Of a DNA stretch of 64,000 nt, positions 1 to 64,000 are shown piece after piece. Position numbers and translations under genes: made by a program. A model generated the notes under the pieces. The model was not told the origin of the DNA and searched no databases. It saw only the letters and a program-made list of their open reading frames with translations. The stretch lies in contig JACWAF010000029.1 in the NCBI GenBank assembly GCA_014874185.1, positions 1 to 64,000 on the forward strand, in the 5' to 3' direction. The DNA comes from Nitrospirota bacterium (GTDB taxonomy: Bacteria; Nitrospirota; Thermodesulfovibrionia; Thermodesulfovibrionales; JdFR-88). Within the stretch, counting starts at the first letter, position 1, and each line of letters begins with the position of its first letter.

Positions 1-95
1 AGACGGTGGTCCTGTTGTACATCCCGCAGGCGGGCAGGGGAGGATACCCCTCCTTGGTGTGCCCGCCTGCGGGATGTACAACAGGACCACCGTCT
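1..95. repeat. Perfect 35-bp inverted repeat (arms 1-35 and 61-95, 25-nt spacer) at the window edge, upstream of modA
   Basis: The arm at 61-95 is the exact reverse complement of 1-35, as read directly from the sequence. The repeat may extend beyond the window. Confidence 0.8.
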
Positions 96-222
96 TCGAC
101 CTCGTCCTGCCACGGGTGCTCGCCGGGGAAACTATCGGCAGAAGGGAGCTTGCGGAACTCGGGCACGGCGGGTTGTGCCTCCAGTGCGAGGCCTGCAATT
201 ACCCCGTCTGCCCGTTCGGAAA

Positions 223-1032
223 ATGAACATGATGCCCTGCGCAATGAAGAGAACCATAACCAGGGGAACATCCCTGCTTGCCGCATTCATGCTGGTCGCG
301 CTGTTTTTGAGCGCACGGGCCGACGCCCGTGGACCGGCAAACAGCATTACGGTCTCGGCGGCCATAAGCCTGAAGGACGCCTTTCTGGAGATAGGCAGGG
401 CCTTTGAGGCCGAAAACAGGGGAGTAAAGGTTTTTTTCAACTTCGGGGCCTCGGGCGACCTGGCCCAGCAGATCGAGGAAGGCGCGCCCGTGGACGTCTT
501 CGCCTCCGCCGATAAAAAAGACATGGACGAAATCGAAAAAGCGGGGTTTGTCCTGCCCGGTTCGAGAGGCGTCTTCGCGAAAAATATAGTGGTCCTTATC
601 GTGCCCTCAGGCACAAATACCGGCATCGGATCATTTAAAGGTCTTGCGGCCGGCCGGGCCGGGAAGATAGCCATCGGAGACCCAAGGACCGTGCCGGCCG
701 GAAGGTACGCTAAAGAGGTTTTCCAGTATTACGGGATATTTGACGCCCTGAGAAACAAACTCGTTTTTGCCGCAAACGTCAGGCAGGTGCTGGACTACGT
801 GGCGCGTGGAGAGGTTGACGCGGGTGTGGTCTATCTGACCGATGCCGACATAGAGGCCAAGGACGTGAAAGTCATTGCCAGGGCGCCCGAGGCCAGCCAC
901 AAGCCCATGACATATCCGATAGCCGTGGTGAAGGGGACGAAAAATGAGGCATTGGCCGGGGCATTCGTGTCGGCGGTCAGGTCAGGTGAGGGCAGGAGAA
1001 TACTTGAGAGATACGGGTTCATAACGAGATAG
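223..1032 (+). CDS. modA: Molybdate/tungstate ABC transporter, periplasmic substrate-binding protein (ModA family)
   Basis: Signal-peptide-like N-terminus (MNMMPCAMKRTITRGTSLLAAFMLVALFLSARA). Motifs typical of ModA are present (FNFGASGDLAQQIEEGAPVDVFASAD, GDPRTVPAGRYAKE). The gene sits first in a modABC arrangement. Confidence 0.85.
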   Translation: MNMMPCAMKRTITRGTSLLAAFMLVALFLSARADARGPANSITVSAAISLKDAFLEIGRAFEAENRGVKVFFNFGASGDLAQQIEEGAPVDVFASADKKDMDEIEKAGFVLPGSRGVFAKNIVVLIVPSGTNTGIGSFKGLAAGRAGKIAIGDPRTVPAGRYAKEVFQYYGIFDALRNKLVFAANVRQVLDYVARGEVDAGVVYLTDADIEAKDVKVIARAPEASHKPMTYPIAVVKGTKNEALAGAFVSAVRSGEGRRILERYGFITR

Positions 1033-1041
1033 GCGGCGCGT

Positions 1042-1707
1042 ATGGATAATTCAGCAATTTTCCCGATTGTGCTCTCGTTTCAGGTGGCCCTTGTGGTGAC
1101 TGTTTTCATCCTGCTTGCGGGTATCCCGGCCGCGTATGTCCTGGCAAGAAAAGAGTTCCGGGGCAAGGAGCTTCTAGACGTTCTTTTCACCCTGCCCCTG
1201 GTGCTTCCGCCAACGGTCACGGGCTATTACCTCATAGTCCTTTTGGGCCGGAACGGCCTCTTGGGCAGGTATATTTACGGCCTCACCGGCTGGACGATGA
1301 TGTTTACATGGTATGCCGCCGCGTTCGCCTCTTTCGTGGTGTCCGTCCCGCTCATGATACGGGCCTCCCGCGCGGCCATCGAATCGGTTGACCGGAACCT
1401 GATAAACGCCTCCTACACGCTGGGGCATGGAGAGTTCAAGACCGCTGTGAAGGTCATTCTGCCCCTGGCCAAAAAAGGGATAATCGCGGGAGCGGTGCTC
1501 TCGTTCGCGAGGGCGATAGGCGAGTTCGGCGCAACGCTGATGTTCGCCGGAGACATCCCGGGGAAGACCGAGACCATGCCGCTTGCCATCTACGGGTTTC
1601 TATCGAGCGGCGATTGGGCGAAGGCACATGGCATGGTCATCGTGCTGACCCTCTTGTCCGGGGCGATCATGTATCTGGCAAACAGATTGAGCAAACGGGC
1701 GTTCTGA
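1042..1707 (+). CDS. modB: Molybdate ABC transporter permease
   Basis: Polytopic membrane protein carrying an ABC permease EAA-like loop (SFARAIGEFGATLMFAGDIPGKT). It lies immediately downstream of modA. Confidence 0.85.
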   Translation: MDNSAIFPIVLSFQVALVVTVFILLAGIPAAYVLARKEFRGKELLDVLFTLPLVLPPTVTGYYLIVLLGRNGLLGRYIYGLTGWTMMFTWYAAAFASFVVSVPLMIRASRAAIESVDRNLINASYTLGHGEFKTAVKVILPLAKKGIIAGAVLSFARAIGEFGATLMFAGDIPGKTETMPLAIYGFLSSGDWAKAHGMVIVLTLLSGAIMYLANRLSKRAF

Positions 1708-2432
1708 TGCTGTCGGTCAGCGTCCGGAAAAGGCTTAACGGGTTCTATCTGGATGTCCGGTGGCGGATAGAAAAGGAGGTCGCCGTTCTCTTCGGGCATT
1801 CAGGCTCCGGGAAGTCCCTGACCCTTCAGTTGATCGCGGGGCTTGTAAAGCCCGATGAGGGGACGGTCCTCTGCGGCGGCAGGACTGTTTTCGACAGCTC
1901 ATCAAACATCAATATCCCGCCGCAGGGCCGCCGGTTCGGCTACGTCTTCCAGGACCTTGCCCTCTTCCCGCATATGACCGTAGCGGAGAACATAGCATAC
2001 GGCGTGAAAAAAAACGGGAATCAGCAGTTAAAAGACCAGGTAAGGCAAATGGTTGATGTTTTTCATCTTGAGGGGCTGGAGGCCAGGTACCCCTCCGGGA
2101 TATCCGGTGGGCAGAGGCAAAGGGTGGCTTTTGCGCGCGCCCTGATCGGCAGGCCGGACGCGCTTTTATTGGACGAGCCGTTCTCCGCCCTGGATGCCCC
2201 GCTTAGAAATGAAATGGGAAGGTTTCTAACCGTGATAAGGCGCCAATTTGATATCCCGGTCATTCTGGTTACGCATGATCCGGCTGAGGCATGCCTGCTG
2301 GCTGACAGCATGATCGTTTACTCCGCCGGAAAGGTCGTGCGGAAAGGCAGACCGGCCGAGATCGTCAAGCATCCGGCACATCCGGAGATGCCCCCCCTGG
2401 GAAGTGAGATATTTATCACCCCGCAAAGCTGA
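1707..2432 (+). CDS. modC: Molybdate ABC transporter ATP-binding protein, short form without an obvious C-terminal TOBE domain
   Basis: Walker A (GHSGSGKSLT), ABC signature (LSGGQRQRVAFARAL) and Walker B (LLLDEPFSALD) are all present. The start overlaps the modB stop. Confidence 0.85.
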   Translation: MLSVSVRKRLNGFYLDVRWRIEKEVAVLFGHSGSGKSLTLQLIAGLVKPDEGTVLCGGRTVFDSSSNINIPPQGRRFGYVFQDLALFPHMTVAENIAYGVKKNGNQQLKDQVRQMVDVFHLEGLEARYPSGISGGQRQRVAFARALIGRPDALLLDEPFSALDAPLRNEMGRFLTVIRRQFDIPVILVTHDPAEACLLADSMIVYSAGKVVRKGRPAEIVKHPAHPEMPPLGSEIFITPQS

Positions 2433-2455
2433 AAACCCTAAAGCTGCGAAGCCGA

Positions 2456-5209
2456 TTAATTCTGCAGCTTCTCTATCCTCACGGCGCAGGCCTTGTATTC
2501 GGGCGTCCCGGTGATCGGGTCCCTGTGCTCCGATGTGAGGACATTCGTGAGGGCGTCCTGGTGATGAAAGGCAAGAAAGACGTTCCCCTCCTGAGAGCGG
2601 GTGGTTACCTTTGTCTTCACCTCGATCTCCCCCCTGCGGGAGAGTACCTTTACCCTCTCCCCGTCCTTTATTTTCAGCCTTTCGGCGTCCGCTGGGCTTA
2701 ATTCCAGAAGCTCTTCCGGGAACAGCTCCATGATCCCCCTGACGCGCCTCGTCATGGAGCCGTTATTGTAATGCTCCCGCCTGCGCCCGGTGATGAGCAC
2801 CAGCGGGAAACTGCTGTCAGCCGCCTCCGCCGGGCCTTTGTGCTCCAGGGCGATAAAGCGCGCGCGGCCCCCCGGCCTCGAGAACATCTCCTGGTACAAT
2901 GTGGCCGTGCCCGGATGGTCTTTGGTGGGGCAGGGCCACTGGATCCCCCCGTCCTCAAGCCGCCTGTAGCTTATGCCCCTGTAAATCGTGGCGAGGCTTG
3001 CTATCTCGTCCATTATTTCAGAGGGGTGGTCATATTTCATCTTATGGCCCATGCGCGAAGACAACTCGCAAAGCACCTGCCATTCGGCCATGCCTGAAAG
3101 CGGCTCTATGGCCTTCCGTATCCTCTGCACACGCCTCTCCCCGTTTGTGAAGGTGCCGTCCTTTTCCGCAAAGCTTGCCCCTGGCAGTATCACGTGGGCG
3201 AAACGGGTGGTCTCAGTGGGGAAGATGTCCTGCACGACCAGAAACTCCAGTGAGCCTAGCGCCTCTCTTACATGGCGAAGGTCGGGGTCCGTCTGCGCGG
3301 GGTCCTCACCCAGGATGAAAAGCCCCTTGAAAGCGCCGTCCTTCGCCTCATCCAGCATCTCGACTGATTTGAGCCCCGGTTTGGCCGGAAGCTTCACGCC
3401 CCATGACTTTTCAAATTTCTCCCGCACGTTTGGGTCGGTTACGGACTGGTAGCCGGTGAATGTGGCGGGCAGCGGCCCCATGTCAGATGCCCCCTGGACG
3501 TTATTTTGCCCCCTCAGGGCCATTATGCCGGTCGCGGGCCTTCCTATCTGGCCGCAGACCAGGGCAAGGTTCGCGATGGCCATGGCGTTTTCGGTGCCGG
3601 TCTGGTGCTCGGTAACCCCGAGGCCGTAGAGTATCATGGCGTTTTGGGCGCCCGCGTAAATGCGCGCGGCCTTGATGAGCTTCTTCGGGGAGACGCCGGT
3701 TATCTTCTCCACCCGGTCAGGCGAATACGCCTCCACCGCCGCCCTCAGTTCTTCGAAACCCTCCGTCCTTTTCCTGATGAAATCCCTGTTGTCCAGGTCC
3801 TCTTTAAGGATGATGTGTATAAGGCCGTTCAGGAGTGCTATATTGGAGCCTGGCCGCAGGTTGAGCCATACCTCCGCATGCCTCACAAGCTCTATCTCGC
3901 GGGGGTCGGCAACGATTATCCGCGCCCCGTTTCTAATGGCCCTGTTCACATGGATGGAGACCACCGGATGCCCTTCGGTGGTGTTCGAGCCGAAGATGAA
4001 CAGCGTATCCGCATCCCCTATCTGGTTGAATGAATTGCTTGCGGCCCCCGCCCCCAGAGAAGTGGCCAGACCGGCCACGGTGGGGGCGTGTCAAACCCTG
4101 GCGCAGTTGTCTACGTTGTTGCTGCCCAGGGCGGCCCTCACCCATTTCGAGATAAGATAATTCTCCTCGTTGGTGCAGCGCGATGATGAAAAGGCGCCGA
4201 CCGCCTCAGGGCCGTATTTTTCCTTTAATTCATTAAAGCGGCTTGCCACGAGGTCCAGCGCCTCATCCCAGGAGGCCTCGCGGAAGCCCTCCCCCTCGCG
4301 GATGAGCGGGGTGGTGAGCCTGTCCGGATGGTGTATGAACTCGTAGCCGAACCGCCCCTTGATGCAGAGGCTGCCCCTGTTCACCGGGGCCTCGTAATCG
4401 GAGGTGACCTTTACCACCCTGCCCCCTTTTACATTTAAATAGAAATTGCAGCCCGTGCCGCAATAGGAGCATGTGGTCCTTATCCTGCGCAGTGAGTGAT
4501 TTCTGCCCTTTCCGATTGACTGCTTCTCGATAAGGGCCCCTGTCGGGCAGGCCGAGACGCACTGCCCGCAAAAAAGGCAGGTTTCGGGCGTAAGCGGCCT
4601 TCCGAAGGCGGTATCGGGCCTGGAGTTGAAACCCCTGCCCGTCATGGCGATTGCGCCTTTCAGCATAAGGTTCTTGCAGATATTGACGCATCTGCCGCAC
4701 AGGATGCACTTGTTCGGGTCGAAGGATATGAAGGGGTTGTCGTCCTTTACCGGAAGGTTCCACCGCTCGCCGTCGTATTTGCCGGGGGTGACTTCATACT
4801 GATATGCCAGCTCCTGAAGAGAGCAGTCCCCGGCCTTCTCGCAGCACATGCAGTCGTCGGGGTGATTGGAGAGGATCAGGGAGAGCATGGTCTTTCTCAG
4901 TTCCGTAAGGTTCGGGCTCTCGGTCGTGATCTCCATCCCGTTCTGGATGGGCGTGGTGCAGGAAGAAAGGGGCCGGTTGATGCCCTTCACCTCAACAAGG
5001 CAAAGCCTGCAACCGCCATAAGCTTCCAGGCGCTCATCGAAGCACAGGGTGGGGATGTAAATCCCCGCTTCCCTGCACGCCTCAAGGACCGTCCTGCCTT
5101 CTTCGCTGATTATTTCCCTGCCGTTTATGACCGCCTTTACCGGTTTTTTCACAATCTGCTCTCCTTCCGCTTGGACCTGACAGGGAAAGGGCCGAATTGC
5201 CCCGGTCAA
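2456..5209 (-). CDS. fdhA: Selenocysteine-containing formate dehydrogenase alpha subunit (FdhA/FdsA-like, with N-terminal 2Fe-2S and 4Fe-4S domains). The ORF track splits it at an in-frame TGA at 4091-4093.
   Basis: The upstream ORF ends in SNNVDNCARV followed by TGA. The downstream ORF continues HAPTVAGL.... This matches the E. coli FdhF selenocysteine motif NNVDCCARV-U-HGPSVAGL. The C-terminal molybdopterin oxidoreductase domains are conserved. The N-terminal start is uncertain. Confidence 0.85.
4062..4078 (-). promoter_or_regulatory. Putative bacterial SECIS hairpin (GUGGCC-GGUCU-GGCCAC) starting 12 nt 3' of the recoded UGA in fdhA
   Basis: Read from the minus-strand mRNA: UGA CAC GCC CCC ACC GUGGCCGGUCUGGCCAC. 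The apical loop GGUCU resembles the E. coli fdhF SECIS loop. Confidence 0.55.
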
Positions 5210-5459
5210 TCCCGCGAAAAATAATATAGCATAGAAAAAACCTGGCCTTCAAATTGGTTATGGCTAAACAGTCTTCCTGATTCGATGAGGAAGTTCAACA
5301 TAACTTATATGTTTTGCAACCTGAGGCTTCAATATATTCCAAGGCGGCAAATGCGCCCCTTTTTTGGCTGGCTTGGCTGGCATTGAAAAGTTCAGTTATT
5401 GCCTAAAGATATACACGATATAGACAGATTATATAAATAAAAGTCCGTGCAACCTACAA

Positions 5460-5475
5460 TGGAATTCTGCTTGCG
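5460..5475 (+). promoter_or_regulatory. Candidate sigma-54 (-24/-12) promoter TGGAATTCTGCTTGCG, about 105 nt upstream of gvpA
   Basis: The GG-N10-GC spacing matches the TGGCAC-N5-TTGC consensus. It lies in an AT-rich 370-bp divergent intergenic region. A sigma-54 activator gene is present at 22233. Confidence 0.45.
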
Positions 5476-5581
5476 TAAAAAATTTCCTCTGATAAAATTT
5501 CAATCATGAGTGGAAGAGTTTCACCGCTCAAGCGGGACTTGAGCCCGTTCCCAATCACGCAAAGGAAGGGAGGTGAACGAA

Positions 5582-5794
5582 ATGGCGGTTGAAAAGGCGA
5601 TAGGGTCCAACAGTCTCGTCGAGGTAATCGACCGGATACTCGACAAGGGCGTCGTGATAGACGCCTGGGTGAGGGTCTCTCTCGTCGGAATCGAACTGCT
5701 CGCCATTGAAGCGCGAGCCGTTGTTGCTTCCGTCGAGACCTATCTGAAATATGCCGAAGCCATCGGCCTTACGGCGACGGCTGCAGCGGCATAG
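5582..5794 (+). CDS. gvpA: Gas vesicle structural protein GvpA
   Basis: [63 protein letters not shown] is the canonical GvpA sequence. A GGAGG-like RBS lies upstream of the ATG at 5582. The ORF track started this gene at the GTG at 5573. Confidence 0.95.
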
Positions 5795-5926
5795 CTTTGA
5801 ACACGGGATGAGCTGATAAACTCTTGCCAGGTTGCCCTCGAGGGGTCCCCGAAAAGCCGGCAGGCTTTTTGGGGCAGGCCTGAGCGTGACCAGCCAAGAT
5901 TTCATTAAACCGGAGCGGAAACAGAG

Positions 5927-6553
5927 ATGGATATCCAGTTGCACGAACTTAGACAACTCGCATTGTTGACGGTATCGTCTCATGAATCCAGGATACTTGC
6001 GGCAAGCAGGATCCTTGACATGATCCACGACGGCCTTGAGAACGTGAGAAGTTTAAGGGACGAGATGAACAACGAAATTAAGGAGGCGCTGGCCGCCACG
6101 GAATCCCTGAGGCGCAAGGACTTCAACTCCATGATAAGAGAGGTGTTTGCCGGACAGGATGAAAGAGAACGGCAGATAAGGATTCTTTTCAAGACCTACA
6201 TGGAAAAGCAAAAAGAGGCGGTCGCGTTGGTGAAAAGGATGTTTTCCGAAAGGGATTCGATAGTGCCTGACGAATTCAAAAAAACCATCCTTCACATCCA
6301 GCTGGCCCATAAGGAAATAGAGGAGGAAATATGCAAACTGCTGAAGGACTTCCAGGGCGAGCAAACGGACATTGTGAAGTCGATTCGCGGTTTGTTCAAT
6401 AAACCTGAGGGCAGGCTGCCGGATTTCAAAGAGATGCTGAAAAGCATACAGGCGAAGCAGAAAGACGGCATCCAAAGGGCAAAAAAAATAACTGAAAAAG
6501 CCAAAAAGGAAAGGTTCGAATCAGACATCCCGTTGGCAGAGGCGTGCTTGTAG
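5927..6553 (+). CDS. Hydrophilic coiled-coil protein, paralogous to the next ORF, in the position of gvpC. Candidate gas-vesicle accessory or scaffold protein.
   Basis: No family recognised. It shares aligned motifs with the 6620 ORF (KDFNSMIREVFAG.. against EDFKSLQKEIAAG..). It lies between gvpA and gvpN. Confidence 0.5.
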   Translation: MDIQLHELRQLALLTVSSHESRILAASRILDMIHDGLENVRSLRDEMNNEIKEALAATESLRRKDFNSMIREVFAGQDERERQIRILFKTYMEKQKEAVALVKRMFSERDSIVPDEFKKTILHIQLAHKEIEEEICKLLKDFQGEQTDIVKSIRGLFNKPEGRLPDFKEMLKSIQAKQKDGIQRAKKITEKAKKERFESDIPLAEACL

Positions 6554-6619
6554 AGAGATGCCGGAGCGGGCTTGCATCGCCCCGGCTTTCCTTAATTAAA
6601 AGGGAAGGAGGCAAATTCC

Positions 6620-7042
6620 ATGCCGATAACAGCCGACATGAAAAGGCTGGCTGAGGACATCGAGGGATCTTTTGATGCCAGGGTGAGCGATATAGCCGGC
6701 TTGAAAGAAAACATCCACAGGATGCTCCCTGAACTCGAAAGGAGCAGGATGGAGGATTTCAAATCCTTGCAAAAGGAGATAGCTGCAGGTGTCAAGGAGA
6801 TGCAATCGGAAGTGGGCTCGATGATCGATTCATTCCACAAATGGAATGTCGATACCGCAAAGTCCCTCAGCAACATGCTGAAGGAGGACAGGGTCGCCAG
6901 GGAAAAAGAAGTGGCCGGTTTTCTCGGCGAGATAGGGGCGGACCTGAGGGATGCATCCGACACCTGGAACCGGCTGACCCTGGACATGTCCCGCAAGAGA
7001 AGCGGGAAGACAGCGCCGGCAAAACAGAAGACAAGCAAGTAG
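6620..7042 (+). CDS. Hydrophilic alpha-helical protein, paralogous to the preceding ORF. Candidate gas-vesicle accessory protein.
   Basis: A strong RBS (GGAAGGAGG) precedes it. It shares motifs with the 5927 ORF and has the composition of a GvpC-like surface protein, but lacks canonical GvpC repeats. Confidence 0.5.
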   Translation: MPITADMKRLAEDIEGSFDARVSDIAGLKENIHRMLPELERSRMEDFKSLQKEIAAGVKEMQSEVGSMIDSFHKWNVDTAKSLSNMLKEDRVAREKEVAGFLGEIGADLRDASDTWNRLTLDMSRKRSGKTAPAKQKTSK

Positions 7043-7059
7043 GGAGGCAGAGCAGATAG

Positions 7060-7977
7060 ATGGACTTCGAAGAGCTAACCACGGTTCTGGAGCCTGCGCC
7101 GTTTAAGGATTTCGTGGAAACACAGTACATCAGGGGCGTCACGGACAGGGCGCTCACCTATATCGAGGCAGGTTTCCCGATCCACTTCAGGGGTGTTTCG
7201 GGGACGGGCAAGACGACGCTGGCGCTGCATGTTGCCGGCAAGATAGGGAGGCCCGTGGTGATGCTCCACGGTAACGAGGAATCAACGGGCTCAGACCTTG
7301 TGGGCGGAGCGTATGGCTACCGGTTTAAAAAGGTGGTCGACCGCTTTGTCGCCAAGGTGTTCAAGATGGAGGAGGATATGGTCAGGCGATGGGTCGACAG
7401 CCGCCTGACCATTGCCTGCAAACACGGGTTCACGCTCCTGTATGACGAATTCACGCGTTCGAGGCCCGAGGCCAATAACGTCCTGCTGTCGGTCCTCGGG
7501 GAAAAGGTCCTCGACTTCCCGGGCGGACAGGGATCTTCGGAACAGTACCTCAAGGTCAACCCCGATTTCACCGCCATATTCACGAGCAACCCCGAAGAAT
7601 ACGCGGGTGTGTACAGGTCCCAGGACGCGCTCAGGGACAGGATGATAACGATGGACCTCGATCACTTCGACCTTGAGACGGAGGTGGCCATAACCCAGGC
7701 AAAAGCGGGCCTGCCAAAGGACGAGTGCGAGAGGATAGCAAGCGTGGTCAGGGGCTTGCGGGAATCTGGCCAGTGCGAATTTGCCCCCACCGTGCGGGCA
7801 TCCGTAATGATAGCGAAGACGCTGAGAGTGCAGAACCGCTCACCCAAAAAATCGGATGCCCTTTTCGTGCAGATATGCAGGGACATACTGGCCTCGGAGA
7901 CCAGCAGGGTCGGCTCGAAGACAAACCAGGAGAGAGTGAAAAAAACGGTGGCCGGCCTGATCGATACCTATTGCTGA
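7060..7977 (+). CDS. gvpN: Gas vesicle protein GvpN (AAA+ ATPase of the CbbQ/NirQ/MoxR family)
   Basis: Walker A (GVSGTGKTTLA) and Walker B (LLYDEFTRSRPEANN) are present. The length and context are typical of GvpN. Confidence 0.9.
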   Translation: MDFEELTTVLEPAPFKDFVETQYIRGVTDRALTYIEAGFPIHFRGVSGTGKTTLALHVAGKIGRPVVMLHGNEESTGSDLVGGAYGYRFKKVVDRFVAKVFKMEEDMVRRWVDSRLTIACKHGFTLLYDEFTRSRPEANNVLLSVLGEKVLDFPGGQGSSEQYLKVNPDFTAIFTSNPEEYAGVYRSQDALRDRMITMDLDHFDLETEVAITQAKAGLPKDECERIASVVRGLRESGQCEFAPTVRASVMIAKTLRVQNRSPKKSDALFVQICRDILASETSRVGSKTNQERVKKTVAGLIDTYC

Positions 7978-7993
7978 TCGGCCTGGAGGGAAA

Positions 7994-8317
7994 ATGATAA
8001 AGAGCGCACGCGCATTGTCCGGAGGAATAAAGGGCCCGCGGGATATAAAGGGGATTTCAAGGGAGGCGAGGCGGCCGAAAACCCAGACCGCTGTCCCTTA
8101 CGGCACGGAATTCTTCATCCTGGGGAAGTGGAAGGAAAGACTTGAGCTGGAGAATGCCTTTCTGGAGAGGCGCATGGCGGCAAACTGCAAAAAGCTCGAC
8201 GCGATAAAGGAGAAGATCGCAAGGTTTGGGGGAGCGATGCGGGCAGTGGAGGGTCCAAAAGATGAGACAGCGGAGACGAGCGGGATGAAATACAAAAAAA
8301 TGACCCTGGGATACTGA
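7994..8317 (+). CDS. Small hypothetical protein within the gvp operon
   Basis: ORF only. It is tightly spaced between gvpN and the Hsp20 gene. No family recognised. Confidence 0.4.
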   Translation: MIKSARALSGGIKGPRDIKGISREARRPKTQTAVPYGTEFFILGKWKERLELENAFLERRMAANCKKLDAIKEKIARFGGAMRAVEGPKDETAETSGMKYKKMTLGY

Positions 8318-8340
8318 TTCCGAACGGGAAGGAGACCTCG

Positions 8341-8868
8341 ATGGCAAGAAAAGAGAAAAGCAAAGAAGGCATAGATATAGACCTGGGGGTTGTCAAGCTG
8401 AGCGCGGGAGGACTGTTCAAGGGGCTTGAAAAGCTCGTGGACCTCGCGGCCAAGCTCCAGGAAGCGGGCGGACAGATAAGCAAAGAGCAGGAGATAGACC
8501 TCAGCCAACTCAAGAAGGGGATGAAGGCGGTATACGGGGTTTCAATCAGGACAGCCGTGGGCGGCGAGCCGGTGGTGGAGACCTTCGGCAATATCAAAAA
8601 GACGGAGAAAGGGCCGCTTGCGGAGGAGGAAAGGGAGCCCCTGACGGATGTTTTTGACGAAAAGGAGGAAATCCTGGTTCTGGCCGAAATCCCCGGCGTG
8701 AATGAAGAGGGGATAAAGGTCGGGATCGAAGGCGGTCAGATAGTCATATCGGCGGCGGGGACAAACCGGAAATACAGGAAAGAGATAGAAATCCCTTCAG
8801 GCGCAAAGCCGGAAACGATGACCACCAGCTATAGGAACGGAATCCTGGAGATCAGGATTAAAAAGTGA
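8341..8868 (+). CDS. Hsp20/alpha-crystallin domain protein (GvpH-like small heat-shock protein)
   Basis: The C-terminal half is ACD-like (EILVLAEIPGVNEEGIKVGIEGGQIVISAAG...ETMTTSYRNGILEIRI). The N-terminus is charged and lysine-rich. Confidence 0.7.
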   Translation: MARKEKSKEGIDIDLGVVKLSAGGLFKGLEKLVDLAAKLQEAGGQISKEQEIDLSQLKKGMKAVYGVSIRTAVGGEPVVETFGNIKKTEKGPLAEEEREPLTDVFDEKEEILVLAEIPGVNEEGIKVGIEGGQIVISAAGTNRKYRKEIEIPSGAKPETMTTSYRNGILEIRIKK

Positions 8869-9824
8869 ACGCCGTTTGCGGACTCCTCGACCCGCCGCTA
8901 AAGTTGATCCTGTTCGGCGGCAAGGGGGGTGTGGGGAAGACAACTCTTGCTTCAAGCGCCGGGGTTTATCTGGCCGAAAGGGGGAAAAGGACGCTTCTTG
9001 TCTCAACCGACCCGGCTCATTCCCTTTCGGACAGCCTGGGGATCGAGATAGGCAGTGAGACAAGAAATACGGAAATCGAGGGCTTGCATGCCCTGGAGAT
9101 AAATGCCGAAAAAGAGTTTGCGTCCTTTAAGGAACAATACGACAAGGAGCTGAGGAGCATCTTTGACACGGGCAGCTATCTGGATAAGGACGATGTGGAT
9201 TCGATACTTGCATTGCAGATGCCCGGCATTGACGAGGTAATGGGCCTCAAACAGATTATCGAGCTTGTAAGGGAAGGAAAATACGATAAATACGTACTGG
9301 ACACCGCCCCGACCGGGCATGCGCTAAGGCTTCTGCATCTTCCCGAACTCCTGGACCAGTGGATAAAGGTCGTCTCAAAGATGAGATGGAAATACAGATA
9401 CATGGTGGAAAGATTTTCGGGAGGATACAGGCCGGACGCGGTTGATGAGCTTCTTGTCACCATGAAAAAATCGGTCAAGCATATAGGAGACATTCTAAAG
9501 GACCAGAAGGCATGCGAGTTTATCGCGGTCACCATACCTGAAGATATGGCGATCAGGGAGACAGGGAGACTTATGGATTCTCTGAAGAGATATGGGATAA
9601 GGGTGCGGCAATTGATAATCAATAATGTCATCTGTCCTTCAAGCACATGCCCTTTCTGCATGGAAAGAAGAAAGGGACAGGAAAAATACATCAAGTCCGC
9701 AAGAGAGCAGTTCGGCAATCTGAATATCGTTGAGATACCGCTTCAGCAACACGAGGTAAAGGGGATCAGGGATCTTCAGAGGATGACGGGCCTTGCATTC
9801 GCGGATACGTGCCCTGCAACCTGA
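8865..9824 (+). CDS. ArsA/GET3-family anion-transporting ATPase homolog (single domain) embedded in the gvp cluster
   Basis: P-loop (LFGGKGGVGKTTLAS), STDPAHSL and the DTAPTGHALRLL signature are present. There is a C-terminal CPSSTCPFC cysteine motif. The start overlaps the Hsp20 stop. Confidence 0.85.
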   Translation: MNAVCGLLDPPLKLILFGGKGGVGKTTLASSAGVYLAERGKRTLLVSTDPAHSLSDSLGIEIGSETRNTEIEGLHALEINAEKEFASFKEQYDKELRSIFDTGSYLDKDDVDSILALQMPGIDEVMGLKQIIELVREGKYDKYVLDTAPTGHALRLLHLPELLDQWIKVVSKMRWKYRYMVERFSGGYRPDAVDELLVTMKKSVKHIGDILKDQKACEFIAVTIPEDMAIRETGRLMDSLKRYGIRVRQLIINNVICPSSTCPFCMERRKGQEKYIKSAREQFGNLNIVEIPLQQHEVKGIRDLQRMTGLAFADTCPAT

Positions 9825-9836
9825 AAAAGAGGCGGC

Positions 9837-11978
9837 TTGAACATGAACACTCAAGGTGAAGGCATATCGTTGAAGGTGAAGGAGGCGCTGCCGAAGGACG
9901 TGGGCAGGGCCATAGCCAGAATGGACCCTGAGGACATGAAGCGGCTCGGTGCTGAAGTAGGCGACATCATTGAGATCGCCGGGAAAAGGAGAGCGGCGGC
10001 AAAGGTGATGCCCTGCTATCCCGAGGAAAGGAATAAAGGGATTGTGCAGATTGACGGCATAATGCGGGAGAACTCCCAGACGGGGCTGGATGAGAAGGTG
10101 AACATAAGGAGGGCGGCCGCGGTTGCGGCGCGCAAGCTGACCCTTTCGCCCATGACCCGGATCCATCCTCTCCACAAGCTAAAGGACATGAAGTACCTGG
10201 GCTCTCTTCTGGAGGGGATGCCGCTCATCAATGGGGACAGGCTCAGGGTCAGCTTTTTCGGCGCCAGGGCGTACGATTTCAGGGCCACAGGCGTGCTTCC
10301 GCAGGGAATCGTTTTTGTAACCCCGTCGACCACGATAAACCTTGAGGCGGAAGTCCCCGAGAAGCCAAAGCACCTGAAGATATCATACGAGGACATAGGG
10401 GGGCTTCAATCCCAGATCAGAAAGATAAGAGAGATGATAGAGCTGCCTCTGAAGTATCCGCAAATATTTGAAAGGCTGGGGATTGAGCCGCCCAAGGGGG
10501 TCTTTCTTTACGGACCGCCTGGCACCGGAAAGACTCTTATTGCAAGGGCTGTTGCAAACGAGACCGAGGCCTATTTCACCCATATAAGCGGCCCCGAGAT
10601 AATGGGCAAATTCTACGGGGAAAGCGAGGCCCGCCTGAGGAGCATATTTGAAGAGGCCGAAAAAAAAGCCCCCTCCATAATCTTCATCGACGAGATCGAC
10701 GCCATAGCGCCAAAGAGGGAGGAGATGGGCGGGGAGAAACAGGTCGAAAGGAGGGTCGTGGCACAACTCCTTGCCCTTATGGACGGCCTGGAATCGAGGG
10801 GCGACGTGATAGTCATAGCCGCGACTAACCTTCCCAACCTGATAGACCCCGCGCTCAGGCGCCCGGGCAGGTTTGACAGGGAGATCCCAATCGATATCCC
10901 CGACCGGAAAGGGCGGCTTCAGATCCTCAACATCCATACCCGGGGGATGCCTCTGTCAGAGGACGTCAATACGGATAAGATTGCCGAGATCACGCATGGT
11001 TTTGTTGGCGCCGACCTGGAAGCCCTGGCGAGAGAGGCGGCCATGTCGGCCCTCAGAAAAATACTTCCGGAGATCGATTTCCAGATGGAGGAGATCCCCT
11101 ATGAGACCCTGATGCAGCTTCAGGTGACGATGGCCGATTTTCTGGAGGCGATGAAAGAGGTGGAGCCGTCCGCCATAAGAGAAGTCTTCGTCGAGGTGCC
11201 CGATGTAAGGTGGTCTGACGTGGGGGGCCTGGATGATATAAAGCAGGAGTTGCAGGAAGCGATAGAATGGCCCCTGAAATATCCCGAACTGTTCGGAAGG
11301 GCCGGCACGAGGCCTCCGAAGGGGATACTCCTTCACGGGGCCCCAGGGACCGGGAAGACCCTCATAGCCAAGGCCCTTGCCAACGAGAGCGGCGTAAATT
11401 TCATATCGGTCAAAGGCCCGAGCCTGATCTCAAAATTCGTCGGAGAGAGCGAAAAGGCCCTCAGGGACATATTCAAGAAGGCCAAGCAGGCCTCTCCTAC
11501 GATCCTGTTCTTTGACGAGATAGACAGCCTCGTCCCGAAACGGGACGGAGGAGGAGAAGCCCACGTGACGGAGAGAGTGGTGAGCCAGTTTCTGACCGAA
11601 ATGGACGGCATCGAGGAGCTGAGGGGCGTGGTGGTCCTGGCGGCCACGAACAGGCCGGACTTGATTGACCCGGCCCTGTTGAGAGGCGGCAGGTTTGATG
11701 TCCAGATGATTCTTCCTCTTCCCGATGAACGGACGCGGCTTAAGATCTTTGAAATCCATACAAGGGGCAAGCCCCTGGCTGGCGATGTCGATCTGCCCGA
11801 ACTGGCAAGACGGACTGAAGGCAGGGCGGGTTCAGATATTGAATTGATCTGCCGCAAGGCTTCCCTTCTTTCCATAAGGGAATACATCGGCCAGGAAATG
11901 AAGGCCGGGTTAGAGATTTCAAAGCGGCATTTTGAGGAAGCCCTGACGCTTCTCGAAAAGCGGGTTGCGGGGTATTAG
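9837..11978 (+). CDS. CDC48/VCP-like AAA+ ATPase with two AAA domains (N-domain, D1 and D2)
   Basis: The N-terminal double-psi-barrel-like region is present. There are two Walker A motifs (GPPGTGKT and GAPGTGKT), two DEID Walker B motifs and SRH motifs. Confidence 0.9.
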
Positions 11979-11981
11979 CGC

Positions 11982-13040
11982 ATGGAAGGTAAATATGCAT
12001 TCGGCGTCATTGAAGCACCTGAGGCAAAACTTCCCCTGCCGGAAGCGGTCTACACTGTCCCATACCGGGATATTTCGGCCGTAGTAATGGATTCAGCCAT
12101 GGTCGATTTTGCAGCCATGACCAAGGAGGCCGGGGCAAGATATCTTCTCAGGCATCAGCAGGTGCTGGAGAAGGCAATGGTTTCGCACCCAGTGATACCC
12201 CTGAAGCTCGGCACTTATGTTTCCAGTCATGCAGAGGTGATCGACGTCTTGTCATTTGGATACCGTGATTTCAAGGAGACCTTCCGCGAAATAGAAGGCA
12301 AAGTGGAAATCAATGTCGCCGCGACATGGTCTGACAAGGATTCCATTATCAGGCAGACGGCGGAGGAGAGTGAAGAGGTACGGGAGTATAAAAAGAAGCT
12401 CTTGTCGAAACCCGGGGGCGTAAACATGGAAGACCAGATGAACGCCGGACGCCTGGTCAGGAAAGCCATGGAAAAGAGGAACAGGAAAACGGCTTCCGGA
12501 ATAACAAGCGCCCTTTCGGAGATTGCGCTGGCACAGAGGACGCATGATCTCATGGACGACGGCATGATCCTGAATGCGGCCTTTCTGGTTGAACACAGGA
12601 AAATAAAAAGATTTGATTACGTCCTGAATAGATTGGACGAGGCCTATCATGGGCGAATAAATTTCAGGTGCATAGGCCCTTTACCTACATACAGCTTCTA
12701 CACCGCCGAGATAAAAAAGGTTTGTTCCGGCGAACTGGACAAGGCTAGGAAAATGCTCGGGCTCCGGGATTACCCGGTATGCAAGGACGAAATAGAAAAG
12801 GCATACCGGCAGCGCGCCCGCATGTGTCATCCCGATGTGATCGGGCATTGCATTGAAACGGGGGAGAAACGGGCCAGGAAAAAAGGACAGCCCTGTGCCA
12901 GTCCGGAAGTTGAAAGCACGGAAGAGTTCACCGAGATAAACAGGGCTTACAAGCTGCTTATGGACTGCAGCGCATCCGAAGCCTGTCGCAGAGAGGATGG
13001 AAGCGTTCTCATCGTCAGAGTAATGAGGATAAGGGGATAA
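11982..13040 (+). CDS. GvpL/GvpF-family gas vesicle protein fused to a C-terminal J-domain (DnaJ-like, HPD motif)
   Basis: The N-terminus is GvpF/L-like (YAFGVIEA...YRDISAVV...GPLPTYSFY). The C-terminus reads EIEKAYRQRARMCHPDV...EEFTEINRAYKLL, which are J-domain helices II and III with an HPD motif. Confidence 0.75.
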   Translation: MEGKYAFGVIEAPEAKLPLPEAVYTVPYRDISAVVMDSAMVDFAAMTKEAGARYLLRHQQVLEKAMVSHPVIPLKLGTYVSSHAEVIDVLSFGYRDFKETFREIEGKVEINVAATWSDKDSIIRQTAEESEEVREYKKKLLSKPGGVNMEDQMNAGRLVRKAMEKRNRKTASGITSALSEIALAQRTHDLMDDGMILNAAFLVEHRKIKRFDYVLNRLDEAYHGRINFRCIGPLPTYSFYTAEIKKVCSGELDKARKMLGLRDYPVCKDEIEKAYRQRARMCHPDVIGHCIETGEKRARKKGQPCASPEVESTEEFTEINRAYKLLMDCSASEACRREDGSVLIVRVMRIRG

Positions 13041-13041
13041 G

Positions 13042-13818
13042 GTGGAAAAATCGGGCAAATACATTTACTGCGTGATAAGGACAGAGCAGGAAAGGAATTT
13101 CGGCAATATCGGAATGGGCGGGGGCATGGGCGGGGGAGACAACGAAGTGACAACGGTCGGCCTTGGCGATCTGAGCATGGTTGTGAGCAATTCGCCTGTG
13201 AGCAAGTATCCGGTAAGCAGGGAAAATCTTCTCGTCCACCAGAAGGTGGTCGAGGAGGTGATGAAAGAGTTTACCGTCCTGCCGGTTCGGTTTTGCACGA
13301 TCGCTCCCGCCGCCGGCAAGATCCGGAACCTCATCGAAAGAAGAGGGAAGGAATTCAAGACCCTGCTCCGTCAGATGGAATTCAAAATAGAATTGGGAGT
13401 AAAGGCGATCTGGAGAGATATGGACAGGGTATTCAGGGAGATCGTGGAAGAGGACAAGCAGATTGCTGCTCTCAGGCGGAAAATCTCCGGAGACGGCAGA
13501 ACCAGCGTCCAGACAAAAATGGAGCTGGGCAGGATGGTCGAGCGTGCTCTGGCGGAAAAAAAGGAAACGGAATCCGGTGCAATCATGTCTACCTTGAAGA
13601 GAGCGGCATTCGACTGGAAGCCCGGCCGGACCTCCGATGACAAGATGATCATGAACGCCTCTTTTCTGGTTGACAAGGCCAGGGAGAAGGAGTTCGACAA
13701 CATCGTGGAGGATTTCAGCGAGAACTACAAGGAAAGAATAAAGTTCATGTATGCCGGCCCCCTGCCCCCATATAATTTTGTGAGCGTGGTAATCCATCCC
13801 GAGGAATGGGAACTATAG
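13042..13818 (+). CDS. GvpF/GvpL-family gas vesicle protein (second copy)
   Basis: YIYCVIRT...GDLSMVVSNSPV...AGPLPPYNFVSV. The architecture is typical of GvpF/L. Confidence 0.8.
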   Translation: MEKSGKYIYCVIRTEQERNFGNIGMGGGMGGGDNEVTTVGLGDLSMVVSNSPVSKYPVSRENLLVHQKVVEEVMKEFTVLPVRFCTIAPAAGKIRNLIERRGKEFKTLLRQMEFKIELGVKAIWRDMDRVFREIVEEDKQIAALRRKISGDGRTSVQTKMELGRMVERALAEKKETESGAIMSTLKRAAFDWKPGRTSDDKMIMNASFLVDKAREKEFDNIVEDFSENYKERIKFMYAGPLPPYNFVSVVIHPEEWEL

Positions 13819-13828
13819 GGGGAAACGG

Positions 13829-14059
13829 ATGCTCCTGATAGACGACCTTCTGCTGTTGCCGCTTAGGGGTGTTATCGGGATATTTAAAAAGATAAACGAA
13901 ATGGCGGAAACGGAATTATCGGACGCGGACCGCATACGGGAAAAGTTGATGGAAGCCAGACTCAAATTCGAGCTGGATGAGATGAGCGAGGAAGAATATG
14001 AGGAGCTGGAGACAGAGCTTCTGGCCCGTCTGGATTCCCTGAGGGAAAGCCAGTCATAA
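13829..14059 (+). CDS. gvpG: Gas vesicle protein GvpG
   Basis: MLLIDDLLLLPLRGVIGIF... This N-terminal motif and the acidic coiled-coil C-terminus are typical of GvpG. Confidence 0.75.
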   Translation: MLLIDDLLLLPLRGVIGIFKKINEMAETELSDADRIREKLMEARLKFELDEMSEEEYEELETELLARLDSLRESQS

Positions 14060-14069
14060 AAGAGGAGGC

Positions 14070-14348
14070 ATGGACATGTCAACGATAATCGAAGAGGCGG
14101 ACAAGATAGTCATCGACTTCCTGAAAAGAATACTTCACTCTGACGAGGGCAAGATAAAGATCATCAAAACCGCTAAAACCGACGTGGGATGGAGCGCGGA
14201 AGCGGAGGTCTTCGAAGAGAGTGGTTTCATAAAAAGCCTGGGCCTCCCAACCAGGGTGCAGGACAGAAATGTATATAAGGTAATGCTCGATAACAACCTC
14301 GATGTCATGTCCTATGAACAGGTGGACAGGGAGGACGGTAGAGAGTGA
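14070..14348 (+). CDS. GvpO-like gas vesicle protein
   Basis: The C-terminal pattern GWSAEAEVFEE...VQDRNVYKVMLDNNLDVMSYEQVDRED resembles the GvpO core GW..V.VEV....Y.I.LD..G.V..Y...R. Confidence 0.55.
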   Translation: MDMSTIIEEADKIVIDFLKRILHSDEGKIKIIKTAKTDVGWSAEAEVFEESGFIKSLGLPTRVQDRNVYKVMLDNNLDVMSYEQVDREDGRE

Positions 14349-15172
14349 AGATATCCGGGGAATCAACGCCTGAGCATCTGGTATATCTTTTCTGCCTGGC
14401 TGATAAAATCCCGGAAACGGGCACTGAAACAGGAAAAGCCGGCAAGGATATAACTTACTTTTTAAATAACGGCCTCTATGCGGTTACGGGCATTGTGGCA
14501 AGTGATGATTTCTGCGGGGAGAACCTGAAAAGAAACCTGAACGATTTCAAGTGGGTTGAAGAGAAGGTCAGGTTTCATGAGCGGGTCGTGGAAAAAATGA
14601 TGGCATCCTCCACCGTGATACCGTTCAAGTTCGGCTCGGTCTTCAAAACGGAAGAAAGCCTGAAGAAGATGCTCGATGAATACATCGATGCATTCATGGA
14701 GATTTTTAAAAAGCTGGAAGGGAAACGGGAATGGGGAATAAAGATCTTCTGTGACCGCAAGGCATTTGCCCGATCAATTGAAAAGGGCGGTCATTGTGAC
14801 AGGCCGGAAAAAGAGATTGATATTCTCTCCACGGGGCGGGCTTTTTTAAACAGGAAAAGACAGGACCAGCTTATGTCAGAGCTCGTGGACGTGAAAATAA
14901 ACGAGGCCAGACTCGAAATTTATGAGGTGCTGATGGGGCACAGCACTGAAGTCCGCATCAGTGGTCTTTTGCCTGCGGAAGTAACCAGCCGGAAAGAGGA
15001 CATGGTGTTCAATGCCGCTTTCCTGGTTGATAACGGCATGGCGGGCGCTTTCATCGACGAAGTGGAACTTTTTAAGGATAAATACCGCGGGTTTGAAATG
15101 GAATGCACGGGTCCATGGCCACCTTATAATTTCTGCGCCATTAAAGAGCATGAATCAGCAGATAGCAAATAG
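14345..15172 (+). CDS. GvpF/GvpL-family gas vesicle protein (third copy)
   Basis: LVYLFCLAD...LYAVTG...ends GPWPPYNFCAI, parallel to the other GvpF/L copies. Confidence 0.8.
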   Translation: MKISGESTPEHLVYLFCLADKIPETGTETGKAGKDITYFLNNGLYAVTGIVASDDFCGENLKRNLNDFKWVEEKVRFHERVVEKMMASSTVIPFKFGSVFKTEESLKKMLDEYIDAFMEIFKKLEGKREWGIKIFCDRKAFARSIEKGGHCDRPEKEIDILSTGRAFLNRKRQDQLMSELVDVKINEARLEIYEVLMGHSTEVRISGLLPAEVTSRKEDMVFNAAFLVDNGMAGAFIDEVELFKDKYRGFEMECTGPWPPYNFCAIKEHESADSK

Positions 15173-15737
15173 GAATGTCTGTCTGTCTGAAGCGATAGAC
15201 GCCGTTCTGAACAAGGGCGTTGTCGTCAGCGGAGACATAACTCTATCCGTTGCTGATGTCGATCTGGTCTTCGTGGGCCTGAGGGCGCTTCTGGCTTCGG
15301 TCGACGTGGCAAACAGGATTAGAGGGGGGCCGGGCCCGCTTGGCGCGCCGCCGTCATCGGGAAAAACCGTTCCGGGCGGAAGGCCTGATCCCGTAGAGGC
15401 CTGTTCTTCTTCATGCTCCGAAGAAAGCCGGCTCGCGGTGCTTGAAGGGGGCGTGGAAAAAGCCGCAGTCCCTCTTCCACGCATTGAGATGGAAGAATCG
15501 AAGCCCGAGCGGGGGCTTGCGAAACTGGTCCTCACCGTCGTGGACCTTGTAAGAAAGCTGATGGAAAAGCAGGCCATCCGGAGGATGGACGGCGGGAGCC
15601 TGACGGAAGAGGAGATAGAACGGCTTGGAAACACCTTCGCGAAACTGGAAGAGAGGATGGAAGACCTGAAAAGGGTCTTCGGCCTCGAAGGGGAGGAACT
15701 CGAATTGGACCTTGGTCCTTTGGGAAAACTCACATGA
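15150..15737 (+). CDS. GvpJ (GvpA-family) domain fused to a GvpK-like domain
   Basis: The N-terminus reads LSEAIDAVLNKGVVVSGDITLSVADVDLVFVGLRALLASVD (GvpJ/A fold). A Pro/Gly/Ser linker follows. The C-terminus reads GLAKLVLTVVDLVRKLMEKQAIRRMDGGSLTEEEIERLG (GvpK signature). The proposed ATG at 15150 overlaps the previous gene by 23 nt. Confidence 0.7.
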   Translation: MNQQIANRNVCLSEAIDAVLNKGVVVSGDITLSVADVDLVFVGLRALLASVDVANRIRGGPGPLGAPPSSGKTVPGGRPDPVEACSSSCSEESRLAVLEGGVEKAAVPLPRIEMEESKPERGLAKLVLTVVDLVRKLMEKQAIRRMDGGSLTEEEIERLGNTFAKLEERMEDLKRVFGLEGEELELDLGPLGKLT

Positions 15738-15783
15738 AAACCGGGGGAGAGCGAACATAAATGAAGACCAAAGGGAATAACTG

Positions 15784-16077
15784 ATGGCCGAACAGCTGGT
15801 TCATTCCATACAGGCCACAAACCTTGCCGACATATTGGAACGGGTCCTGGACAAAGGCATAGTCATTGCCGGAGATATCCGGATCAATCTCGTCGAGGTC
15901 GAGCTGCTGAACATAAAACTGAGGCTTCTCATAGCCTCTGTGGATAAGGCAATGGAAATGGGAATAAACTGGTGGCAGACGGACCCCTATCTTTCCTCTA
16001 AGGCGCAGAAGCTGGAAGACGAAAACCGGATGCTCAAGGAGCAGTTGGAACGGCTTGAAAAGAATCCGCTTGCCTGA
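15784..16077 (+). CDS. GvpA/J-family minor gas vesicle protein (GvpS/GvpM-like)
   Basis: NLADILERVLDKGIVIAGDIRINLVEVELLNIKLRLLIASVDKA. Confidence 0.8.
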   Translation: MAEQLVHSIQATNLADILERVLDKGIVIAGDIRINLVEVELLNIKLRLLIASVDKAMEMGINWWQTDPYLSSKAQKLEDENRMLKEQLERLEKNPLA

Positions 16078-16082
16078 GGCCC

Positions 16083-16772
16083 ATGCGCACCCTCCTGTAT
16101 GTGCCTATTATCCATATGAGCGCGGACCTTGGTTCGCTTGCCAAGAATTTTACAAACCGGGGCATAAAGGATCTGGGGGAGGATGTCTGGGAAGAACACA
16201 GGAAAACCGTTTCGATGTTCTGGGAGTCGATAACGGCTTTTTTTGAGGCTATGCCCGTAGCGGGATTCAAGATATACCAGGACGGAATGATCGCAAATGG
16301 CGAGATAGCTGAAAAGATAATAGAGGCAGGCGTAAGAAGCGGCAGCAAGAATTACGAGATCATAAGGAGACTCATGGGGAAAGGGGCTATTCTTATAAAA
16401 ACGGAAGATCTGGCCCTGGTAAAAGAAGAAAGAGACTGGCTGCTTCGGATAACCCAGGCCAGAACGCTCCCTGAAAAATTGAAGGCTTATCTTGGATTCA
16501 GGGGGGCAAAAAACCATCTTCTGAAAAGAAGGGACAGCTATATAGCCCAAACGATAAACAGGACCCTCGGGCAGGAGGAGACAGGGATTTTATTCATAGG
16601 GGCTTACCATGAAATAATTCCCCGGCTTGATCCGGACATCGCGGTCAAAGAAATAAAAGAAGTTCGCAAAGTGAGGGAATATCAAAAAAGGCTGCCATAC
16701 CAGGGCAGAAAAAAAGATGAGCTATTTGAAGAATTGTCCCATTATCTAATCAGACCTGTTAACAAGAAGTAA
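16083..16772 (+). CDS. Hypothetical protein, last gene of the gvp operon (6 nt after the preceding stop)
   Basis: ORF with operon-like spacing. No recognisable family. Confidence 0.45.
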   Translation: MRTLLYVPIIHMSADLGSLAKNFTNRGIKDLGEDVWEEHRKTVSMFWESITAFFEAMPVAGFKIYQDGMIANGEIAEKIIEAGVRSGSKNYEIIRRLMGKGAILIKTEDLALVKEERDWLLRITQARTLPEKLKAYLGFRGAKNHLLKRRDSYIAQTINRTLGQEETGILFIGAYHEIIPRLDPDIAVKEIKEVRKVREYQKRLPYQGRKKDELFEELSHYLIRPVNKK

Positions 16773-16843
16773 TTTACAAAAGGCCGCCTTTAATTGAGTC
16801 AGGCGGAATGCAATGGCCTATAAAAGCGAAAAGGGGCAGGCAA

Positions 16844-16908
16844 AATCTTCTACCCCCTTGTTTTTTAAAGTGAGCCGTGCAGGATTCGAACCTGCGACCC
16901 GCTGATTA
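16844..16908 (-). repeat. Direct repeat: duplicated 3' half of tRNA-Lys (about 48 nt) plus about 17 nt of 3' flank. Distal att site of the islet.
   Basis: gtgagccgtgcaggattcgaacctgcgacccgctgattaagag is identical to 21939-21981. The flank ccccttgtttt..aaa is also shared. Confidence 0.85.
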
Positions 16909-17079
16909 AGAGACGCTTTATAGGGATTATGCAAGTGCTTGAAAATACCAGAAAAAGCTTAAAAAACAGGAGGTTTATAAGCTACAAATTTGAATGACGT
17001 ACAATGATTTCTAGCGAATTCTGATATTTTTTTTTCATGTTTTTTTCACAGTGCATATAAAAACTAACAGGAGTTTACT

Positions 17080-17371
17080 ATGGAAAAATTAATGAATATT
17101 GACGAGGTGGCGGAGATGCTGGGAGTAACAAAAGGTGCCATTTATGCCTGGGTCTATAAAAAAAAAGATTCCCCATATAAAGCTCACCAAGAGGCTCCTA
17201 AAGTTCAGGGAGAAGGATATAATGGACTGGCTTTCTCAAAAATCGGTCAGCGCCGATGCGCCGGCCGCGGGCAGAAGGAGCTGGCATTATACAAGGCCGT
17301 CTTCCGGCCTGTCTGATGACAACATCGAAAGGATCATCAGGAACGCCAAAGCGGAAGTTTTTAAAAAATGA
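17080..17371 (+). pseudogene. Excisionase/AlpA-like HTH DNA-binding protein, frameshifted in an A9 run (about 17155-17164)
   Basis: Frame 1 reads MEKLMNIDEVAEMLGVTKGAIYAWVYKKK. Frame 2 continues IPHIKLTKRLLKFREKDIMDWL.... Together they reconstruct a typical HTH_17/excisionase protein. Confidence 0.6.
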
Positions 17372-17514
17372 CGCCTTTGAGAATCGACGGGGCATTCGTG
17401 TGTCTCTGCGCCTTCTCTATAGAGACCGCCACAAGTCTGCTTCCGGGGGGTTGTTGTTAATTAAAGAAAAGGATATAATTAGACTAGTCTGACTAGTAAA
17501 GAGGTGAATTTCAT

Positions 17515-17766
17515 ATGAGGACTTGGCAATTGCAGGAAGCAAAAGCGCGTTTGAGTGAGGTGATAAAGCAAGCCTCGAAGGAGGGACCCCAGACCATTAC
17601 GATGCGCGGAGAACCCACCGCTGTTGTGCTTTCAAAGGGCGAATATGAACGGCTCAAGCATCCAAAAGGAAGTTTTGTGGATTTTATGCGGAAATCGCCT
17701 CTTTACGGAGTGGATATTGACCTGAAGCGGGAGCAGACATTGACCCGGGAATCTGATATTTCATGA
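17515..17766 (+). CDS. Type II antitoxin (Phd/YefM or VapB-like)
   Basis: MRTWQLQEAKARLSEVIKQASKEGPQTITMRGEPTAVVL. The gene overlaps a PIN toxin gene. Confidence 0.75.
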   Translation: MRTWQLQEAKARLSEVIKQASKEGPQTITMRGEPTAVVLSKGEYERLKHPKGSFVDFMRKSPLYGVDIDLKREQTLTRESDIS

Positions 17767-18182
17767 GCTACCTGCTTGATACCAATGTTGTTTCAGAAAC
17801 AATACGGCGTCATCAAAATAAGGCTGTGGTCGAGTGGCTTGAACAGGTTCCGGCCGAAGCGCTCTTCATAAGCGTTTTGACGCTGGGCGAAATCCGGAAG
17901 GGCGTTGAGGCGCTTACAGATAAAAAAAGAAGGGAAAAGTTGCGCCTTTGGCTGGAGCGCGAGCTCCCGGTCTGGTTCGAGGACCGGGTGCTCCCGGTTG
18001 ACCTTGCCGTGGCCGAACGATGGGGCAGACTGCTTGCCCAAGCTGGCCGTCCGGTCCCTACCATCGACAGTCTTCTTGCCGCCACAGCATTGCATTATGA
18101 ATTGCGGCTTGTGACCCGGAATGCAAGAGATTTCGATTATCCAGGGCTTGAAGTGGTTAATCCCTGGCAGAACGCGACTTGA
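17763..18182 (+). CDS. vapC: PIN-domain toxin VapC
   Basis: MSYLLDTNVVSE...TLGEIRKG...LVTRNARDF. The fold is PIN/VapC-like. The start overlaps the antitoxin stop. Confidence 0.8.
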   Translation: MSYLLDTNVVSETIRRHQNKAVVEWLEQVPAEALFISVLTLGEIRKGVEALTDKKRREKLRLWLERELPVWFEDRVLPVDLAVAERWGRLLAQAGRPVPTIDSLLAATALHYELRLVTRNARDFDYPGLEVVNPWQNAT

Positions 18183-18206
18183 ACGTATATTGGAGGTGAG
18201 CAATGC

Positions 18207-18543
18207 TATGGTTAAAGTTCTTGCCAAGGGGCAGATTGTCATCCCGAAAGAAATAAGAGAAAAGGCCGATATCCATGTTGGAGATGAAGTTGAACTGCAA
18301 ATGACATCGAAAGGCATCATGGTCCTTAGCAATAAATTGCAAAATGGCTCACCCGCCCATACAATTAAATTAAGGGAATTAAGTTCCACTAAGCGGTTAG
18401 TCAATAGTGACGCAAATTATGAACCCGAGAAAATCAGCAAACTCAATCATCCTTACGGACTGGGGAGCGGATTGCGAGAGTCTTGGCCAGAGTCCAGAGG
18501 CCGTTCTCTACGAATTGCTGCTCCTATCTCTTCTCTACGATAA
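18207..18543 (+). CDS. AbrB/MazE/SpoVT-type antitoxin-like DNA-binding protein (extent uncertain)
   Basis: MVKVLAKGQIVIPKEIREKADIHVGDEVELQMTSKGIMVL is a swapped-hairpin barrel motif. The tail of this ORF overlaps the 18407 ORF. Confidence 0.45.
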
Positions 18544-19813
18544 CATCCTCATTCAGGACGAGGTATTCGCGCTCAGCAACAGAATGGCACGGTGGTTCCT
18601 GAAGGATGACTACCGCGAAATGCTAACAAAGTGTTTTGAACTTGGCACAGTGGTAGTACTTAGCCACCCCTTAGCTGCTTATCCAACAGATGATCTTAAG
18701 GAACTCTCACAAAAGACTCCGATTCTGGCACGTGCGGAATACATTCAGAAGTTTGGAACTAGAGGACAAGATGTTTTTAATCCGAATCAGCATCAGCTTG
18801 CATTTTATCAGATGATAGACTCCTTTCTGCTAAACCACTCAAAAGCGCAGCGCCCAGTGGGATCTCTTAAGAACGTAGACATAATGGCGACTTTCGCTAG
18901 CATCCTTAAAGACCTGCTGTGCTCACCGCGTTACTCTAAATGGCTGAAAACGGCTTTCAGAGGAATTACCGATGATATGAAGAAAGACTTTCTTCACTTC
19001 ATTGAGCAGCCCGAGTCCGTAATCGAACGTTTGAAAAGCGCCAATCGAGAGTATAAGGCGTTAATTGGGCAAGACGCTACACCAGTGTTCAATAGGTCAT
19101 TAGCCTTTCAGGCAACCAGCCTCTATCCGCCGCAACAAGCAAAGGCGATGCAGCGCCTTGTGCAGACCACTTTTGCTGCGCCTTTCAGTTGGCGAGAAGA
19201 TGCTGCCGGGCGGTATAGTCGTTCTCTACGCGAACTTCTGTGGATGCCGTCAGGCTTCGCCAGCGAAGTTGAGGAATCGGCGCACGTGGACAATATTGTT
19301 TCGGTAGAGGCGCATGTTGATACCTCTGTTGGCTTGCCAGATTTGAGGACAGACTTTGTTGAGGCTATTACTAGTGCCCGCAATTCAGAGTCTGGTAAGA
19401 AACTGCGGACGGCGGTACGTCGTGTTGGTTCCGAAGCGAGTTTCCACACACAAAAAATTGCCTGGATTGAGATGGCGAATGAGCTCGCAGGTGCTGTCAC
19501 TAAACGGAAACGAATAGATATTCGCACTGCACTGATCAAATTAGGAAAGGAAATGTTTTTGGGCTCCGTTGCGAGCGGAGTCCTTTCGTCCGCCACAGGA
19601 GAGCCCATAGCAATTCCAACTGTCCTGGCACATGCATTTTTAACTGGCTCGTTAGGGCTGCTTTTTGGCCATGGCTATGAGGTCTTGCGGTGTGACCTGG
19701 AGCACCAGGAGATTCGGTGGAAACTTGAACAGGCTGTTGAATTTAGATGCACATCAGTAGCGATGCCTCCGGTTGTCCAAACAAACCCGGCCACCTCTCG
19801 GTCTGTCTGCTGA
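18407..19813 (+). CDS. Large hypothetical protein (468 aa), low-GC islet cargo
   Basis: Long ORF with no recognisable motifs. Its AT-rich composition contrasts with the host sequence. Confidence 0.5.
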   Translation: MTQIMNPRKSANSIILTDWGADCESLGQSPEAVLYELLLLSLLYDNILIQDEVFALSNRMARWFLKDDYREMLTKCFELGTVVVLSHPLAAYPTDDLKELSQKTPILARAEYIQKFGTRGQDVFNPNQHQLAFYQMIDSFLLNHSKAQRPVGSLKNVDIMATFASILKDLLCSPRYSKWLKTAFRGITDDMKKDFLHFIEQPESVIERLKSANREYKALIGQDATPVFNRSLAFQATSLYPPQQAKAMQRLVQTTFAAPFSWREDAAGRYSRSLRELLWMPSGFASEVEESAHVDNIVSVEAHVDTSVGLPDLRTDFVEAITSARNSESGKKLRTAVRRVGSEASFHTQKIAWIEMANELAGAVTKRKRIDIRTALIKLGKEMFLGSVASGVLSSATGEPIAIPTVLAHAFLTGSLGLLFGHGYEVLRCDLEHQEIRWKLEQAVEFRCTSVAMPPVVQTNPATSRSVC

Positions 19814-19868
19814 CAATATTGAACGGATCATCAGGAATGCTAAGGAGGAAGTCCTTAAAGTCAGATAG
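19790..19868 (+). pseudogene. Remnant C-terminus of a second excisionase-like gene (…SADNIERIIRNAKEEVLKVR*)
   Basis: It matches the C-terminus of the 17080 gene (…SDDNIERIIRNAKAEVFKK*) at both the DNA and protein level. Confidence 0.5.
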
Positions 19869-20029
19869 GGGTGACAACTTCAGGATACCCTTCACGTACT
19901 TAATGAAGCTCAAGTTTGTTTTGCGGGATTCCTGCCTTCCCTGCAGAAATAGCCTCATATGGCGTTATCCGTCCATATTATGTATAATCCAATTTATACT
20001 AATTATGATTATACTATGAGGAGAGCGGA

Positions 20030-21412
20030 ATGAGATTCGTTAACAGGAAAGAGGAGCTTGAAATCCTGGAGAGATTTTACAAGGAAGACAAATTTCATTT
20101 CATCCCAATCTACGGAAGAAGAAGGATCGGAAAAACGAGACTTGTCCAGGAGTTCATCAAGGACAGGCCTGCCATATACTTTCTTGCCGACAGCGTTGCC
20201 GAACACGAGCAGTTGAGAAATCTTGGCAGGGAAGTAGGCACCTTCTTCGAAGATATCCTCGCACAGCGGGGGTTTGACGACTGGCACCAGTTTTTCGACT
20301 ATCTGAAGAGGAAAATAAAGACAAGAACGATCCTTGTCATAGACGAGTTCCCTTACCTTGTAAATTCAAACAAGGGCATTTCCTCCATCTTCCAGAAAGG
20401 AATTGATGAGTATCTTAATGACACAAAGCTCTTTCTCATACTGATGGGGTCAAGCGTGGGGATGATGGAGAAAGAAGTGCTCTTCTACAAGGCCCCGCTT
20501 TACGGAAGAAGAACAGGGTCTCTGGAAATGAAAGAAATGGCGTTTGGCTGCCTAAAAGAGTTTTTTCCGAAGAAAGGTATGGATGACCTGGTCTCGATTT
20601 TCGGAGTAACGGGAACCATCCCGGCTTATCTTGAGAAACTCGACCCCGAAAAGGATATATTCCACAATATAGAAGAACAAATACTCAGCAAAGAGACGTT
20701 CCTTTATAATGAGGTGGAATACATCCTCCGGGAGGAACTGAGGGAACCGCGGAATTATTTTGTAATCCTCAGGTCCATAGCCCAGGGGAAGCGGAAGCTC
20801 TCCGAGATCATCAATGACACGGGGTTTGAAAAGAGCCTTCTTTCCAGATACCTGGAAATTCTCCGGAGCCTCAGGTTTGTGGAAAAGGAAGTGCCGGTCA
20901 CCGAGAAATATCCCGAAAAGAGCAAGCTCGGGCTCTACAGAATTCATGACCGGTTCTTTGAATTCTGGTTCAAATATGTTTTCCCGAACAGGAGCAAACT
21001 TGAGATAGGAAAAGGCACGGAAGTGCTACGGCTGATAAAGGAGACCTTCGACCAGCATCTTTCGTTTGCATTCGAGGATATTTGCAGGCAGCACTGCCTT
21101 GAACTCATGAGGGAGGGCAGGATCCGGTTTTCCTCGATTGGCAGGTGGTGGCAGAAGAACGAGGAGATAGATATAGTCGCACTCGACGAGGAGAACAAAG
21201 AGATATATTTTGGCGAGGCCAAGTGGAGCAGGAAGCCTGTGGGAATTGACATCCTGGACGATCTGAAGAGGAAAGCGGCACTCGTGGACTGGAACAAGGG
21301 GAAACGGAAAGAGCATTTCATGCTCTTTTCCAAGTCCGGTTTTACGGAAGCCGTGCTTAAAACCGCTTCCAAAGAAGATGTCATCCTGGTTAAAGGCGAG
21401 GCGGTTTTATAG
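20030..21412 (+). CDS. AAA+ ATPase of the Arch_ATPase/DUF234 family
   Basis: FVNRKEELEILERF...IYGRRRIGKTRLV (P-loop)...VIDEFPYL. The C-terminal DUF234-like region reads YFGEAKWS. Confidence 0.75.
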   Translation: MRFVNRKEELEILERFYKEDKFHFIPIYGRRRIGKTRLVQEFIKDRPAIYFLADSVAEHEQLRNLGREVGTFFEDILAQRGFDDWHQFFDYLKRKIKTRTILVIDEFPYLVNSNKGISSIFQKGIDEYLNDTKLFLILMGSSVGMMEKEVLFYKAPLYGRRTGSLEMKEMAFGCLKEFFPKKGMDDLVSIFGVTGTIPAYLEKLDPEKDIFHNIEEQILSKETFLYNEVEYILREELREPRNYFVILRSIAQGKRKLSEIINDTGFEKSLLSRYLEILRSLRFVEKEVPVTEKYPEKSKLGLYRIHDRFFEFWFKYVFPNRSKLEIGKGTEVLRLIKETFDQHLSFAFEDICRQHCLELMREGRIRFSSIGRWWQKNEEIDIVALDEENKEIYFGEAKWSRKPVGIDILDDLKRKAALVDWNKGKRKEHFMLFSKSGFTEAVLKTASKEDVILVKGEAVL

Positions 21413-21423
21413 ATAAGGGAAAA

Positions 21424-21813
21424 TTGATCATGGCCTGGAAAAAGAAAATAGACAGCATATCACCCGAGCTTGCTCATGAATTGGGCGAGATGGTGCTTGA
21501 TGAGCTTGGCCCGGCATTTCGCGAGTTGTCCCGGAAATTTAACCTGAATATAGCAGACTTGTTTCAATTTACTCCGGTGTCGCAGCAATGTTCGGGGAAA
21601 CGACAAAAGCTTGGGCTCGACGTAAAGGAAGCGGCAAAGCAATCCGGTGTGCCGCAATACAGGATTAAGGCAATCGAGGAGGGCAGTTTTTTATATATTA
21701 CTCCTGAAGCGCTACGCACATATCTTTGTTTTTTGGGGCTCGAAAAATGGTACCGGGACTGGGCCCTTAAAAATAAAAAGCTTGTGAAAGCCAAAGGACT
21801 GCCCATTCTGTAA
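21424..21813 (+). CDS. XRE-family helix-turn-helix protein
   Basis: KLGLDVKEAAKQSGVPQYRIKAIEEGSF. Confidence 0.5.
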   Translation: MIMAWKKKIDSISPELAHELGEMVLDELGPAFRELSRKFNLNIADLFQFTPVSQQCSGKRQKLGLDVKEAAKQSGVPQYRIKAIEEGSFLYITPEALRTYLCFLGLEKWYRDWALKNKKLVKAKGLPIL

Positions 21814-21938
21814 TTACCCGCCTGTCTAATAAATTTGTACGGATTTTCACGTTTTCTTCACAGCAGGTAATAGTCAGCGGGTCAAAAAAAGAAAAAGGGG
21901 AAGACATTAAACCGCCTAACCCCTTGTTTTAATTAAAG

Positions 21939-22011
<73 letters not shown>

Positions 22012-22232
22012 GCTTACATAAGAGTATATTATAAAACTCACCATGAAATCATTGCAAGATATCTCTCTCCGGGCCAGCCGGGAAGGATGCCGAAAAAAAC
22101 CCCTGACGTGAGCCGCACCGAATTCAAACAGAGCAGCCGGAAATGGCCGAGGTCGGGTCGAGCTATTTTTGCTTCTTGACAATGGCATGCCGGAAATGAT
22201 AAAAATTCCCGTCCACAATTCCTGGGGGGAAA

Positions 22233-23543
22233 TTGCAGAAAAGCTTTCTTCTTATTACGCCTGACGAAGCGGTTGCTTCCTATTACAAGACCGTTCTGGA
22301 GCCTTCGGGTTTCGGGATAGAGTGGAAAAAGACCCCGCCAGCCAATGCGCGCGGGATAAACATCGGAAGCCGCCCTGTTGTCTTCGATCTCCAGCTACCG
22401 GATGCCCTGACAGGGGTCGCGGACCTGAAGGCCTATCATCCGGAAGCACAACTTATAGTTATACCTAACGGTGACCCCGAAAAGACCAGGGAATCCGTCA
22501 ATAAAGGGGCAAGTTTCACTTTGCCCGAGAGAATGCCCGATGCCGGGAATCTGAAAGAGGTCTTCAGAAAGGCCTATTCAGTAGTGGCCTCCCGTGATGA
22601 GCTTGAGCGGCTGCGCGCCCTGACCGAGGACGTGGTGATCGCAAAGAGCGCGCCCATGAAAAAGGTGGTAAAAGAGATGGAGGCCCTGGCGCGAAGCGAT
22701 CAGCCCCTGGTGCTTTGCGGAGAACCCGGCACCGGAAGGGGGCTTGCCGCCCGCAGGATTCATCAGGGGGGCGAAAGGGCCGGGATGCCGTTTTTAAAGA
22801 TTGCCAGACTGGAAGACCTGACCGATAAGGTGGGCAAGGCACGCGGGGGCACGCTCTATATAAAAGATTTTGGCCAGTTCACCGCTGAAGGGGTTGAGGC
22901 CGTTGGCAGGCTGATAAAAGACCGTGAGTTCACCCTTGCGGGGGCAGGGCCTTTCCAGGCGGACGTCAGGATAATGGCCGGGGTGGGCCGCCCCGAAGAG
23001 ACGGCATTATTGGCCGGCATCGAATTCAGGCTCCTCAATCTGCCGCCATTGAGAGAACGCAGGGAGGACATCCTGCCGCTTGCCGAATGCTTCCTTGAGG
23101 AACTCTCCCGTTTTCTTAAAAAAGGCCGGAAGCATTTCACAAAAAAGGCCAGGGAGGCGCTCCTTGAAAGGGACTTTGAAAAGGGCAACGCCGGCGAGCT
23201 TAAAGAGCTTGTGCACCGGGCATGTTTTCTTACAAAAGGCATAGGGATAGGAGAGAAAGACCTCTTCGGCTCCGAGTTCCTGGGCAAGTGCTCCTTTAAA
23301 AATTTTCTGGAAGAGAGGCTTAAAGGCTATCTCCGGAAGATGGCCCAGATAGAGCGTTCGAGCCTGTTCGATACAGTGGTCCAGGAAGTGGAGAGGTCTT
23401 TGATAGAGCTTGCCCTGGCCGAGACCAAAGGCAACAAGCTGCGCGCCGCAAAGGCCCTTGGGATGAACCGGAACACCCTGCGCGCCAAGATAAAACAGCT
23501 CAGGATAAAAGACTTTAAAGACGGGTCTCCCGCAGGGCCGTAG
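22233..23543 (+). CDS. Sigma-54-dependent transcriptional activator (NtrC family: receiver-like N-terminus, AAA+ domain, Fis-type HTH)
   Basis: GEPGTGRGLAARRIH (Walker A), RFLLNLPPLRERREDILPLAECF and a C-terminal ETKGNKLRAAKALGMNRNTLRAKIK HTH. The receiver has a DLQLPD-like acidic pocket. Confidence 0.8.
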   Translation: MQKSFLLITPDEAVASYYKTVLEPSGFGIEWKKTPPANARGINIGSRPVVFDLQLPDALTGVADLKAYHPEAQLIVIPNGDPEKTRESVNKGASFTLPERMPDAGNLKEVFRKAYSVVASRDELERLRALTEDVVIAKSAPMKKVVKEMEALARSDQPLVLCGEPGTGRGLAARRIHQGGERAGMPFLKIARLEDLTDKVGKARGGTLYIKDFGQFTAEGVEAVGRLIKDREFTLAGAGPFQADVRIMAGVGRPEETALLAGIEFRLLNLPPLRERREDILPLAECFLEELSRFLKKGRKHFTKKAREALLERDFEKGNAGELKELVHRACFLTKGIGIGEKDLFGSEFLGKCSFKNFLEERLKGYLRKMAQIERSSLFDTVVQEVERSLIELALAETKGNKLRAAKALGMNRNTLRAKIKQLRIKDFKDGSPAGP

Positions 23544-24318
23544 CGCACGGACAGGCCCTCCGGGAGGGGATATTCCCCAGGGCGGCCCTGATTATCTCCT
23601 TCACCCGGCCGCTTGCCTTCCCCATCGCCTCAACTACTTCCGTGGTGGTAAGCCTTTTGCCGTTCAGGCCCGCGGCATGGTTTGTGACCACGGCCAGGAC
23701 AGAGTAGCATATCTCAAGCTCGCGGGCCAGAACGGCCTCAGGCATACCGGTCATGCCCACAATGTGCCCGCCCGCCGCGGCGAAGAATTTTATCTCGGCC
23801 GGGGTCTCAAGCCTGGGCCCGTTCACGCATACGTACGTGCCTTCGGGTATCAGGTCTGCCCCGGTCCTTCGGGCCGCCTGCTGAAGCACACCCCGCAACT
23901 CAGGGCAATAGGGTTCCGTAAAATCTATGTGCAGGACGTCATCGGCCTCGAAGAAGGTGGACGGCCTCGCCCCGCCCGTAAAATCCACAATCTGGTCGGG
24001 CAGGGCAATCCTCCCGGGTGTGTAGGAAGGGCCTATTCCCCCGGTTGCGTTCACAGCGATTATCCTCTCCACCCCGAGGCGCTTCATCCCCCACAGGTTG
24101 GCCCTGTAGTTTATCCGGTGGGGGGCTATGGCGTGCCCTCTGCCGTGGCGGGGCAGAAAGGCCACCTCCATGCCTTCAGCTTCCAGGATCATGTAGGCAT
24201 CCGAGGGGTCGCCGTAAGGAGTGGTGATTTTTTCTTCCCGGGTGGGCCTGAAGCCGGGGATTTCGTAGAGCCCGCTTCCACCTATGAGCCCTATTTTCAG
24301 CATGTTATAATCTAACAT
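23515..24318 (-). CDS. mtnP: S-methyl-5'-thioadenosine phosphorylase / purine nucleoside phosphorylase
   Basis: IGLIGGSGLY...LPRHGRGH...PNP_UDP_1 fold motifs...VGMTGMPEAVLARE. Confidence 0.85.
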   Translation of the reverse strand: MLDYNMLKIGLIGGSGLYEIPGFRPTREEKITTPYGDPSDAYMILEAEGMEVAFLPRHGRGHAIAPHRINYRANLWGMKRLGVERIIAVNATGGIGPSYTPGRIALPDQIVDFTGGARPSTFFEADDVLHIDFTEPYCPELRGVLQQAARRTGADLIPEGTYVCVNGPRLETPAEIKFFAAAGGHIVGMTGMPEAVLARELEICYSVLAVVTNHAAGLNGKRLTTTEVVEAMGKASGRVKEIIRAALGNIPSRRACPCATALRETRL

Positions 24319-24373
24319 ATATGTTTTAGGGAGGGGCTATGCCCTGTGAGGGAAGAATGTCCGGGAAAAGGCG

Positions 24374-25756
24374 ATGATAGACCGTGAATTGCTCAAAGAG
24401 GCCCTTGGCAGCGCGCTTTCGGAGAAGACCGAATACGCCGACCTTTATATAGAGTCCACCAGATCCACTACCGTACAGATAGAAGACAGCAAGCTGGAAA
24501 AGCTTTTGGAAGGGGTGGACAGCGGGGCCGGCCTCCGGGTCCTGTTCGGGGGCAAGACGGCCTATGCCTATACCAATGAGATAAAAAAAGAATCTTTTCT
24601 GGATATGGCCTCTTCGCTCCGGAGCGCGGTCGGCAACGGCTCCGGCGAGCGCGACATAGACCTTACCACGAAGGCCCCGCGCGTGGATTTCAAGATAGAG
24701 ATACCCCCGGGCGACGTGCCCCTCGAAGAGAAGATAAGCCTTTTCATGAATGCCGAGCGGGCGGCAAGAGGATACGACAAATCCATCAGGCAGGTCACGG
24801 TCACCTACAGGGAAGTCTTGCAGAGGGTGCAGATAGCCTGCTCGGACGGCTCGATAGCGGAGGACGAGCGGCTTCAGACCATATTTCTGGTGAACGTGGT
24901 GGCCGCGGAAGACGGGGTAATACAGACGGGCTACGAGCCCATCGGCGGGTTCGTTGGGTTCGAGCTTTTCAAGGAAAAGAGCCCCGAGGAGGTCGCGCTG
25001 AAGGCGGCCCGCAAGGCCGTTATGATGCTGAAGGCAAGAAGGGCGCCGGGGGGCAGGATGCCCGTAGTGCTCTCCTCCGAGGCGGGGGGCACGATGATAC
25101 ATGAGGCCGTGGGCCACGGCCTGGAGGGGGACCTTGCCGGACAAGGCCTTTCGGTCTACGCCGGGAAGATGGGGCAGGAGATCGCCTCGAAAATAGTAAC
25201 AGTCCTGGACGACTCGACCATTCCAGGCAAAAGGGGCTCGTTCAGGTTTGACGACGAGGGTGTGCTGTCTCAGAAAACAGTGCTGGTGGATTCCGGCGTG
25301 CTCCGCAGTTTCATGCTGGACAGGCTTTCGGCAATGAAAATGGGGCTGGAGTCTACAGGCAACGGGAGGAGACAGTCCTACAGGTTCAGGCCCATCCCAC
25401 GGATGTCGAATACGCTGATAGCGCCCGGGAAGACCCCGCCGGATGAGATACTTAAAAGCACCCCCAACGGGCTTTTCGTCAAAAAGATGGGGGGCGGGCA
25501 GGTGAATACCCTTACCGGCGAGTTCGTCTTCGAGGTGCAGGAGGCCTATCTGATAGAAAACGGCGCGGCAGGGGACCTTGTAAGGGGCGCAACCCTCGCC
25601 GGAAGCGGCCCCCAAATCCTCAAGACCATAGACATGGTAGGCTCCGACCTGGGGTTTTCAATAGGCACCTGCGGGAAGGATGCCCAGGGCGTGCCGGTAT
25701 CCGATGCACAACCCACTTTGCGCATACCTGAAGCCATTGTGGGCGGAGAAGTGTAG
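24374..25756 (+). CDS. tldD: TldD/PmbA-family metalloprotease
   Basis: ADLYIESTRSTTVQIEDSK... and HEAVGHGLEGD are typical of TldD. Confidence 0.85.
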   Translation: MIDRELLKEALGSALSEKTEYADLYIESTRSTTVQIEDSKLEKLLEGVDSGAGLRVLFGGKTAYAYTNEIKKESFLDMASSLRSAVGNGSGERDIDLTTKAPRVDFKIEIPPGDVPLEEKISLFMNAERAARGYDKSIRQVTVTYREVLQRVQIACSDGSIAEDERLQTIFLVNVVAAEDGVIQTGYEPIGGFVGFELFKEKSPEEVALKAARKAVMMLKARRAPGGRMPVVLSSEAGGTMIHEAVGHGLEGDLAGQGLSVYAGKMGQEIASKIVTVLDDSTIPGKRGSFRFDDEGVLSQKTVLVDSGVLRSFMLDRLSAMKMGLESTGNGRRQSYRFRPIPRMSNTLIAPGKTPPDEILKSTPNGLFVKKMGGGQVNTLTGEFVFEVQEAYLIENGAAGDLVRGATLAGSGPQILKTIDMVGSDLGFSIGTCGKDAQGVPVSDAQPTLRIPEAIVGGEV

Positions 25757-25859
25757 CAAATTTTCAACACCTGAGGATTCCAGGCAATATATGCATAAGC
25801 AAACCCCCTTTATTTACAGGCTTTTTCATCTGGCATGCCAATTGCAATACCTGCACTCC

Positions 25860-26747
25860 ATGAGAACTCAACGCACTCTGGGACGAGAGGTAAAGCTGGA
25901 GGGGATAGGGCTTCATACCGGGGAGCATTCCGCCATGAGGCTGAAACCGGCCCCGCAGGACAGCGGCATAGTCTTCTATCGCAAGGACAAGGACGCCTAT
26001 ATAAAAGCCAGCCTTAACTCGGTCTGCGAGACCACTTATGCGACCACATTGGGGACGAACGGCACAAATGTAAAGACAGTCGAGCACCTGCTTGCCGCCC
26101 TCTCCGGGCTTGGCATAGACAACCTGGAAATACGGCTGGACGGCCCCGAAATCCCCATAATGGACGGAAGCTCCAAAAAATTTGCGGACTCGATAGCCGA
26201 GGCGGGCATTGCCGACCAGACCTCCCGGAGAGAGCACATGAGGATAATAAGGCCTTTCACTTTCCGTGACGGGGAGGCCGAGTTCACCGCGCTGCCATAC
26301 CAGGGAAGGCTTATTACATATCAGATATCCTATGCCCACAAGCTGCTGGGCACTCAGCAGATGACCTTCGAGATGGAAGAGGACGCCTTCAGACATCAGA
26401 TAGCCCCGGCCCGCACGTTTGGCTTTTTGAAAGACGTGCAGTACCTTCGGGCTAACGGGCTTGCGAAGGGCGGCTCGCTCGAGAACGCGGTCCTTCTAAG
26501 CGAGACCGGGATCGTGAACTCCACCGGCCTCAGGTTCAGGGACGAGTTTTTAAGGCACAAGCTCCTGGATTTCATAGGCGACCTCTCGCTTATAGGCTTC
26601 CCGGTAATAGGCCATCTTATCGCCAGAAAGAGCGGCCATTCCAGCAACCTGAAGTTCGCAAAGGCGCTCCTGGCCGCCTCTGATTGCTGGGAGATAAGCT
26701 CCGACGGGTTCATCGAAGGCGCCAAGGCCAATTTCAAATACGCCTGA
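25860..26747 (+). CDS. lpxC: UDP-3-O-acyl-N-acetylglucosamine deacetylase
   Basis: RTLGREVKLEGIGLHTGEHSAMRLKPA...TTLGTNGTNVKTVEHLLAAL...MDGSS. These are LpxC motifs. Confidence 0.9.
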   Translation: MRTQRTLGREVKLEGIGLHTGEHSAMRLKPAPQDSGIVFYRKDKDAYIKASLNSVCETTYATTLGTNGTNVKTVEHLLAALSGLGIDNLEIRLDGPEIPIMDGSSKKFADSIAEAGIADQTSRREHMRIIRPFTFRDGEAEFTALPYQGRLITYQISYAHKLLGTQQMTFEMEEDAFRHQIAPARTFGFLKDVQYLRANGLAKGGSLENAVLLSETGIVNSTGLRFRDEFLRHKLLDFIGDLSLIGFPVIGHLIARKSGHSSNLKFAKALLAASDCWEISSDGFIEGAKANFKYA

Positions 26748-26799
26748 GCAGCACGGCGCAACTGCTTCCTTTCTACTAATAAGCGTAAATAAAGGTATC

Positions 26800-27215
26800 C
26801 CGGCTCACTACTGTCCGGTTAGGAAGTGAATAGAAAACTGATTTTGGTTTTCCAGCATGTTTGCTTCTTCTCTCGGGCGGGTTCAAGTTTACAACCACAC
26901 CTGTCCAAAATAAATATCTTGGACAGCATTTCAAATAAGAGAAAAAAGCGAAAATGGTTCGTCATTTCGTGGGAGTCACCCGCCCACGGGTGACCCGATC
27001 CGCTTTGGAACAGAAAGGTCCTTTTCAGATTATCTTGGACAGTAGTGGTTTGCAAACCTGAACCAGCATAGAAAATAGTTCGTCATTCCCGCAGGTCTTA
27101 AGCGGGAATCCAGTTTATTGACCTTTTTAAAAGCATTTTTGAACCTGGATTCCCGCTTTCGCGGGAATGACTGCCGCTTTTTATCTTTTTCAGGGGAGTA
27201 TGAGGGGGTTGCCCC
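26800..27215. repeat. Repeat- and hairpin-rich intergenic region containing several small palindromic elements
   Basis: An 11-bp inverted repeat cactactgtcc/ggacagtagtg occurs at about 26806 and 27038. gaaaatRgttcgtcatt occurs twice. Hairpins include attcccgc..gcgggaat (twice), ctgtccaa..ttggacag and gggttcaagtttacaacc. Confidence 0.7.
26968..26996. repeat. 29-nt element cgtgNgagtcacccgcccacgggtgaccc (palindrome GTCACCC-N6-GGGTGAC), copy 1
   Basis: Near-identical copy at 35691-35719. Confidence 0.75.
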
Positions 27216-27224
27216 TCATACAGG

Positions 27225-27407
27225 TTAAGCCTGTAAGAGCCCGAAGACAAAAGAAGGCTGGGAGATCATTCGAACCTCCCAGCCCGAAAGCTGGAATGCT
27301 ATTTCTTTTTCGCTGGAGCCTTTTTTGCCGGGGCCTTTTTTGCCGGGGCCGCTTTCTTCGCAGTCGTCGTCTTCTTTGCCGTGGTCTTCTTTGCTGTTGC
27401 CAAGCAA
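27225..27407 (-). CDS. Possible small lysine- and acid-rich protein (TTG start after an AGGAGGTG RBS). Coding status uncertain.
   Basis: A strong RBS precedes it. It contains a tandem GPGKKGPGKKG. The region is also densely hairpinned and could be a structured RNA instead. Confidence 0.25.
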   Translation of the reverse strand: MLGNSKEDHGKEDDDCEESGPGKKGPGKKGSSEKEIAFQLSGWEVRMISQPSFVFGLLQA

Positions 27408-27450
27408 ATCACCTCCTTTCGTTTCCCGCCCGTCGCCGGGCGGGTGGCGG

Positions 27451-27996
27451 TCAAACTCTCCCCAAAAGAGGAATTCTCCTGTCTTGGAGAATCTTCAGGA
27501 GCTCTCTGTCCCTTTTCTTCCTTTTGAGCCTGTATTCGGACTCGTCCATCTGCACCAGGCTGATCCTGTGGCCGAAGTTCCTGGCAACCTCCCTCAGGGC
27601 CTTCTGGTCCACCGGGTTGTCGCCCGCCACAAAGAGATGGACTGTCTTCACTTCCTCGCCCGCCGCATATGGGCCATATATGAAAGCCGTTTTTGCCCCG
27701 TGTGTGCGGAGCAGGGCCTTCAGGTTCCCCGCAAGGCCGAGGGACTTGGTGATAAGGTTTTTGAGTTCCTCAAACAGGGGTGAGTTATGGTCCGCCTGAA
27801 AGTACTTGAGGTTCGCCACTTTCTCGCTTGTCACGATGCCCATCTTCTCAAGGCTGTCCAGCTCCCGCTTCACCGCAGAGGGGTTTTTTTCGAGGAGCTT
27901 GGCTATCTCCCTGACGTAGAACCTGTCGTCAGGGCTGTTCAGGAGGAGCGATAAGACCTCCGCTCGCACAGCCGATGAGAAAAGTTTTTTGAGCAT
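27451..27996 (-). CDS. Winged-helix transcriptional regulator with a C-terminal nucleotidyltransferase-like domain
   Basis: N-terminal ArsR/MarR-like HTH (RAEVLSLLLNSPDDRFYVREIAKLLEKNPSAVKRELDSLEKMGIV). C-terminal degenerate NTase motif (IYGPYAAGEE..HLFVAGD). Confidence 0.6.
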   Translation of the reverse strand: MLKKLFSSAVRAEVLSLLLNSPDDRFYVREIAKLLEKNPSAVKRELDSLEKMGIVTSEKVANLKYFQADHNSPLFEELKNLITKSLGLAGNLKALLRTHGAKTAFIYGPYAAGEEVKTVHLFVAGDNPVDQKALREVARNFGHRISLVQMDESEYRLKRKKRDRELLKILQDRRIPLLGRV

Positions 27997-28282
27997 CCTG
28001 GCTAATATATAACAACACCATTTTTAAATTGTCAACAAAAAAATCAGAAATAAGAACATTTGATGCTTTAAAGTGAACGATTACTCAAAAGGAACGTTCG
28101 TTGACTGAAGAGGGATGTTCAGGATTTGTGAACGCTTGTGCGCTGAATCGAATATACAACCAAACAGCTTGGCGAATGCATATAATTACAAGCAATCCCT
28201 CCTGACCTCCCCTCCCTTTGCCAAAGGGAGGAATTTACCCTTCTTTGACAAAGGGGGGTCAGGGGAGATTTTTCATCAAATT

Positions 28283-29116
28283 TCATCTGGTTCCCGCCAG
28301 CAGTTTCCTCACGGTTTCCAGGTTCCGGCGGTCGTCCCCGGGGTTGTCCTTTGGGGTCTCCAGTATCAGCGGGACATCTGAAAAAGGCTTGAAGGCGAGA
28401 AACTCCCTCATCCCCTCAAGCCCTATCTTCCCCTTTCCTATATGGTCGTGCCGGTCCCAGCCGGACCCTATAGTGCCCCTGGAATCATTCAGATGTATAA
28501 CCCGCACCCGCTTTAGGTCCCATGCCGCGCCGATCTCCTTTTTTAAAAGGGCAAGCCCCTCCGGGGCGCCCACGTCGTAGCCCGCGGCCCAGGCGTGGCA
28601 GGTGTCCAGGCAGATGCCGGCCGTGCCGGCCTCTTTCGCTATGCGCGCCACCTCGCCCACCGAGACCCCCGCCGTGTTCTCTATCAGGAGCCCCGTGTCG
28701 CCCCTGCGCCCGGCAAGCGCCGTCTTTATGGCCTTTATCAGCACAGGCCGGGCCCCGCCCTCTTCCCTGCCTATTTGATAGCCGGCGTGCAGGACGACGT
28801 AATCCGCCCCGATAGCGTCCCCGCGCGCGAGTTCTTCCTTCAGCATCCTGATCGATTTTTCCCTTATCTCCCCTTCCGCGCTGGTGAGGTTCACCAGATA
28901 TGAGGCATGGATCACGACGGGGCGGATGCCCAGTTCCCGTTTTAGCCTTCTGAACTCCCCTGCTTCGGCATCGGAGAGCGCCCGCATGGCCCAGCCCCTG
29001 GGGTTATGGGAGAACATCTGCATGGCGGTCGCGCCAAGCTCGCGCGCCCGCCTGAGGCTCTCCGGCAGGCCGCCTGATATGGATGTATGCACGCCAAGCC
29101 TTCTCATTTTTACCAT
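28283..29116 (-). CDS. nfo: Endonuclease IV (AP endonuclease, xylose-isomerase-like TIM barrel)
   Basis: LGVHTSISGGL...MQMFSHNPRGW...VVIHASYLVNL...HLND. Confidence 0.85.
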   Translation of the reverse strand: MVKMRRLGVHTSISGGLPESLRRARELGATAMQMFSHNPRGWAMRALSDAEAGEFRRLKRELGIRPVVIHASYLVNLTSAEGEIREKSIRMLKEELARGDAIGADYVVLHAGYQIGREEGGARPVLIKAIKTALAGRRGDTGLLIENTAGVSVGEVARIAKEAGTAGICLDTCHAWAAGYDVGAPEGLALLKKEIGAAWDLKRVRVIHLNDSRGTIGSGWDRHDHIGKGKIGLEGMREFLAFKPFSDVPLILETPKDNPGDDRRNLETVRKLLAGTR

Positions 29117-29167
29117 CCGGAATGTTATTATTAGGAAAATTTTAACCTATATGGCCCCGGATGGGAA

Positions 29168-30550
29168 TTGACGATAGGAACTGAAATGGTGACAGCACTT
29201 TTAATATTGATAGCCCTTCTGGCTGCGGCAAATATCTGGCTCACTCTGAAATCTATTAAAAAGGACGATTCGCGCGGGCTGGAGGAGATAAAAAACCTCA
29301 TCGGCTATTTCGAGCGGAACACGCGCGAGGAGTTCGCGAGGAGCCGCGAGGAATCCGGCAAAAGCTCCAGGGAGGCGCGTGAGGAGCTTTCAAACTCGCT
29401 CAAGTCCCTTACAGACTCCGTGCTGGCCCGGATGAGCGAGGCAGGCCAGATGCAGAAGAACCAGATGGACACCTTCTCCGCCCAGCTTGCCCTGCTCACA
29501 AAGACCAATGCCGACCAGCTTGAGAAGATGACCCTCAGACAGTCCGAGCTTACCGGCGCTATAGAGCAGCGGCTGGAGCGGATGCGCGAGACCGTGGAGG
29601 CGAAGCTAAAGTCCATACAGGACGACACGAACCTGAAACTGGAGAAGATGCGCGAGACGGTGGACGAGAAACTCCATAAGACTTTGGAACAGAGGCTTGG
29701 CGAATCATTCAGGCTGGTGAGCGAGCGGCTTGAGCTTGTCCACAAAGGGCTTGGCGATATGCAGAACCTTGCGGTGGGCGTGGGCGACCTGAAGCGGATG
29801 CTCTCCAACGTGAAGACGCGCGGCATCCACGGCGAGATACAGCTTGGCAACATACTGGAGCAGATACTCTCGCCGGAGCAGTACGAGCGGAACGTCATAA
29901 CCAAGAAGGGCACGCGCGACAACGTGGAGTTCGCCATCAAGCTCCCTGGCAGGGATGCAGATGGCAGCGTGGTCTATCTGCCCATAGACTCCAAGTTCCC
30001 GCTGGAGGCCTACTATGCCGTGGCGGAGGCCTCTGAGCAAGGCAACCCTGCCCTGGTGGAGGAGGCCTCGAAGCTCCTGGAAGGGGCCATCAAGAAAAGC
30101 GCCAAGGACATCAGGGACAAGTATCTGGACCCGCCCGGGACGACCGATTTCGGGATAATGTTCCTTCCGGTAGAGGGGCTTTACGCGGAGGTGCTGAGAA
30201 GGCCCGGCCTCTTCGAAACGCTCCAGCGCGATTACAAGATCAATATTACGGGGCCGACTACGCTTGCGGCGTTCCTGAACAGCCTGCAGATGGGCTTCCG
30301 CACGCTGGCGATAGAGAAGCGCTCCAGCGAGGTCTGGAAGATACTGGGCGGCGTGAAGACCGAGTTCGACCGCTTCGGCGAGGTGTTGAAACGGGCACAG
30401 GACAGGCTCACCCAGACCAGCAAGGAGATAGACACACTGGTCGGGGTAAGGACCAGGCAGATACAGGTGAAACTCAGAAAAATCCAGGAGCTGCCCGAGG
30501 AGAAAGGCCTGTTCCTTGAACCGGGCGGCACGGAAGAGGAAGAGAGCTGA
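29168..30550 (+). CDS. rmuC: DNA recombination protein RmuC
   Basis: N-terminal transmembrane anchor, long coiled coil and a C-terminal RmuC-like nuclease domain (YLPIDSKFPLEAY...GIMFLPVEGLY). Confidence 0.8.
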   Translation: MTIGTEMVTALLILIALLAAANIWLTLKSIKKDDSRGLEEIKNLIGYFERNTREEFARSREESGKSSREAREELSNSLKSLTDSVLARMSEAGQMQKNQMDTFSAQLALLTKTNADQLEKMTLRQSELTGAIEQRLERMRETVEAKLKSIQDDTNLKLEKMRETVDEKLHKTLEQRLGESFRLVSERLELVHKGLGDMQNLAVGVGDLKRMLSNVKTRGIHGEIQLGNILEQILSPEQYERNVITKKGTRDNVEFAIKLPGRDADGSVVYLPIDSKFPLEAYYAVAEASEQGNPALVEEASKLLEGAIKKSAKDIRDKYLDPPGTTDFGIMFLPVEGLYAEVLRRPGLFETLQRDYKINITGPTTLAAFLNSLQMGFRTLAIEKRSSEVWKILGGVKTEFDRFGEVLKRAQDRLTQTSKEIDTLVGVRTRQIQVKLRKIQELPEEKGLFLEPGGTEEEES

Positions 30551-31566
30551 TGGATAAGAAGATAAGAGAGCAAGCGGCGGGGATAAGAAGGCTTTGGAGC
30601 GCGTTCTGGCAGGCGAGGCCGGTGCTTACGGCGGTCAATTTCAATATCTTCGAGCATACTAAAAACAGCGCTTCGGCGCAGGACGTGGCCAGAAAAATAA
30701 AAGCAGACCCCAGGGCGGCGGAGATACTGCTGGATGCGCTTGCCGGGCTTGGCCTCCTTAAGAAATCCAGGGGCGCTTACCGGAACTCGAAAGAGGCGGA
30801 GCTTTTTCTTGTGAAGGACTCCCCATATTACCAAGGCGCCATAGCAAGGCATGCCGATAACCTGTGGAACAGCTGGTCGCACCTGGACGAGGTGCTCCGC
30901 ACCGGAAAACCAGCGCCGCGGGACGGGGACCGCTTCGATCTTGAGGCCTTCATAATGGGTATGCACAACCTGGCGATACTGAAGGCAGGGGACATTATAA
31001 AGGCCATCGGCATGAAAGGCGTCCATAGCGCGCTGGACCTGGGCGGGGGCCCCGGCACGTACTCTATGGAGATGGCCAGGGCCGGGGTGGAGAGCGTTAC
31101 GATCTTCGACCAGCCGGACGTGATAAAAATCGCTCAAAAGAACACCAGAAGGCATGGCATTCGGGCTGTGAAGTTCATGAAGGGCAATTTCAATAAAGAC
31201 GGTTTCGGCGCTGGCTACGACCTCGTCTTCATGAGCAACATACTGCATTCCAACTCTTACGGGGAATGCCAAAGCTTGCTGAAGAGGGCGAAGGCCGCCC
31301 TGAACCCAGGCGGGCGCGCCGTGATAAACGAGTTCTATCTGAAAAACGGCCGCACGGAACCCCTTGGGGGCGCGCTATTTTCCATAAACATGCTTGTCAA
31401 CACCCAGGGCGGGCGCGCCTATACCGGGGGGGAGCTTAAGGGCTTTCTGAGGAAGGCCGGGTTCCGGGACATTAAAGCAAAAATCCTCTTCGGCGATACG
31501 ATTGTGGTCATGGGGCGTGCCTCCACCCCGAAAAGCCCTCGGCTTTTCGGGGACCCCGGTGCCTGA
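30550..31566 (+). CDS. Class I SAM-dependent O-methyltransferase (Methyltransf_2/COMT-like)
   Basis: N-terminal winged-helix dimerisation region. SAM motif ALDLGGGPGTYSMEMAR. The ATGA overlap with rmuC indicates translational coupling. Confidence 0.75.
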   Translation: MDKKIREQAAGIRRLWSAFWQARPVLTAVNFNIFEHTKNSASAQDVARKIKADPRAAEILLDALAGLGLLKKSRGAYRNSKEAELFLVKDSPYYQGAIARHADNLWNSWSHLDEVLRTGKPAPRDGDRFDLEAFIMGMHNLAILKAGDIIKAIGMKGVHSALDLGGGPGTYSMEMARAGVESVTIFDQPDVIKIAQKNTRRHGIRAVKFMKGNFNKDGFGAGYDLVFMSNILHSNSYGECQSLLKRAKAALNPGGRAVINEFYLKNGRTEPLGGALFSINMLVNTQGGRAYTGGELKGFLRKAGFRDIKAKILFGDTIVVMGRASTPKSPRLFGDPGA

Positions 31567-31846
31567 AATAAAAATTCCGTTTCAGAAAACAGCGGCCGGG
31601 ATACGTTTCAAGGTGAAGGTGGAGCCCCGCTCCTCAAAGCGATGCATAGCCGGTGTGCACGGCGATGCCCTGAAGGTGAAGCTCACCTCCCCGCCCGTCG
31701 AGGGAAAGGCCAACGAGGACCTGATAGAGTTTTTAGCCGATGTGCTTGGCGTGAGAAAATCCAGCATCAAAATCGTCCAGGGGCAAAGCTCGAAGCAGAA
31801 GGTTGTGGAAGTGGACGGGATTAGCGATCTGAAAATGGAAGGCTGA
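31559..31846 (+). CDS. DUF167 (YggU) family protein
   Basis: IRFKVKVEPRSSKRCIAGVHGDALKVKLTSPPVEGKANEDLIEFLADVLGV. The start is approximate. Confidence 0.65.
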   Translation: MPEIKIPFQKTAAGIRFKVKVEPRSSKRCIAGVHGDALKVKLTSPPVEGKANEDLIEFLADVLGVRKSSIKIVQGQSSKQKVVEVDGISDLKMEG

Positions 31847-31939
31847 GGTCCGCTCAAGGACTTTTCTCCAGGATCTGCGCGCCTGGATAAAAATGGACCG
31901 CTCTCATGGGTTTGCCTGAGAGCGGTCCATTATGGCTGG

Positions 31940-32308
31940 TTAAGCCTTCGTTGTCTTAACGGTTCCGGGCGCCAGCATGCCTGCCGTCTGACCCAGAACC
32001 CATCCTGCGGCTGCCCCGCCGGCTATGAACATCAGGGCCGAAACCAGAACCCCCAACAGCATGAAAACCGCAACGAGCACCCTGGGCAGAAGCCCGGCCG
32101 CAACCGGGAATCCCGTAAGGAACCCCGCCAGGTTCAGCCCTATGACCCCGCCTATAAACGAGCCCGGCAAAATGCCGAATACCGCCATCAGGACCAATCC
32201 CGCACCCGCACCTATCAATGCCGTTTTAGCTGCCAGAGTCTGTCTCATCTTCTTTTCCCCCTTTTTTCTTTCTTGCCCTTCAATATGCATATCGCGTGCC
32301 ATTTGCAA
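31940..32308 (-). CDS. Small Gly-rich membrane protein (likely start at MRQTLAAK, about 32248)
   Basis: Three glycine-zipper-rich transmembrane helices. Confidence 0.5.
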   Translation of the reverse strand: MQMARDMHIEGQERKKGEKKMRQTLAAKTALIGAGAGLVLMAVFGILPGSFIGGVIGLNLAGFLTGFPVAAGLLPRVLVAVFMLLGVLVSALMFIAGGAAAGWVLGQTAGMLAPGTVKTTKA

Positions 32309-32434
32309 CCTGCTGTTTTTTCTGGTTTCCCGGAAACAGGCCCTTGCAGGCCTGCAAAAAGGGTTTCAGAAATGCAAAGGGCCGCCAAAATTGGACGCTG
32401 TGATAGAATTTATCTGAGGCAGGTTGTTGCCCGC

Positions 32435-34549
32435 ATGAAGAAGACAGACGCCAGGAAAAATATCCCCCTCATAATAAGTATTATTTACGCCGGCGCGGGA
32501 CTTGTCTGGGTCCTTATCGCCAACGCCCTTTTGTACGAATATATAAAAGGAGTGCGGGTATTCGCGGAATCCGAGGTCCTGAAGGGCTGGATATTCGTAC
32601 TGCTCACATCGGTCCTGATATATTTTCTGGCCCGCAGATATATCAGGACTTTCCAGAAATCCGAACGGGTGCTGAGGGAAAGCGAAGAGCGGTTCCAGAC
32701 ACTGGTCGAACGCACATCCTCGGCGATCTTCATCTACAGACAGAATATGCTTTTTGCAAACAGCACGATGGAGGCGCTGACCGGCTACAGCCGGGAAGAG
32801 CTGACCCGGATGAGCTTCGGCGACCTTATCGATCCCGAATTCCGGGCGGAAGTCATGCAAAAATGCGAGGCCTTCCTGAAGGGCTTTCAGAAGCCTGAGA
32901 AGTGCGAGTTCAAGATAATCCGGAAGGACGGGCAGCTCCGGTGGATAGATTTCACCACAAGCCTCATAAATTATTACGGCGCCCCGGCCGGGCTTGGCAC
33001 CGCCTTCGACATAACCGGGCAGAAAGAGGCATATGAGGCCCTCAGGAAGAGCGAAGAGAGATACAGGCTGGTCGTGCAGAGCGTGAGCGACTACGAGATA
33101 TTCGTGCTGGACACGGAGGGGTGCATCGTTGCCTGGAACCTCGGCGCGGAAAAGGGCAAGGGCTACGTCCTTGAAGAGGTGATAGGGGAACCGCATTCGA
33201 TCTTCTTCACGCAAAAGGACATGGAGGCCGGCCTTCCCCAGAAAGAGCTTGACATCGCACGCCGCGACGGGCACTTCGAAGACGAGGGGTGGCGGGTGAG
33301 GAAGGACGGCTCCCTGTTCTGGGCAAACGTGGTGACCACGGCCATGAGGGACGAAAAAGGCGAACTGAAAGGCTTTTCCAAAGTGATCAGGGACATCACC
33401 CGGCGCAAGGCGGCCGAGGACCTCCTCCGCGAAAGCGAAGAGCGCTACAGGATAATCCTGGAGACCGCCTCCGATGCCGTCATAACGATCGACGAAGACA
33501 GCAGGGCCGTTCTTGTCAACAGGGCAGTGGAAAAGATATTCGGGTACAAGGAGGAAGAGGTCCTGGGCAGGGTTATAACCATTCTGATGCCGGAGCGCTA
33601 CAAGGCGGCCCACCTTGCGGCGATAAAAAGGTATATTGAAACGGGAAAGGCCGTGGTCAATTGGGAATACCGCGAGATCGAAGGGCTGCGGAAAGATGGC
33701 ACGGAGGTCCCCCTTGAAATCTCTTACGGGGTCTTCAGAAAGGACGGGAAGTTCTTCTTTACGGGGATAGCGCGTGACCGCACGGAGCGGCAGCAGGCCG
33801 AGAAGGAGAAAAAGTACAAGGACATGCTGGAGCGCTTTAATGAAGAGCTTGAGACCGTAGTGGCCGAACGGACGCTCAGCCTGATGGCCCTGAGGCTTGC
33901 CGACCAGGTGCGCGGCCCCGCCTCGATAATAGGGCTTGCGGGCAGGAAACTGGAGCAGGTGAAAGGGATCTCGCCGGACCTGAGGGAAAACATCTCCATG
34001 ATAATGGAGGAGGGGCAGAAGCTGGAGGCCATGGTGAGGGACTTCCAGTCCCTTCTGAAGGCCAGGCAGCCGGTCTTCACCTACCAGGATATAAACGGAA
34101 TAATAAGGGGCGTGCTGGAGGTGGTAAAGAGGGAAGCCGAGGCAAAGAGGGTGGAGATAACAGACCGCCTGCCCGGCATCCCCCTCAGGATAAACGCCCA
34201 GCGCGAGCTGCTGAGGATGGCCGTCTTCAGTCTGCTGAGGAATGCCGTAGAGGCAACCCCCGAAGGGGGCAGGGTGATTATCTCGGCCTATGCGGAGAAA
34301 GGGAACGTTGTCTTTTCGGTCTCGGACGGCGGCCCCGGCATGCCAAAGGAGGCCGTTGAGAAGCTCTTCGACCCGTTTTACAGCGCGCGGGTCTATCGGT
34401 TCGGCATGGGCCTGCCGCTTATAAAACAGATCATAGCCGAGCACCTTGGCCAGATAGAGGTGGACAGCGCTCCCGGAGCGGGCACCACTTTCAAAATAAT
34501 CCTTCCGGTCAGGTGGATGCAGAAGGCGCTGAGGGCGGGTTCCGTTTGA
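32435..34549 (+). CDS. Multi-PAS sensor histidine kinase
   Basis: N-terminal transmembrane segments. Several PAS/PAC repeats (…GWRVRKDGSLFWANVV..; ..RKDGTEVPLEIS..). C-terminal HATPase_c (VSDGGPGMPKE...GMGLPLIKQI...GAGTTFKIILP). Confidence 0.85.
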   Translation: MKKTDARKNIPLIISIIYAGAGLVWVLIANALLYEYIKGVRVFAESEVLKGWIFVLLTSVLIYFLARRYIRTFQKSERVLRESEERFQTLVERTSSAIFIYRQNMLFANSTMEALTGYSREELTRMSFGDLIDPEFRAEVMQKCEAFLKGFQKPEKCEFKIIRKDGQLRWIDFTTSLINYYGAPAGLGTAFDITGQKEAYEALRKSEERYRLVVQSVSDYEIFVLDTEGCIVAWNLGAEKGKGYVLEEVIGEPHSIFFTQKDMEAGLPQKELDIARRDGHFEDEGWRVRKDGSLFWANVVTTAMRDEKGELKGFSKVIRDITRRKAAEDLLRESEERYRIILETASDAVITIDEDSRAVLVNRAVEKIFGYKEEEVLGRVITILMPERYKAAHLAAIKRYIETGKAVVNWEYREIEGLRKDGTEVPLEISYGVFRKDGKFFFTGIARDRTERQQAEKEKKYKDMLERFNEELETVVAERTLSLMALRLADQVRGPASIIGLAGRKLEQVKGISPDLRENISMIMEEGQKLEAMVRDFQSLLKARQPVFTYQDINGIIRGVLEVVKREAEAKRVEITDRLPGIPLRINAQRELLRMAVFSLLRNAVEATPEGGRVIISAYAEKGNVVFSVSDGGPGMPKEAVEKLFDPFYSARVYRFGMGLPLIKQIIAEHLGQIEVDSAPGAGTTFKIILPVRWMQKALRAGSV

Positions 34550-34622
34550 CAGCGCCCGCTTCTAATGAGATTCTTTAACCAGGAGCAATCCTTTCAATAA
34601 ACCATCCCGGAGGAAACAAAAA

Positions 34623-34787
34623 TGTTCGGAAGAAAAAAAGGGCTGAAAAAATTCATGTCCAGAAGGAGGGCCCTGATAGGCAATATCGCGTCCGTGGTCA
34701 CGGCCGCCGTGGTCATAGGCGGTGTCTATCGCAGGATGAAGCACCGGAAGGCGAGGAGGATGGGAATCCTCGGGAGGCTTGCCTGAG
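34623..34787 (+). CDS. Possible 54-aa basic protein with one transmembrane helix (MFGRKKGLKKFMSRRRALIGNIASVVTAAVVIGGVY...)
   Basis: A GGAGGA RBS lies 7 nt upstream. The ORF is below the ORF-track cut-off. Confidence 0.3.
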
Positions 34788-34792
34788 GCTTA

Positions 34793-35167
34793 TCATCCAG
34801 GCTTTAACCCCGGTTTGAAATTAACCAGTATGATGCAGGCGGCCAAGGCAAGGCCATAGAAAGTGGCCCTGTCCGCCGCGATGAGATAGGCTGTCAGGCC
34901 GAAGAGGGCTATGCACTCGGCAAGCGCCCAGGTGATAAGCGACGCCCGCCTGTAGGCCGGCAGCTCAAACCCGCGTGCCTTTCTGAATATCCTCTTCCTT
35001 GTCTCCGGGATTATCAGAAATACTATCAGCACGGAGAGGGCAAAAAAGACGTAATAAAAATTTTTTATGGCATAACCCCGGCGGAAAGGGCCTATTGCCC
35101 TCCCGATGAGGAGCAGGGCGGCAACCCCCGTCAGCATCATCCACCAGAGTCTGTCCAGCGCCTTCAT
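34793..35167 (-). CDS. Small integral membrane protein
   Basis: Four predicted transmembrane segments. Confidence 0.5.
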   Translation of the reverse strand: MKALDRLWWMMLTGVAALLLIGRAIGPFRRGYAIKNFYYVFFALSVLIVFLIIPETRKRIFRKARGFELPAYRRASLITWALAECIALFGLTAYLIAADRATFYGLALAACIILVNFKPGLKPG

Positions 35168-35559
35168 TTAAGCGGTCTTGGTTTTGATTCAATAAACGGC
35201 CCCGGCATGGGCTGCATCTCCTCCTGCAGCGGATAAAGGCCTTTTGGCAGCCGGTACCAGGGGCCCGTCCTGCTCCTGCTGAAATACCAGAAGGCTTTTC
35301 CGGCCCTGTAATAATATACCTGATCGAACAAATAGATATTTCTCCCCTGTATAAGGAGGACGGGTGGAAGCCCGGAGACCCTTTCCAGCATCTCCGGCGA
35401 GGGGTCTTTTATGTCCCTCGGAAGGGGCGGCTCCAGCCCGGCGGAGAGCGGCTGCAGCCACTTTGATTCGTAATAAACCGGGCGCGGGGTTGCCACATAC
35501 AGCCCGCATCCCGCCATCATAAGGGCCATCAGGAAAAACCCCGCCGCTGCATTCCGCAT
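35164..35559 (-). CDS. Putative lipoprotein
   Basis: Lipobox-like sequence (LMALMMAGCG). The start overlaps the downstream gene. Confidence 0.5.
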   Translation of the reverse strand: MRNAAAGFFLMALMMAGCGLYVATPRPVYYESKWLQPLSAGLEPPLPRDIKDPSPEMLERVSGLPPVLLIQGRNIYLFDQVYYYRAGKAFWYFSRSRTGPWYRLPKGLYPLQEEMQPMPGPFIESKPRPLK

Positions 35560-35690
35560 AGAACAATTTTAGCACCGAAGGAGACCGGAGTGAGATATTT
35601 TTAAAATCCGAGGGCTGCCGGAAACTGAACTGCTCCTGAGTTTATGTTTTCTAGGTCAGAGCCACCTGTAACCTTTATCGAGGAATTCAC

Positions 35691-35719
35691 GTGCGAGTCA
35701 CCCGCCCACGGGTGACCCA
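35691..35719. repeat. 29-nt GTCACCC-N6-GGGTGAC element, copy 2, in a divergent promoter region upstream of rarA
   Basis: Near-identical copy at 26968-26996. Confidence 0.75.
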
Positions 35720-35779
35720 CTTTAAATTCCTTCTTTCGCCCACCCGGCGGAGGCGCGCGGAATTGTTGTAAACTTATGT

Positions 35780-37012
35780 ATGGAGCTGTTTTCCAGGGAC
35801 GAGCCGCTTGCCTACCGCATGAGCCCCCGCACGCTTTCGGAATACACCGGGCAGGAACACATAATAGGCGAAGGGAAACTCCTGCGCCGCGCCATCGAGG
35901 CCGACAGGATTACATCCATCATCCTATTCGGCCCGCCCGGCACCGGAAAGACCGCCCTGGCACGGGTGATAGCCAACCACACAAAGGCCCGCTTCGAGTG
36001 GCTGAACGCCGCCACCGTTGGGCTCCCGGAGCTTCGAAAGGCCATCGCGGAGGCCAGGAAGTACAGGAAGGCCGGGCAGAAGACGCTGCTCTTCCTGGAC
36101 GAGATACACCGCTTCAACAAGCTTCAGCAGGACGCCCTTCTTCCAGACGTTGAGGACGGCAACGTGGTGCTCATAGCGGCCACCGTGGAGAACCCGTTTT
36201 TCTACGTGAACTCCGCCCTGCTCTCCAGAAGCCAGATATTCGAGCTGAAACCCCTGAAGAGGGAAGACCTCGTCCTGGTCCTCAAACACGCCCTCTCGGA
36301 CAAGGAGCGCGGGCTGGGCGGCATGAGCATCAAAGCGGATCCCGACGCGCTTACTCACCTGGCCAAGGTGGCCGACGGTGACGCGAGACGCGCACTTTCC
36401 GCCCTGGAAGTGGCGGCCCTCACCACGCCCGCCGGGCCGGACGGCGCAGTCCACATCACCATGCAGGTGGCCGAGGAGTCCATCCAGAAAAAGGCCGTGG
36501 TCTACGACAAGGCCGGCGACCAGCACTATGACACCATTAGCGCGTTCATAAAGAGCATGCGCGGCTCCGACCCGGACGCGGCCATCTACTACCTTGCCAA
36601 GATGATCTACGCCGGCGAGGACCCGCGCTTCATCGCCCGAAGAATAGTCATCTTCTGCGCCGAGGACATCGGCAACAAGGACCCGATGGCACTGGTGCTG
36701 GCCACATCCGCCCTGCGTGCGGTGGAGTTCGTGGGCATGCCCGAGGGCAGAATCCCCCTCGCCCAGGCCGTCCTCTACGCCGCAAAGGCCCCCAAGGGCA
36801 ACGCCTCCATAACCGCCATAGACAAGGCCCTTAAAGACGTGGCCAGCGAGGAGACCCTTGAAGTCCCCGACCACCTCAAGGACACCCACTACAAGGGGGC
36901 CGAAAAACTGGGCCACGGCAAGGACTATAAATACCCCCACAACTACCCCGACTCCAAGGTGGAACAGGAATATTTAAAGGAAAAGAAGAAGTACTACGAG
37001 GAAGAAGAGTAA
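35780..37012 (+). CDS. rarA: Replication-associated recombination protein A (AAA+ ATPase)
   Basis: RMSPRTLSEYTGQEHIIGEGKLLRRAIE...[17 protein letters not shown]...LFLDEIHRFNKLQQDALL. The C-terminal MgsA domain is present. Confidence 0.9.
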   Translation: MELFSRDEPLAYRMSPRTLSEYTGQEHIIGEGKLLRRAIEADRITSIILFGPPGTGKTALARVIANHTKARFEWLNAATVGLPELRKAIAEARKYRKAGQKTLLFLDEIHRFNKLQQDALLPDVEDGNVVLIAATVENPFFYVNSALLSRSQIFELKPLKREDLVLVLKHALSDKERGLGGMSIKADPDALTHLAKVADGDARRALSALEVAALTTPAGPDGAVHITMQVAEESIQKKAVVYDKAGDQHYDTISAFIKSMRGSDPDAAIYYLAKMIYAGEDPRFIARRIVIFCAEDIGNKDPMALVLATSALRAVEFVGMPEGRIPLAQAVLYAAKAPKGNASITAIDKALKDVASEETLEVPDHLKDTHYKGAEKLGHGKDYKYPHNYPDSKVEQEYLKEKKKYYEEEE

Positions 37013-37016
37013 AGGC

Positions 37017-37141
37017 CTACTTCTCTTTTTTGTAAAAAAGAGAAGTAGCAAGAGAAAAAATTTTTGCATTTTTTCCTGCTTACTTCAGCGGGAAAAAATC
37101 TAAAAATTCTCTTTGCTACTTTCTCTTATAAGAGAAAGTAG
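37017..37141. repeat. Composite hairpin element A: perfect palindromes at 37017-37048 and 37116-37141 flanking inverted tail motifs
   Basis: ctacttctcttttttgtaaaaaagagaagtag ... rc(caaagagaatttttagattttt) ctactttctcttataagagaaagtag. Confidence 0.85.
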
Positions 37142-37146
37142 AATCT

Positions 37147-38364
37147 TTAAAATACTTCGATAGTTTTTCTCAGCGAGGGGACAGGGCCGGGGGTGGTTCT
37201 GGGTTGGAGGCCGGCGGAGAACTCGGGTGCCCCGATAAAGAGGCTTTTGAGGCCGGGAGCCATCAGGTGATTTCGCGCCTGTTCGAGTGTTTCCGGAAGG
37301 CAAGGCCTGTTCTCTTCAAGAAGATAAAGCCCGTGCCAGTTCTGCATGCCGTCCATGAATATGAAAGGGTGGCGCGAGAGGAACCGGACCGCCGCGGGGG
37401 ACTGATAACCCGGGCTTACCCAAACGCCTTCATAGCACTGTTTTTCCCTGGAGAGCACGGCGCCCCATTTTTTCTTGAAGCAGAAGACCCCGTCATCAAG
37501 GAACGGGCGGGACTTGCCAAGGTCCAGCAGGGAGAACCCGGCCTCCCGGGCGTGGTTGATCATATAGAAATAGGCTATCGTGGGGAGCGCCTTTTTGACA
37601 TCAAGGTCGACATCAACGGCTCCTCCCGTAACGGAAAAGCAGCATGAATTGCCGCGCTTATAGCAAAAATGCGCGTATACCGGCTTCCCGTCGTACAGCA
37701 CTTCAAGCAGCCAGCCTTTCCTGAAAAACTGCCAGTAACGGTTTATGTCGCCTATTACGGCCATATCCTTATGCCGCTCTTTCATAAGCGGCAGGTGCAG
37801 GTCGTAGAAAAATCTTTCAAAACGGGCGGGATCAGAACTCACCCTGCAGGTGATGCCGTGTTTCTTTATCTTGGCCAGACGCCCTCTGATCTCGTTTCTC
37901 CTGAAGGCGGCATCCGCCGGACCGTTTTTTTTCAGGTCGAGCACCTGCGGCACCCAGGGCAGGGTCAGAAAACCGCCCTGGCCGGAAATCTTCAGAAGGA
38001 AGGGGAAAGGCATCTCCACAAAGACGAGGTCGTATGTTTTGCGGAGCTGTAAAACCGCCTCTTTAAGGCGGGATAGAGGAGTATGCCCCAGGATTTCCGC
38101 CGGAGGGACAGTTTCGAAAGCGAGTTTGCTTAAATAATCAAGGCTCCTGAAGAAACCGAGGTAGGCTATCCGCATGGGACCGTGGGGGCCATCGCCGCTT
38201 AAACTTTTTATGGGGAGACGAATCATCCTGTATTTGGCTACCGCCGCCCTTGCCGCAAAAAGCAGGGGATCGGTCAGCGGATAGGCGGGCTCCGGCAAAG
38301 AAAGCTCAATCCTTGCGATTATGCTTTTCAGGCCCTGGCTCAGGTTCATTTTTGCTCTTTTCAC
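37147..38364 (-). CDS. FemAB/GNAT-fold acetyltransferase-like protein (BioF2/CelD-like peptidoglycan-bridge family)
   Basis: About 400 aa. Motifs typical of the family (HFCYKRGNSCCFSVTGG...AGFSLLDLGKS). Confidence 0.5.
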   Translation of the reverse strand: MKRAKMNLSQGLKSIIARIELSLPEPAYPLTDPLLFAARAAVAKYRMIRLPIKSLSGDGPHGPMRIAYLGFFRSLDYLSKLAFETVPPAEILGHTPLSRLKEAVLQLRKTYDLVFVEMPFPFLLKISGQGGFLTLPWVPQVLDLKKNGPADAAFRRNEIRGRLAKIKKHGITCRVSSDPARFERFFYDLHLPLMKERHKDMAVIGDINRYWQFFRKGWLLEVLYDGKPVYAHFCYKRGNSCCFSVTGGAVDVDLDVKKALPTIAYFYMINHAREAGFSLLDLGKSRPFLDDGVFCFKKKWGAVLSREKQCYEGVWVSPGYQSPAAVRFLSRHPFIFMDGMQNWHGLYLLEENRPCLPETLEQARNHLMAPGLKSLFIGAPEFSAGLQPRTTPGPVPSLRKTIEVF

Positions 38365-38473
38365 CGGGAATTTTTTTTGTGAGCTTCTTCAGGGAAAGTA
38401 GATGATGATTGGAATGTTAGTTCATTTCATTGCCATTGGCAACAGGAAAAAGCCAGAAAAAGGCGAAGATTCT

Positions 38474-38576
38474 CTACTTTTCTTTTTTATAAAAAAGAAA
38501 AGTAGCAAAAGAAAAAATTTTTACCGAAAAGCGTCCAAAAGTTCTTTTTGCTGCTTTTTCTTACAAGAAAAAGCAG
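38474..38576. repeat. Composite hairpin element B (palindromes at 38474-38505 and 38551-38576)
   Basis: ctacttttcttttttataaaaaagaaaagtag caaaagaaaaaatttttacc ... ctgctttttcttacaagaaaaagcag. Confidence 0.85.
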
Positions 38577-38587
38577 GTCCTTTGTCT

Positions 38588-39892
38588 TTACGGTCTTCCC
38601 ACGGAGTAGTATTTAAACCCGGCGGCGCGCATTTTTTCGGGGTCGTAGATATTGCGGAGGTCGAAGAAGAAGGGCTGGTTCAGGAGTTTCATTATCTGGC
38701 CCAGATCGAGGTTGCGAAACTCGTTCCACTCGGTGACTATGACCAGGGCGTCGGCCCCTTTTGCGGCCTCGTAGGGGTCTTTGGAGTATTTCACGGTATT
38801 TGGCAGCAGCTTTTTTGCCACGGGGACGGCGGCCGGGTCATAGGCCTTTATAACCGCTCCCTTTTTTGAAAGGGCATTTATGATGTCTATTGCCGGGGCC
38901 TCGCGAACGTCGTCGGTATTGGGTTTGAAGGAGAGCCCGAGGATGGCGAGGGTCTTCCCCTCAAGCGGGTTCAGGGCGTCCTTTATCCTCTCCACCATGG
39001 AGCGCTTCTGGGACTCGTTCACCTCGATGGCGGCCTTGATTATTTTAAGTTCGGTACCCGTCTCCTCGGCAAGGCTCACCAGTGCCCTGGTGTCCTTGGG
39101 GAAGCATGAGCCGCCGAAGCCCGGGCCGGGGTGGAGGAACTTGGGGCCTATGCGCTTGTCCAGCCCTATCCCTTTGGCCACCATGTGCACGTCCGCGCCG
39201 AGGCGCTCGCAGAGCTGGGCCATCTCGTTTATGAATGATATCTTTGTGGCCAGGAAGGAGTTGGAGGCGTACTTGATAAGTTCGGCCGTTTCAATGTCGG
39301 TTGTAACGAACGGGGTCTCCAGGAGGTAGAGCGGCCTGTAGAGGTCCTGCAGGATGGCGGAGGCCTGCGGGCTCTCGGAGCCGATGACCACGCGGTTCGG
39401 GCGCATGAAATCCTCTATGGCCGCGCCCTCGCGGAGGAACTCGGGGTTTGAGGCCACATCGAAGTGGGTATTGTTCTTCCGGTTTTCCTCTATTATCTTT
39501 TTAATGCGCTTTCCCGTGCCTACGGGGACGGTGCTCTTGGTGACGATCACTTTATAGCCGTCCAGGTGGTTGGCTATCTCCTTTGCCACCTCCTCCACGT
39601 AAGAGAGGTCGCAGGAGCCGTCGCCGCGCGGGGGCGTGCCCACGGCTATGAAGATGACCAGGTTTGAATTTACCGCCTCGCCCACCTTGCTTGTGAAGGC
39701 GAGCCTGCCCTGCTTGAAATTCTTTTCCACAAGGGCCTGGAGGCCCGGTTCGTAAAAGGGGATCCTGCCTCTTTTAAGGGCGTTTATCTTCTCTTCATCG
39801 CGGTCGGCGCAGGTGACGTGTATGCCGAACTCCGCGAAACACGCCCCGGTGACCAGCCCTACATAGCCAGTTCCTATTATTCCTATATGCAT
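38588..39892 (-). CDS. ugd: UDP-glucose 6-dehydrogenase
   Basis: MHIGIIGTGYVGLVTGACFAE (Rossmann fold) and the catalytic GGSCFPKD. A true start at MHIG is preferred over the upstream ORF-track start. Confidence 0.9.
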   Translation of the reverse strand: MHIGIIGTGYVGLVTGACFAEFGIHVTCADRDEEKINALKRGRIPFYEPGLQALVEKNFKQGRLAFTSKVGEAVNSNLVIFIAVGTPPRGDGSCDLSYVEEVAKEIANHLDGYKVIVTKSTVPVGTGKRIKKIIEENRKNNTHFDVASNPEFLREGAAIEDFMRPNRVVIGSESPQASAILQDLYRPLYLLETPFVTTDIETAELIKYASNSFLATKISFINEMAQLCERLGADVHMVAKGIGLDKRIGPKFLHPGPGFGGSCFPKDTRALVSLAEETGTELKIIKAAIEVNESQKRSMVERIKDALNPLEGKTLAILGLSFKPNTDDVREAPAIDIINALSKKGAVIKAYDPAAVPVAKKLLPNTVKYSKDPYEAAKGADALVIVTEWNEFRNLDLGQIMKLLNQPFFFDLRNIYDPEKMRAAGFKYYSVGRP

Positions 39893-39914
39893 TCTACCGG
39901 ATTTCCTTTTTCCC

Positions 39915-40070
39915 CCTTCTTTCTCTTGTAAGAGAAAGAAGGGAAAGAGAATTTTTAGATTTTTTTGCCCCGAACGGGGCAAAAAAATGCAAAACCCAAG
40001 GGGCCTTAGCCCCGTATCTAATGTTTCTCTTCTTTTGCTACTTTTCTTTTTTACAAAAAAAGAAAAGTAG
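39915..40070. repeat. Composite hairpin element C (palindromes at 39915-39942 and 40038-40070, with an internal GC terminator-like hairpin at 39968-39985)
   Basis: ccttctttctcttgtaagagaaagaagg gaaagagaatttttagatttttttg ccccgaacgggg caaaaaaa ... ctacttttcttttttacaaaaaaagaaaagtag. Confidence 0.85.
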
Positions 40071-40160
40071 GTCTTCCCTATTTAAAAAACAGGTACGTTG
40101 ATAATTTATATGTATTTGGCAAACTTGTCAAAACGGGAAGCCGGTTGATATGCTAAAAGG

Positions 40161-42596
40161 ATGCGTTTTTATTCGGCTTTTGAGCGGCCCTCCAGATATA
40201 TAAACCGCGAACTGAACGCCATATACAAGGACGCCCCTCTGAAGGCGGCCCTCGCCTTTCCGGACACCTATGAGGTGGGGATGAGCCACCTGGGCCTGAA
40301 GATATTGTACAAGATAATCAACGACCTCCCCTATGCGCAGGCCGAGAGGGTTTTTCACCCATGGATAGACCTTGAAGCGGAGATGAGGGCCAAAGGCATG
40401 CCGCTTTGCTCGCTGGAGGGCAAACGGCCCTTAAGCGGGTTCGACATAGTGGGTTTCAGCCTTCAGTACGAGCTTTCATATACATCGGTCCTCAATATGC
40501 TGGAACTGGGCGGCATACCTGTTTTTTCAGCCGAGCGGAAGGACTCGCATCCCCTGATCATTGCGGGAGGCCCTTGCGCCGTGAACCCGGCGCCGCTTTC
40601 GCCCTTTATAGACGCCTTCCTCATCGGGGACGGCGAGGAGGCGGTCGTTGAGATCTTCGAGAAATTTTATCAGTGGAAAAAATCGGGCGATGGGCGAAGA
40701 GAAACCGCCCTGCGGATGCTGTCGGAGATTCCCGGCCTGTATGTGCCTGGTCTTTATAAAGCCGTTCCTATTAAAAGGAGAATTATAGAATCTTTGGAGG
40801 ACGCGCCGTATCCGGTGAAACCCGTCCTCCCCTATGCCCAGGTTGTGCACGACAGGGTGAACGTGGAGGTCTCGAGGGGATGCACGATGGGGTGCAGGTT
40901 CTGCCAGGCGGGGATGGTCTACAGGCCCTTGCGGGAGCGCTCGCCCCGGAAGGTGCTGGAGCTTGCCGAGGCCGCCCTGCGCGCCACCGGATACGAGGAA
41001 GTGGCCTTCACATCGCTGTCCGCCGGGGACTATTCCTGCCTGGTGCCGCTTCTAAGGGAGTTCAACAGGCGGTTTTCGGGGCGCATGGTCTCGCTATCTC
41101 TCCCATCACTGAGGGTGAAGGCGGTGAACGCTGAGGTCCTGAACGAGATAAAGTCCGTCCGGAAGACGGGCTTCACGATAGCCCCGGAGGCGGGCACAGA
41201 CAGGCTCCGTGCCGTGATAAACAAGGATTTCTCAAACGAGGATTATCTTAGGGCCCTGGACACCCTTTTTAAGGAGGGCTGGCAGCATATAAAGCTCTAT
41301 TACATGATCGGTCTGCCCACGGAGACCGAAGAGGACATCGAGGCCATCCCAAGGATGGCGGCCCTTGCCGCGCGCGCAGCAAGGAAGTACACCCGCAAAT
41401 TCACGATGAACGTGGGCGTCTCCCCGTTCGTCCCGAAGCCCCATACCCCGTTCATGTGGGAGGGACAGATGGACATGGAGGAGATCAAAAACCGGAAATT
41501 CCACATCCTCCGTTCGCTTAGAAAGGTGGCGCACAAGCTAAAGAGCCATGACGAGCGGATGAGCCTTCTGGAGGCGGCATTCTCGCGCGGGGACTCTGAG
41601 AAGATGCCCGCATTGCTCTATGCCGCATGGCGCAAGGGCGCGCGGCTGGACGGCTGGAGCGAGGGCTTCAACTGGGATGCCTGGCAGGCCGCGATGGAAG
41701 AGACCGGGGTGGACGCCAGGGAATTCGCAATGAGGCGCTACGGCCTGGACGAGCCGCTCCCCTGGGAGATGGTGGATGCCGGAGTGGGCAGGAAATTCCT
41801 GGAAAAAGAATACAGGCTGGCCCTCTCGGGCCGCATCACCCCCGATTGCAGAGGCGTCTGCGCCGGGTGCGCCCTGAAGTGCGGCACTAACCCACCCCTG
41901 CACCCCTCCCAAGAGGGGATTTTAGAGGAAAAGATAAAAAATATCCCGCAAGTCCCGTTCTCAATGCGGGTAGAGTTCTCGAAGACCAGGCCCCTTTCCC
42001 TCCTCTCGCACAGAGAGGTCTATACCGCCATCATCAGGGCGGCAAGGCGGGCGGGCATGCCCCTGGAGTTCACTAAAGGCTTTCACCCCGCGCCAAAACT
42101 CTCCTTCGGCCCGCCTCTTGGCGTGGGCGTGGAGGGGCTTGCCGAGTGCTTCGACATCACCCTCGCCTCGTTCATCCCGCCCGAGGGCTTCAAGACGGCA
42201 ATGAACCTGGAGCTTCCGGAAGGGCTCCGGATAAAGGACGCGCTGGCCCTGCCCCAAAACGGTGTAGCCTCCCTGCAAGCCTTTATATCCATCTACAATT
42301 ATGAGATAATAGGCATCGGGCCTGAAAAGGCCGAAGAATTCATGCAATTGGGCGAGTTCCGGGTGGAACGGGATTCAGGCAGCATAGATATACGTAAAAT
42401 GATCACCAGGGCGGAGACGAGCGGGCCGGATTCCGTCCGGTTCTCCCTGGCCGATACCGAAGAGGCAAAGGTGCGGCTGGAAGAGATACTGAACGCCGTC
42501 TTCGGCAAGGGCCTCCGCGAAGTAACGGCAAGGCGAATAGCCATCCTGGGCAGAAAGAATGATAATTGGCTCTCGCCAATGGAAATACTGAAATGA
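40161..42596 (+). CDS. Radical SAM protein (B12-binding-like N-terminus, CxxxCxxC radical SAM core, C-terminal DUF2344/TIGR03936-like domain)
   Basis: VSRGCTMGCRFCQAG. It is a large multidomain protein of the TIGR03960-like type. Confidence 0.7.
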   Translation: MRFYSAFERPSRYINRELNAIYKDAPLKAALAFPDTYEVGMSHLGLKILYKIINDLPYAQAERVFHPWIDLEAEMRAKGMPLCSLEGKRPLSGFDIVGFSLQYELSYTSVLNMLELGGIPVFSAERKDSHPLIIAGGPCAVNPAPLSPFIDAFLIGDGEEAVVEIFEKFYQWKKSGDGRRETALRMLSEIPGLYVPGLYKAVPIKRRIIESLEDAPYPVKPVLPYAQVVHDRVNVEVSRGCTMGCRFCQAGMVYRPLRERSPRKVLELAEAALRATGYEEVAFTSLSAGDYSCLVPLLREFNRRFSGRMVSLSLPSLRVKAVNAEVLNEIKSVRKTGFTIAPEAGTDRLRAVINKDFSNEDYLRALDTLFKEGWQHIKLYYMIGLPTETEEDIEAIPRMAALAARAARKYTRKFTMNVGVSPFVPKPHTPFMWEGQMDMEEIKNRKFHILRSLRKVAHKLKSHDERMSLLEAAFSRGDSEKMPALLYAAWRKGARLDGWSEGFNWDAWQAAMEETGVDAREFAMRRYGLDEPLPWEMVDAGVGRKFLEKEYRLALSGRITPDCRGVCAGCALKCGTNPPLHPSQEGILEEKIKNIPQVPFSMRVEFSKTRPLSLLSHREVYTAIIRAARRAGMPLEFTKGFHPAPKLSFGPPLGVGVEGLAECFDITLASFIPPEGFKTAMNLELPEGLRIKDALALPQNGVASLQAFISIYNYEIIGIGPEKAEEFMQLGEFRVERDSGSIDIRKMITRAETSGPDSVRFSLADTEEAKVRLEEILNAVFGKGLREVTARRIAILGRKNDNWLSPMEILK

Positions 42597-42719
42597 CTTC
42601 TTTCTCTTATAAGAGAAAGAAGCAAAGAGAATTTTTAGATTTTTCTGCTCTTCCAGAGCAGAGAAGTAGTAAGAATTTTTTCTCTTGCTACTTCTCTTTT
42701 TTGCAAAAAAGAGAAGTAG
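42597..42719. repeat. Composite hairpin element D (palindromes at 42597-42622 and 42688-42719, with an internal ctgctcttccagagcag hairpin)
   Basis: cttctttctcttataagagaaagaag caaagagaatttttagatttttctg ... ctacttctcttttttgcaaaaaagagaagtag. Confidence 0.85.
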
Positions 42720-42729
42720 GTAATCCTTT

Positions 42730-44250
42730 ATGAACTTATCAAGCACGATACTGGTGAATGTGACCGGGCAGGAGCACCGGGTTGCCCTCATTGAGGGGGG
42801 GCAGGTGGTGGAGGTCTATGTCGAGCGCAGGAAGACGGCCAGCCTGGTGGGCAACATTTATAAAGGCAAGGTGCTGCGGATATTGCCTGGGATGCGTTCG
42901 GCCTTTGTGGACATGGGGCTTGAGAAGGCTGCGTTCCTGTACGTGGCGGACATCCGGACGGACATAGTGGATGATTACGCGATGATGTTCGAGGACGAGA
43001 ACCCCGCCTATGGCGGGACCACTCTGGATTTTCTGCACAAGGGCAGGCACGAGTTTCTGATAGATGAATTGCTGCACGAGGGGCAGGAGATACTGGTGCA
43101 GGTCTCGAAGAACCCCATCGGCAGCAAGGGGGCGAGGGTCACTTCTTATATTACCCTTCCAGGCAGATATATCGTGCTGATGCCGAACCTGGAGCATATC
43201 GGGATATCCAGAAGGATAGGTGATGAGGAAGAGCGGATACGGCTTCGGGGGATAGTTGAGGAGATAAAGCCCAAGGGGTTCGGGCTGATCGTGCGGACGG
43301 CCAGTGAAGGGGCCAGCCGGGATGAGCTTCAGAGGGACCTCGAATTCCTGGTCCACCTCTGGGAGAGCGTGATGAAAAAGAACGAGCACTCCGGTGCGCC
43401 GAGCCTTATACACAGCGACCTTGACCTTGTGCTCCGCAGCGTACGCGACCTGATGAGCCAGAACGTGGACCAGATGGTGCTGGACAACGAAGAGGCCTAC
43501 CAGAAGGTGAACGAGTTCGTAAAGAGCTATTTCCCCAAGCTTCTGAACAGGATAGAGCTTTATGACAGGGACGAGCCGATATTCGATTATTACGGGATAG
43601 AGGTGGACATATCTAGGGCCCTGGGGCGCAGAATATGGCTGAAATCCGGGGGCTACATCGTGATAGACCAGACGGAGGCCATGACGGTAATAGACGTGAA
43701 CACGGGCAAGTACGTGGGAAAGGAAGACCTCGAAGACACCATCCTGCGCACGAACCTTGAGGCCGTAAAGGAGATAGCGTACCAGATAAGGCTCAGGAAC
43801 CTGGGGGGCATCATAATAATAGACTTTATAGACATGGAAGAGATGGAGAACAGGCAGAAGGTCTTCAGCGCCCTGCAGGAGGCGATGAAAAAGGACAGGA
43901 CTAAGAGCACCATCTCCCAGATCACGGAGCTTGGGCTTATCCAGATGACCAGGAAACGGGTGCGCGAGAGCCTGGTGCGCACGCTGCTTGAGCCCTGCCC
44001 CTATTGCGAGGGGAAGGGTTATGTGAAATCCATAATCACCCTCTGCTACGAGATATTCAGGAAGATAGACAAGATGGCGAAACACGGGATGAAGCGGCTT
44101 GTGATCACGGCGCACCCGTATGTGGCGGAGCTGTTGATGGACGAAGAACGGCAGAGGATAGAGGAGATAGAGAACGCCTACGGGATGAAGATAATAGTGA
44201 ATGAAGACCCGGCCCTTCACCAGGAGAATTACGAAATCACCGCATTATGA
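42730..44250 (+). CDS. rng: Ribonuclease G/E family endoribonuclease
   Basis: S1 domain at the N-terminus (ILVNVTGQEHRVALIEGGQVVEVYVE...GNIYKGKV), an RNase E/G catalytic core and a CPYCEGKG zinc link. Confidence 0.85.
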   Translation: MNLSSTILVNVTGQEHRVALIEGGQVVEVYVERRKTASLVGNIYKGKVLRILPGMRSAFVDMGLEKAAFLYVADIRTDIVDDYAMMFEDENPAYGGTTLDFLHKGRHEFLIDELLHEGQEILVQVSKNPIGSKGARVTSYITLPGRYIVLMPNLEHIGISRRIGDEEERIRLRGIVEEIKPKGFGLIVRTASEGASRDELQRDLEFLVHLWESVMKKNEHSGAPSLIHSDLDLVLRSVRDLMSQNVDQMVLDNEEAYQKVNEFVKSYFPKLLNRIELYDRDEPIFDYYGIEVDISRALGRRIWLKSGGYIVIDQTEAMTVIDVNTGKYVGKEDLEDTILRTNLEAVKEIAYQIRLRNLGGIIIIDFIDMEEMENRQKVFSALQEAMKKDRTKSTISQITELGLIQMTRKRVRESLVRTLLEPCPYCEGKGYVKSIITLCYEIFRKIDKMAKHGMKRLVITAHPYVAELLMDEERQRIEEIENAYGMKIIVNEDPALHQENYEITAL

Positions 44251-45044
44251 GAGGGGACTTAAGCCGCCTTATCGAAGCGCTCCGGAAACTGGATAGCGCC
44301 GTTATAGCGTTCTCCGGGGGGGCGGACAGCACGCTCCTTCTGAAGGCGGTGAAGCTGGCGGGCATCAGGGCTCTCGCCGTCACCGGGACTTCCTGGAGCA
44401 CCCCGCCCTGGGACATCGAAGACGCGCTCAGTTCGGCCCTGGAGATAGGCGTGGAGCACAGGATAGTAAACACGTCCGAACTGGAAAATCCCCTTTATAC
44501 AAAAAACGAAAAAGACCGCTGTTTCCACTGCAAGGACGGGCTTTACGCGCACCTGCGGGAGATAGCCGAAGCCGGGGGATACGCGCACGTCCTGGACGGC
44601 AACACGCTTGATGACCTGAGGGATTACAGGCCGGGAATGGCGGCCAGGCACCGGCACGGGGTGATAAGCCCTCTGATGGAGGCCGGGCTGAAGAAGAAGG
44701 ACGTGCGGGAGATATCCAGGGAGCTTGGGCTTTCGACCTGGGACAAGCCCTCCTCTCCCTGCCTTGCCTCACGGATGCCTTACGGCATGAGGATAAGCGC
44801 CCCTGAGCTTGAAAAAATATCCCGGGCTGAATCCGCCATGCGCGCCTTCGGGTTCAGGGAATTCAGGGTGAGAAACCACGGCGATGTGGCAAGGCTTGAG
44901 ATCGCCGAGCATGAATTCAGGAGGGCCGTGGAGACGAGGGCCAGGCTGGCCGATGCCATCAGGGCGGCGGGCTTCAAGTTCGTCTCGCTGGACCTGGAGG
45001 GGTTCAAGAGCGGCAACCTGAACAGGCTCCTTCTGGATGAATAA
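44247..45044 (+). CDS. PP-loop ATP pyrophosphatase (LarE-like, TIGR00268 family)
   Basis: AFSGGADSTLL PP-loop and ..CFHCK. ATGA overlap with rng. Confidence 0.75.
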   Translation: MRGDLSRLIEALRKLDSAVIAFSGGADSTLLLKAVKLAGIRALAVTGTSWSTPPWDIEDALSSALEIGVEHRIVNTSELENPLYTKNEKDRCFHCKDGLYAHLREIAEAGGYAHVLDGNTLDDLRDYRPGMAARHRHGVISPLMEAGLKKKDVREISRELGLSTWDKPSSPCLASRMPYGMRISAPELEKISRAESAMRAFGFREFRVRNHGDVARLEIAEHEFRRAVETRARLADAIRAAGFKFVSLDLEGFKSGNLNRLLLDE

Positions 45045-46140
45045 GAGGACCCTTGAAGACTGCGCCCGGTGCGGAAGCTGCAAGGCGCGCTGCCCGGTTT
45101 ACGAGCTGACACTGAACGAGTCCCTCTCGCCAAGGGGCAGGCTGATGCTTCTGAAGGGCCTCGGGGAGGGCGCGATAAAGCCCGGCAGGCGGGTGGTGGA
45201 ACGTCTTATGAACTGCTCCCTCTGCGGGCTTTGTGATATCTCCTGCCCGGTCGGGCTGAAACCCACTGAGTTCATCTACCGGGGGAGGGCATCGCTTAGA
45301 AGTTCGGACAGGAAAAGGCTGCTCGTCCGAACGGCGATGAGGGCGGGGCTCCGCTATCCCGCCCTCGGCATGAAAGCGGCCAGACTCTTCGGAGGCGTCC
45401 AGATACTTTCCCCTTTCAAATTAAAAATTCCGCCGCACCCCTTGAGGGACGAGTTGCAGGTCATAAAGCCCGAAAGGCCGGTGGGAAGGGTGGGTGTATT
45501 CGCCGGGTGCAGCACGAATTACCTGATGCCCCAGACGGGAGAGAGCCTTATAAACATGCTGGTGAGCATGGGATACGAGGTGGTCCTTCCGCGCGGCGAG
45601 GCCTGCTGCGGCGTGCCCCTGAGGGGCCTTGGCCTGCACGAGGAGGCAGTGAGGTTCGCGGAGAAAAATTACGAGCTGTTTGGAAAATTGAACGCGGAGG
45701 CCGTGCTCTCCCCCTGCCCAAGCTGCGTGCTTGCGCTCAGGGAGCATTATAAAGTCCTGATTGGGAAGTCGATAAACGCCGTGAACGCGGTAAGGTTCCT
45801 TTCTGAAAAGCTCGCCTCCAGAGAGGTTAAAAAGCGCACCGGTCTGGTCTGGCACGAGCCCTGCCATGAACGCTACGGGCTTGGCGAATCGCCGGACAGG
45901 TTTCTGGAGATGTTCGGCATTGAAAGGCGCGAACCCGGCTGCTGCGGCTTCGGCCTGGACCTGGCCGATAAAGGGCTTGCACGGGAGTTCCTCGCAAAAA
46001 GGGCCGTGGCGTACAAGGGCGCGGAGGCCGTGGTCACCTCCTGCCCGGCCTGCCTCGTGCAGCTTGAAAGCGGCGGCATGAAGGCCATGCACCTTATCGA
46101 ATTGATAGAAGAGGCCCTTTTCCTGGAATCCGCGGAATAG
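45037..46140 (+). CDS. (Fe-S)-binding protein with 4Fe-4S motifs and two CCG domains (GlcF/LutA/HdrD-like)
   Basis: CARCGSCKARCP and CSLCGLCDISCP. Cys-rich CCG repeats (CCGVPL, CCGFGLD). Confidence 0.75.
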   Translation: MNKRTLEDCARCGSCKARCPVYELTLNESLSPRGRLMLLKGLGEGAIKPGRRVVERLMNCSLCGLCDISCPVGLKPTEFIYRGRASLRSSDRKRLLVRTAMRAGLRYPALGMKAARLFGGVQILSPFKLKIPPHPLRDELQVIKPERPVGRVGVFAGCSTNYLMPQTGESLINMLVSMGYEVVLPRGEACCGVPLRGLGLHEEAVRFAEKNYELFGKLNAEAVLSPCPSCVLALREHYKVLIGKSINAVNAVRFLSEKLASREVKKRTGLVWHEPCHERYGLGESPDRFLEMFGIERREPGCCGFGLDLADKGLAREFLAKRAVAYKGAEAVVTSCPACLVQLESGGMKAMHLIELIEEALFLESAE

Positions 46141-46219
46141 ACCCCCGCACCGGCAGAATATCACAGCCGAAAATCCGTTATAATAGGCGCGAAGTCCATT
46201 CCTTGCAGAAGGGGGCGTT

Positions 46220-46870
46220 ATGAAGATATTTATCGATACGGCGAATATAGAAGAGATTAAGAAGGCATACAGCCTGGGGGTGGTGGACGGAGTAACCACC
46301 AATCCGTCCCTGCTGGCAAAAGAAAAGAGAGACCCCGTTGGCCTCTTGAAAGAGATATGCTCGGTTGTGGACGGCCCCGTAAGCGCCGAGGCCGTGAGCA
46401 TGGATTCAAAAGAGATGGTCCCCGAAGGCGAAAAACTGGCCCAAATCCACGAGAACATAGTGGTGAAGATCCCCATGACCGAAGAGGGGCTGAAAGCGGT
46501 AAAAATCCTCTCCGGCAAGGGCATAAAAACAAACGTTACGCTCGTCTTCTCCCCTTCGCAGGCCCTCCTGGCCGCAAAGGCGGGGGCCACCTATGTAAGC
46601 CCCTTCGTTGGCAGACTGGACGATATAAGCCAGACCGGCATGGACCTGATAGGCGACATACTTGCCATTTACGACAATTACGGGTTCGAGACCGAGATAA
46701 TCGTGGCAAGCATCCGGAACCCCATGCACGTGGTGGAGGCCGCCAGGATGGGCGCCGACGTGGCCACCATCCCCTATTCCGTCATCCGGCAGCTTACGAA
46801 GCACCCCCTCACGGACATAGGGATAGAAAAGTTCCTTAAAGACTGGGAGAAGCTGCAGAAGGGCTTGTAA
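46220..46870 (+). CDS. tal: Transaldolase / fructose-6-phosphate aldolase (short MipB/TalC type)
   Basis: [15 protein letters not shown]...DGVTTNPSL...IVVKIP...TNVTLVFS. Confidence 0.9.
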
Positions 46871-46908
46871 TCAAGTTTTTTTATCAGGGGCTCTGCCCCT
46901 GAAACCCC

Positions 46909-46956
46909 GGTTCTTTCTCTTGTAAGAGAAAGAACCGAAGAGAACTTTTAATGCGC
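46909..46956. repeat. Solo hairpin element E (ggttctttctcttgtaagagaaagaacc plus tail gaagagaacttttaatgc)
   Basis: Same family as elements A to D. A GC hairpin (caggggctctgcccctg) precedes it. Confidence 0.8.
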
Positions 46957-47005
46957 ACGCCGGCACGTCTTTATTTCCTCCCGGCAAACCCGTTATAATA
47001 ATGCC

Positions 47006-47230
47006 ATGCCGATTTACGAATACAAATGCGGCAAATGCGGGGCGGAGTTCGAAAAACTGGTCTTCGGCTCCACAAAAATAACCTGCTCCAAATGCGGGTC
47101 TGAAGAAGTGCGGAAGAAACTCTCGGTCTGCGGTTTCAGCGGGCTTGCGAAGCCCTGGGACAACGGTCCTTCTTCATCATCCTCGGGCTGCTCCTCTTGC
47201 AGCAAGTCTTCCTGCTCGGGCTGCCACTAA
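47006..47230 (+). CDS. FmdB-family zinc-ribbon protein
   Basis: MPIYEYKCGKCGAEFE...CSKCGSEE. Confidence 0.8.
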   Translation: MPIYEYKCGKCGAEFEKLVFGSTKITCSKCGSEEVRKKLSVCGFSGLAKPWDNGPSSSSSGCSSCSKSSCSGCH

Positions 47231-47316
47231 AAAATTCAGAATTGGCGGGAAGCAGGTCTTGAGTCCGGATCCTTCCTGGTTTCCTGAATTCCTTCCGTTT
47301 ATGTTTAAATAGACTA

Positions 47317-49245
47317 ATGTTTAAAAAAGACGGCCCCGAAAAAGGGGCCGGGATTATCAAAAACCGGCTCTTTCAGCTGGTCCTGCTGGCGCAATTTGTC
47401 CTGGTGATATCCTTTCTGGGCTACAGGGACTGGCGGAACTCGGACGTGGAGTGCGTAAGGTGCCACTCGGACAAGGCAAAACTCCAGAGGCTGGGCTATC
47501 CGGATTTTTACGTCACCCCCCAACTGGTGGAGAAAGAATCAAAGCACAAGAACCTCTCCTGCCTCGATTGCCATCTTGGAAACGGAAGGGCCGCTGACAG
47601 GCACGAGGCCCATAAGGGGATGCTCAGGGCCATGTTCATAAACGAAGGGGGACAGGTCGTGAACAGGCTTCAGGTATGGCGGGGGCCGCTTGTGCCCAGG
47701 GACAAAAGCATAAGGGCGCTTCTGCCCAGGGACAATTACGATGTCAGGAACCTTCTCTGGCAGGACAGAAACCCCAAAACGTTCAATTTCGACCCTGATA
47801 TCGCCAAAAAGACCTGCGCCAAGCCCTCCTGCCATCCCGAGGAGCTTAAACAGTTCCGCAACAGCCACATGGGGGCCAACTTCCGCCAGCGCACGATGAA
47901 GACCTGGCTTACACCTTACGGCCCGCATAATTGCGGCCCATCCTTTGCCGACCTCCAACCCACCGGCCACCTGGACGGCGCGGGGTTCGACTTCAAGAAC
48001 ACGGCAAGGATACAGAAAGAGGTCAACGTCAAATTCACCCGGCAGCAGGCCATTGCCAAGCAGAAATTCTGCAACGTATGCCACGCGGGCTGCCTGGACT
48101 GCCACTATGCCCCGGATGCCAGAAAAGGCGTGCACAACTTCGAGAAGGTCCCGCTGGCCCGGTCATGCTCGGGCTATGGCCGGGGCACAAGCATCTGCCA
48201 TCCCGGCGCGATGCAGAGCCGCCGCGGCGAGACCTACATAGGCGGGAGCTATTCCATTCCTGAGGGGATGACCCCCGACGTGCACTACACGAAGGGGCTG
48301 AAATGCGTGGACTGCCACATCACCGGCCCCAAGGGGATGGGCGACATCGTGCGCAACGCCGTCTGCCAGGACTGCCATATCGAGGCCGAGGACAACCTGG
48401 CAAAAAGCGTCCATAAGGACCTGGACTGCGCCACTTGCCATATCTCCGAGCTTCGAGGTTATCAGCTCACCATGTGGGGGAAGGGCTATGTGGAGGAAAA
48501 GCCAAACCCGTTCAATAAATTCTCGCTCTATTACGGCATTCAGAAGCCGCCCATAATCATAAAAGACCAGAAGGGGCGATGGATGCCCGTGAAGATATGG
48601 CCCCACAGCCTGGAGGACTTCGCCAGGGTAGTGCCGCCCTCGCCCCATATAATGTTCAGGTGGCCTGACGGCCAGACCAGGGACGCCTATTACATAGTGG
48701 GCACCATCACGAACGCCCCGGCCGGAAACAACTACCTGCTCTGGCTGGAGATAGAGCAGGCCGCCCACCCTTACGGGAAGGCGCGCCCCTGCGCCTCCTG
48801 CCACAACGGCGGACGGGGGCAGGTGGCCACCTCCACCTGGCAGTTCATGGACGACCAGGGTTCTTTGCCTTTTAATGGCACGCATAAGGTAGTTGCCGAC
48901 AAGAACGGCATCCGCATAGAGGGGCTAAGGAATACCACGCCCATAAAGGTGCTGGAAGGAAGCTCCATTGCGGACTTCGCCTCGTGGGTTTATTTTAGAA
49001 ACGCCTGGAAGATGCCGGGGGACTTCGCCATAACGGAAGACCCGGTAAAGTATAAAAAAGAGCTGGCCCTCACGATGAAGGCCGAAAGAGAGATCAAGGA
49101 AATCGAAAGGCATTCGGCAGGCTTCGACAAGAAGAAGCGGATAGAGTTCAAGCGGCTCAAGGAAGCCGTGTTTCACAACGGCGAGGCCGCCCAAGGCCTG
49201 ATAAAGGCCTTCGAAGCCGGGAAACAGGCCTCTCCTGCCTATTGA
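47317..49245 (+). CDS. Multiheme c-type cytochrome (8 CXXCH motifs plus one CX4CH), N-terminal signal anchor
   Basis: CVRCH, CLDCH, CAKPSCH, CNVCH, CLDCH, CVDCH, CQDCH, CATCH and CASCH. The N-terminus is hydrophobic. Confidence 0.8.
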   Translation: MFKKDGPEKGAGIIKNRLFQLVLLAQFVLVISFLGYRDWRNSDVECVRCHSDKAKLQRLGYPDFYVTPQLVEKESKHKNLSCLDCHLGNGRAADRHEAHKGMLRAMFINEGGQVVNRLQVWRGPLVPRDKSIRALLPRDNYDVRNLLWQDRNPKTFNFDPDIAKKTCAKPSCHPEELKQFRNSHMGANFRQRTMKTWLTPYGPHNCGPSFADLQPTGHLDGAGFDFKNTARIQKEVNVKFTRQQAIAKQKFCNVCHAGCLDCHYAPDARKGVHNFEKVPLARSCSGYGRGTSICHPGAMQSRRGETYIGGSYSIPEGMTPDVHYTKGLKCVDCHITGPKGMGDIVRNAVCQDCHIEAEDNLAKSVHKDLDCATCHISELRGYQLTMWGKGYVEEKPNPFNKFSLYYGIQKPPIIIKDQKGRWMPVKIWPHSLEDFARVVPPSPHIMFRWPDGQTRDAYYIVGTITNAPAGNNYLLWLEIEQAAHPYGKARPCASCHNGGRGQVATSTWQFMDDQGSLPFNGTHKVVADKNGIRIEGLRNTTPIKVLEGSSIADFASWVYFRNAWKMPGDFAITEDPVKYKKELALTMKAEREIKEIERHSAGFDKKKRIEFKRLKEAVFHNGEAAQGLIKAFEAGKQASPAY

Positions 49246-49278
49246 CTCTCCGCCTGCTTAAAGGCCAAAATATCCGTT

Positions 49279-49602
49279 ATGGAAATATCGGGACTCAAAT
49301 TCGACGAGAAGGGCCTGATCCCGGCAATCGTGCAGGAGGCGGACACGGGGGAAGTCCTCATGATGGCCTACATGAACCGGGACTCTATCAAAATGACCAT
49401 GGAGAGCGGCTATACGCATTTCTGGTCGCGTTCCAGGCAGAAGTTCTGGAAGAAGGGCGAGACCTCCGGCTGCGTCCAGGAGGTTAAAGAGGTCCTCTAT
49501 GACTGTGACAAGGACACCCTGCTCGTAAAAGTGAAACAGCGCGGCGCGGGGGCCTGCCACACCGGCGAGCGCACCTGTTTCTTCCGCAGACTTTCGGACT
49601 GA
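49279..49602 (+). CDS. hisI: Phosphoribosyl-AMP cyclohydrolase
   Basis: [26 protein letters not shown]...[10 protein letters not shown]...DCDKDTLL...[10 protein letters not shown]. Confidence 0.9.
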
Positions 49603-49604
49603 GA

Positions 49605-49949
49605 ATGACAGACTGCCTCTTCTGCCGGATAGCGGAAAGGGGGATCCCGGCGAAAATCCTCTACGAGGACGAGCTTTCCCTGGCCTTTGAGGACGTCAAC
49701 CCCCAGGCCCCAACCCATGTCCTTGTTATACCCAGGAAGCACATACCCACGGCCCTGGATATAAGGGAAGAGGACAAGGGGCTTATCGGCCATCTCTATA
49801 TTGTGGCCTCCAAAATCGCCCGCGAGAAGGGCATAGCCCAGCCCGGCTTCCGCCTGGTCATGAACTGCAACCGCGACGCGGGGCAGGCCGTCTATCACAT
49901 CCACCTGCACGTCCTTGGGGGCCGCCGCATGCACTGGCCGCCCGGATAG
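49605..49949 (+). CDS. HIT-family hydrolase (Hint-like)
   Basis: CLFCRI...HVLVIPRKH...HIHLHVLGG histidine triad. Confidence 0.9.
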   Translation: MTDCLFCRIAERGIPAKILYEDELSLAFEDVNPQAPTHVLVIPRKHIPTALDIREEDKGLIGHLYIVASKIAREKGIAQPGFRLVMNCNRDAGQAVYHIHLHVLGGRRMHWPPG

Positions 49950-50004
49950 GCACGGAAATTACATTCCGAAGCCCCCTTTTTTGCGGGACAGAGCCCCGCA
50001 AAAA

Positions 50005-50047
50005 ACCAAGAGTTCTTTTTGGTTCTTTTTCTTGCAAGAAAAAGAAC
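50005..50047. repeat. Solo hairpin element F (gttctttttcttgcaagaaaaagaac) next to a bidirectional terminator-like GC hairpin at 49984-50007
   Basis: Same core family. It lies between convergent genes. Confidence 0.75.
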
Positions 50048-50069
50048 AATAAACAATCTTTATCTTTTT

Positions 50070-50723
50070 TTACGCCGCTTCGGCTGAGGGCAAAGCTTTT
50101 TCTTTTTTCCTGTTAAAGAACCATATCACGGCCTTGCCGCACAAAAGGCCCAGGATGATCCCCGCGCCGATGTCTGAAGTGAAGTGGGCCATCTTCTCCA
50201 CCCTGGAGAGGGCCACCATTACCGCATAGCCGTAAAACAAAACCCTGTACCGGGGGAAATAGAACGAAAGCATACAGGCGAAGCAGAAGGCCTCCGTGGT
50301 ATGGCCCGAGGGGAAGGAGTCGTACCCGTGCTTTATATTCGGGCCGATGAAGGCGAGGCCCTTATCAAGTGACGGCCTTGCACGTCCGATGAGGTGTTTC
50401 AGTATCTGCACGGCCGCCCCGGAGAAGAGGAAACCGGCCACTATGCTTCTGCCAAGCCTGGGGGATTCGATCTTTAGAAGCCTGGCCGCCGCGAAAAGGA
50501 GGACGGCCGCGCCCAAAAAGACCTCCTCCTGCGAAAGGAACCTCATGCCCGATGTGACAAACTCCAGGGCCGGCCGCACGGCCTCCAGTTTGTGCAGGGC
50601 GGTTACCCAGCTCTCCACTTGCCCGTCCATGAGAAAAAGAAACAGCGTTATGGCCGAAAGGCCCAGGTAAAGCAGGGCCTCTCCGTTTTTATTTTTCGAG
50701 TAGTGCATAGGTTTTGTCTTCAC
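50070..50723 (-). CDS. PAP2-family phosphatase (membrane)
   Basis: KHLIGRARP...SFPSGHT...SRVEKMAHFTSD. These are PAP2 motifs. Confidence 0.8.
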   Translation of the reverse strand: MKTKPMHYSKNKNGEALLYLGLSAITLFLFLMDGQVESWVTALHKLEAVRPALEFVTSGMRFLSQEEVFLGAAVLLFAAARLLKIESPRLGRSIVAGFLFSGAAVQILKHLIGRARPSLDKGLAFIGPNIKHGYDSFPSGHTTEAFCFACMLSFYFPRYRVLFYGYAVMVALSRVEKMAHFTSDIGAGIILGLLCGKAVIWFFNRKKEKALPSAEAA

Positions 50724-52215
50724 TTACTATGTGCATCCCCTGTTCTTCCAAATCCGCGGCGTCTTTCCTGCTGGATATGGCGACGGCCCTGTTTGCGCTC
50801 TGCAGAAAGGGGCGCAGGTTGTCGCCGGGCCCCAGACGGAGGGCCATGTGCCCGGAATAGAAGACCACGCTTGGGTTATTTATCCCATAGGTTATCACTG
50901 GCTCGCCATAGGGCAATTTCTCTTTGGCGTATGTGCTATAGCGGTAGAGGTCGCCTTGCAGGCGTTCGCTGGCCAGGGGAAGCGCCTGCAGGGCCAAAAC
51001 GCATAAAGCGGCGGCGGAGAGCGCCGGGACGGCCCAGTATGCCTTCTTCCGCCAGATGCCGGGGATGAAACTCGCCCCGCAGGCGGAAAGAAAAAGAAAG
51101 GCCGCCACGCCAAAGCGGGGCCAGAGCCCGGCCTGAATGCCCATTGCCGATAAATATTTATCCGAGAACAAGAGTGCGATCCCCAGGACCGCCGAGGCCA
51201 GGGCGACGAAATAGAAGCCGAAGCCCCGCTTTGCCATGGGACTGATGCCGAGCGCTATCAGCATGGCCGCCGCGGGCACCGCTGGCAGTATATAGTTTGG
51301 CAGCTTGGTCGTGGAGAACGTGAAAAAGACGAATATGAAAGAGGACCATATCAGGGCAAAAAGCCCGAACCCGTCTGTTTTTCTCTCTTTTAGGGCCCTT
51401 TTTATTCCCGCGGGCAGGAACCCCGCCCAGGGGAAGAGACCGGCAGCGAGCATCGGCAGATAATACCAGAGCGGCCCCTTATGCCCGGATATCACGCCAA
51501 GGTACCGCTCGAGGTGGTGTTTGATTATGAACTGGTCTATGAACTCCCGGCCGTTTATGGCCAATTGGGCGCCGTACCACGGGCCTGAGACGAGCAGGAA
51601 CAGGGCCATCCCCGGAAGGCTCATCAGCTCCCTCAGCTTCCGGCCCGAAAGAAGGAGGTAAACCCCGCCTATGGTAAAGGGGAAAATTATTCCGATAAGC
51701 CCTTTCGTGAGGAATGCAAGCGCTGAAAAGAGATAAAAACCATATATATAGGCCTTTTTATCGTGAAAAGAGATATACAGCGACATTAGCGAGAGCCCGA
51801 TAAACAGGGTGAGCGCCATATCGGTTACGGCGGCATGGGAGTAGACCAGGTAATAGACCGAGAGCACCATCGCCCCCGCGGCATAAAAGGCCTCCTCCTC
51901 TCCCCGGAAACGCCTTACGAAGAAAAAGGTTGCCAGGACGAGCAGGAATCCCGACAGGGCCGAGGGGAACCTGGCGCCGAACTCGTCTATGCCGAAGAGC
52001 TTGTAGGAGGCGGCCATCATCCAGTAAAAGAACACGGGCTTGTCGAACCGGTTCTCGCCGTCATAATGGGGCGTTATGTAGTCGCCCCCCCGCACCATCT
52101 CCCTGGTGGCCTCGGCGAAGACCGCCTCGTCCACGTCGAAGAGGGTTACGGAAGCGAGCCGGGAGAACGAGATAAAGAGCGCCAGGGCGGCTATGGCGAT
52201 AAATAGTGGTCTCAT
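50689..52215 (-). CDS. GT39/GT83-family glycosyltransferase (ArnT/PMT-like dolichyl- or undecaprenyl-phosphate sugar transferase)
   Basis: LFDVDEAVFAEATREMVRGGDYITPHYDGENRFDKPVFFYWMMA. The protein is polytopic. A true start at MRPLF is preferred. Confidence 0.8.
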   Translation of the reverse strand: MRPLFIAIAALALFISFSRLASVTLFDVDEAVFAEATREMVRGGDYITPHYDGENRFDKPVFFYWMMAASYKLFGIDEFGARFPSALSGFLLVLATFFFVRRFRGEEEAFYAAGAMVLSVYYLVYSHAAVTDMALTLFIGLSLMSLYISFHDKKAYIYGFYLFSALAFLTKGLIGIIFPFTIGGVYLLLSGRKLRELMSLPGMALFLLVSGPWYGAQLAINGREFIDQFIIKHHLERYLGVISGHKGPLWYYLPMLAAGLFPWAGFLPAGIKRALKERKTDGFGLFALIWSSFIFVFFTFSTTKLPNYILPAVPAAAMLIALGISPMAKRGFGFYFVALASAVLGIALLFSDKYLSAMGIQAGLWPRFGVAAFLFLSACGASFIPGIWRKKAYWAVPALSAAALCVLALQALPLASERLQGDLYRYSTYAKEKLPYGEPVITYGINNPSVVFYSGHMALRLGPGDNLRPFLQSANRAVAISSRKDAADLEEQGMHIVSEDKTYALLEK

Positions 52216-52301
52216 CACGCCTTTCGAAAAAGTGCTGATTGCAGACTTTATTGTACACGAGAGCGCTTGGTCTTTCCAACCGCAACCTGTATAATTGCCT
52301 G

Positions 52302-52733
52302 ATGAAACCTGATCTTCCCGCGAACCAGAAGGAGGCCAGGAAGAACTCGGCCCGGGAGATACTGCACCGCCGGGTGCACATGGCAAACGAGCGCACGCTG
52401 CTTGCCTGGATACGGACCTCCATATCCATAATGGCCTTCGGCTTCGTGGTGGAGAAATTCGCGATCTTTTTAAGGCAGTTCGCCATCACGGAAGGTGTTA
52501 TCGGGCTCCGTCCGGCTGTGCCCCCGGGCAGGGGCTATTCGAGCGTATTCGGGGCTGTGCTGGTCGGGATCGGGGCGCTCCTCGGCCTGCTGTCATTCGT
52601 CAGGTATCTGAAGGTGCAGAAGCAGATAGACAAGGGCGTCTATTACCCTTCGTTTATACTGGATGTCATGCTGGTGATTTCGGTGGTGGCGATAGCCGTC
52701 TTCCTGCTCTTCTACCTGGTGCACAGCGTTTAG
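52302..52733 (+). CDS. DUF202 (YidH) family membrane protein
   Basis: ANERTLLAWIRTSISIMAFGFVV. Confidence 0.7.
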   Translation: MKPDLPANQKEARKNSAREILHRRVHMANERTLLAWIRTSISIMAFGFVVEKFAIFLRQFAITEGVIGLRPAVPPGRGYSSVFGAVLVGIGALLGLLSFVRYLKVQKQIDKGVYYPSFILDVMLVISVVAIAVFLLFYLVHSV

Positions 52734-52902
52734 TTTTTAGAATTTTATAACTTATTCACCCGTTCAAGCCTTTCCGGCCGTCTGGAGCCGCAAGCTATTA
52801 ACAAAGCAGTGGCGAGTCAAGCCGGCCTTAACAGGGCAGCGCTGTAAAAACCTTGCTTTCTTCCCCTTAAAAATTTTATAAAATCCGATGCAGGAGAAAT
52901 TC

Positions 52903-53619
52903 ATGTCTTCAAAAAACATCCCGGTAAGAGAGCGCCTGATATTCGCCCTTGATGTAGCAAGTCATTCGGAGGCAAAGGCCCTGGTTGAAAAGCTTGGCGA
53001 CTCGGTCCTTTTCTATAAACTGGGGCTTGAGATATTCATGGCGGGCGACTACTACGGGCTGATTGAATGGCTGCTGCAAAGGGGCAAAAAAATCTTTGCC
53101 GACCTCAAGTTCTTCGACGTGCCGCAGACCGTGGCCTCCGCCGTGCGCCAGCTCAGGGGCAGGGGCATATCTTTCTGCACGGTCCACGGGAACGGGCGCA
53201 TTCTGGAGGCGGCGGTCAGGGAAAAAGGCGATTTGAAGATCCTTGCCGTAACCGTCCTTACCAGCCTGGACCAGCGGGACATCGAGGACCTTGGCTTCAA
53301 GGTGGATATAAAAAACCTCGTCCTCTCCAGGGCAAGAAGGGCGCTGGAAGCGGGCTGTGACGGGGTTATCTCATCGGGACTGGAAGCGCCGGAGCTTAGA
53401 AAAGAACTGGGCCGGAAATTCCTGGTGGTGACCCCCGGGATAAGGCCGGTTGAAAACAGGCCCGCTGACGACCAGAAGCGCACCGTGGACGTGCGCGAGG
53501 CATTCAGAAACGGCGCGGACTACATAGTGATAGGGAGGCCCATAAAAAACGCCCCGGACCCGAAGAAGGCCGCGGAAGAGGTGCAGGAGACTATCGCCTC
53601 CGTCTTCCGGGAAGGCTGA
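52903..53619 (+). CDS. pyrF: Orotidine 5'-phosphate decarboxylase
   Basis: LIFALDV...FYKLGLEIF...KIFADLKFFDVPQTVA...TVHG. RBS AGGAGAAA. Confidence 0.9.
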   Translation: MSSKNIPVRERLIFALDVASHSEAKALVEKLGDSVLFYKLGLEIFMAGDYYGLIEWLLQRGKKIFADLKFFDVPQTVASAVRQLRGRGISFCTVHGNGRILEAAVREKGDLKILAVTVLTSLDQRDIEDLGFKVDIKNLVLSRARRALEAGCDGVISSGLEAPELRKELGRKFLVVTPGIRPVENRPADDQKRTVDVREAFRNGADYIVIGRPIKNAPDPKKAAEEVQETIASVFREG

Positions 53620-53699
53620 TCCAGCCATTCCCTCTTGCCCCCGCCCCGCTCGCCCGCAAAAATAGCCTTCAGGACCCATGTTCTGCTATATTAGGGAAA

Positions 53700-54302
53700 A
53701 TGGGTGATTACTGCCTCTATCAGCCGCTCACGAAGACCGATAAGATAACTGTAGTCCTCTACAGGGCGGGTATTGTCCTGTCTGCTTCGGTTATCGCGAC
53801 AATGGCCGCGATGCTTTTCGTCTCGCCGGATAACATGGGCCTTGCGCCCGCTGAGGGGTTCAATATTCTTCTTATGCTGCTCTATTTTTCGGTGGGGCTG
53901 AGCGTCTTTTTTATCCATCTTTACATGGGCAATTACAAGCGGAACCTGCGAAAACTGTATTTTATCGCCATTGCGGCCCTGGTTTTTATTTTTTTCAGCG
54001 GCGGGGGCGATGCCCTTCTGTATTTGACGACAAGCCGTCTTGCGCCTCTTTTGATGCTGCCCATAGCGGGCTGCCTGGGGTTTATCACGGCAAAAGAGGC
54101 CTTCTGCTTCAAGCTCATCGAGGGCTACCTTCTTGCTCTCATTATGCCGTTTTACCTTCTCCTTTTCGCCTCCGGGCTCCTGCCCGCCACCGGGATAAGA
54201 CTGGGCCTTTCCCTTATCGCGGCAATGCTTGTGGTCTTTACGCTAAGAAAGGTCTTTATGCCAATCCACTGCGATATAGGGGACAAGTCGGCCTACCGGT
54301 AA
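53700..54302 (+). CDS. Hypothetical polytopic membrane protein upstream of atpB (possible AtpI/AtpZ-like)
   Basis: About six transmembrane helices. No clear family. Its position resembles that of atpI. Confidence 0.4.
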   Translation: MGDYCLYQPLTKTDKITVVLYRAGIVLSASVIATMAAMLFVSPDNMGLAPAEGFNILLMLLYFSVGLSVFFIHLYMGNYKRNLRKLYFIAIAALVFIFFSGGGDALLYLTTSRLAPLLMLPIAGCLGFITAKEAFCFKLIEGYLLALIMPFYLLLFASGLLPATGIRLGLSLIAAMLVVFTLRKVFMPIHCDIGDKSAYR

Positions 54303-54315
54303 GACCTGAAACCCC

Positions 54316-54366
54316 GTACTTTCTCTTGTAAGAGAAAGTACCAAAGAGAATTTTTACCAAAACGGG
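54316..54366. repeat. Solo hairpin element G (gtactttctcttgtaagagaaagtac plus tail caaagagaatttttacc)
   Basis: Same family. Confidence 0.8.
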
Positions 54367-54534
54367 TCATCCCGTTCCATAAGACAAGTTTTTTGACTGC
54401 CTCAACTTACAGTTATTAAATTTATTTATTAAGGCTTATGCCGTCTTGACTAGGCGTTCATTTCTCAAGTAACATAAACAGGATTTTCGCCGAATCCGGC
54501 ATTTTAGCCAAGAAACCAGGAGGATTCCGCCGGG

Positions 54535-55206
54535 ATGAATGAAGTAACCCTGTTGAGTTTTATACCAATTCCCGATTTTGTCTCTTTTTCCTTTTTGGCC
54601 ACGCTTATACTGATTACTGTGGCCCTTGTAATAAGGAGTTCAATAAAGCTTGTTCCGACGGGCATTCAGAACGTGCTCGAGACGATAACCGAAGCGATGC
54701 TGAACCTCTCCGAAGAGAACGTAGGCCCCCATTTCGGCGAGACCTTTTTCCCCTTCATAGCGACCATATTCGTTTATATCCTGGTCTGCAATTTCATGGG
54801 CCTGATACCGGGGTTCGTCTCGCCCACAAGCAACATAAACATGACCGCATCCATGGCCCTGCCGGTCTTCTTCGCCACGCATTATTACGGTATAAAGGTG
54901 CACGGGTTCAAGTACCTGAAGCACTTCCTGGGGCCCATGCGCTCCATATATGCGCTCCCGCTGATGATACTGATGTTCTTAATCGAGTTCATAGGGCATC
55001 TGGCGAGGCCGATAACCCTCTCGGTGAGGCTTTTCGGCAACATGCTTGCCAAGCATCTTCTTTTGATAGTCCTCGGCATACTGGTGCCGGCCATAATTCC
55101 GATGGCCATACTTGGCCTGGGAGTTCTCATAAGCGTTGTACAGGCGTTCGTTTTTGCGCTGCTCACCACCCTGTATCTTGCAGGGGCTGTTGAGGAAGCA
55201 CATTAA
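54535..55206 (+). CDS. atpB: F0F1 ATP synthase subunit a
   Basis: The C-terminus …LRLFGNMLAKHLLL…LTTLYLAGAVEEAH is typical of F0 subunit a. Confidence 0.9.
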   Translation: MNEVTLLSFIPIPDFVSFSFLATLILITVALVIRSSIKLVPTGIQNVLETITEAMLNLSEENVGPHFGETFFPFIATIFVYILVCNFMGLIPGFVSPTSNINMTASMALPVFFATHYYGIKVHGFKYLKHFLGPMRSIYALPLMILMFLIEFIGHLARPITLSVRLFGNMLAKHLLLIVLGILVPAIIPMAILGLGVLISVVQAFVFALLTTLYLAGAVEEAH

Positions 55207-55233
55207 TATCATAAGGAAAGGAGGAAGATTGTC

Positions 55234-55596
55234 ATGAAAAGAATCATATCCATCATCCTGCTTGCCTCCATGGTGCTGCTTTTAGCGGCATCGTTTGCCT
55301 TCGCTGCTGATCAGGCCGCGGCCACTACCGCTGCCGCGGCTGGCGGAAGCAAGATCAGTTATTACGCCATGGCCGTCCTTGGATGCGCCATAGGCATAGG
55401 TCTTGCGGCTTTGGGCACCGGCATCGGCCAGGGTATCGGCCTCGGCGGCGCCTGCGAAGGTGTGGCAAGGAATCCCGGCGCTTCGGGAAAGATCACCACG
55501 ACTCTGATCATCGGTCTGGCGATGATAGAATCCCTGGCCATCTATGCCCTGGTCGTGGTCCTGATAGTGTTCTTTGTTAATCCGTTCAAGCTTTAA
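55234..55596 (+). CDS. atpE: F0F1 ATP synthase subunit c with a signal-peptide-like N-terminal extension of about 35 aa
   Basis: GIGQGIGLG...ARNPGA...[26 protein letters not shown]. No other atp genes follow, so this is a split atpBE operon. Confidence 0.9.
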
Positions 55597-56502
55597 TATC
55601 CTTAATAGCTTAAAGGGGGGCCGCAAGGCCCCTTTTTTTTTATCCGCTCTTCTTTTTGCCATGAAAATCCGCTCCATTCCGGCGTAGTCCTTGAGTACGG
55701 CCTCGAACCGGAGGCCGGACGTTTCGGCGAGACCTTTCAATATCTCCGGGTCCGTGCCCCCGGCTATCTCGATGAGGAGAGGGGCGCCGGGCATGAGGTA
55801 ATCCCGCGCGGAGGCGATTATTTTTTCTATGATCTCCAGCCCTTCCGGGCCGGGGGTGAGGGCCACTTCGGGTTCCCAATCTTTTATCTCCGGGGCCAGT
55901 TCTTTCATAACCGTGCCTTTTATATAGGGCGGGTTGGCCGTAATGAGGTCAAAGCGTATGCCCTTTACAGGGGCGAAGAGGTCGCCTTTCAGAAACCGCG
56001 CGTTTTCAATCCCGTTTAAAACCCTGTTCTTTTCGGCCCAGGAGAGGGCGGCTTCTGATATGTCCACTCCGGTGACATCGGAGCCGGGGAGGTTTTTGGC
56101 CAGGGCCAGGGCGATTGCCCCCGTGCCGGTGCAGAGGTCAAGAATTTTGGGGTTAGCCTTTTTTATCTTCTTCAGGGCCTCATGGACCAGGAGTTCGGTC
56201 TCAGGCCTGGGGATGAGCACGCCGGGGCCGACCAGTATCTTTAATCCATAAAAACTTACATGTCCGATTATGTACTGTATCGGCTCGCGGTATTTTCTCC
56301 TTTTCAGTGCGTCTTTCAATTGTCGGGTCTGCTCTGCGGAGAGTTTCGGGTTATCGCGGTAAAGCCGGACGGGGTCTATCAGGAGGAGTTCTTTGAAGAT
56401 AAGTTCGGCCTCTTTCTCCGGGCCGGGGATGCCAATTTTTCTTAATGCGTGGATGGTCTCCCTGAAGGCCTCTATTGCTTTAACAGGGCGCTTATAAACC
56501 AT
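55282..56502 (-). CDS. prmC: Release-factor glutamine N5-methyltransferase PrmC (HemK). The ORF as read has no stop until 55282 and runs antisense through atpE. The true C-terminus is probably near 55600-55640.
   Basis: [13 protein letters not shown]...[12 protein letters not shown]...ITANPPYI (NPPY motif). The homologous region is about 290 aa. An A9 run lies at about 55632-55640 within the terminator. Confidence 0.8.
55611..55640 (+). terminator. Rho-independent terminator after atpE (GGGGGCCGCAAGGCCCC followed by T9)
   Basis: A GC stem-loop followed by a T run. It is palindromic and so may also terminate the convergent prmC transcript. Confidence 0.75.
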
Positions 56503-56504
56503 TT

Positions 56505-56640
56505 TTACCTCACCCCCGCCCTCTCCCCCAAGGGGAGAGGGTTGAACATATTAGCCCCTCGAGCAGACCGCGACCGGCGCTTCGGAGTCCTGGCACCCCC
56601 AAGGGGAGAGGGTTGAACAATATTAGACCCTCCCTTCTGC
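56505..56640. repeat. Tandem direct repeat of about 75 bp (2 units), each carrying ccccaaggggagagggttgaacaWtattagMccc. Unit 1 contains a perfect 10-bp hairpin CCCTCTCCCC-AA-GGGGAGAGGG.
   Basis: Read directly from the sequence. It lies in the unusual 365-bp prfA-prmC spacer. Confidence 0.75.
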
Positions 56641-56729
56641 CCCGGAAAACCTCCGGTTTTTCGGGGGCCCCCTGAATCGTGGAGGGGTAGGGGAGGGTGC
56701 ATTTAAGAATTTTTTCAGCAGCTTGCTCA

Positions 56730-56869
56730 TGCTGGTTCAAGTTTGCAACTTGAACCCATAGTTAGTTTTCAGAACACGAATTTTCGGGTTCAGGTTACAA
56801 ACCTGAACCCGCCAAGAGTTCTTTCTTTTGCTACTTTTCTTTCTTGCAAGAAAGAAAAGTAGATCATTA
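56730..56869. repeat. Two GGTTCARGTTTGYAACYTGAACC-type palindromes (about 56735-56757 and 56777-56803) plus solo hairpin element H (56838-56869) that overlaps the prfA stop codon
   Basis: ggttcaagtttgcaacttgaacc, gggttcaggttacaaacctgaaccc and ctacttttctttcttgcaagaaagaaaagtag. Confidence 0.8.
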
Positions 56870-57952
56870 GGCCCCTTCCAAAGCCGATACTTCCTTCAGC
56901 TTCTCGGTCTGGAAGTGCGCGATGAGGGCGTCTATCATCTCGTCCAGATCACCCTCCAGAAAGCGGTCAAGCTTGTATAAAGTTAGACCTATGCGGTGGT
57001 CCGAGACCCTGTTCTGGGGGAAGTTGTATGTCCTGATGCGCTGGCTGCGGTCGCCCGTGCCTATCTGGGACTTGCGCTCCTGGGCGCGCTCGCGCTCCAG
57101 CCGCTCCTGCTCCAGTTCATAAAGTTTCGCGCGCAAGACCTTCATGGCCTTGTCCTTGTTCTTTATCTGCGAGCGCTCGTCCTGGCACTGCACCATGATG
57201 CCCGTTGGGATATGCACGATGCGCACCGCGGAGTAGGTCGTGTTCACGCCCTGTCCACCGGGCCCCGATGCGCAAAACGTGTCCACGCGCAGGTCTTTTT
57301 CCTCCACCTTGATGTCCACGTCCTCGGCCTCGGGTAATACCGCCACGGTTGCCGCAGATGTATGTATCCTGCCCGATGCCTCGGTGAGGGGCACGCGTTG
57401 CACCCTGTGCACGCCGCTTTCGTATTTCAGGCGGCTGAAGGCCCCGCGCCCCTGTATGGAGGCGATCACCTCTTTTATCCCCCCGATGCCGGTTGCGTTT
57501 ATGTCTATCACTTCAACCTTCCAGCGGCGGCTCTCGGCGTATTTGGTGTACATGCGGAAGAGGTCCGCCCCGAAGAGGGCCGCCTCGTCTCCGCCCGTGC
57601 CCGCCCGGATTTCAAGGATCACGTTCCGTTCATCACGCTTGTCCTTGGGGATGAGCATCAGGGTAAGCTCTTTTTCCATTTCGGGCCGCTCTTTTTTAAG
57701 CTCCTCCAGTTCGGCCTCGGCCAGTTTGCGAAGCTCCTCGTCACCGGCCTCCAGAAGGTCTTCCGCGTCCTGCATCTCGGTGAGGAGCTTTTTGTATTTT
57801 CTTATCTCCTCCACGATGGGATACAGCTCTGCCTGCTCTCGCGAAATCTTTAAAAACACCTCGCGGTTTGAGATGATGTCCGGCCTGGAGAGGTCGGCCG
57901 TGAGTTCCTCGTATTTATCTTCCAGGGTTTTCAGGTTATCAAGAAACGCCAA
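56867..57952 (-). CDS. prfA: Peptide chain release factor 1
   Basis: PxT-type RF1 motifs and the GGQ motif ([24 protein letters not shown]). Confidence 0.95.
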
Positions 57953-57957
57953 ACTTT

Positions 57958-58815
57958 TTACTCCTCCAGTGCTATTACGCTTTCAAATGCCTTCAGGGCA
58001 ACCTCAATCTGGCTCGCGTCCGGCTCGCGGGTGGTGAGCCTCTGCAGGGCAAGCCCTGGCGTCAGTATAAATCCCAGCGCCGATCCGGCCTTCACCCTTG
58101 CGCTTGCCTTAAGCGTCTCGTAGGATATCCCGGCTATAAGCGGGATGAGGATTACCCTTGAAAGGAATTTATACAGTATGGGCCAGCCATGCGGGATAAG
58201 CGAAAATACCAGTATGCTTATCACCATCACTATCAGTAAAAAACTGGTGCCGCAGCGCGGGTGCTGCGGGCTGCACGCCACGATGCGGGTCTGCGACATG
58301 TCCCCGGCCTCGTAGGCGTGTATCACTTTATGTTCCGCCCCGTGATACTCGAATACCCGCCGCATCTCCTTCCAGAGGCCGATTATCCAGATATAGGCCA
58401 AAAACAGCCCCACCCTTATAAGCCCGTCAACAAGGTTGAAGACAAGGCCGCTTTTTGCGATAAGCGGGAAGAGATGCCCCAGGAGTTTTGTGGCATAAAG
58501 GGGCAGGAAAAGAAACAGCCCTATGCCTATGGCGAAAGAGCTTATAAGTGTGACCCCCATCACAAAGGGGTTTATGGGCTTTTCTTCATCGGCGCTCACC
58601 TGGGCGGAGTACTCCAGGGCCTTCATACCCAGTATGAGAGTATGGAAGAGGATTATGAACCCGCGCACCAGGAAGACTTTTTCTATCTTCCGGGATTTAA
58701 GGGGCTCCTGCTTTATGCGTATCCCGCCCTTCGGGTCGCGCACGGCAACTGCCCAACCCTTGCGGCTTTTGAACATCACGCCCTCGATTACTGCCTGTCC
58801 GCCTATCGCCTGCAT
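57958..58815 (-). CDS. DUF1385 (YqhQ-like) membrane protein
   Basis: Its position upstream of prfA is conserved. [13 protein letters not shown]...[10 protein letters not shown]... Confidence 0.7.
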
Positions 58816-58888
58816 AAAAAATTATTCATATATTCTGGGCGCAAAAAGGCCGCCTTGGCTGAAACGGACAAGACGGCCTTTTATGTAT

Positions 58889-59099
58889 CTAGCTTTCTTT
58901 GGTCTTTTTTTCGTATTTCTTCCTGAACTTCTCGACGCGGCCCTCGGCGTCCACGATCTTCTGCTTGCCGGTGAAGAACGGATGGCACTTGGAGCAGATG
59001 TCAACGCGGATCTCCGGGACGGTCGAGCGGGTCGTGAAGACTTCCCCGCAGGCGCAGACCACCTTCGCCTCTTTATAGTCCGGATGTATACCTTGCTTC
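58889..59099 (-). CDS. rpmE: 50S ribosomal protein L31 (zinc-binding type). TTG start after a GGAGGAG RBS.
   Basis: [47 protein letters not shown]. Confidence 0.85.
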
Positions 59100-59345
59100 A
59101 AAGCCGTACTCCTCCCTTTGGTGTTTATCGATATATTGTAATGGAAATGACGGGTGAAAGGCAAGGGGAGGGTAATTGGTAGTGATAAACTTGAAATTTA
59201 ATAAAGATTATGAATAGGACTAACAATTAATAATATAATAAATGTTTTATTCCGAAGCTGAAATTCCTTTGCTCTTCGCGGACTTCTTGTAATAAATAAG
59301 TATTTCGGTTATTCTAGAGAAAACAACTTCTCTAGCGGAGGATCT

Positions 59346-59669
59346 ATGTTCAGCATTACAGAAACAGCGGCTGACAAGGCCAAAGAACTCCTGAAAGCCG
59401 AGGGAAAGGAAGATTGCGGCCTCAGGGTTTACATGATGCAAAGCGGCGGTTGAGGGTGCGGCCCTTCCTATGGAATAGGAATAGAAGAAAAAGGCTCGTC
59501 GGGGGACAATATAATAGAAAAGAACGGGCTTAAGGTTTACCTGGACACTAACGCCTCCGAGAAACTGAAGGACATGGAGATGGATTACGTCGAGGACACG
59601 GGCGGCTCCGGTTTCGTGCTGAAGGGCGGGCAACCCTCATCCAGCGACTGCGGAAGCTGCGGCCACTGA
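59346..59669 (+). CDS. HesB/IscA-like small selenoprotein candidate with an in-frame TGA at 59451-59453. Not present in the ORF track.
   Basis: Reading through the TGA from a GGAGG RBS and ATG gives [50 protein letters not shown]...[18 protein letters not shown]. The IscA-like architecture is kept, with Sec at the first conserved Cys position and a C-terminal CGSCG. A hairpin UUCCUAU-GGA-AUAGGAA starts 12 nt after the UGA. Confidence 0.55.
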
Positions 59670-59670
59670 G

Positions 59671-60642
59671 ATGTTTCCCATCGAGAGACCGCGCAGGCTT
59701 AGAAAAAACGAAACGATCCGGAGGATGCTGAGGGAGACCACCCTCAGCCCTTCGGATTTTATTTATCCCCTCTTCGTAACCGAGGGCAGGGGCGTCCGCA
59801 AGGAGGTCTCCTCGATGCCCGGCTGCTACCAGGAATCGATTGACGAGGCCGTAAAGAACGTAAAAGAAACCTGGTCACTGGGCGTGCCCGCGATAATCCT
59901 CTTCGGCATCCCAGAGCACAAGGACGACCTGGGCTCCGGCGCCTATGACGAAAACGGCATAATCCAGCGGGCCATAAAGGAAATAAAGAGTGCCGTCCCT
60001 GACATCTATCTGATAACCGATGTCTGCCTCTGCGAGTACACAAGCCACGGCCACTGCGGCGTGATAGAGGGCGGAGAGGTGCAGAACGACCGGACGGTGG
60101 AACTCCTTGTAAAAGAGTCCCTCTCGCATGCCAGGGCCGGTGCGGACATGGTGGCCCCTTCCGATATGATGGACGGCAGGGTGGGCGCTATAAGGGACGC
60201 CCTGGACGACGAAGGTTTTTCGAATATCCCGGTGATGAGCTACGCGGCAAAGTACGCATCGGGTTTTTACGGCCCGTTCCGCGAGGCCGCGGAATCCACC
60301 CCGCAGTTCGGCGACAGGCGCTCCTACCAGATGGACCCCCCTAACAGGCGCGAGGCCCTCAGGGAGGTGGCCCTGGACATAGAGGAAGGCGCGGACATCG
60401 TTATGGTGAAGCCCGCGCTTGCCTACCTCGATGTAATCTCAGACGTGCGCTCCGCCTTCGACGTGCCCGTTGCGGCCTACAACGTAAGCGGCGAGTACAG
60501 TCTTGTGAAGGCCGCGGGCCGCCTGGGCTGGATAGACGAGGAGCGTGTCATGATGGAATCCCTAATCTCCATAAAACGCGCCGGTGCGGACCTCATCCTT
60601 ACCTACTTCGCCAAAGACGCAGCCAAAGTCCTGAACAGATAG
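59671..60642 (+). CDS. hemB: Porphobilinogen synthase (delta-aminolevulinic acid dehydratase)
   Basis: RPRRLR...[14 protein letters not shown]...active-site lysines...VKPALAYLD. Confidence 0.95.
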
Positions 60643-60655
60643 CCTTTTAAGCGAC

Positions 60656-61204
60656 TCACTGGGCGGGAGCGGTTGCCGCGCCCGGTTTGTGGACTTTGCT
60701 CCTCTTATGGATCATCTTCCTCGAAGGCTCAAGCTGGCCCCTGATTTCTCCATTGGGGTGCGCCTTCGTGTGCACGTTCACAAACGTACCGCCTTTTTCC
60801 ATCTCTGCAACCAGGTCGGCAATGGTCTTGCCCTGCATGGGGCCGCTCAGGTCTGAGGCGTTGACTATTCCACTGGCCAGGATGCCGCTGAAGGTTCCGG
60901 TCTTCTCTGGTCCTGGGAAGAGGGTCGCCACTGGAGGGCCTTCCTTGCCCCTGGGAGCCAGATGGATATGCGCCGCCGTGATGTCTTTTATGTTTTTCAC
61001 GCGGACAACGTAGTGAAGCGTTTTGCCGTCCTTGGATTCGATTACGACCGCACTGCCCACGGCCCTCGTCTTCACCGCCGGGGTCTCCTGTTTGCCGGTC
61101 AGTTTGGCGGTGAATTTCTTCTCCGCGGCCAGGCCCGTCGCGACCAGCGCAAGGCTTGCGAAAAGGGCCGCTAAAGCGAGCAAAATCCAATGTGTCTTTT
61201 TCAT
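60656..61204 (-). CDS. Secreted CHRD-domain protein
   Basis: Signal peptide. F.A.L.G..E.P...GSA......ITAAHIHLAPRG..GP are CHRD motifs. Confidence 0.7.
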   Translation of the reverse strand: MKKTHWILLALAALFASLALVATGLAAEKKFTAKLTGKQETPAVKTRAVGSAVVIESKDGKTLHYVVRVKNIKDITAAHIHLAPRGKEGPPVATLFPGPEKTGTFSGILASGIVNASDLSGPMQGKTIADLVAEMEKGGTFVNVHTKAHPNGEIRGQLEPSRKMIHKRSKVHKPGAATAPAQ

Positions 61205-61395
61205 TTTGTCCTCCTTTTCGGGATTGTGATTCCTGGATGGAGACTGCCGGATGGATTTCCCTGTTTACTAAATGTTTAGTATAGATGCGAAGGGCTGTCA
61301 AGCAGGGTCTAAAGCCCTACTTATGACCTTGGTGCCGGACTTTACGCTTTTTTATCAGCCACATGATCTCAAGGCCGTCCATGTTGGGACATCTT

Positions 61396-63051
61396 TCACC
61401 CTGTTTTGACCGGCTGGCATGGAAGCTTTATCGAGAAGCTGGTGCCCTTGCCAAACTGGCTCTTAACTATGATCTCGCCGCCGTGGCGCTTTATAATGCC
61501 GTAGCTTACCGAGAGCCCAAGGCCGGTGCCCTTGCCCACGGGCTTTGTTGTGAAGAAGGGCTCGAAGACCTTGCCCATGTGGGCCTCGGGTATGCCGGGG
61601 CCGGTGTCGGCGAATTCGATCTCCAGTATGTCCCTGTCCTCATTGTCTTTGTTCACGCGGGTGGCTATGGTGATCGTGCCCTTGTCGTTCATGGCGTCGG
61701 CCGCGTTTATTATCAGGTTCAGGAAGACCTGCTGGAGCTGGTTGGGGTCGGCCGTGAGGAGGGGCAGGTAGGGGGCCAGGCGCATGTCGAATTTTATGTT
61801 ATGGAACCGGGCCTGGTTTATTACCATCGAGACCGTGCTGTCCACGAGGTCGTTCATGTTCACGGCGGCTATTTCGGGGCCGGTCCTGCGGGCGAAGCCG
61901 AGGAGGCCCTTTATGATCTTCGAGCACCTGGTGGCCTGCTCTATAATCATCTCCAGGTCCTCGTGGGCCTGTTTGTCGGCCGGGTGGGTGCGCTCTTTGA
62001 GGAGGTGCGCAAAGGTGACCACGCCGGTAAGGGGGCTGTTCAGCTCGTGGGCCACCCCGGCGGCCATACGGCCCAGGGAGGCGAGCTTTTCGGCGTTCAG
62101 GAGTTCTTCCTGGGCCTTCATTATATCCTCGGTCTTCTTCTTTACCTCTTCCTCCAGTGAATGAGTGAAGTACTCCATGTGCTGCCTGTAGCGGCTTATG
62201 TCCTGCGCCATCTGGTTGAAGGTCTGGGCCAGGAGCCCCATCTCATCCTGAGTATTTATTTTTATGGGCTCGTCCAGCTCGCCTTTGGCTATTCTTTTCA
62301 TGCCCGCTTCAAGGAGGGCCACGGGTTTCGAAACGAAATTGTACAGGATGATGCAGAGGGAGAGGGAGATGGCAAAGACGAAGAGCCCTATCAAAAGGAG
62401 AGTGATAACGCGGTTCTGCTTTATGACTTTGTCCACATCGGAAGTGGAGAAGCCGGCTTCAAGGACGCCCAGCACCTTCTGTTCCGGCTTGTGGAAGTGG
62501 CAGGCCGCGCTGAAGCAGCGGGATTCGTTCATGATTGGGACCGAGTAGCTGAGGGTCCCGGTCTTTTCGGCCTCCTGAATATCCGTTGTAATGGGTATGC
62601 TGAGGTGGTTTGCCAGCTCGTCCCCGCTGTAAGGGACCTTGCCCAGCTCCCTGCGGTCGGAGGCATAGGCCACCTGGCCGGTTGAGTTCAGGACCCGTAT
62701 GAACCGGACGTTCCTTTCCGTCCCCAGCACGTCAAGGTTCTGCTGGATGGCCTCCCTCTGCGCCGTGAGCATGCCGTAATCTATCCCGCGCTTTACAAGC
62801 TGGGTGGAGGACGAGGCGAAGTTGGTCAGGTTTTTCAGAAGGAGCCGTTTCTGATAGCTTATGAAGGAATAGCCCAGCAGAAGGGTGCATATGGTCATCA
62901 GGAGACCTACTCTCAAGATCAGCTTTCCGGCGAGGGAATGGACGGATTTCCTGACTTTAACCATATTCCAGGCTATTTTATCATACCCCCGCGCGCTTAT
63001 GTAGGCCGCTTCCCATTTTATGAAGCCCGTTACATAGCGGGCGTGCCTCAA
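61396..63051 (-). CDS. Sensor histidine kinase (transmembrane sensor, HAMP, HisKA, HATPase_c)
   Basis: HAMP (LAQTFNQMAQDISRY), H-box (MAAGVAHELNSPL) and G-boxes (DTGPGIPEAHMGKVFEPFFTTK...GTGLGLSVS). Confidence 0.85.
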   Translation of the reverse strand: MRHARYVTGFIKWEAAYISARGYDKIAWNMVKVRKSVHSLAGKLILRVGLLMTICTLLLGYSFISYQKRLLLKNLTNFASSSTQLVKRGIDYGMLTAQREAIQQNLDVLGTERNVRFIRVLNSTGQVAYASDRRELGKVPYSGDELANHLSIPITTDIQEAEKTGTLSYSVPIMNESRCFSAACHFHKPEQKVLGVLEAGFSTSDVDKVIKQNRVITLLLIGLFVFAISLSLCIILYNFVSKPVALLEAGMKRIAKGELDEPIKINTQDEMGLLAQTFNQMAQDISRYRQHMEYFTHSLEEEVKKKTEDIMKAQEELLNAEKLASLGRMAAGVAHELNSPLTGVVTFAHLLKERTHPADKQAHEDLEMIIEQATRCSKIIKGLLGFARRTGPEIAAVNMNDLVDSTVSMVINQARFHNIKFDMRLAPYLPLLTADPNQLQQVFLNLIINAADAMNDKGTITIATRVNKDNEDRDILEIEFADTGPGIPEAHMGKVFEPFFTTKPVGKGTGLGLSVSYGIIKRHGGEIIVKSQFGKGTSFSIKLPCQPVKTG

Positions 63052-63116
63052 TAACGAAAGCCCGCGTTTTAATTGCTTTTTAAAACAGGCACTCCTTTTG
63101 CTTCTTTTCGCTGGTT

Positions 63117-63884
63117 ATGACTGGAAATAGTCTTCGGAAAAAGTTATGGCTTCTTCTGCCCGGCCGTCTGCGGCGGGAAGAAGGCTTTTCACTGGTAGAG
63201 ATGCTTGTGGCCATGTCCATCTTCGCCATCGGCATTCTTGGCGTGATCGGGATGCAGCTTTATGCCATAGGGGGCAATTCCTTCGCATGGAACACAAGCC
63301 TTGCGGAACAAATAGCCCAGCAGAAGATAGAGTACCTGAAGAGCCTGAATTATTACGCCATAAAAGGCATGTATTTCGGGATAGGCAATGCGGCAAACGG
63401 GGGATATCCAAGCCAGGTAAGCCTGACCGATCTGCCGCAGGTTGACAGGAAAGACCTCATTGCCGCGAACACCAACGGCACTATCGACGGATGTGTGAAC
63501 GGATGCGACCACGACAACGCTCTTTTTGTAACCGCCCCCGTTCTTCCCGGCTATGACGACGGCAACACTTTTTATGTGGACAGGGAGAATTACCAGAACG
63601 GCACGTCGATGTGCAACGCCACGTCGGGCAACGGGATACGCAGGGACCCGAACAAGACGATGTACGATGACGACGGGCAACACTGTAACGCACCGCCTTT
63701 CGACCGCTTCAGGAGGGTGACCATCATAAAGGTCATAGACGGGGTGAATGCCGAGAACAACGGCGGCGTGGATGACAATGTGGATGACTGCATGGCTATC
63801 ATAAAGGTGCTTGTCTATTGGAAGGACTCTAAAGGTGTGGAGCACAGGGTCTCCATGATGACCACGAAGGCTTTGGGAGGCTGA
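63117..63884 (+). CDS. Prepilin-type N-terminal cleavage/methylation domain protein (PilV-like minor pilin). Start uncertain.
   Basis: GFSLVEMLVAMSIFAIGILGV is a class III signal. It is followed by a Cys-rich globular domain. Confidence 0.65.
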   Translation: MTGNSLRKKLWLLLPGRLRREEGFSLVEMLVAMSIFAIGILGVIGMQLYAIGGNSFAWNTSLAEQIAQQKIEYLKSLNYYAIKGMYFGIGNAANGGYPSQVSLTDLPQVDRKDLIAANTNGTIDGCVNGCDHDNALFVTAPVLPGYDDGNTFYVDRENYQNGTSMCNATSGNGIRRDPNKTMYDDDGQHCNAPPFDRFRRVTIIKVIDGVNAENNGGVDDNVDDCMAIIKVLVYWKDSKGVEHRVSMMTTKALGG

Positions 63885-63889
63885 AACCG

Positions 63890-64000
63890 ATGCGGGGAAG
63901 AAAGGGATACACGCTGGTGGAACTGCTGGTCGCGATGGCCATATTCGTCATCGCCATCGCCCTGATATACGGCATATTCATAGCGGCAAAAAGGATCCAG
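63890..64000 (+). CDS. Prepilin-type protein (PilW/minor-pilin-like), truncated by the window end
   Basis: MRGRKGYTLVELLVAMAIFVIAIALIYG. Confidence 0.6.
   Translation, partial: MRGRKGYTLVELLVAMAIFVIAIALIYGIFIAAKRIQ

Follow-up and report, generated by a model that had tools for sequence, protein, structure and literature searches.

Positions 2456–5152 on the minus strand of the window (the whole 64-kb stretch of DNA analysed here) very probably encode one cytoplasmic Mo/W-bis-pyranopterin formate dehydrogenase (FDH) catalytic subunit of FdsA/NAD(P)-type architecture, in which Sec354 would be the metal ligand and the in-frame UGA would be decoded through a SelB-bound hairpin. The DNA comes from a Thermodesulfovibrionia-like metagenome-assembled genome of the Nitrospirota.

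The two minus-strand ORFs of this region (4091–5209 and 2456–4078) share one frame, and the TGA at 4093–4091 alone separates them, in the codon context NNVDNCARV-*-HAPTVAGL. Gene callers routinely split genes at selenocysteine UGA codons, an arrangement that is well known, and public gene calls list the N-terminal part of fdhA separately from a 540-residue fragment (P0024). Joined, with the UGA position filled with C, the protein scores 892 bits against TIGR01591 Fdh-alpha (cut-off 666.25). Its domain order is a NuoG-like 2Fe-2S and 4Fe-4S N-terminal region (Fer2_4, NADH-G_4Fe-4S_3 and two Fer4 domains) followed by Molybdop_Fe4S4, Molybdopterin and Molydop_binding, and the two ORF halves complement each other in their Pfam matches (PF04879, PF00384, which is divided by the TGA, and PF01568). 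All PDB relatives are FDH catalytic subunits, the best being Rhodobacter capsulatus FdsA (6tg9, E = 9e-243). The 5′ end at 5209 given by the ORF track did not hold: alignments to fdhA relatives begin at residues 1–5 of a model starting at GTG 5152, and together with the AAGGAG ahead of it they indicate that translation most likely starts at this GTG and not at the TTG at 5209 (Table 1). A sigma-70-like match further upstream is weak evidence for a promoter, as the region holds three such matches against 1.6 expected from shuffles.

Table 1. Features of the fdhA region, in window coordinates.
Feature	Position	Strand	Basis or detail
fdhA, formate dehydrogenase alpha subunit, 898 codons	2456–5152	−	TAA stop at 2458–2456; sole interruption TGA 4091–4093
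Probable GTG start of fdhA	5150–5152	−	AAGGAG (5166–5161) 8 nt upstream
Sigma-70-like promoter match, TTGAAG, 18 nt, TG-TATATT	5223–5252	−	Some 70 nt ahead of the start codon; consensus match only
In-frame UGA, predicted selenocysteine codon 354	4091–4093	−	Aligned with Sec140 of E. coli FDH-H; TGA in 137/142 related loci
Predicted SECIS apical hairpin	4062–4078	−	5′ arm GUGGCC 4078–4073, loop GGUCU 4072–4068, 3′ arm GGCCAC 4067–4062
Extended lower stem, CGCCCCCA (4088–4081) paired with UGGGGGCG (4056–4049)	4049–4088	−	MFE structure of the window
modABC, molybdate/tungstate ABC transporter	175–2432	+	Convergent with fdhA, 23-bp gap
modA, modB, modC	~175–1032, 1042–1707, 1707–2432	+	Gene calls

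An earlier note on this DNA had proposed that FdhA is a selenoprotein split at an in-frame UGA, and had suggested alignment to Sec- and Cys-type FdhA sequences as a check. This alignment places the TGA on the conserved selenocysteine position: it falls on Sec140 of Escherichia coli FDH-H (X in PDB 1aa6), on the X of the F420-dependent FDH 9t1s, and on the residue that is Cys in every one of the 117 full-length relatives from the predicted-protein database. Residues C8, C11, C15, C42, K44, U140, H141 and R333 of the E. coli enzyme correspond to C228, C231, C235, C263, K265, U354, H355 and R547 of the window protein. At the DNA level, 137 of 142 related loci from genomes and metagenomes have TGA here; it stands in 72 of 75 loci found in genomes and in 61 of 64 found in metagenomes. 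Together with the TIGR01591 score, these results uphold the selenoprotein proposal, and we conclude that the in-frame TGA, as aligned, corresponds to the catalytic Sec position of FDH. The analysis further shows fdhA to be continuous and the remaining active-site residues to be conserved. The same note had described the Sec motif as universally conserved; it is conserved within the clade but not universally, and E. coli has NNVDCCARV-U-HGPSVAGL. Other genes of the window use TGA as an ordinary stop, and a search for further TGA-split genes in the window gave no credible case: each remaining match was such a stop or lay in a non-coding frame.

No bacterial selenoprotein is more widespread than FdhA, whose SECIS element is the textbook example. 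The window protein is 45% identical over 677 residues to E. coli FDH-H (fdhF), with Sec, His141, Arg333, Lys44 and the four 4Fe-4S cysteines all aligned, but carries an additional 220-residue NuoG-like N-terminal Fe-S domain and, unlike fdhF, is encoded outside any formate-hydrogenlyase locus; blastn of the region against E. coli genomes gave no match. R. capsulatus FdsA (6tg9/6tga) gives a full-length match (residues 4–893) with the same domain order, in a class (FdsA-like, with a NuoG-like N terminus) that JGI names 'formate dehydrogenase (NADP+) alpha subunit'. FdsA differs in having Cys at the metal where the window has a Sec codon, and in being encoded with the NuoE/NuoF-like FdsG and FdsB, whereas the window gene and its closest relatives lack such neighbours. 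Cys-type FdhA paralogues and orthologues of the same clade (for example P0001 and P0002 from Nitrospirota and P0007 from Desulforhopalus) are 62–73% identical, have the motif NNVDNCARV-C-HAPTVAGL, and are encoded with TGT or TGC in place of TGA and with free hairpin wobble positions. We also considered, and rejected, that C merely stands in for U in the 'Cys' homologues and that these are really Sec proteins; exact matches to database proteins are confined to the three TGT loci, and the other database Cys proteins are at most 83% identical to the TGA loci.

Downstream of the UGA, the sequence can form the hairpin GUGGCC-GGUCU-GGCCAC that the earlier note had described, and the 12-nt spacing it gave is exact (4090–4079). 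With the U of UGA as nt 1, the hairpin spans nt 16–32, with G22, G23 and U24 in the loop. Published bSECIS criteria (PMC13188914) are an apical loop of 3–9 nt on an upper stem of 4–16 bp; a G as the first or second loop nucleotide, as a rule with G or U after it; 16–37 nt from UGA to loop; and an MFE of −7.5 kcal/mol or lower. The window hairpin falls within all four, with a 5-nt loop on a 6-bp stem, GG, 18 nt and −11.5 kcal/mol (21 nt; −28.2 kcal/mol for a 48-nt stretch), in agreement with the bacterial SECIS spacing suggested earlier. Its loop register is that of the E. coli fdhF SECIS, an element defined by experiment, which has GGUC at nt 22–25 (fdhF taken from NC_000913.3). Common to both genes is H-x-P-x-V-A-G-L after the UGA, whose Gly-Leu codons form this SelB-binding loop; compared with fdhF, the window hairpin has a perfect 6-bp stem and a 5-nt GGUCU loop without the bulged U. 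Counting both strands (128,000 positions), the window has only five perfect 6-bp Watson–Crick stems with a 5-nt loop beginning GG, and the chance of such a hairpin within 16–37 nt after a given UGA is about 1e-3. However, the amino-acid sequence V-A-G-L-A-T itself dictates four of the six stem pairs, and the hairpin in one sequence is therefore only modest evidence. Moreover, the folding energy of a 57-nt stretch is not exceptional against shuffles for G+C-rich sequence (z = −1.0), and the weight of the SECIS evidence is therefore comparative.

Across 129 distinct TGA-type sequences, the apical stem is 99.4% paired, with compensatory changes in four of its six pairs; these related sequences are not phylogenetically independent, and the covariation shuffle controls are therefore not probabilities. 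Pair 18:30, for example, is GC in 100 sequences, CG in 23, UA in 5 and UG in 1, with no broken case among the 129. The GG of the loop is invariant and its third base is U in 119 sequences and G in 10. The RNAalifold consensus retains the apical helix. Third-position entropy at codons +6, +7 and +8 is 0.13, 0.39 and 0.06 bits, compared with 1.3–2.0 bits in flanking four-fold codons. A perfect stem with GGUCU is present in 114 of the 129 TGA forms and in none of nine Cys forms (p = 3e-8), all nine of which have a broken stem pair or a loop altered to GGACU, GGCCU or GGGCU. Taken together, these sequence comparisons show that the hairpin is under selection as RNA, and specifically so in UGA-type genes. 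For the apical hairpin, the SECIS assignment is thus sustained by the bSECIS limits, by the fdhF register, and by covariation and frozen wobbles found only in TGA-type genes.

The 8-bp lower stem of the MFE structure was rejected as part of the element. It is 74% paired overall, about 60% of sequences lack its wobble-determined pairs 9:42 and 12:39, and it is absent from the RNAalifold consensus structure; it is probably not a required part of the SECIS. At the gathering threshold, Rfam reported only a tRNA-Lys in the window. RF01989 (SECIS_3), a curated family of selenocysteine insertion sequences, matched at 26.7 bits, far below its gathering score of 63 (E = 2e-4, model positions 1–59 of 59). 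The SECIS_3 consensus (beginning GUCUGACaCGgcCCaACGGUgGCcAGUCUgGCc) and the window have the layout UGA-CAC...GUx-GCx-xGU-CUx-GCx in common and differ in the lower-stem region and the 3′ tail.

We propose the following course of decoding. On arrival of the ribosome at UGA 4093–4091, the C-terminal winged-helix domains of SelB would bind the 17-nt hairpin 12 nt past the codon, with G23 and U24 of the GGUCU loop placed as in E. coli fdhF. SelB, competing with RF2, would then bring Sec-tRNA(Sec) to the A site, and the ribosome would go on to translate 544 codons beyond the UGA. No selA, selB, selD or tRNA-Sec gene was found within the 64-kb window. From the known bacterial Sec pathway we infer that selA, selB, selC and selD lie elsewhere in this genome, that SelB binds the hairpin and that selenium is actually incorporated. 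Sec machinery has been reported in Nitrospirae and Thermodesulfovibrio (PMC5389517, PMC13188914), and in a related Nitrospirota locus a tRNA-Sec(UCA) and a YedF-like gene lie beside a TGA-type fdhA, the tRNA-Sec adjoining fdhA in one case among the 83 relatives' loci scanned.

A different decoding of the same hairpin would have the UGA read as cysteine by a selC*-class, tRNA-Sec-like tRNA-Cys (UCA), delivered by SelB or a paralogue; the product would then carry Cys, or a selenium-dependent mixture of Sec and Cys. Such tRNA-Cys genes, some with UCA anticodons, have been reported in Nitrospirae and Thermodesulfovibrio (PMC5389517, PMC7609411), and two related Thermodesulfovibrionia loci of one sister lineage (L039 and L059) have a selC* tRNA with anticodon GCA about 40–60 nt upstream of a Cys-type fdhA. 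However, the selC* genes that we saw have GCA anticodons and stand beside TGT-type genes, not TGA-type ones; no selC*-like tRNA was found in the window; the tRNA adjoining the related TGA-type locus is a normal tRNA-Sec(UCA); and the genomes reported to bear selC* also have the full Sec apparatus (PMC5389517). We therefore regard cysteine decoding as unlikely. The placement of the tRNAs in L039 and L059 nevertheless hints at a still unexplained functional tie of selC* tRNAs to FdhA.

The uniform Cys of the 117 database relatives and the divided public gene calls might suggest a pseudogene, its enzyme truncated at a TGA that arose from a Cys codon (TGT or TGC). The all-Cys picture of protein databases is, however, an ascertainment artefact, as about 96% of related loci are Sec-type at the DNA level. 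Furthermore, the 544 codons past the TGA are intact, and purifying selection on them is as strong as on the first 353 (dN/dS 0.06–0.11 on both sides, dS > 1.1), and conservation of the hairpin wobbles is confined to TGA forms. The TGA counts and the dN/dS values effectively refute decay, which we consider very improbable. It is likewise hard to credit that the locus makes two polypeptides, an N-terminal Fe-S protein terminated by the UGA and a 540-residue molybdopterin protein starting at GTG 4078, even though gene callers give precisely these products (P0024, 540 aa). There is no Shine–Dalgarno sequence ahead of GTG 4078, a Val codon of the hairpin stem that is GTT or GTC in 29 relatives; the Pfam Molybdopterin domain would be cut midway (profile positions 1–78 before the TGA, 97–352 after it); and the metal ligand and the His141 equivalent would be parted from the 4Fe-4S domain. 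With a genome assembled from a metagenome, a sequencing or assembly error has to be considered, but the identical sequence is present in contigs independently assembled from separate sequencing runs (SRR12217121 and SRR12217122; locus L005 lies within the window letter for letter, and L004 has the same TGA site) and 136 other loci have TGA at the same codon, leaving error an extremely remote prospect. Selenocysteine decoding of one continuous gene is thus the reading that we retain.

The gene neighbourhood fits a molybdenum or tungsten enzyme. The modA and modB products score above cut-off (TIGR01256, 206 bits; TIGR02141, 238 bits), modC falling below its own, and modABC adjoins fdhA in at least 20 related Nitrospirota loci. 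This conserved adjacency supports the link between modABC and FdhA made in the earlier note; the transporter most likely supplies molybdate or tungstate for the FdhA cofactor, the adjacency being circumstantial. In the window, fdhA is flanked by modABC, unassigned ORFs and gas-vesicle genes, and in relatives by modABC and by ModE-like, LysR, FdhE-like, YedE/YedF-like and MoeB/ThiF-like genes. Neither a NuoF/NuoE-like diaphorase nor another electron-transfer partner was found in the window flanks, and no NuoE/NuoF-like genes were found beside fdhA in the closest relatives; NuoF/NuoE-like partner genes may lie elsewhere in the genome.

Some window neighbours match 'archaeal Hsp20' and CDC48 models. 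An archaeal origin, which would make a coding-region SECIS anomalous, was therefore considered. We rejected it because the window has genes for LpxC, a sigma-54 activator, RNase G and PrfA/PrmC as well as an ArnT-like gene, which mark a Gram-negative bacterium, and because the nearest fdhA loci are from Nitrospirota.

The arrangement of fdhA and its SECIS element is ordinary, and the understanding of Sec decoding is unchanged by it. Its consequences are for the organism: with the annotation split, metabolic reconstructions would either overlook the formate dehydrogenase or treat it as broken, and our result implies that this Nitrospirota lineage needs selenium together with molybdenum or tungsten for formate metabolism.

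The two minus-strand ORFs that make up fdhA, the gene for the formate dehydrogenase alpha subunit, share a frame whose sole interruption is the TGA, as the earlier note had read from the ORF track; translation across it gives ...SNNVDNCARV*HAPTVAGLATSLGAG.... The Molybdopterin profile matches at positions 1-78 before the TGA and 97-352 after it, and therefore one domain is cut by this codon. The joined product scores 892 bits on TIGR01591 Fdh-alpha (cut-off 666), and its solved-structure relatives are without exception formate dehydrogenase catalytic subunits, the best being R. capsulatus FdsA (6tg9; E 9e-243, full length), with E. coli FDH-H at E 1e-185. The stop aligns with the X of 1aa6, which is Sec140, placing the TGA at the conserved Sec position as proposed. 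In a pairwise alignment with E. coli fdhF (from NC_000913.3), C8/C11/C15/C42, K44, U140, H141 and R333 correspond to C228/C231/C235/C263, K265, U354, H355 and R547. The TTG start of the ORF track gives way to a GTG 8 nt downstream of AAGGAG, which is probably the start codon; in the 898-residue model, the alignment of relatives begins at residues 1-5. Public gene calls cut fdhA in two: the predicted-protein entry P0024 is the 540-residue downstream piece (100% identity), and its first residue is the Val codon within the SECIS stem.

The RNA after the UGA reads CAC GCC CCC ACC GUG GCC GGU CUG GCC ACU, in which GUGGCC and GGCCAC flank GGUCU, the repeat beginning 12 nt past the UGA exactly where the earlier note had put it. 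Counted from the U of UGA as nt 1, GGUCU occupies nt 22-26, precisely the register of the loop GGUC (nt 22-25) in the E. coli fdhF element (UGA CAC GGC CCA UCG GUU GCA GGU CUG CAC), so that register and loop are nearly identical to the textbook case. The bSECIS model asks for a loop of 3-9 nt with G in its first two positions, a stem of 4-16 bp, a distance of 16-37 nt from the UGA and an MFE <= -7.5 kcal/mol (PMC13188914); the window hairpin (5-nt loop GGUCU, 6-bp stem, 18 nt to the loop, -11.5 kcal/mol) lies within all these bounds, and its spacing is indeed right for a bacterial SECIS. Rfam SECIS_3 matches at full length below threshold (26.7 bits versus 63, E 2e-4), and the exact architecture is rare (5 occurrences among the window's 128,000 strand positions). 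As a single sequence the hairpin is no more than suggestive: the peptide V-A-G-L-A-T dictates four of its six pairs, and the 57-nt stretch folds with an energy that is ordinary for its composition (z = -1.0).

The alignment of 129 distinct, mutually related TGA-type sequences carries the argument further. Stem columns 16-21 pair with 27-32 in 99.4% of cells, compensatory double changes occur at 4/6 stem pairs, and RNAalifold finds the upper-stem helix unaided. At pair 18:30, G-C stands in 100 sequences, C-G in 23, U-A in 5 and U-G in 1, and the pair is broken in none. Third-position entropy is 0.13, 0.39 and 0.06 bits in the Ala, Gly and Leu codons of the loop-proximal stem and loop, and 1.3-2.0 bits in adjacent four-fold-degenerate codons. 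A perfect stem with GGUCU is found in 114/129 TGA-type sequences, and at least five pairs with a GG[U/G] loop in all 129, whereas perfect stem and GGUCU occur together in 0/9 Cys-type relatives, most of which have the identical peptide (Fisher p = 3e-8, which overstates independence as the sequences are related). This comparative evidence is decisive for the hairpin as a predicted SECIS element. No comparable selection is visible on the 8-bp lower stem that is possible in the window: the two pairs that depend on wobble positions are open in about 60% of the aligned sequences. Ten TGA-type sequences (for example L013, L014, L016, L023, L112 and L115) have an intact stem and the loop GGGCU in place of GGUCU (U24 to G), indicating that the third loop base is not strictly needed in this clade.

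The TGA itself recurs in contigs from independent assemblies of two sequencing runs, and one of these contigs is contained in the window without a mismatch. At the DNA level the TGA occupies the fdhA codon in 72/75 loci of species-representative genomes, in 61/64 metagenome loci that a Cys-type query retrieved and in 137/142 loci on combined re-extraction. The predicted-protein database shows Cys in 117/117 full-length relatives though in DNA the Sec type accounts for about 96% of related loci, an ascertainment effect because split Sec-type genes score lower. That these database entries are Sec proteins rewritten with C was considered and rejected; they are true Cys paralogues or orthologues. 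Against the five nearest relatives, dN/dS is 0.06-0.11 on both sides of the TGA (dS > 1.1). Other genes of the window end at TGA as an ordinary stop, and no further credible TGA-interrupted gene was found there. Taken together, the related loci, independent assemblies, dN/dS and ordinary use of TGA make it very unlikely that fdhA is a pseudogene, that the TGA is a sequencing error, that the codon has been reassigned or that the frames encode two separate proteins.

The only non-trivial rival, SECIS-dependent insertion of Cys at the UGA by a selC*-type tRNA-Cys(UCA), draws on a tRNA class known in the phylum Nitrospirota; we consider it highly improbable. Selenocysteine insertion calls for selA, selB, selD and tRNA-Sec, none of which lies within the 64-kb window. 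We infer that they are elsewhere in the source genome, in line with the complete machinery reported for Thermodesulfovibrio and Nitrospirae (PMC5389517, PMC13188914) and with L045, a Nitrospirota MAG locus (spans 1116-2739 and 2986-8242) in which a YedF-like TusA+DsrE gene, tRNA-Sec(UCA) (1737-1831), a LysR regulator, TGA-type fdhA and modABC follow one another, a compact selenium, Mo and formate dehydrogenase neighbourhood. In two Thermodesulfovibrionia MAG loci, a 93-nt tRNA-Sec-like tRNA (L039:603-695, L059:2848-2940; Rfam RF01852, 49 and 57 bits, gathering score 47) precedes a Cys-type (TGT) fdhA by about 40-60 nt; the hairpin of this fdhA is in partial decay. The GCA (Cys) anticodon, U73 and encoded CCA of the tRNA fit the selC* tRNA-Cys class described in PMC5389517; that paper's main text does not mention placement directly before fdhA. 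The two loci are a single lineage, their proteins sharing a 90% cluster. Downstream of the Cys-type locus, L059 also has tandem cobalamin riboswitch aptamers (RF00174; 7613-7817 and 7992-8200, 86 and 71 bits). Sec-type (TGA) and Cys-type (TGT) copies coexist in MAG CAYMUX01 (L059 versus L072) and in Desulforhopalus OY781976 (L066 versus L160). The Desulforhopalus Cys copy adjoins HdrA-like, FlpD/MvhD-like and CCG-domain genes, and the Cys-type copy may serve as a back-up that needs no selenium and works with another partner.

An archaeal host, which would conflict with a SECIS in the coding region, was suggested by GvpN, 'archaeal Hsp20', the GET3/ArsA-like ATPase and CDC48 near fdhA. It was overruled, since LpxC, a sigma-54-dependent regulator, TldD, RNase G, PrfA, PrmC and an ArnT-like transferase mark a Gram-negative bacterium. 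The nearest fdhA loci are Nitrospirota MAGs (79-82% amino-acid identity), followed by Dissulfurispiraceae, Thermodesulfovibrionales, Magnetobacteriaceae and Desulfobulbales; the window sequence itself is present in metagenome assemblies only. Beside fdhA, modA and modB score above equivalog cut-offs, and at least 20 related Nitrospirota loci likewise have modABC next to fdhA, in either orientation. In relatives, ModE-like, LysR, FdhE-like, YedE/YedF-like and MoeB/ThiF-like genes also occur nearby. This adjacency and these neighbours support the suggested, still putative, role of modABC in supplying Mo or W. No NuoE/NuoF-like or Hdr-like partner adjoins fdhA in the window or close relatives. 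The four ORFs between fdhA and gvpN have no Pfam match, the first two no NCBIfam match, and Pfam finds no gvpA-like small ORF directly upstream of gvpN. The only tRNA of the window is a tRNA-Lys(CTT), next to the 'archaeal-type' ATPase gene; a tRNA-Lys(CTT) also follows the Cys-type fdhA in L160.

Features of the fdhA region and its surroundings in the window
Feature	Position	Strand	Remarks
modABC	175-2432	+	convergent with fdhA, 23-bp gap
fdhA, downstream of TGA	2456-4078	-	Molybdopterin, Molydop_binding
Lower stem	4088-4081 with 4056-4049	-	8 bp
Hairpin stem	4078-4073 with 4067-4062	-	GUGGCC/GGCCAC
Hairpin loop	4072-4068	-	GGUCU
TGA	4093-4091	-
fdhA, upstream of TGA (ORF track)	4091-5209	-	Fer2_4, NADH-G_4Fe-4S_3, two Fer4, Molybdop_Fe4S4, Molybdopterin
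GTG start	5152-5150	-
fdhA-gvpN interval	5153-7059		~1.9 kb, partly A+T-rich
ORF	5555-6028	-
ORF	5927-6553	+
ORF	6620-7042	+
ORF	6841-7059	+
Gas-vesicle cluster	7060-15737	+	GvpN, Hsp20-type chaperone, GET3/ArsA-like ATPase, CDC48-type double AAA ATPase, three GvpF/L paralogues, Gas_vesicle+GvpK fusion
ATPase_2 + DUF234 + ArsR-type HTH protein	20030-21412	+	'archaeal-type' ATPase; adjoins tRNA-Lys
tRNA-Lys CTT	21938-22011	-	only tRNA in window

The TGA-interrupted fdhA with its SECIS is correct both as observation and as interpretation, and it is ordinary, adding one member to the most widespread bacterial selenoprotein family. Its value lies in the repair of annotation and in a clean comparative showing of RNA-level selection within coding sequence.

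Follow-up and report, generated by a model that had tools for sequence, protein, structure and literature searches.

Paralogous helical proteins encoded between gvpA and gvpN of a Nitrospirota bacterium as probable diverged relatives of the gas vesicle protein GvpC

What is encoded by the two open reading frames that lie between gvpA and gvpN, in the position of gvpC, in a gas vesicle gene cluster of a Nitrospirota bacterium (assembly GCA_014874185.1; the window analysed comprises the first 64,000 nucleotides of contig JACWAF010000029.1)? GvpC is a handle for tuning the stiffness, shape and acoustic behaviour of gas vesicles, and engineered acoustic biosensors are mostly GvpC variants; to our knowledge, the protein has so far been studied in cyanobacteria, haloarchaea and Serratia. 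From position and composition, the initial annotation had suggested that the two products form a paralogous pair with a non-canonical outer-surface or scaffold function analogous to that of GvpC.

The gvpA–ORF1–ORF2–gvpN module

All four genes of the module are located on the forward strand. The gvpA gene (5582..5794) codes for the major gas vesicle shell protein of 70 aa (PF00741, E 6e-17; NF006874, E 7e-38). The mechanically called reading frame begins with GTG at 5573; the ATG at 5582 was adopted as start codon, with a GGGAGG motif 8 nt 5' of it, and the product is likewise called at 70 aa in relatives. The AAA+ ATPase gene gvpN (7060..7977; TIGR02640, E 4.6e-97) closes the module, termed A-1-2-N in the following. 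Between these flanking genes, whose identity is confirmed by the model matches, lie ORF1 (5927-6553; 208 aa, ATG start) and ORF2 (6620-7042; 140 aa, ATG start, with GGAAGGAGG 8 nt upstream), exactly at the positions previously assigned to them. Genes of chaperone type are plentiful in the cluster, comprising those of an Hsp20 protein, an ArsA/Get3 ATPase and a CDC48-type AAA protein; the GvpF/L protein of a relative shows a weak match to DnaJ.

The description of both products as charged proteins was borne out, since the residues K, R, D and E make up 37% of ORF1 and 36% of ORF2, with GRAVY values of -0.59 and -0.70, respectively. Comparison with relatives indicated purifying selection on both genes (dN/dS 0.18-0.19 for ORF1 and 0.31-0.32 for ORF2). 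Scans against Pfam and NCBIfam, in which both GvpC repeat models are represented, gave no match for either protein, and all database names sampled for relatives read "hypothetical protein".

A paralogous pair belonging to a widespread family

The proposed paralogy had been based on two pairs of aligned motifs, all four of which are present in the proteins, namely KDFNSMIREVFAG (ORF1 residues 64-76) with EDFKSLQKEIAAG (ORF2 residues 45-57), and LVKRMFSERD (ORF1 residues 101-110) with LSNMLKEDR (ORF2 residues 83-91). When single sequences are compared, the similarity is marginal: BLASTP aligned the two proteins with an E value of 6e-4 and 23% identity in a register other than the one proposed, the score of the Smith-Waterman alignment was reached by 1 of 1000 shuffles, and hhalign with shallow alignments returned a probability of 14%. 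Deep family alignments, on the other hand, gave an hhalign probability of 98.7% (E 1.8e-16) over ORF1 residues 1-162 and ORF2 residues 1-125, beginning at residue 1 in both proteins, and recovered the proposed register. Judged from these family alignments, ORF1 and ORF2 are clearly paralogues, although a pairwise alignment, as suggested in the initial annotation, leaves the relationship marginal.

Word-indexed protein searches retrieved near-identical relatives only, four for ORF1 and three for ORF2, and a search with a 48-sequence alignment added at least four further proteins. The extent of the family emerged from a profile search of the ORFs in 80 gvpA loci, representing more than a dozen phyla. 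Members related to ORF1 (fam1) occur in 51 and members related to ORF2 (fam2) in 60 of these loci, 47 of which contain both. Among cultured organisms, Chlorobium phaeovibrioides and Pelodictyon luteolum (Plut_0690) each possess a fam1 protein. The A1 profile, representing fam1, matches about 55 loci with E values down to 3e-39, and the A2 profile, representing fam2, matches ORFs in the second slot with E values down to about 1e-17; an exhaustive search for fam2 yielded 246 representatives at E <= 1e-3. The 136 profile matches among 7281 ORFs are all located on the gvpA strand (0 on the opposite strand) and downstream of their gvpA, the dominant order being gvpA, ORF1-like, ORF2-like, gvpN. In the majority of the 80 loci, the module follows gvpA immediately and in general precedes gvpN. 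This A-1-2-N order was observed in 39/80 loci when the variants AA12N, A122N, AA1122N and A12NA, which have an extra gvpA or fam2 gene, are counted, and synteny is identical in four Nitrospirota-type contigs. On the basis of these profile matches, ORF1 and ORF2 are members of a widespread family, predicted to be all-helical, rather than orphans. Octadecabacter and Spartinivicinus encode, in this slot, proteins of 208 aa and 97 aa, respectively, that are related to neither fam1 nor fam2, so the slot is not universally filled by this family. No description of fam1 or fam2 was found in the literature searched, the coverage of which was incomplete, so that an earlier description is possible.

Repeat architecture and a conserved helical face

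ORF1 consists of an N-terminal head and four tandem helical repeats of about 50-58 residues each. Repeat 1 (5927..6112, aa 1-62) carries the head motif common to ORF2, with HELRQLALLTVSSHESRI aligned to ADMKRLAEDIEGSFDARV, and ends with a conserved L-A-x3-S-L-R-R-K loop, the conserved columns of which include L55, A56, S60, L61 and R62. Repeat 2 (6113..6265, aa 63-113) begins with KDFNSMIREV, its residues D65, F66 and M69 being among the most conserved columns; in segment shuffle tests, it showed z values of 5.3-6.2 towards repeat 3 and towards ORF2 residues 43-92. Repeat 3 (6266..6418, aa 114-164, beginning with DEFKKTILHI) is displaced from repeat 2 by 51 residues, which is the strongest autocorrelation lag of the family. 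Repeat 4 (6419..6553, aa 165-208), which starts with PDFKEMLKSI, takes in a tail of low conservation as well as the stop codon. ORF1 displays the features that define fam1, namely the head motif, the motif L-A-x3-S-L-R-K-K-D-F-D-x-M-M, four repeats and a position as first gene after gvpA; A56, R62 and D65 are near-invariant residues of this family.

The earlier statement that the proteins lack 33-aa GvpC repeats thus holds insofar as the GvpC repeat models are unmatched, but degenerate repeats do exist, as is apparent from the profile alignment of ORF1 with itself (residues 17-152 against 64-204, probability 98.4%). In BLOSUM autocorrelation, the 3.6-residue signal of the helix prevails, alongside mixed lags of 33, 40, 47, 51 and 58 residues; a single repeat length is therefore not claimed. 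AF2 models of ORF1 and ORF2, built on alignments of 8 and 3 sequences, respectively, predict both proteins to be all-helical. The model of ORF1 (pLDDT 77, pTM 0.71) comprises helices at residues 2-57, 63-107, 114-158 and 165-194, which pack into a compact bundle. Such a bundle could instead point to a soluble globular role.

For ORF2, a single alpha-helix is predicted (6623..7003, aa 2-128; pLDDT 88), the 127 residues of which would extend over about 190 Å if straight, an architecture like that of GvpC. The head motif occupies aa 1-39 of this helix and the RMEDFKSLQKEI segment aa 43-54, and the W116...R127 motif lies towards its C-terminus. The helix is followed by a basic, lysine-rich tail, GKTAPAKQKTSK (7004..7039), for which no helix is predicted (pLDDT 51-77) and whose length and sequence differ from one relative to another. 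Both hallmarks of fam2, the head M-x-I-A-x-D-M-K-x-L-x-E-D-I-x-x-S-Y-x-x-R and the C-terminal W...R motif, are thus present in ORF2, and its residues M1, R21 and W116 are conserved to >=90% among 150 family members. The number of units in fam2 proteins, of about 34-53 residues each, is variable, and protein lengths range from 120 to 460 aa; when the columns of ORF2 alone were aligned with themselves by hhalign, its internal repeats fell short of significance (E 0.05). In many long fam2 members, a charged or proline-rich linker leads to a C-terminal winged-helix (MarR-like) domain, with MarR_2 matched by 8/150 members (best E 7e-7). This domain is absent from the ORF2 of the window.

Of the prediction that the two proteins form coiled coils, the helical part stood and the coiled coil did not: in fam1 and fam2 alike, hydrophobicity peaks at 99-99.5 degrees (IQR 99-99.5), corresponding to 3.62-3.64 residues, and the heptad periodicity of a left-handed coiled coil (3.5 residues, 102.9 degrees) was seen in neither. 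The corresponding value for Calothrix GvpC is 98.5 degrees. Conservation follows the same angle in the two families, its moments reaching z 5.4-7.9 at 99-99.5 degrees (fam2, z 7.9 at 99 degrees). On the predicted helix geometry, the conserved residues thus fall on one continuous face with a period of 3.6-3.65 residues, as in GvpC, for which mutagenesis has tied a single conserved L/F/R face to binding (PMC9994262). Any helical bundle would likewise be expected to conserve a hydrophobic face.

Probable kinship with GvpC and a proposed role at the vesicle surface

The GvpC models PF01304, TIGR02641 and PF05465 did not match ORF1 or ORF2 at E <= 1, while the positive controls were matched strongly (Calothrix GvpC, 1e-50 and 1e-54; Halobacterium GvpC, 3e-74). 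The 33-residue repeat of PF01304/TIGR02641 was likewise not matched in 24 other family members scanned singly, and PF01304 is not among the 25 most-matched families listed for 150 ORF2 relatives. An fam2 HMM, in turn, scored 57.3 bits on the Pfam-verified GvpC of Calothrix (200 shuffles, <=6.0; reversed sequence, 2.6) and still 30.6 bits when the members closest to GvpC were left out; the A5 profile, grown from the ORF2 seed alone by exhaustive search, reached 40.6 bits. The highest control score across these comparisons was 8.7 bits. Aligned with a single verified GvpC by hhalign, fam2 attained a probability of 82%, the reversed sequence 0.2%. Because the columns of ORF2 itself give a weak link (11%, E 0.003), the connection runs via intermediates, and fam1 gave no direct signal with canonical GvpC (0.6 bits; hhalign 0.1%). 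These scores make it probable that fam2 is a remote homologue of canonical cyanobacterial GvpC rather than a mere analogue.

Like ORF1 and ORF2, the GvpC proteins of Anabaena flos-aquae and Calothrix, encoded directly after gvpA and before gvpN, are hydrophilic and all-alpha, are composed of tandem repeats with hydrophobic and arginine residues conserved on one face, and show a hydrophobic period of about 3.64-3.66 residues. They differ in that ORF1 and ORF2 have degenerate repeats of differing lengths (about 34 and 51-58 residues), in lacking the conserved N-terminal head and the C-terminal W...R motif of fam2, and in being the product of one gene, as opposed to the two-paralogue set of fam1 and fam2. 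The arrangement gvpA-gvpC-gvpN on Halobacterium pNRC100 also matches the slot of ORF1 and ORF2, and haloarchaeal GvpC is helical with less regular repeats of 32-39 residues (PMC9501494). As a relative, haloarchaeal GvpC (PF05465) was discarded (hhalign 0.1-0.2%, HMM <=4 bits, acidic repeat model unmatched); unlike ORF1 and ORF2, it is extremely acidic, with a hydrophobic period nearer 3.5. Its small nucleic-acid-binding-like C-terminal domain, which follows an acidic linker and in Halobacterium matches ROS/MucR above threshold, resembles in arrangement the winged-helix domain of long fam2 proteins.

Given the probable distant kinship of the family with GvpC, ORF1 and ORF2 most likely coat and reinforce the vesicle wall. 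We assign a probability of roughly 0.6 to the reading that they are diverged GvpC-type paralogues which, as amphipathic rods, attach to the outside of the GvpA shell and make it stiffer. The surface or scaffold role suggested at the outset is supported by the conserved module, the probable remote homology of fam2 to GvpC, the predicted helix and its one-sided face. Binding to the vesicle surface, a rib-parallel geometry, strengthening and a division of labour between the paralogues are what we infer. Both proteins would be made from the gvpA operon, and each would present one continuous conserved face of Leu, Ile, Met and Phe with a few Arg and Trp residues, which, at a period of 3.63 residues, would keep its register over the length of a helix that is almost straight. 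This face could dock onto the alpha-2 helices exposed along a rib of GvpA. In GvpA, the alpha-2 residues V51, E52 and E59 have been assigned to GvpC binding (PMC9994262); as read from the sequence and numbered from the ATG at 5582, all three are found in the GvpA of the window, which shares about 80% of its residues with cyanobacterial GvpA, alpha-2 contact residues included. ORF2, with its helix of about 190 Å, conserved head, C-terminal W/R motif and basic tail, would be the direct counterpart of canonical GvpC, and ORF1 would supply four helices of about 45 residues with short Gly/Pro-containing linkers between them, which may run end to end along the rib or, folded back into a bundle, bridge neighbours.

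ORF1 and ORF2 could act as assembly chaperones or scaffolds, shielding a hydrophobic or aggregation-prone surface of GvpA or templating rib growth together with GvpN, and would then not be stoichiometric on mature vesicles; their genes adjoin gvpN in a cluster with Hsp20, ArsA/Get3, CDC48-type AAA and GvpF/L proteins, the ORF1 model is compact, a weak likeness to apolipoproteins and apolipophorin fits exchangeable amphipathic binders, and even haloarchaeal GvpC interacts with many assembly proteins (PMC9501494). We nevertheless consider this rather unlikely, as fam2 is probably a remote homologue of GvpC, which was shown to stay on vesicles (PMC10903477), and as a long unbroken helix and a variable number of repeats (120-460 aa in fam2) characterise a coat protein of tunable length and not a chaperone. 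A function in vesicle-vesicle or vesicle-cell organisation, such as clustering, spacing or tethering, or a regulatory side function instead of reinforcement would accord with the winged-helix C-terminus of many long fam2 members, with the lysine-rich tail of ORF2 and with the ROS/MucR match of Halobacterium GvpC. It is improbable for the present pair, in that ORF2 lacks the winged-helix domain, Pfam and NCBIfam scans detected no DNA-binding or phase-separation signature in ORF1 or ORF2, and what is conserved in the two families is their region of helical repeats.

Exchangeable apolipoproteins, apolipophorin III and phasins also form long amphipathic helices with a period near 3.6-3.67 residues and can exist as bundles as well as open up on a surface, which raises the question of whether ORF1 and ORF2 are fast-evolving helical fillers of this kind, with no specific role in gas vesicles and similar by composition and periodicity. 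The marginal pairwise similarity of the two proteins, the many sub-threshold matches to unrelated helical families (within fam2, Apolipoprotein in 23/150 and ApoLp-III in 13/150 members) and fold searches that returned generic helical bundles only are in line with such a view. Controls largely refute it, the signal being lost in reversed and shuffled sequences, and the restriction of matches to the slot downstream of gvpA, the near-invariant residues (R21 and W116 in fam2; A56, R62 and D65 in fam1) and the purifying selection make it scarcely credible. Membership in the phasin or apolipoprotein families was rejected (best Apolipoprotein score about 24 bits at a cut-off of 90; PhaP_Bmeg about 13 at 28.3); the clear homology to an unrelated family that the initial annotation had named as counter-evidence is absent, matches to phasins, apolipoproteins and regulators all lying far below curated thresholds. 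These proteins moreover differ in genomic context and bind lipid or polyester surfaces, as opposed to the protein lattice considered here.

If ORF1 and ORF2 are GvpC-type coat proteins, most bacterial clusters with cyanobacterial-type GvpA, including those of Bacteroidota, Planctomycetota, Chlorobiota, Nitrospirota and candidate phyla, would encode a coat of two proteins that lacks annotation and is covered by neither Pfam nor NCBIfam. The family definition would then allow hundreds of "hypothetical proteins" to be annotated, canonical GvpC would be linked evolutionarily to a much larger superfamily, and new natural stiffeners, a second paralogue type among them, would become available for testing in heterologous vesicle systems. 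A bolder and rather doubtful extension is that A-1-2-N represents the common, possibly ancestral bacterial coat with a two-component layer of fam1 and fam2, and that the 33-residue GvpC is a regularised offshoot of fam2. The repeat lengths of the outer layer might in that case be set by the GvpA lattice: at about 8.5 residues per 12.7 Å subunit, about 34 residues would span four GvpA subunits and about 51 would span six, and fam1 might be a distinct cross-bracing or spacing element without counterpart in the studied model systems. Commensurability of the repeats with the lattice is hypothetical, a strict match not being established because of the heterogeneous repeat lengths.

In Serratia sp. 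ATCC 39006, deletion of gvpC lowered the collapse pressure from 0.43 to 0.14 MPa (PMC4982088); a multi-fold decrease is known for Anabaena GvpC as well. One gene, and not a fam1 and fam2 pair, lies between gvpA1 and gvpN in this strain. The protein encoded in the same slot in Methylocella scored 27-42 bits with ORF2-derived profiles, which makes it plausible that proteobacterial "GvpC" proteins are candidate members of fam2.

The gene pair between gvpA and gvpN

A complete gas vesicle cluster is located on the + strand of the window, from about 5.5 to 16.8 kb. Its first gene, gvpA (5582–5794), is followed on the same strand by two unannotated genes, ORF1 (5927–6553, 208 aa) and ORF2 (6620–7042, 140 aa), and by gvpN (7060–7977). 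The initial annotation had marked out a span that coincides exactly with ORF1 plus ORF2, and all four motifs it quoted are present. The order gvpA-ORF1-ORF2-gvpN and the entire downstream cluster are kept on contigs of four related lineages, of which one carries the label Nitrospiraceae. Comparison with two diverged relatives gave dN/dS ratios of 0.18–0.19 for ORF1 and 0.31–0.32 for ORF2 (gvpN, 0.10; gvpA, 0.05). ORF1 and ORF2 are thus real genes.

Neither protein showed a meaningful match to any Pfam or NCBIfam model, including the cyanobacterial GvpC repeat models PF01304 and TIGR02641 and the haloarchaeal model PF05465, while verified GvpCs run as controls matched the GvpC models at 1e-50 and 3e-74. 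For the families of ORF1-like and ORF2-like proteins (fam1 and fam2), likewise, no Pfam or NCBIfam model, informative database name or describing paper was found; all retrievable names of members read "hypothetical protein" or "uncharacterized protein", among them the RefSeq and UniProt entries of Chlorobium phaeovibrioides and Pelodictyon luteolum (Plut_0690). Three metagenome members of fam1 (P0008–P0010) carry the precomputed Pfam label PF01724 (DUF29), absent from other members; the underlying match is probably weak or spurious.

Two relatives lack a 38-nt insertion (5845–5882, + strand) in the spacer between gvpA and ORF1. The insertion yields a perfect hairpin of 12 bp, CCCCGAAAAGCC-GGCA-GGCUUUUUGGGG, located at the apex of the spacer, which outside the insertion is highly conserved and itself able to pair (GGTYGCCCTC...GAGCGTGACC). 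The hairpin has no U-tract and was not called by a terminator scan; it is possibly a transcript-end or stability element setting the ratio of gvpA to ORF1/ORF2.

Distribution of the two families

Word-indexed searches, which returned four matches for ORF1 and three for ORF2, hinted at near-orphans; 80 loci around gvpA were therefore fetched from one-genome-per-species contigs, and all of their 7281 ORFs were searched with ORF1 and ORF2 profiles. In about 55 loci, the ORF1 profile matched a protein of 180–280 aa encoded immediately downstream of gvpA (best E value 3e-39), and the ORF2 profile matched the following ORF (120–460 aa), with several matched stretches per protein, indicating repeats. 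Using family HMMs, fam1 was found in 51, fam2 in 60 and both in 47 of the 80 loci, frequencies which are valid for the GvpA type of the window rather than for every gas vesicle cluster, as the loci were picked by similarity to its GvpA. The strict order gvpA-fam1-fam2-gvpN occurs in 25/80 loci, and in 39/80 when variants with extra gvpA or fam2 copies are counted. All matches among the 7281 ORFs are downstream of gvpA and on its strand; the opposite strand yielded zero matches. The loci derive from Bacteroidota, Planctomycetota, Chlorobiota/Ignavibacteriota, Lentisphaerota, Chlamydiota, Cloacimonadota, Nitrospinota, Nitrospirota, NC10, Elusimicrobiota, Spirochaetota, Pseudomonadota and several candidate phyla. 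With the three Nitrospirota-type ORF2 sequences as the only seed, exhaustive searching of 1.84 billion representatives by HMMER retrieved 246 of them at E <= 1e-3.

In Planctomycetota loci, the fam1 and fam2 genes enclose a third paralogue and the order becomes A-1-2-2-N (L013, 6413–7489; L045, 4820–5407; L050, 1899–2603; L051, 5653–6357; L016, 7469–8176), and the family has thus expanded further in that phylum. Long fam2 members (350–460 aa) of Bacteroidota, Chlorobi, Victivallales and Chloroflexi carry, behind a Pro/Glu/Lys-rich linker, a small C-terminal domain of the winged-helix (MarR/RPA_C-like) type (L044, 11287–12432; L034, 10987–12162; L035, 5594–6967; L014, 3911–5011; L066, 3913–5268).

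Paralogy, repeats and relation to GvpC

Direct comparison of ORF1 and ORF2 was marginal (BLASTP E value 6e-4 with the register shifted; 14% by hhalign on shallow alignments). Alignment of the 51- and 41-member families by hhalign, however, gave 98.7% (E value 1.8e-16), pairing ORF1 1–162 with ORF2 1–125 from residue 1 of both and recovering, in the same register, the motif pairing KDFNSMIREVFAG / EDFKSLQKEIAAG proposed before. A profile built from ORF2 alone matches ORF1 at 71 bits. The shifted BLASTP register is due to internal repeats. Self profile alignment of fam1 paired ORF1 17–152 with 64–204 at 98.4% (double shift, 67%), and motif offsets of 58, 51 and 50 residues agree with peaks at 51, 58 and 109 in the autocorrelation of the family; segment shuffle tests gave z values of 5–7. 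For fam2, autocorrelation lags are 33, 40 and 47, with a unit of consensus V-x3-L-x2-F-x6-M-x3-L-x3-L recurring at about 34 or 53 residues; in self profile alignment, the repeats of ORF2 itself are too degenerate for significance. The earlier statement that both proteins lack 33-aa repeats thus holds for the curated models, but each of the two is a repeat protein.

An HMM of fam2 from which cyanobacterial sequences were absent scored 57.3 bits on a Calothrix GvpC verified with Pfam, the alignment spanning the repeats of that protein, as compared to 6.0 for the best of 200 shuffles and 2.6 for the reversed sequence; after removal of the twelve most GvpC-like members, the score was 30.6 bits. 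A profile grown from the ORF2 seed through the exhaustive search (A5 profile) gave 40.6 bits on the same protein, hhalign of fam2 82% (E value 1e-5; reversed sequence, 0.2%), and in the converse search by phmmer Calothrix GvpC found fam2 members at E values down to 5e-8. These data suggest a probable remote homology of fam2, and hence of ORF2, to canonical GvpC. Intermediates are needed for this link, since ORF2's own columns give only 11% in hhalign. Fam1 gave no direct signal with canonical GvpC and is connected through fam2 only; a relationship of haloarchaeal GvpC to either family was not detected. In Methylocella, a protein encoded in the slot from gvpA to gvpN groups with fam2 (27–42 bits), making it plausible that fam2 includes some of the proteobacterial "GvpC" proteins, among them that of Serratia, which has been characterised experimentally (PMC4982088).

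In loci of Nostoc, Synechococcales and Halomicronema, a 226–335 aa protein after gvpA matches the fam2 and A5 profiles (E values 1e-4 to 5e-18), not the canonical GvpC repeat model (L073, 8659–9357; L081, 10437–11117; L083, 1542–2240; L084, 10430–11128; L071, 10389–11312; L072, 1075–2082); the textbook 33-residue GvpC is therefore not used by all cyanobacteria. The C-terminal domain of Halobacterium GvpC matches ROS/MucR at 28 bits, above threshold, and shares with the long fam2 members a nucleic-acid-binding-like tail, a curious parallel between a coat protein and proposed ones.

Predicted structure, proposed role and neighbouring genes

AlphaFold2, run on shallow alignments, predicted ORF2 as a single unbroken helix (2–128; pLDDT 88) with a basic tail behind it, and ORF1 as bundle-packed helices 2–57, 63–107, 114–158 and 165–194 joined by short loops (pLDDT 77, pTM 0.71); fold searches found nothing beyond generic helical bundles. 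The full-length hydrophobicity spectrum peaks at 99 degrees (3.64 residues) in both proteins and at 99–99.5 degrees (IQR 99–99.5) across both families, close to Calothrix GvpC (98.5 degrees), whereas 102.9 degrees would be expected of a heptad coiled coil. Column conservation falls on the same face (moment z 5.4–7.9 at 99–99.5 degrees), a one-faced pattern also reported for GvpC (PMC9994262). Leu, Ile, Met and Phe make up most of the conserved residues; a few positions that are polar or aromatic, R21, W116 and R127 of ORF2 and R62 and D65 of ORF1, are nearly invariant. The GvpA of the window shares about 80% identity with cyanobacterial GvpA and, numbered from the ATG at 5582, its sequence retains V51, E52 and E59 of the GvpC-contact helix (alpha-2).

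The best-supported reading, with a probability of roughly 0.6, is that ORF1 and ORF2 form a two-paralogue coat of the GvpC type. Translated from the gvpA operon, the two proteins would dock through their conserved amphipathic face onto the outer alpha-2 surface of the GvpA ribs; the shell would thereby withstand higher pressure, and its width might be set in this way as well. With published GvpA subunit and GvpC repeat geometry (PMC9994262), a straight ORF2 helix of about 190 Å would span about 15 GvpA subunits at 12.7 Å, the 51-residue repeat of ORF1 (about 76 Å) about six, and the 34-residue fam2 unit (about 51 Å) about four, as with the 33-residue GvpC repeat. These figures are suggestive; as repeat lengths vary, the step is inferred.

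That the pair acts instead as an assembly chaperone or scaffold appears unlikely, if still the foremost alternative, and an organising or regulatory role is more doubtful again. Non-specific helical filler is very improbable, this reading being largely excluded by the controls. On the reading as a GvpC-type coat, the pair is of a kind already known, helical repeat proteins that coat gas vesicles; new are the breadth of the divergent family, the fixed two-paralogue arrangement and the link to canonical GvpC.

Directly after gvpN, a 107-aa ORF (7994–8317, +) without Pfam or NCBIfam match is conserved in Nitrospirota-type relatives and, weakly, in the same slot of about ten other loci. Small post-gvpN proteins of Methylocella and Spartinivicinus have the same layout (central coiled segment, C-terminus ...[LM]-x-Y); the ORF could be a counterpart of GvpV of Serratia or Anabaena. 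Genes of an archaeal-type Hsp20 with weak GvpH similarity, an ArsA/Get3/TRC40-type ATPase and a CDC48-type double AAA+ protein follow (8341–11978, +) and are kept in relatives. The remaining genes code for three GvpF/L paralogues, GvpG, a weak GvpO-like ORF, a GvpJ-GvpK fusion, a second GvpA/J-type protein and a 229-aa ORF. The first GvpF/L paralogue (11982–13040, +) has a C-terminal extension, which in its counterpart in a relative (L004, 16053–17096) weakly matches DnaJ (PF00226); this suggests that a gas vesicle assembly protein is fused to a J-domain-like part. At about 15150–15737 (+), apparently one ORF joins GvpA/J-type and GvpK domains; relatives have PF00741 and PF05121 on a single product of 190–197 aa, and the mechanical ORF begins earlier, at 15012, overlapping the preceding gvpF/L gene. 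The 229-aa ORF at the cluster end (16083–16772, +) is without family match and is conserved at the equivalent position in relatives (L004 and, partially, L001). Just beyond the cluster (17515–18182, +), a small antitoxin-like ORF precedes a 139-aa ORF whose product, judged by eye, looks like a PIN-domain VapC toxin.

Follow-up and report, generated by a model that had tools for sequence, protein, structure and literature searches.

Chaperone-type genes within gas-vesicle (gvp) clusters have a published precedent. Castillo and Saier (2010, PMC2963123) described an ArsA homologue together with Hsp20, encoded in the company of gvpN/F/L/G/J/K/M/O and away from any ars genes, in Polaribacter irgensii, Pelodictyon luteolum, Geobacter uraniireducens, Anabaena/Nostoc and an acidobacterium, and proposed that the ArsA-family ATPase energizes a vesicle-biogenesis step. 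In Nodularia, an ArsA gene listed under arsenate genes, nsp15480, carries the locus tag directly after the gvp tags nsp15380–nsp15470 (PMC3610870), a numbering from which we infer adjacency to the gvp cluster. Among haloarchaeal accessory proteins, GvpF is known to bind GvpA monomers, GvpL to bind GvpJ/M and GvpH to keep GvpM from aggregating (PMC9501494); in E. coli, GvpA2 aggregation leads to proteotoxic stress that is relieved by pre-expressed assembly factors (PMC12848028). A link between Get3-type ATPases and small heat-shock proteins is likewise documented in Get3d, a natural fusion of Get3 and an alpha-crystallin domain (PMC10248533).

Here, we analyzed a gvp operon in a 64-kb stretch of DNA, the whole of which we call the window. 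The complete operon spans 5582–16772 in the order gvpA, two helical proteins, gvpN, X107, Hsp20, Get3-like ArsA, CDC48/VAT, GvpF/L::J, gvpF/L, G, O, F/L, J/K, S and X229. Its four chaperone-type genes (Hsp20 through GvpF/L::J) lie inside it at 8341–13040, co-directional and tightly packed, with ORFs at exactly the positions originally predicted, and between 6620 and 16772 the gaps from one gene to the next run from −23 to +46 nt. Beyond the operon, a mobile islet adjoins the gvp cluster, with 48-bp repeats that bracket 16865–21980. Pfam profiles, with NCBIfam in agreement, bore out the four domain assignments of the original prediction (Hsp20, ArsA/GET3, two-ring CDC48 and GvpF/L plus J), and Pfam likewise bore out its operon inventory, with gvpA, gvpN, three GvpF/L, gvpG, a weakly matching gvpO, GvpJ-GvpK and a GvpS/J-like gene. 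The features are as follows.

5460–5474 (+): TGGAATTCTGCTTGC, sigma-54-like −24/−12 element, candidate operon promoter ~110 nt 5' of gvpA
5582–5794 (+): gvpA, major shell protein, 70 aa counted from ATG 5582 (ORF listed from GTG 5573); Pfam Gas_vesicle E 6e-17
5927–6553 (+): conserved helical protein, 208 aa, no Pfam or NCBIfam match; paralogue of the 6620–7042 gene
6620–7042 (+): conserved helical protein, 140 aa, no Pfam or NCBIfam match; paralogue of the 5927–6553 gene
7060–7977 (+): gvpN, MoxR/AAA_5-type ATPase; Pfam AAA_5 E 1.8e-16
7994–8317 (+): X107, conserved small protein; no family match in Pfam or NCBIfam
8341–8868 (+): Hsp20/alpha-crystallin small heat-shock protein, GvpH-like, 175 aa; Pfam HSP20
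8865–9824 (+): single-domain Get3/TRC40-type ArsA-family ATPase, 319 aa; Pfam ArsA_ATPase 276 bits, E 4e-82
9648–9659 (+): Get3-type CxxC zinc/dimer motif, Cys262-Pro-Phe-Cys265 of the ArsA homologue, aligned to Get3 3zq6
9843–11978 (+): CDC48/VAT-type double-ring AAA+ ATPase, 711 aa from ATG (713 aa from the alternative start TTG 9837); Pfam CDC48_N, CDC48_2, two AAA and two AAA_lid_3
11982–13040 (+): GvpF/L domain with C-terminal J-domain (GvpF/L::J), 352 aa; Pfam GvpL_GvpF E 3.7e-54 and DnaJ
12726–12971 (+): J-domain, residues 249–330 of the fusion, comprising helix I, helix II, HPD, a disordered insert and helix III
13042–13818 (+): second GvpF/L paralogue; Pfam GvpL_GvpF E 3.8e-62
13829–14059 (+): gvpG; Pfam GvpG E 2.7e-19
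14070–14348 (+): GvpO-like small protein; Pfam GvpO E 6e-4, below GA
14345–15172 (+): third GvpF/L paralogue; Pfam GvpL_GvpF E 1.9e-50
15150–15737 (+): GvpJ-GvpK fusion, one ORF with Pfam Gas_vesicle E 1e-13 and GvpK E 6e-33; start ATG 15150 picked to match the 197-aa orthologue in related locus L003
15784–16077 (+): GvpS/J/M-like small Gas_vesicle-family protein; Pfam Gas_vesicle E 1e-16
16083–16772 (+): X229, conserved terminal protein; no family match in Pfam or NCBIfam

The order Hsp20–ArsA–CDC48–GvpF/L::J recurs in ~90 related loci, all from MAGs or SAGs of uncultured organisms, and the 80 loci of GTDB species representatives are labelled as belonging to at least 15 bacterial phyla. CDC48 is present in 62 of 65 informative loci and directly upstream of the fusion gene in 56 of them; Hsp20 occurs in 57/59 and ArsA in 50/59, so that ArsA is dispensable for some clusters. 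Two of these loci, L003 and L005, preserve full synteny at 37–50% fusion-protein identity amid unrelated flanking genes, and two loci retrieved by CDC48 similarity alone proved to have matching gvp context. Across 41 loci, the identity matrices of CDC48, ArsA, Hsp20 and the fusion correlate with that of GvpN (r 0.64–0.79, Mantel p 0.001), as would also be expected from shared species phylogeny. Because dozens of independent loci in many phyla repeat the gene order, the arrangement lies far beyond chance, and the four genes are integral, co-inherited parts of a distinct, widespread class of gas-vesicle operon carried by many uncultured anaerobes.

The operon is thus a real, conserved variant of a known system, and a largely undescribed one. 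It resembles the Castillo and Saier clusters in having an ArsA-family ATPase and Hsp20 among gvp genes, and this pairing, published in 2010 for organisms including Anabaena/Nostoc (PMC2963123), removes that part of the novelty originally claimed. We found no published account of gvp clusters with CDC48, a J-domain fusion or Hsp70; PMC2963123 itself is silent on CDC48 ('cdc48', 0 occurrences), the J-domain fusion, Hsp70 and DnaJ zinc-finger proteins, all of which occur in the present cluster or its relatives. The ATPases differ as well, those of PMC2963123 being two-domain proteins of ~600–640 aa, in contrast to the 319-aa, single-domain, Get3-like protein with CxxC in the window; a two-domain form is encoded in a sister variant of the present cluster.

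The Hsp20 protein scores 30.9 bits against Pfam HSP20 (GA 20.8), 19.9 against Pfam GvpH (just under GA 22) and 138 bits against the archaeal Hsp20 model NF041800 (NCBIfam, cutoff 140). Its match to haloarchaeal GvpH is therefore weak and below the family threshold, whereas it is a bona fide alpha-crystallin protein near the archaeal Hsp20 equivalog. The end of its reading frame and the start of ArsA share 4 nt, both in the window and in L003. This pairing parallels the alpha-crystallin partnership of Get3d, although Get3d is a fusion without CxxC (PMC10248533) and the window encodes Hsp20 as a separate overlapping gene beside an ArsA homologue with CxxC.

The ArsA homologue reaches 272 against TIGR00345 (GET3_arsA_TRC40, cutoff 135) and only 126 against the ArsA equivalog (cutoff 650), with Chlamydomonas ARSA1 (5zme) and archaeal Get3 (3zq6, 3ug6) as its best PDB matches. 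Homology to archaeal and eukaryotic Get3 and chloroplast ARSA1 is full-length (E 1e-38 to 3e-75) and includes the P-loop, switch regions and CxxC zinc motif, for which M. thermautotrophicus Get3 (3zq6) served as the reference. Among 47 gvp-linked orthologues, C262, F264 and C265 are at least 95% conserved, as are the P-loop, switch II and CxFC. Unlike the Get3/TRC40 proteins, this one resides in a bacterial host, without Get1/2 receptor context. A C-terminal tail anchor, the mark of canonical Get3 clients, was found in none of the cluster proteins, so that a Get3-like holdase role on GvpA would be an extrapolation. The most hydrophobic 19-mer among the cluster proteins is in GvpA (KD 1.89), and the GvpG N-terminus is also hydrophobic (KD 1.85).

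CDC48 shares the N domain, D1 and D2 architecture of archaeal VAT/CDC48 and eukaryotic p97 (TIGR01243 954, cutoff 803; Thermoplasma VAT 5g4f, E 1e-227) and, like VAT, has an aromatic D1 pore loop, KFYG, whose Tyr is at least 95% and Phe at least 80% conserved among gvp-linked copies. Walker A and B of both D1 and D2 are at least 95% conserved, and mean pairwise identity across phyla is 74%. It differs from VAT and p97 in being bacterial, in lying inside an organelle-biogenesis operon and in the C-terminal HbYX proteasome-docking tail, of which the gvp-linked alignment contains no conserved example, making docking on a 20S proteasome improbable. We know of no gvp linkage for other bacterial CDC48 relatives (actinobacterial Cpa, Mpa, ARC).

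In the GvpF/L::J fusion, the N-terminal 245 residues match the fold of haloarchaeal GvpF (Foldseek, 6l5d and 4qsg; for 6l5d, E 6e-15 and TMt 0.81; AF2 model of the fusion, pLDDT 87). No described GvpF or GvpL bears a J-domain; ~90 database sequence clusters combine the two in one protein. The window's J-domain is only just above threshold (Pfam DnaJ 33.1 bits, GA 27.8), and DnaJ proteins are the sole matches of this region in a PDB sequence search. AF2 predicts helices at residues 249–258, 268–282 and 308–330, with pLDDT <50 at 289–306. The design, a client- or site-specific domain joined to a J-domain with HPD, is that of specialized J-domain proteins of the HscB, auxilin and DjlA types, from which the fusion differs in its C-terminal J-domain, in having the gas-vesicle assembly factor GvpF/L as client domain, and in the window copy's loop insertion after HPD.

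That this J-domain would recruit Hsp70, as originally predicted, gains support from an HPD motif that is intact in the window (12828–12836), invariant in the family alignment and present in 77/77 members, and from full-length HSP70 genes at the 3' end of sister gvp clusters; stand-alone DnaJ-type CXXCXGXG zinc-finger proteins also occur in 34/59 loci. The prediction is limited by the window copy's atypical disordered insert of about 13–20 aa, absent from 61/77 relatives, and no Hsp70 gene was found within the 64-kb window. As judged from the alignments, the conserved ArsA, CDC48 and HPD motifs indicate purifying selection on functional motifs.

On balance, we read the four genes as a client-specific chaperone/unfoldase module for the hydrophobic, aggregation-prone GvpA/J/M/S-family proteins during vesicle building. 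The GvpF/L domain of the fusion would bind a GvpA-family client, as haloarchaeal GvpF and GvpL do, and its J-domain would, through HPD, trigger ATP hydrolysis by Hsp70 (host DnaK here, a cluster-encoded partner in the sister variant), so that the client is captured or released at the assembly site. The GvpH-like sHsp may hold off-pathway subunits in a re-solubilizable form, and a zinc-bridged Get3-like dimer could draw on its ATP cycle to protect hydrophobic segments and pass them on, as holdase or targeting factor. Lastly, a VAT-like CDC48 hexamer, whose pore loops are aromatic and which lacks a proteasome-docking tail, would thread and unfold mis-assembled or aggregated subunits, allowing them to re-enter assembly. 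The conservation of the operon suggests that cells build buoyancy organelles with dedicated chaperones, although well-studied gvp clusters make vesicles without these four functions (PMC9501494), which counts against this reading.

The same proteins might instead act in disassembly and recycling, with CDC48, aided by Hsp70/J, the sHsp and the Get3-like holdase, extracting GvpA from collapsed or unwanted vesicles, which would enable cells to become less buoyant or to recover shell protein. Once collapsed, vesicles are extremely stable and resist digestion by other means; CDC48/VAT segregases draw subunits out of stable assemblies, and the gvp-linked CDC48 combines aromatic D1 pore loops with intact ATPase sites in both rings; the absent HbYX tail fits recycling over degradation, and GvpN already serves the cluster as an assembly ATPase. 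We nonetheless consider recycling unlikely, as GvpF/L, the fusion partner of the J-domain, is an essential assembly factor and binds GvpA monomers (PMC9501494), and the genes occupy the interior of a biosynthetic operon whose gaps are minimal, implying that they are co-expressed with the assembly genes.

We give little credence to a SIMIBI/ParA-like positioning or membrane-targeting role for the ArsA homologue (for example, to keep vesicles or nucleation complexes spaced or anchored), with CDC48, sHsp and J-domain as generic protection against GvpA proteotoxicity. Weaker matches to ParA, MinD and CbiA point in this direction, ArsA can be uncoupled from the module (the other three genes remain in the 9/59 loci that lack it), and Castillo and Saier proposed only that the ATPase 'energizes a biogenic step' (PMC2963123). 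The ParA/MinD scores, however, are below 40 bits (cutoffs 180–213) against 272 for Get3/TRC40 (cutoff 135), the Get3-specific CxxC dimer motif is kept at ≥95%, and translational coupling to the sHsp echoes the Get3d fusion (PMC10248533). Hitch-hiking, in which general stress chaperone genes arrived in the operon accidentally and play no part in gas-vesicle biology, has a negligible probability in our estimate. A mobile islet does adjoin the cluster and the best-studied gvp clusters lack these genes, vesicles forming in B. megaterium and Serratia, to our knowledge, without any of the four functions; but the islet's repeats lie outside the operon, dozens of loci in at least 15 phyla share the gene order between unrelated flanks, ~90 sequence clusters carry the J-domain in covalent fusion with a Gvp protein, and the identity matrices correlate with that of GvpN. 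The local insertion that the original prediction had weighed is decisively contradicted by module synteny across phyla in the neighborhood survey, which effectively refutes hitch-hiking.

Other genes of the operon are conserved as well. The two helical proteins are related to each other (BLASTP E 6e-4) and have homologues at the equivalent position in ~50 related loci; the position of gvpN is common to the related loci, X107, which invariably follows gvpN, has homologues in 55 loci, and the GvpO-like gene keeps its position in ~60. X229, whose single-sequence AF2 model has a pLDDT of 35, has homologues as the last gene of the cluster in ~50 loci. Upstream of gvpA, the TGGAATTCTGCTTGC element matches the pattern TGGCAC-N5-TTGC with 2 mismatches, a single-site candidate that hints weakly at a sigma-54-like operon promoter, and a sigma-54 response regulator adjoins gvpA in L005.

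The gas-vesicle (gvp) genes of the window form a compact operon on the + strand at ~5.5-16.8 kb, as delineated from open reading frames and Pfam matches, with the Hsp20, Get3-like ArsA, CDC48 and GvpF/L::J genes lying inside it as a four-gene module.

Genes of the gvp operon in the window (coordinates, strand, product, basis of assignment)
5582-5794, +, gvpA (Pfam)
5927-6553 and 6620-7042, +, two paralogous helical proteins (no family match; mutual BLASTP E 6e-4)
7060-7977, +, gvpN (AAA_5; Pfam)
7994-8317, +, X107, a small unknown protein
8341-13040, +, four-gene module (Pfam)
13042-13818, +, GvpF/L (Pfam)
13829-14059, +, GvpG (Pfam)
14070-14348, +, GvpO, weak match (Pfam)
14345-15172, +, GvpF/L (Pfam)
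15150-15737, +, GvpJ-GvpK fusion (Pfam)
15784-16077, +, GvpS/J-like (Pfam)
16083-16772, +, X229, an unknown 229-aa protein

Because neighbouring genes between 6620 and 16772 are spaced by only -23 to +46 nt, the operon is very probably a single transcription unit. Internal transcription signals cannot be claimed, since scanning 5200-17100 for promoter and terminator consensus matches gave counts no higher than in shuffled sequence. A sigma-54-like -24/-12 element (TGGAATTCTGCTTGC) lies at 5460-5474, ~110 nt upstream of gvpA; in one related gvp locus from another genome (L005), genes for a sigma-54 response regulator and a histidine kinase lie a short way upstream of gvpA, and two others (L089 and L090) carry response regulators. 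Across related loci, X107 holds its fixed position after gvpN in 55 and X229 stands at the operon end in 50, each without a Pfam or NCBIfam family; a single-sequence AF2 run on X229 gave an unusable model (pLDDT 35). The paralogous helical proteins (5927-7042) likewise belong to no Pfam or NCBIfam family and keep a fixed place after gvpA in this cluster type, where they could be GvpC-like shell stiffeners.

The original prediction, read from the sequence alone, had named the module's genes and their domains, and comparisons with Pfam, NCBIfam, the PDB and AF2/Foldseek confirmed these identities in every particular. The Hsp20 protein (8341-8868) belongs to the Hsp20/alpha-crystallin family (PF00011, 30.9 bits vs. 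a Pfam gathering threshold (GA) of 20.8, residues 105-175) and scores just under equivalog level against the NCBIfam archaeal Hsp20 model NF041800 (138 vs. a cutoff of 140). It falls outside the GvpH family (PF05455, 19.9 bits vs. GA 22), and its orthologue in the related locus L003 gives a weak GvpH match; we consider its place in the operon GvpH-like, as its role probably is too. In both the window and L003, the Hsp20 and Get3-like ArsA genes overlap by 4 nt, a pairing with a precedent by analogy in cyanobacteria and plants, whose Get3d joins Get3 and an alpha-crystallin domain in one natural fusion protein and lacks the CxxC motif (PMC10248533).

The ArsA homologue (8865-9824) is a single-domain protein of 319 aa from the Get3/TRC40/ArsA family (TIGR00345, 271.9 vs. 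a cutoff of 135; Pfam ArsA_ATPase, 276 bits), and scores well short of the equivalog model for the arsenical-pump ArsA, a two-domain protein of ~580 aa (TIGR04291, 126 bits vs. a cutoff of 650); Pfam searches found no arsR, arsB, arsC, arsD or acr3 gene within the gvp operon. Among solved structures, its best matches are to Chlamydomonas ARSA1 and to archaeal Get3 (3zq6 and 3ug6), with fungal Get3 and E. coli ArsA ranking behind them. In Get3, a CxxC motif coordinates Zn2+ at the homodimer interface, and the window protein carries a Get3-type CxxC (C262-P-F-C265) that aligns with the one in 3zq6, placing it among Get3-type proteins. Conservation is at least 95% across 47 single-domain orthologues for the P-loop (deviant Walker A, GKGGVGKTT), the switch II motif DTAPTGH and the Cys-x-Phe-Cys itself, the CxxC having been described as a Get3 signature that is missing from Get3d (PMC10248533). 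A hydrophobic-segment scan found no C-terminal tail anchor in any cluster protein, and no Get1/2-type receptor candidate was identified. The most hydrophobic segments of the cluster (GvpA 24-42, GvpG 1-19 and GvpJK 30-48) are, as read from their sequences, candidate hydrophobic clients, and because none of them is a tail anchor, the analogy with Get3 would be one of mechanism rather than of pathway membership.

The third gene (9843-11978) encodes a CDC48/VAT/p97 protein with CDC48_N, CDC48_2, two AAA domains and two lids (Pfam), scoring 953.8 against TIGR01243 (cutoff 802.65) and matching Thermoplasma VAT (5g4f) at E 1e-227 across residues 7-703. The features of an unfoldase are present: among 62 orthologues, the Walker A and B motifs of both rings are at least 95% conserved, as is the Tyr of the D1 pore loop KFYG, with its Phe conserved at a level of at least 80% and the D2 loop KFVG at a lower level of ~60%. 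The aromatic D1 loop is shared with VAT, whereas in p97 the D1 loop is not aromatic. Mean pairwise identity across phyla is 74% for CDC48 vs. 48% for the GvpF/L::J fusion. The C-termini of the 62 gvp-linked CDC48 proteins are unrelated to one another and the HbYX proteasome-docking motif is absent (the window protein ends in ...RVAGY, its Tyr being the final and not the penultimate residue), and for these reasons the enzyme is probably not a proteasome cap and would act as a free-standing unfoldase or segregase.

The fourth gene (11982-13040) fuses a GvpF/L domain (PF06386, 184.8 bits vs. GA 23.6, E 3.7e-54) to a C-terminal J-domain (PF00226, DnaJ, 33.1 bits vs. GA 27.8), and is referred to here as FL::J. 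Its AF2 model, built from 15 homologues with a pLDDT of 87, has the GvpF fold (Foldseek vs. Anabaena GvpF 6l5d, E 6e-15, TMt 0.81; vs. 4qsg, E 3e-14), and the C-terminal region alone returned weak PDB matches to DnaJ proteins only. In the predicted J-domain, helices 249-258 and 268-282 precede the HPD (residues 283-285), which is followed by disorder over 289-306 and then by a long helix, 308-330. H283-P284-D285 is invariant in the homologue alignment, and an HPD is found in 77/77 fusion relatives. The distance from the HPD to the A-Y motif is the canonical 20 residues in 61 of these 77; the window shares with L003 and L008 a longer spacing of 33-40 residues, a departure from canonical J-domain geometry. 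The stretch from the HPD to helix III contains an insert of 13-20 aa (12846-12899, residues 289-306; pLDDT <50), common only to the closest relatives, the subclade formed by the window, L003 and L008.

No Hsp70 gene is present within the 64-kb window, so a host DnaK would have to serve FL::J. In a sister variant of the cluster, represented by loci L006, L018, L032, L042, L057 and L091, gvpN is present twice, a two-domain ArsA (~655 aa) follows gvpG, CDC48-FL::J is usually found, extra Hsp20 and zinc-finger genes occur, and the 3' end of the cluster encodes an Hsp70 of full length (Pfam HSP70 E 1e-178 to 1e-194), as in L006, L042 and L091. By carrying Hsp70, the obligatory partner of a J-domain, within the cluster itself, these loci give the strongest indication so far that the J-domain may indeed serve as one. 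A second two-domain ArsA was also seen in L091, and three in L092, from an acidobacterial genome.

Beyond the window, ~90 sequence clusters in a collection of 5.8 billion proteins hold both PF06386 and PF00226, and FL::J relatives at 50%, 39%, 37% and 32% identity all lie within gvp clusters with unrelated flanks. Scanning one genome per GTDB species, we obtained 311 matching stretches, of which the best 80 loci were examined; without exception, these came from MAGs or SAGs, with labels that include Nitrospirota, Planctomycetota (Pirellulales, Phycisphaerales, Sedimentisphaerales), Omnitrophota, Elusimicrobiota, Syntrophorhabdales/Syntrophus, Ignavibacteriales/Melioribacteraceae, Nitrospinota, Latescibacter, Edwardsbacteria, Sumerlaeota, Desantisbacteria, Saganbacteria, Kiritimatiellaeota and Cloacimonetes. 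Among the matches listed, the closest relatives are labelled Nitrospirae or Nitrospiraceae, so the window probably derives from a Nitrospirota MAG, and the window's gene order is reproduced gene for gene in L003 and L005. For gene counts, all open reading frames of the loci were translated and searched with jackhmmer profiles seeded from the window proteins, and counting was restricted to non-redundant loci with sufficient upstream sequence.

Occurrence of module genes in related gvp loci
CDC48 directly upstream of FL::J (gap <400 bp): 56/65 loci
CDC48 in locus: 62/65 loci
Hsp20: 57/59 loci
ArsA-family gene, any: 50/59 loci
ArsA, single-domain: 44/59 loci
ArsA, two-domain (~655 aa, after gvpG): 5/59 loci
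DnaJ-type CXXCXGXG zinc-finger protein: 34/59 loci

Two extra loci fetched by CDC48 similarity alone (71-72% identity) showed the same Hsp20-ArsA-CDC48-FL::J context. In the 41 loci holding all the genes, the matrix of pairwise identities of each of CDC48, ArsA, Hsp20 and FL::J is correlated with the GvpN matrix (Spearman 0.64-0.79, Mantel p 0.001), a pattern that fits inheritance or transfer of the module as one unit and that shared species phylogeny would also give. With the same gene order recurring between unrelated flanks in many phyla, a local insertion of the module, which would have undone the original prediction, is rejected; the window is one ordinary member of a widespread cluster variant.

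The zinc-finger proteins counted in these loci are small and stand-alone, and are often encoded between gvpN/X107 and Hsp20 (e.g., L090 4987-5478, L006 8192-8725 and L007 1407-1745); the L090 protein clears the Pfam threshold, and none is encoded in the window. A search for isolate carriers through the two-domain ArsA confirmed none, the best 120 matches being environmental, with Ca. Euphemobacter frigidus and acidobacterial AH-259 genomes among those named. Hsp20, the Get3-like ATPase and CDC48 give their best scores against archaeal or eukaryote-type models or structures, in host genomes labelled bacterial. An archaeal host or origin was considered and set aside, the sole archaeal label (P0074, 'Methanomicrobium sp.') belonging to a 3.4-kb binned contig and being too weak to carry it.

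How the very hydrophobic GvpA stays soluble and enters the growing vesicle wall is a long-standing open question, and in model systems GvpF, GvpH and others are only loosely credited with 'chaperone' roles. Among the haloarchaeal accessory proteins, none but GvpF binds monomeric GvpA, GvpL binds GvpJ and GvpM, and GvpH prevents aggregation of GvpM (PMC9501494); in E. coli, GvpA2 aggregates via a hydrophobic beta-strand and causes proteotoxic stress unless assembly factors are pre-expressed (PMC12848028). Taken with these precedents, we lean towards reading the module as a client-specific chaperone network for GvpA-family proteins. FL::J would be a specialised J-domain protein whose GvpF/L domain holds a GvpA-family subunit while its HPD loop fires Hsp70; the small heat-shock protein would be a holdase; the Get3-like protein, as a zinc-bridged dimer, would shield hydrophobic segments under ATP regulation; and the CDC48 hexamer would thread and release mis-assembled subunits. 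The original prediction is partly supported, its gene identities and the module's link to gvp genes being borne out; delivery and quality control of GvpA, which it put forward, would be the functional side, one that we infer throughout.

Competing explanations, which we consider less likely, would have CDC48 serving vesicle disassembly or recycling, or the ArsA homologue having a ParA-like positioning role; chance hitch-hiking of all four genes is effectively excluded, contradicted as it is by the synteny data. Within the chaperone-network reading, we hold only tentatively, and with some doubt, the further possibility that the four proteins (five with Hsp70) might form one physically interacting, proteasome-independent machine required for vesicle formation in many uncultured anaerobic bacteria, a machine of archaeal/eukaryote-type parts in which the Get3-like ATPase would act on non-membrane GvpA-family clients and FL::J would couple client to Hsp70.

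The claim that this arrangement was undescribed holds in part. Clusters of gvp genes that contain ArsA homologues together with Hsp20 have been reported from Polaribacter, Pelodictyon, Geobacter uraniireducens, Anabaena/Nostoc and an acidobacterium, with the ArsA homologues described as two-domain and a role in biogenesis proposed for them (Castillo and Saier 2010, PMC2963123). In Nodularia, the ArsA gene nsp15480 directly follows the gvp genes nsp15380-nsp15470 by locus tags, and is listed under arsenate genes (PMC3610870); a 2022 specialist gas-vesicle review mentions neither ArsA nor Hsp20 (PMC9501494). Our literature search, which omits most subscription journals, found no paper on CDC48/VAT, a GvpF/L-J fusion, a DnaJ zinc-finger protein or Hsp70 in gvp clusters; pairing gas vesicle with Get3 returned none, with J-domain nothing relevant, and with cdc48 or DnaJ only unrelated haloarchaeal or stress papers. 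Within the reach of this search, the cluster type is undescribed as a variant, the association of ArsA and Hsp20 with gvp genes being already published.

The cluster type names machines that evolution repeatedly kept with gvp genes, namely J-domain/Hsp70, small heat-shock protein, Get3 and CDC48, and because these are mechanistically well understood, the question of GvpA solubility becomes directly testable. If true, the chaperone-network reading would widen the set of clients for Get3 and for bacterial CDC48. The more tentative single-machine possibility, if true, would add a new Get3 client class and make this the first CDC48-Get3-Hsp70 network in bacteria that is specific to an organelle. 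Aggregation and proteotoxicity of GvpA restrict how well gas vesicles for ultrasound reporters can be expressed heterologously (PMC12848028), and a portable cassette of co-evolved chaperones is an obvious candidate to try in gas-vesicle engineering.

Downstream of the operon, we observed a 48-bp exact direct repeat (16865-16912 and 21933-21980) in which the last 43 nt (3' end) of tRNA-Lys(CTT) are joined to 5 further nt, with the tRNA-Lys gene itself at 21938-22011 on the minus strand. The two copies bracket a ~5-kb islet of low GC (0.46-0.48) that encodes an HTH_17 protein, a Phd/PIN toxin-antitoxin pair, a MazE-like gene, a 468-aa unknown protein, a DUF234/ATPase_2 protein and an XRE-type HTH, with no integrase seen within 16865-21980; the islet resembles an integrative element, decayed or satellite, that inserted immediately downstream of the gvp operon. 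The gvp cluster itself is ruled out as a tRNA-Lys island, since the repeats enclose only 16865-21980, downstream of the operon. Upstream of the operon, a formate-dehydrogenase-like molybdopterin oxidoreductase (2456-5209, minus strand) is split into two open reading frames by a single in-frame TGA, which sits in the motif NCARV-TGA-HAPTV and which we take to be the classic selenocysteine position.
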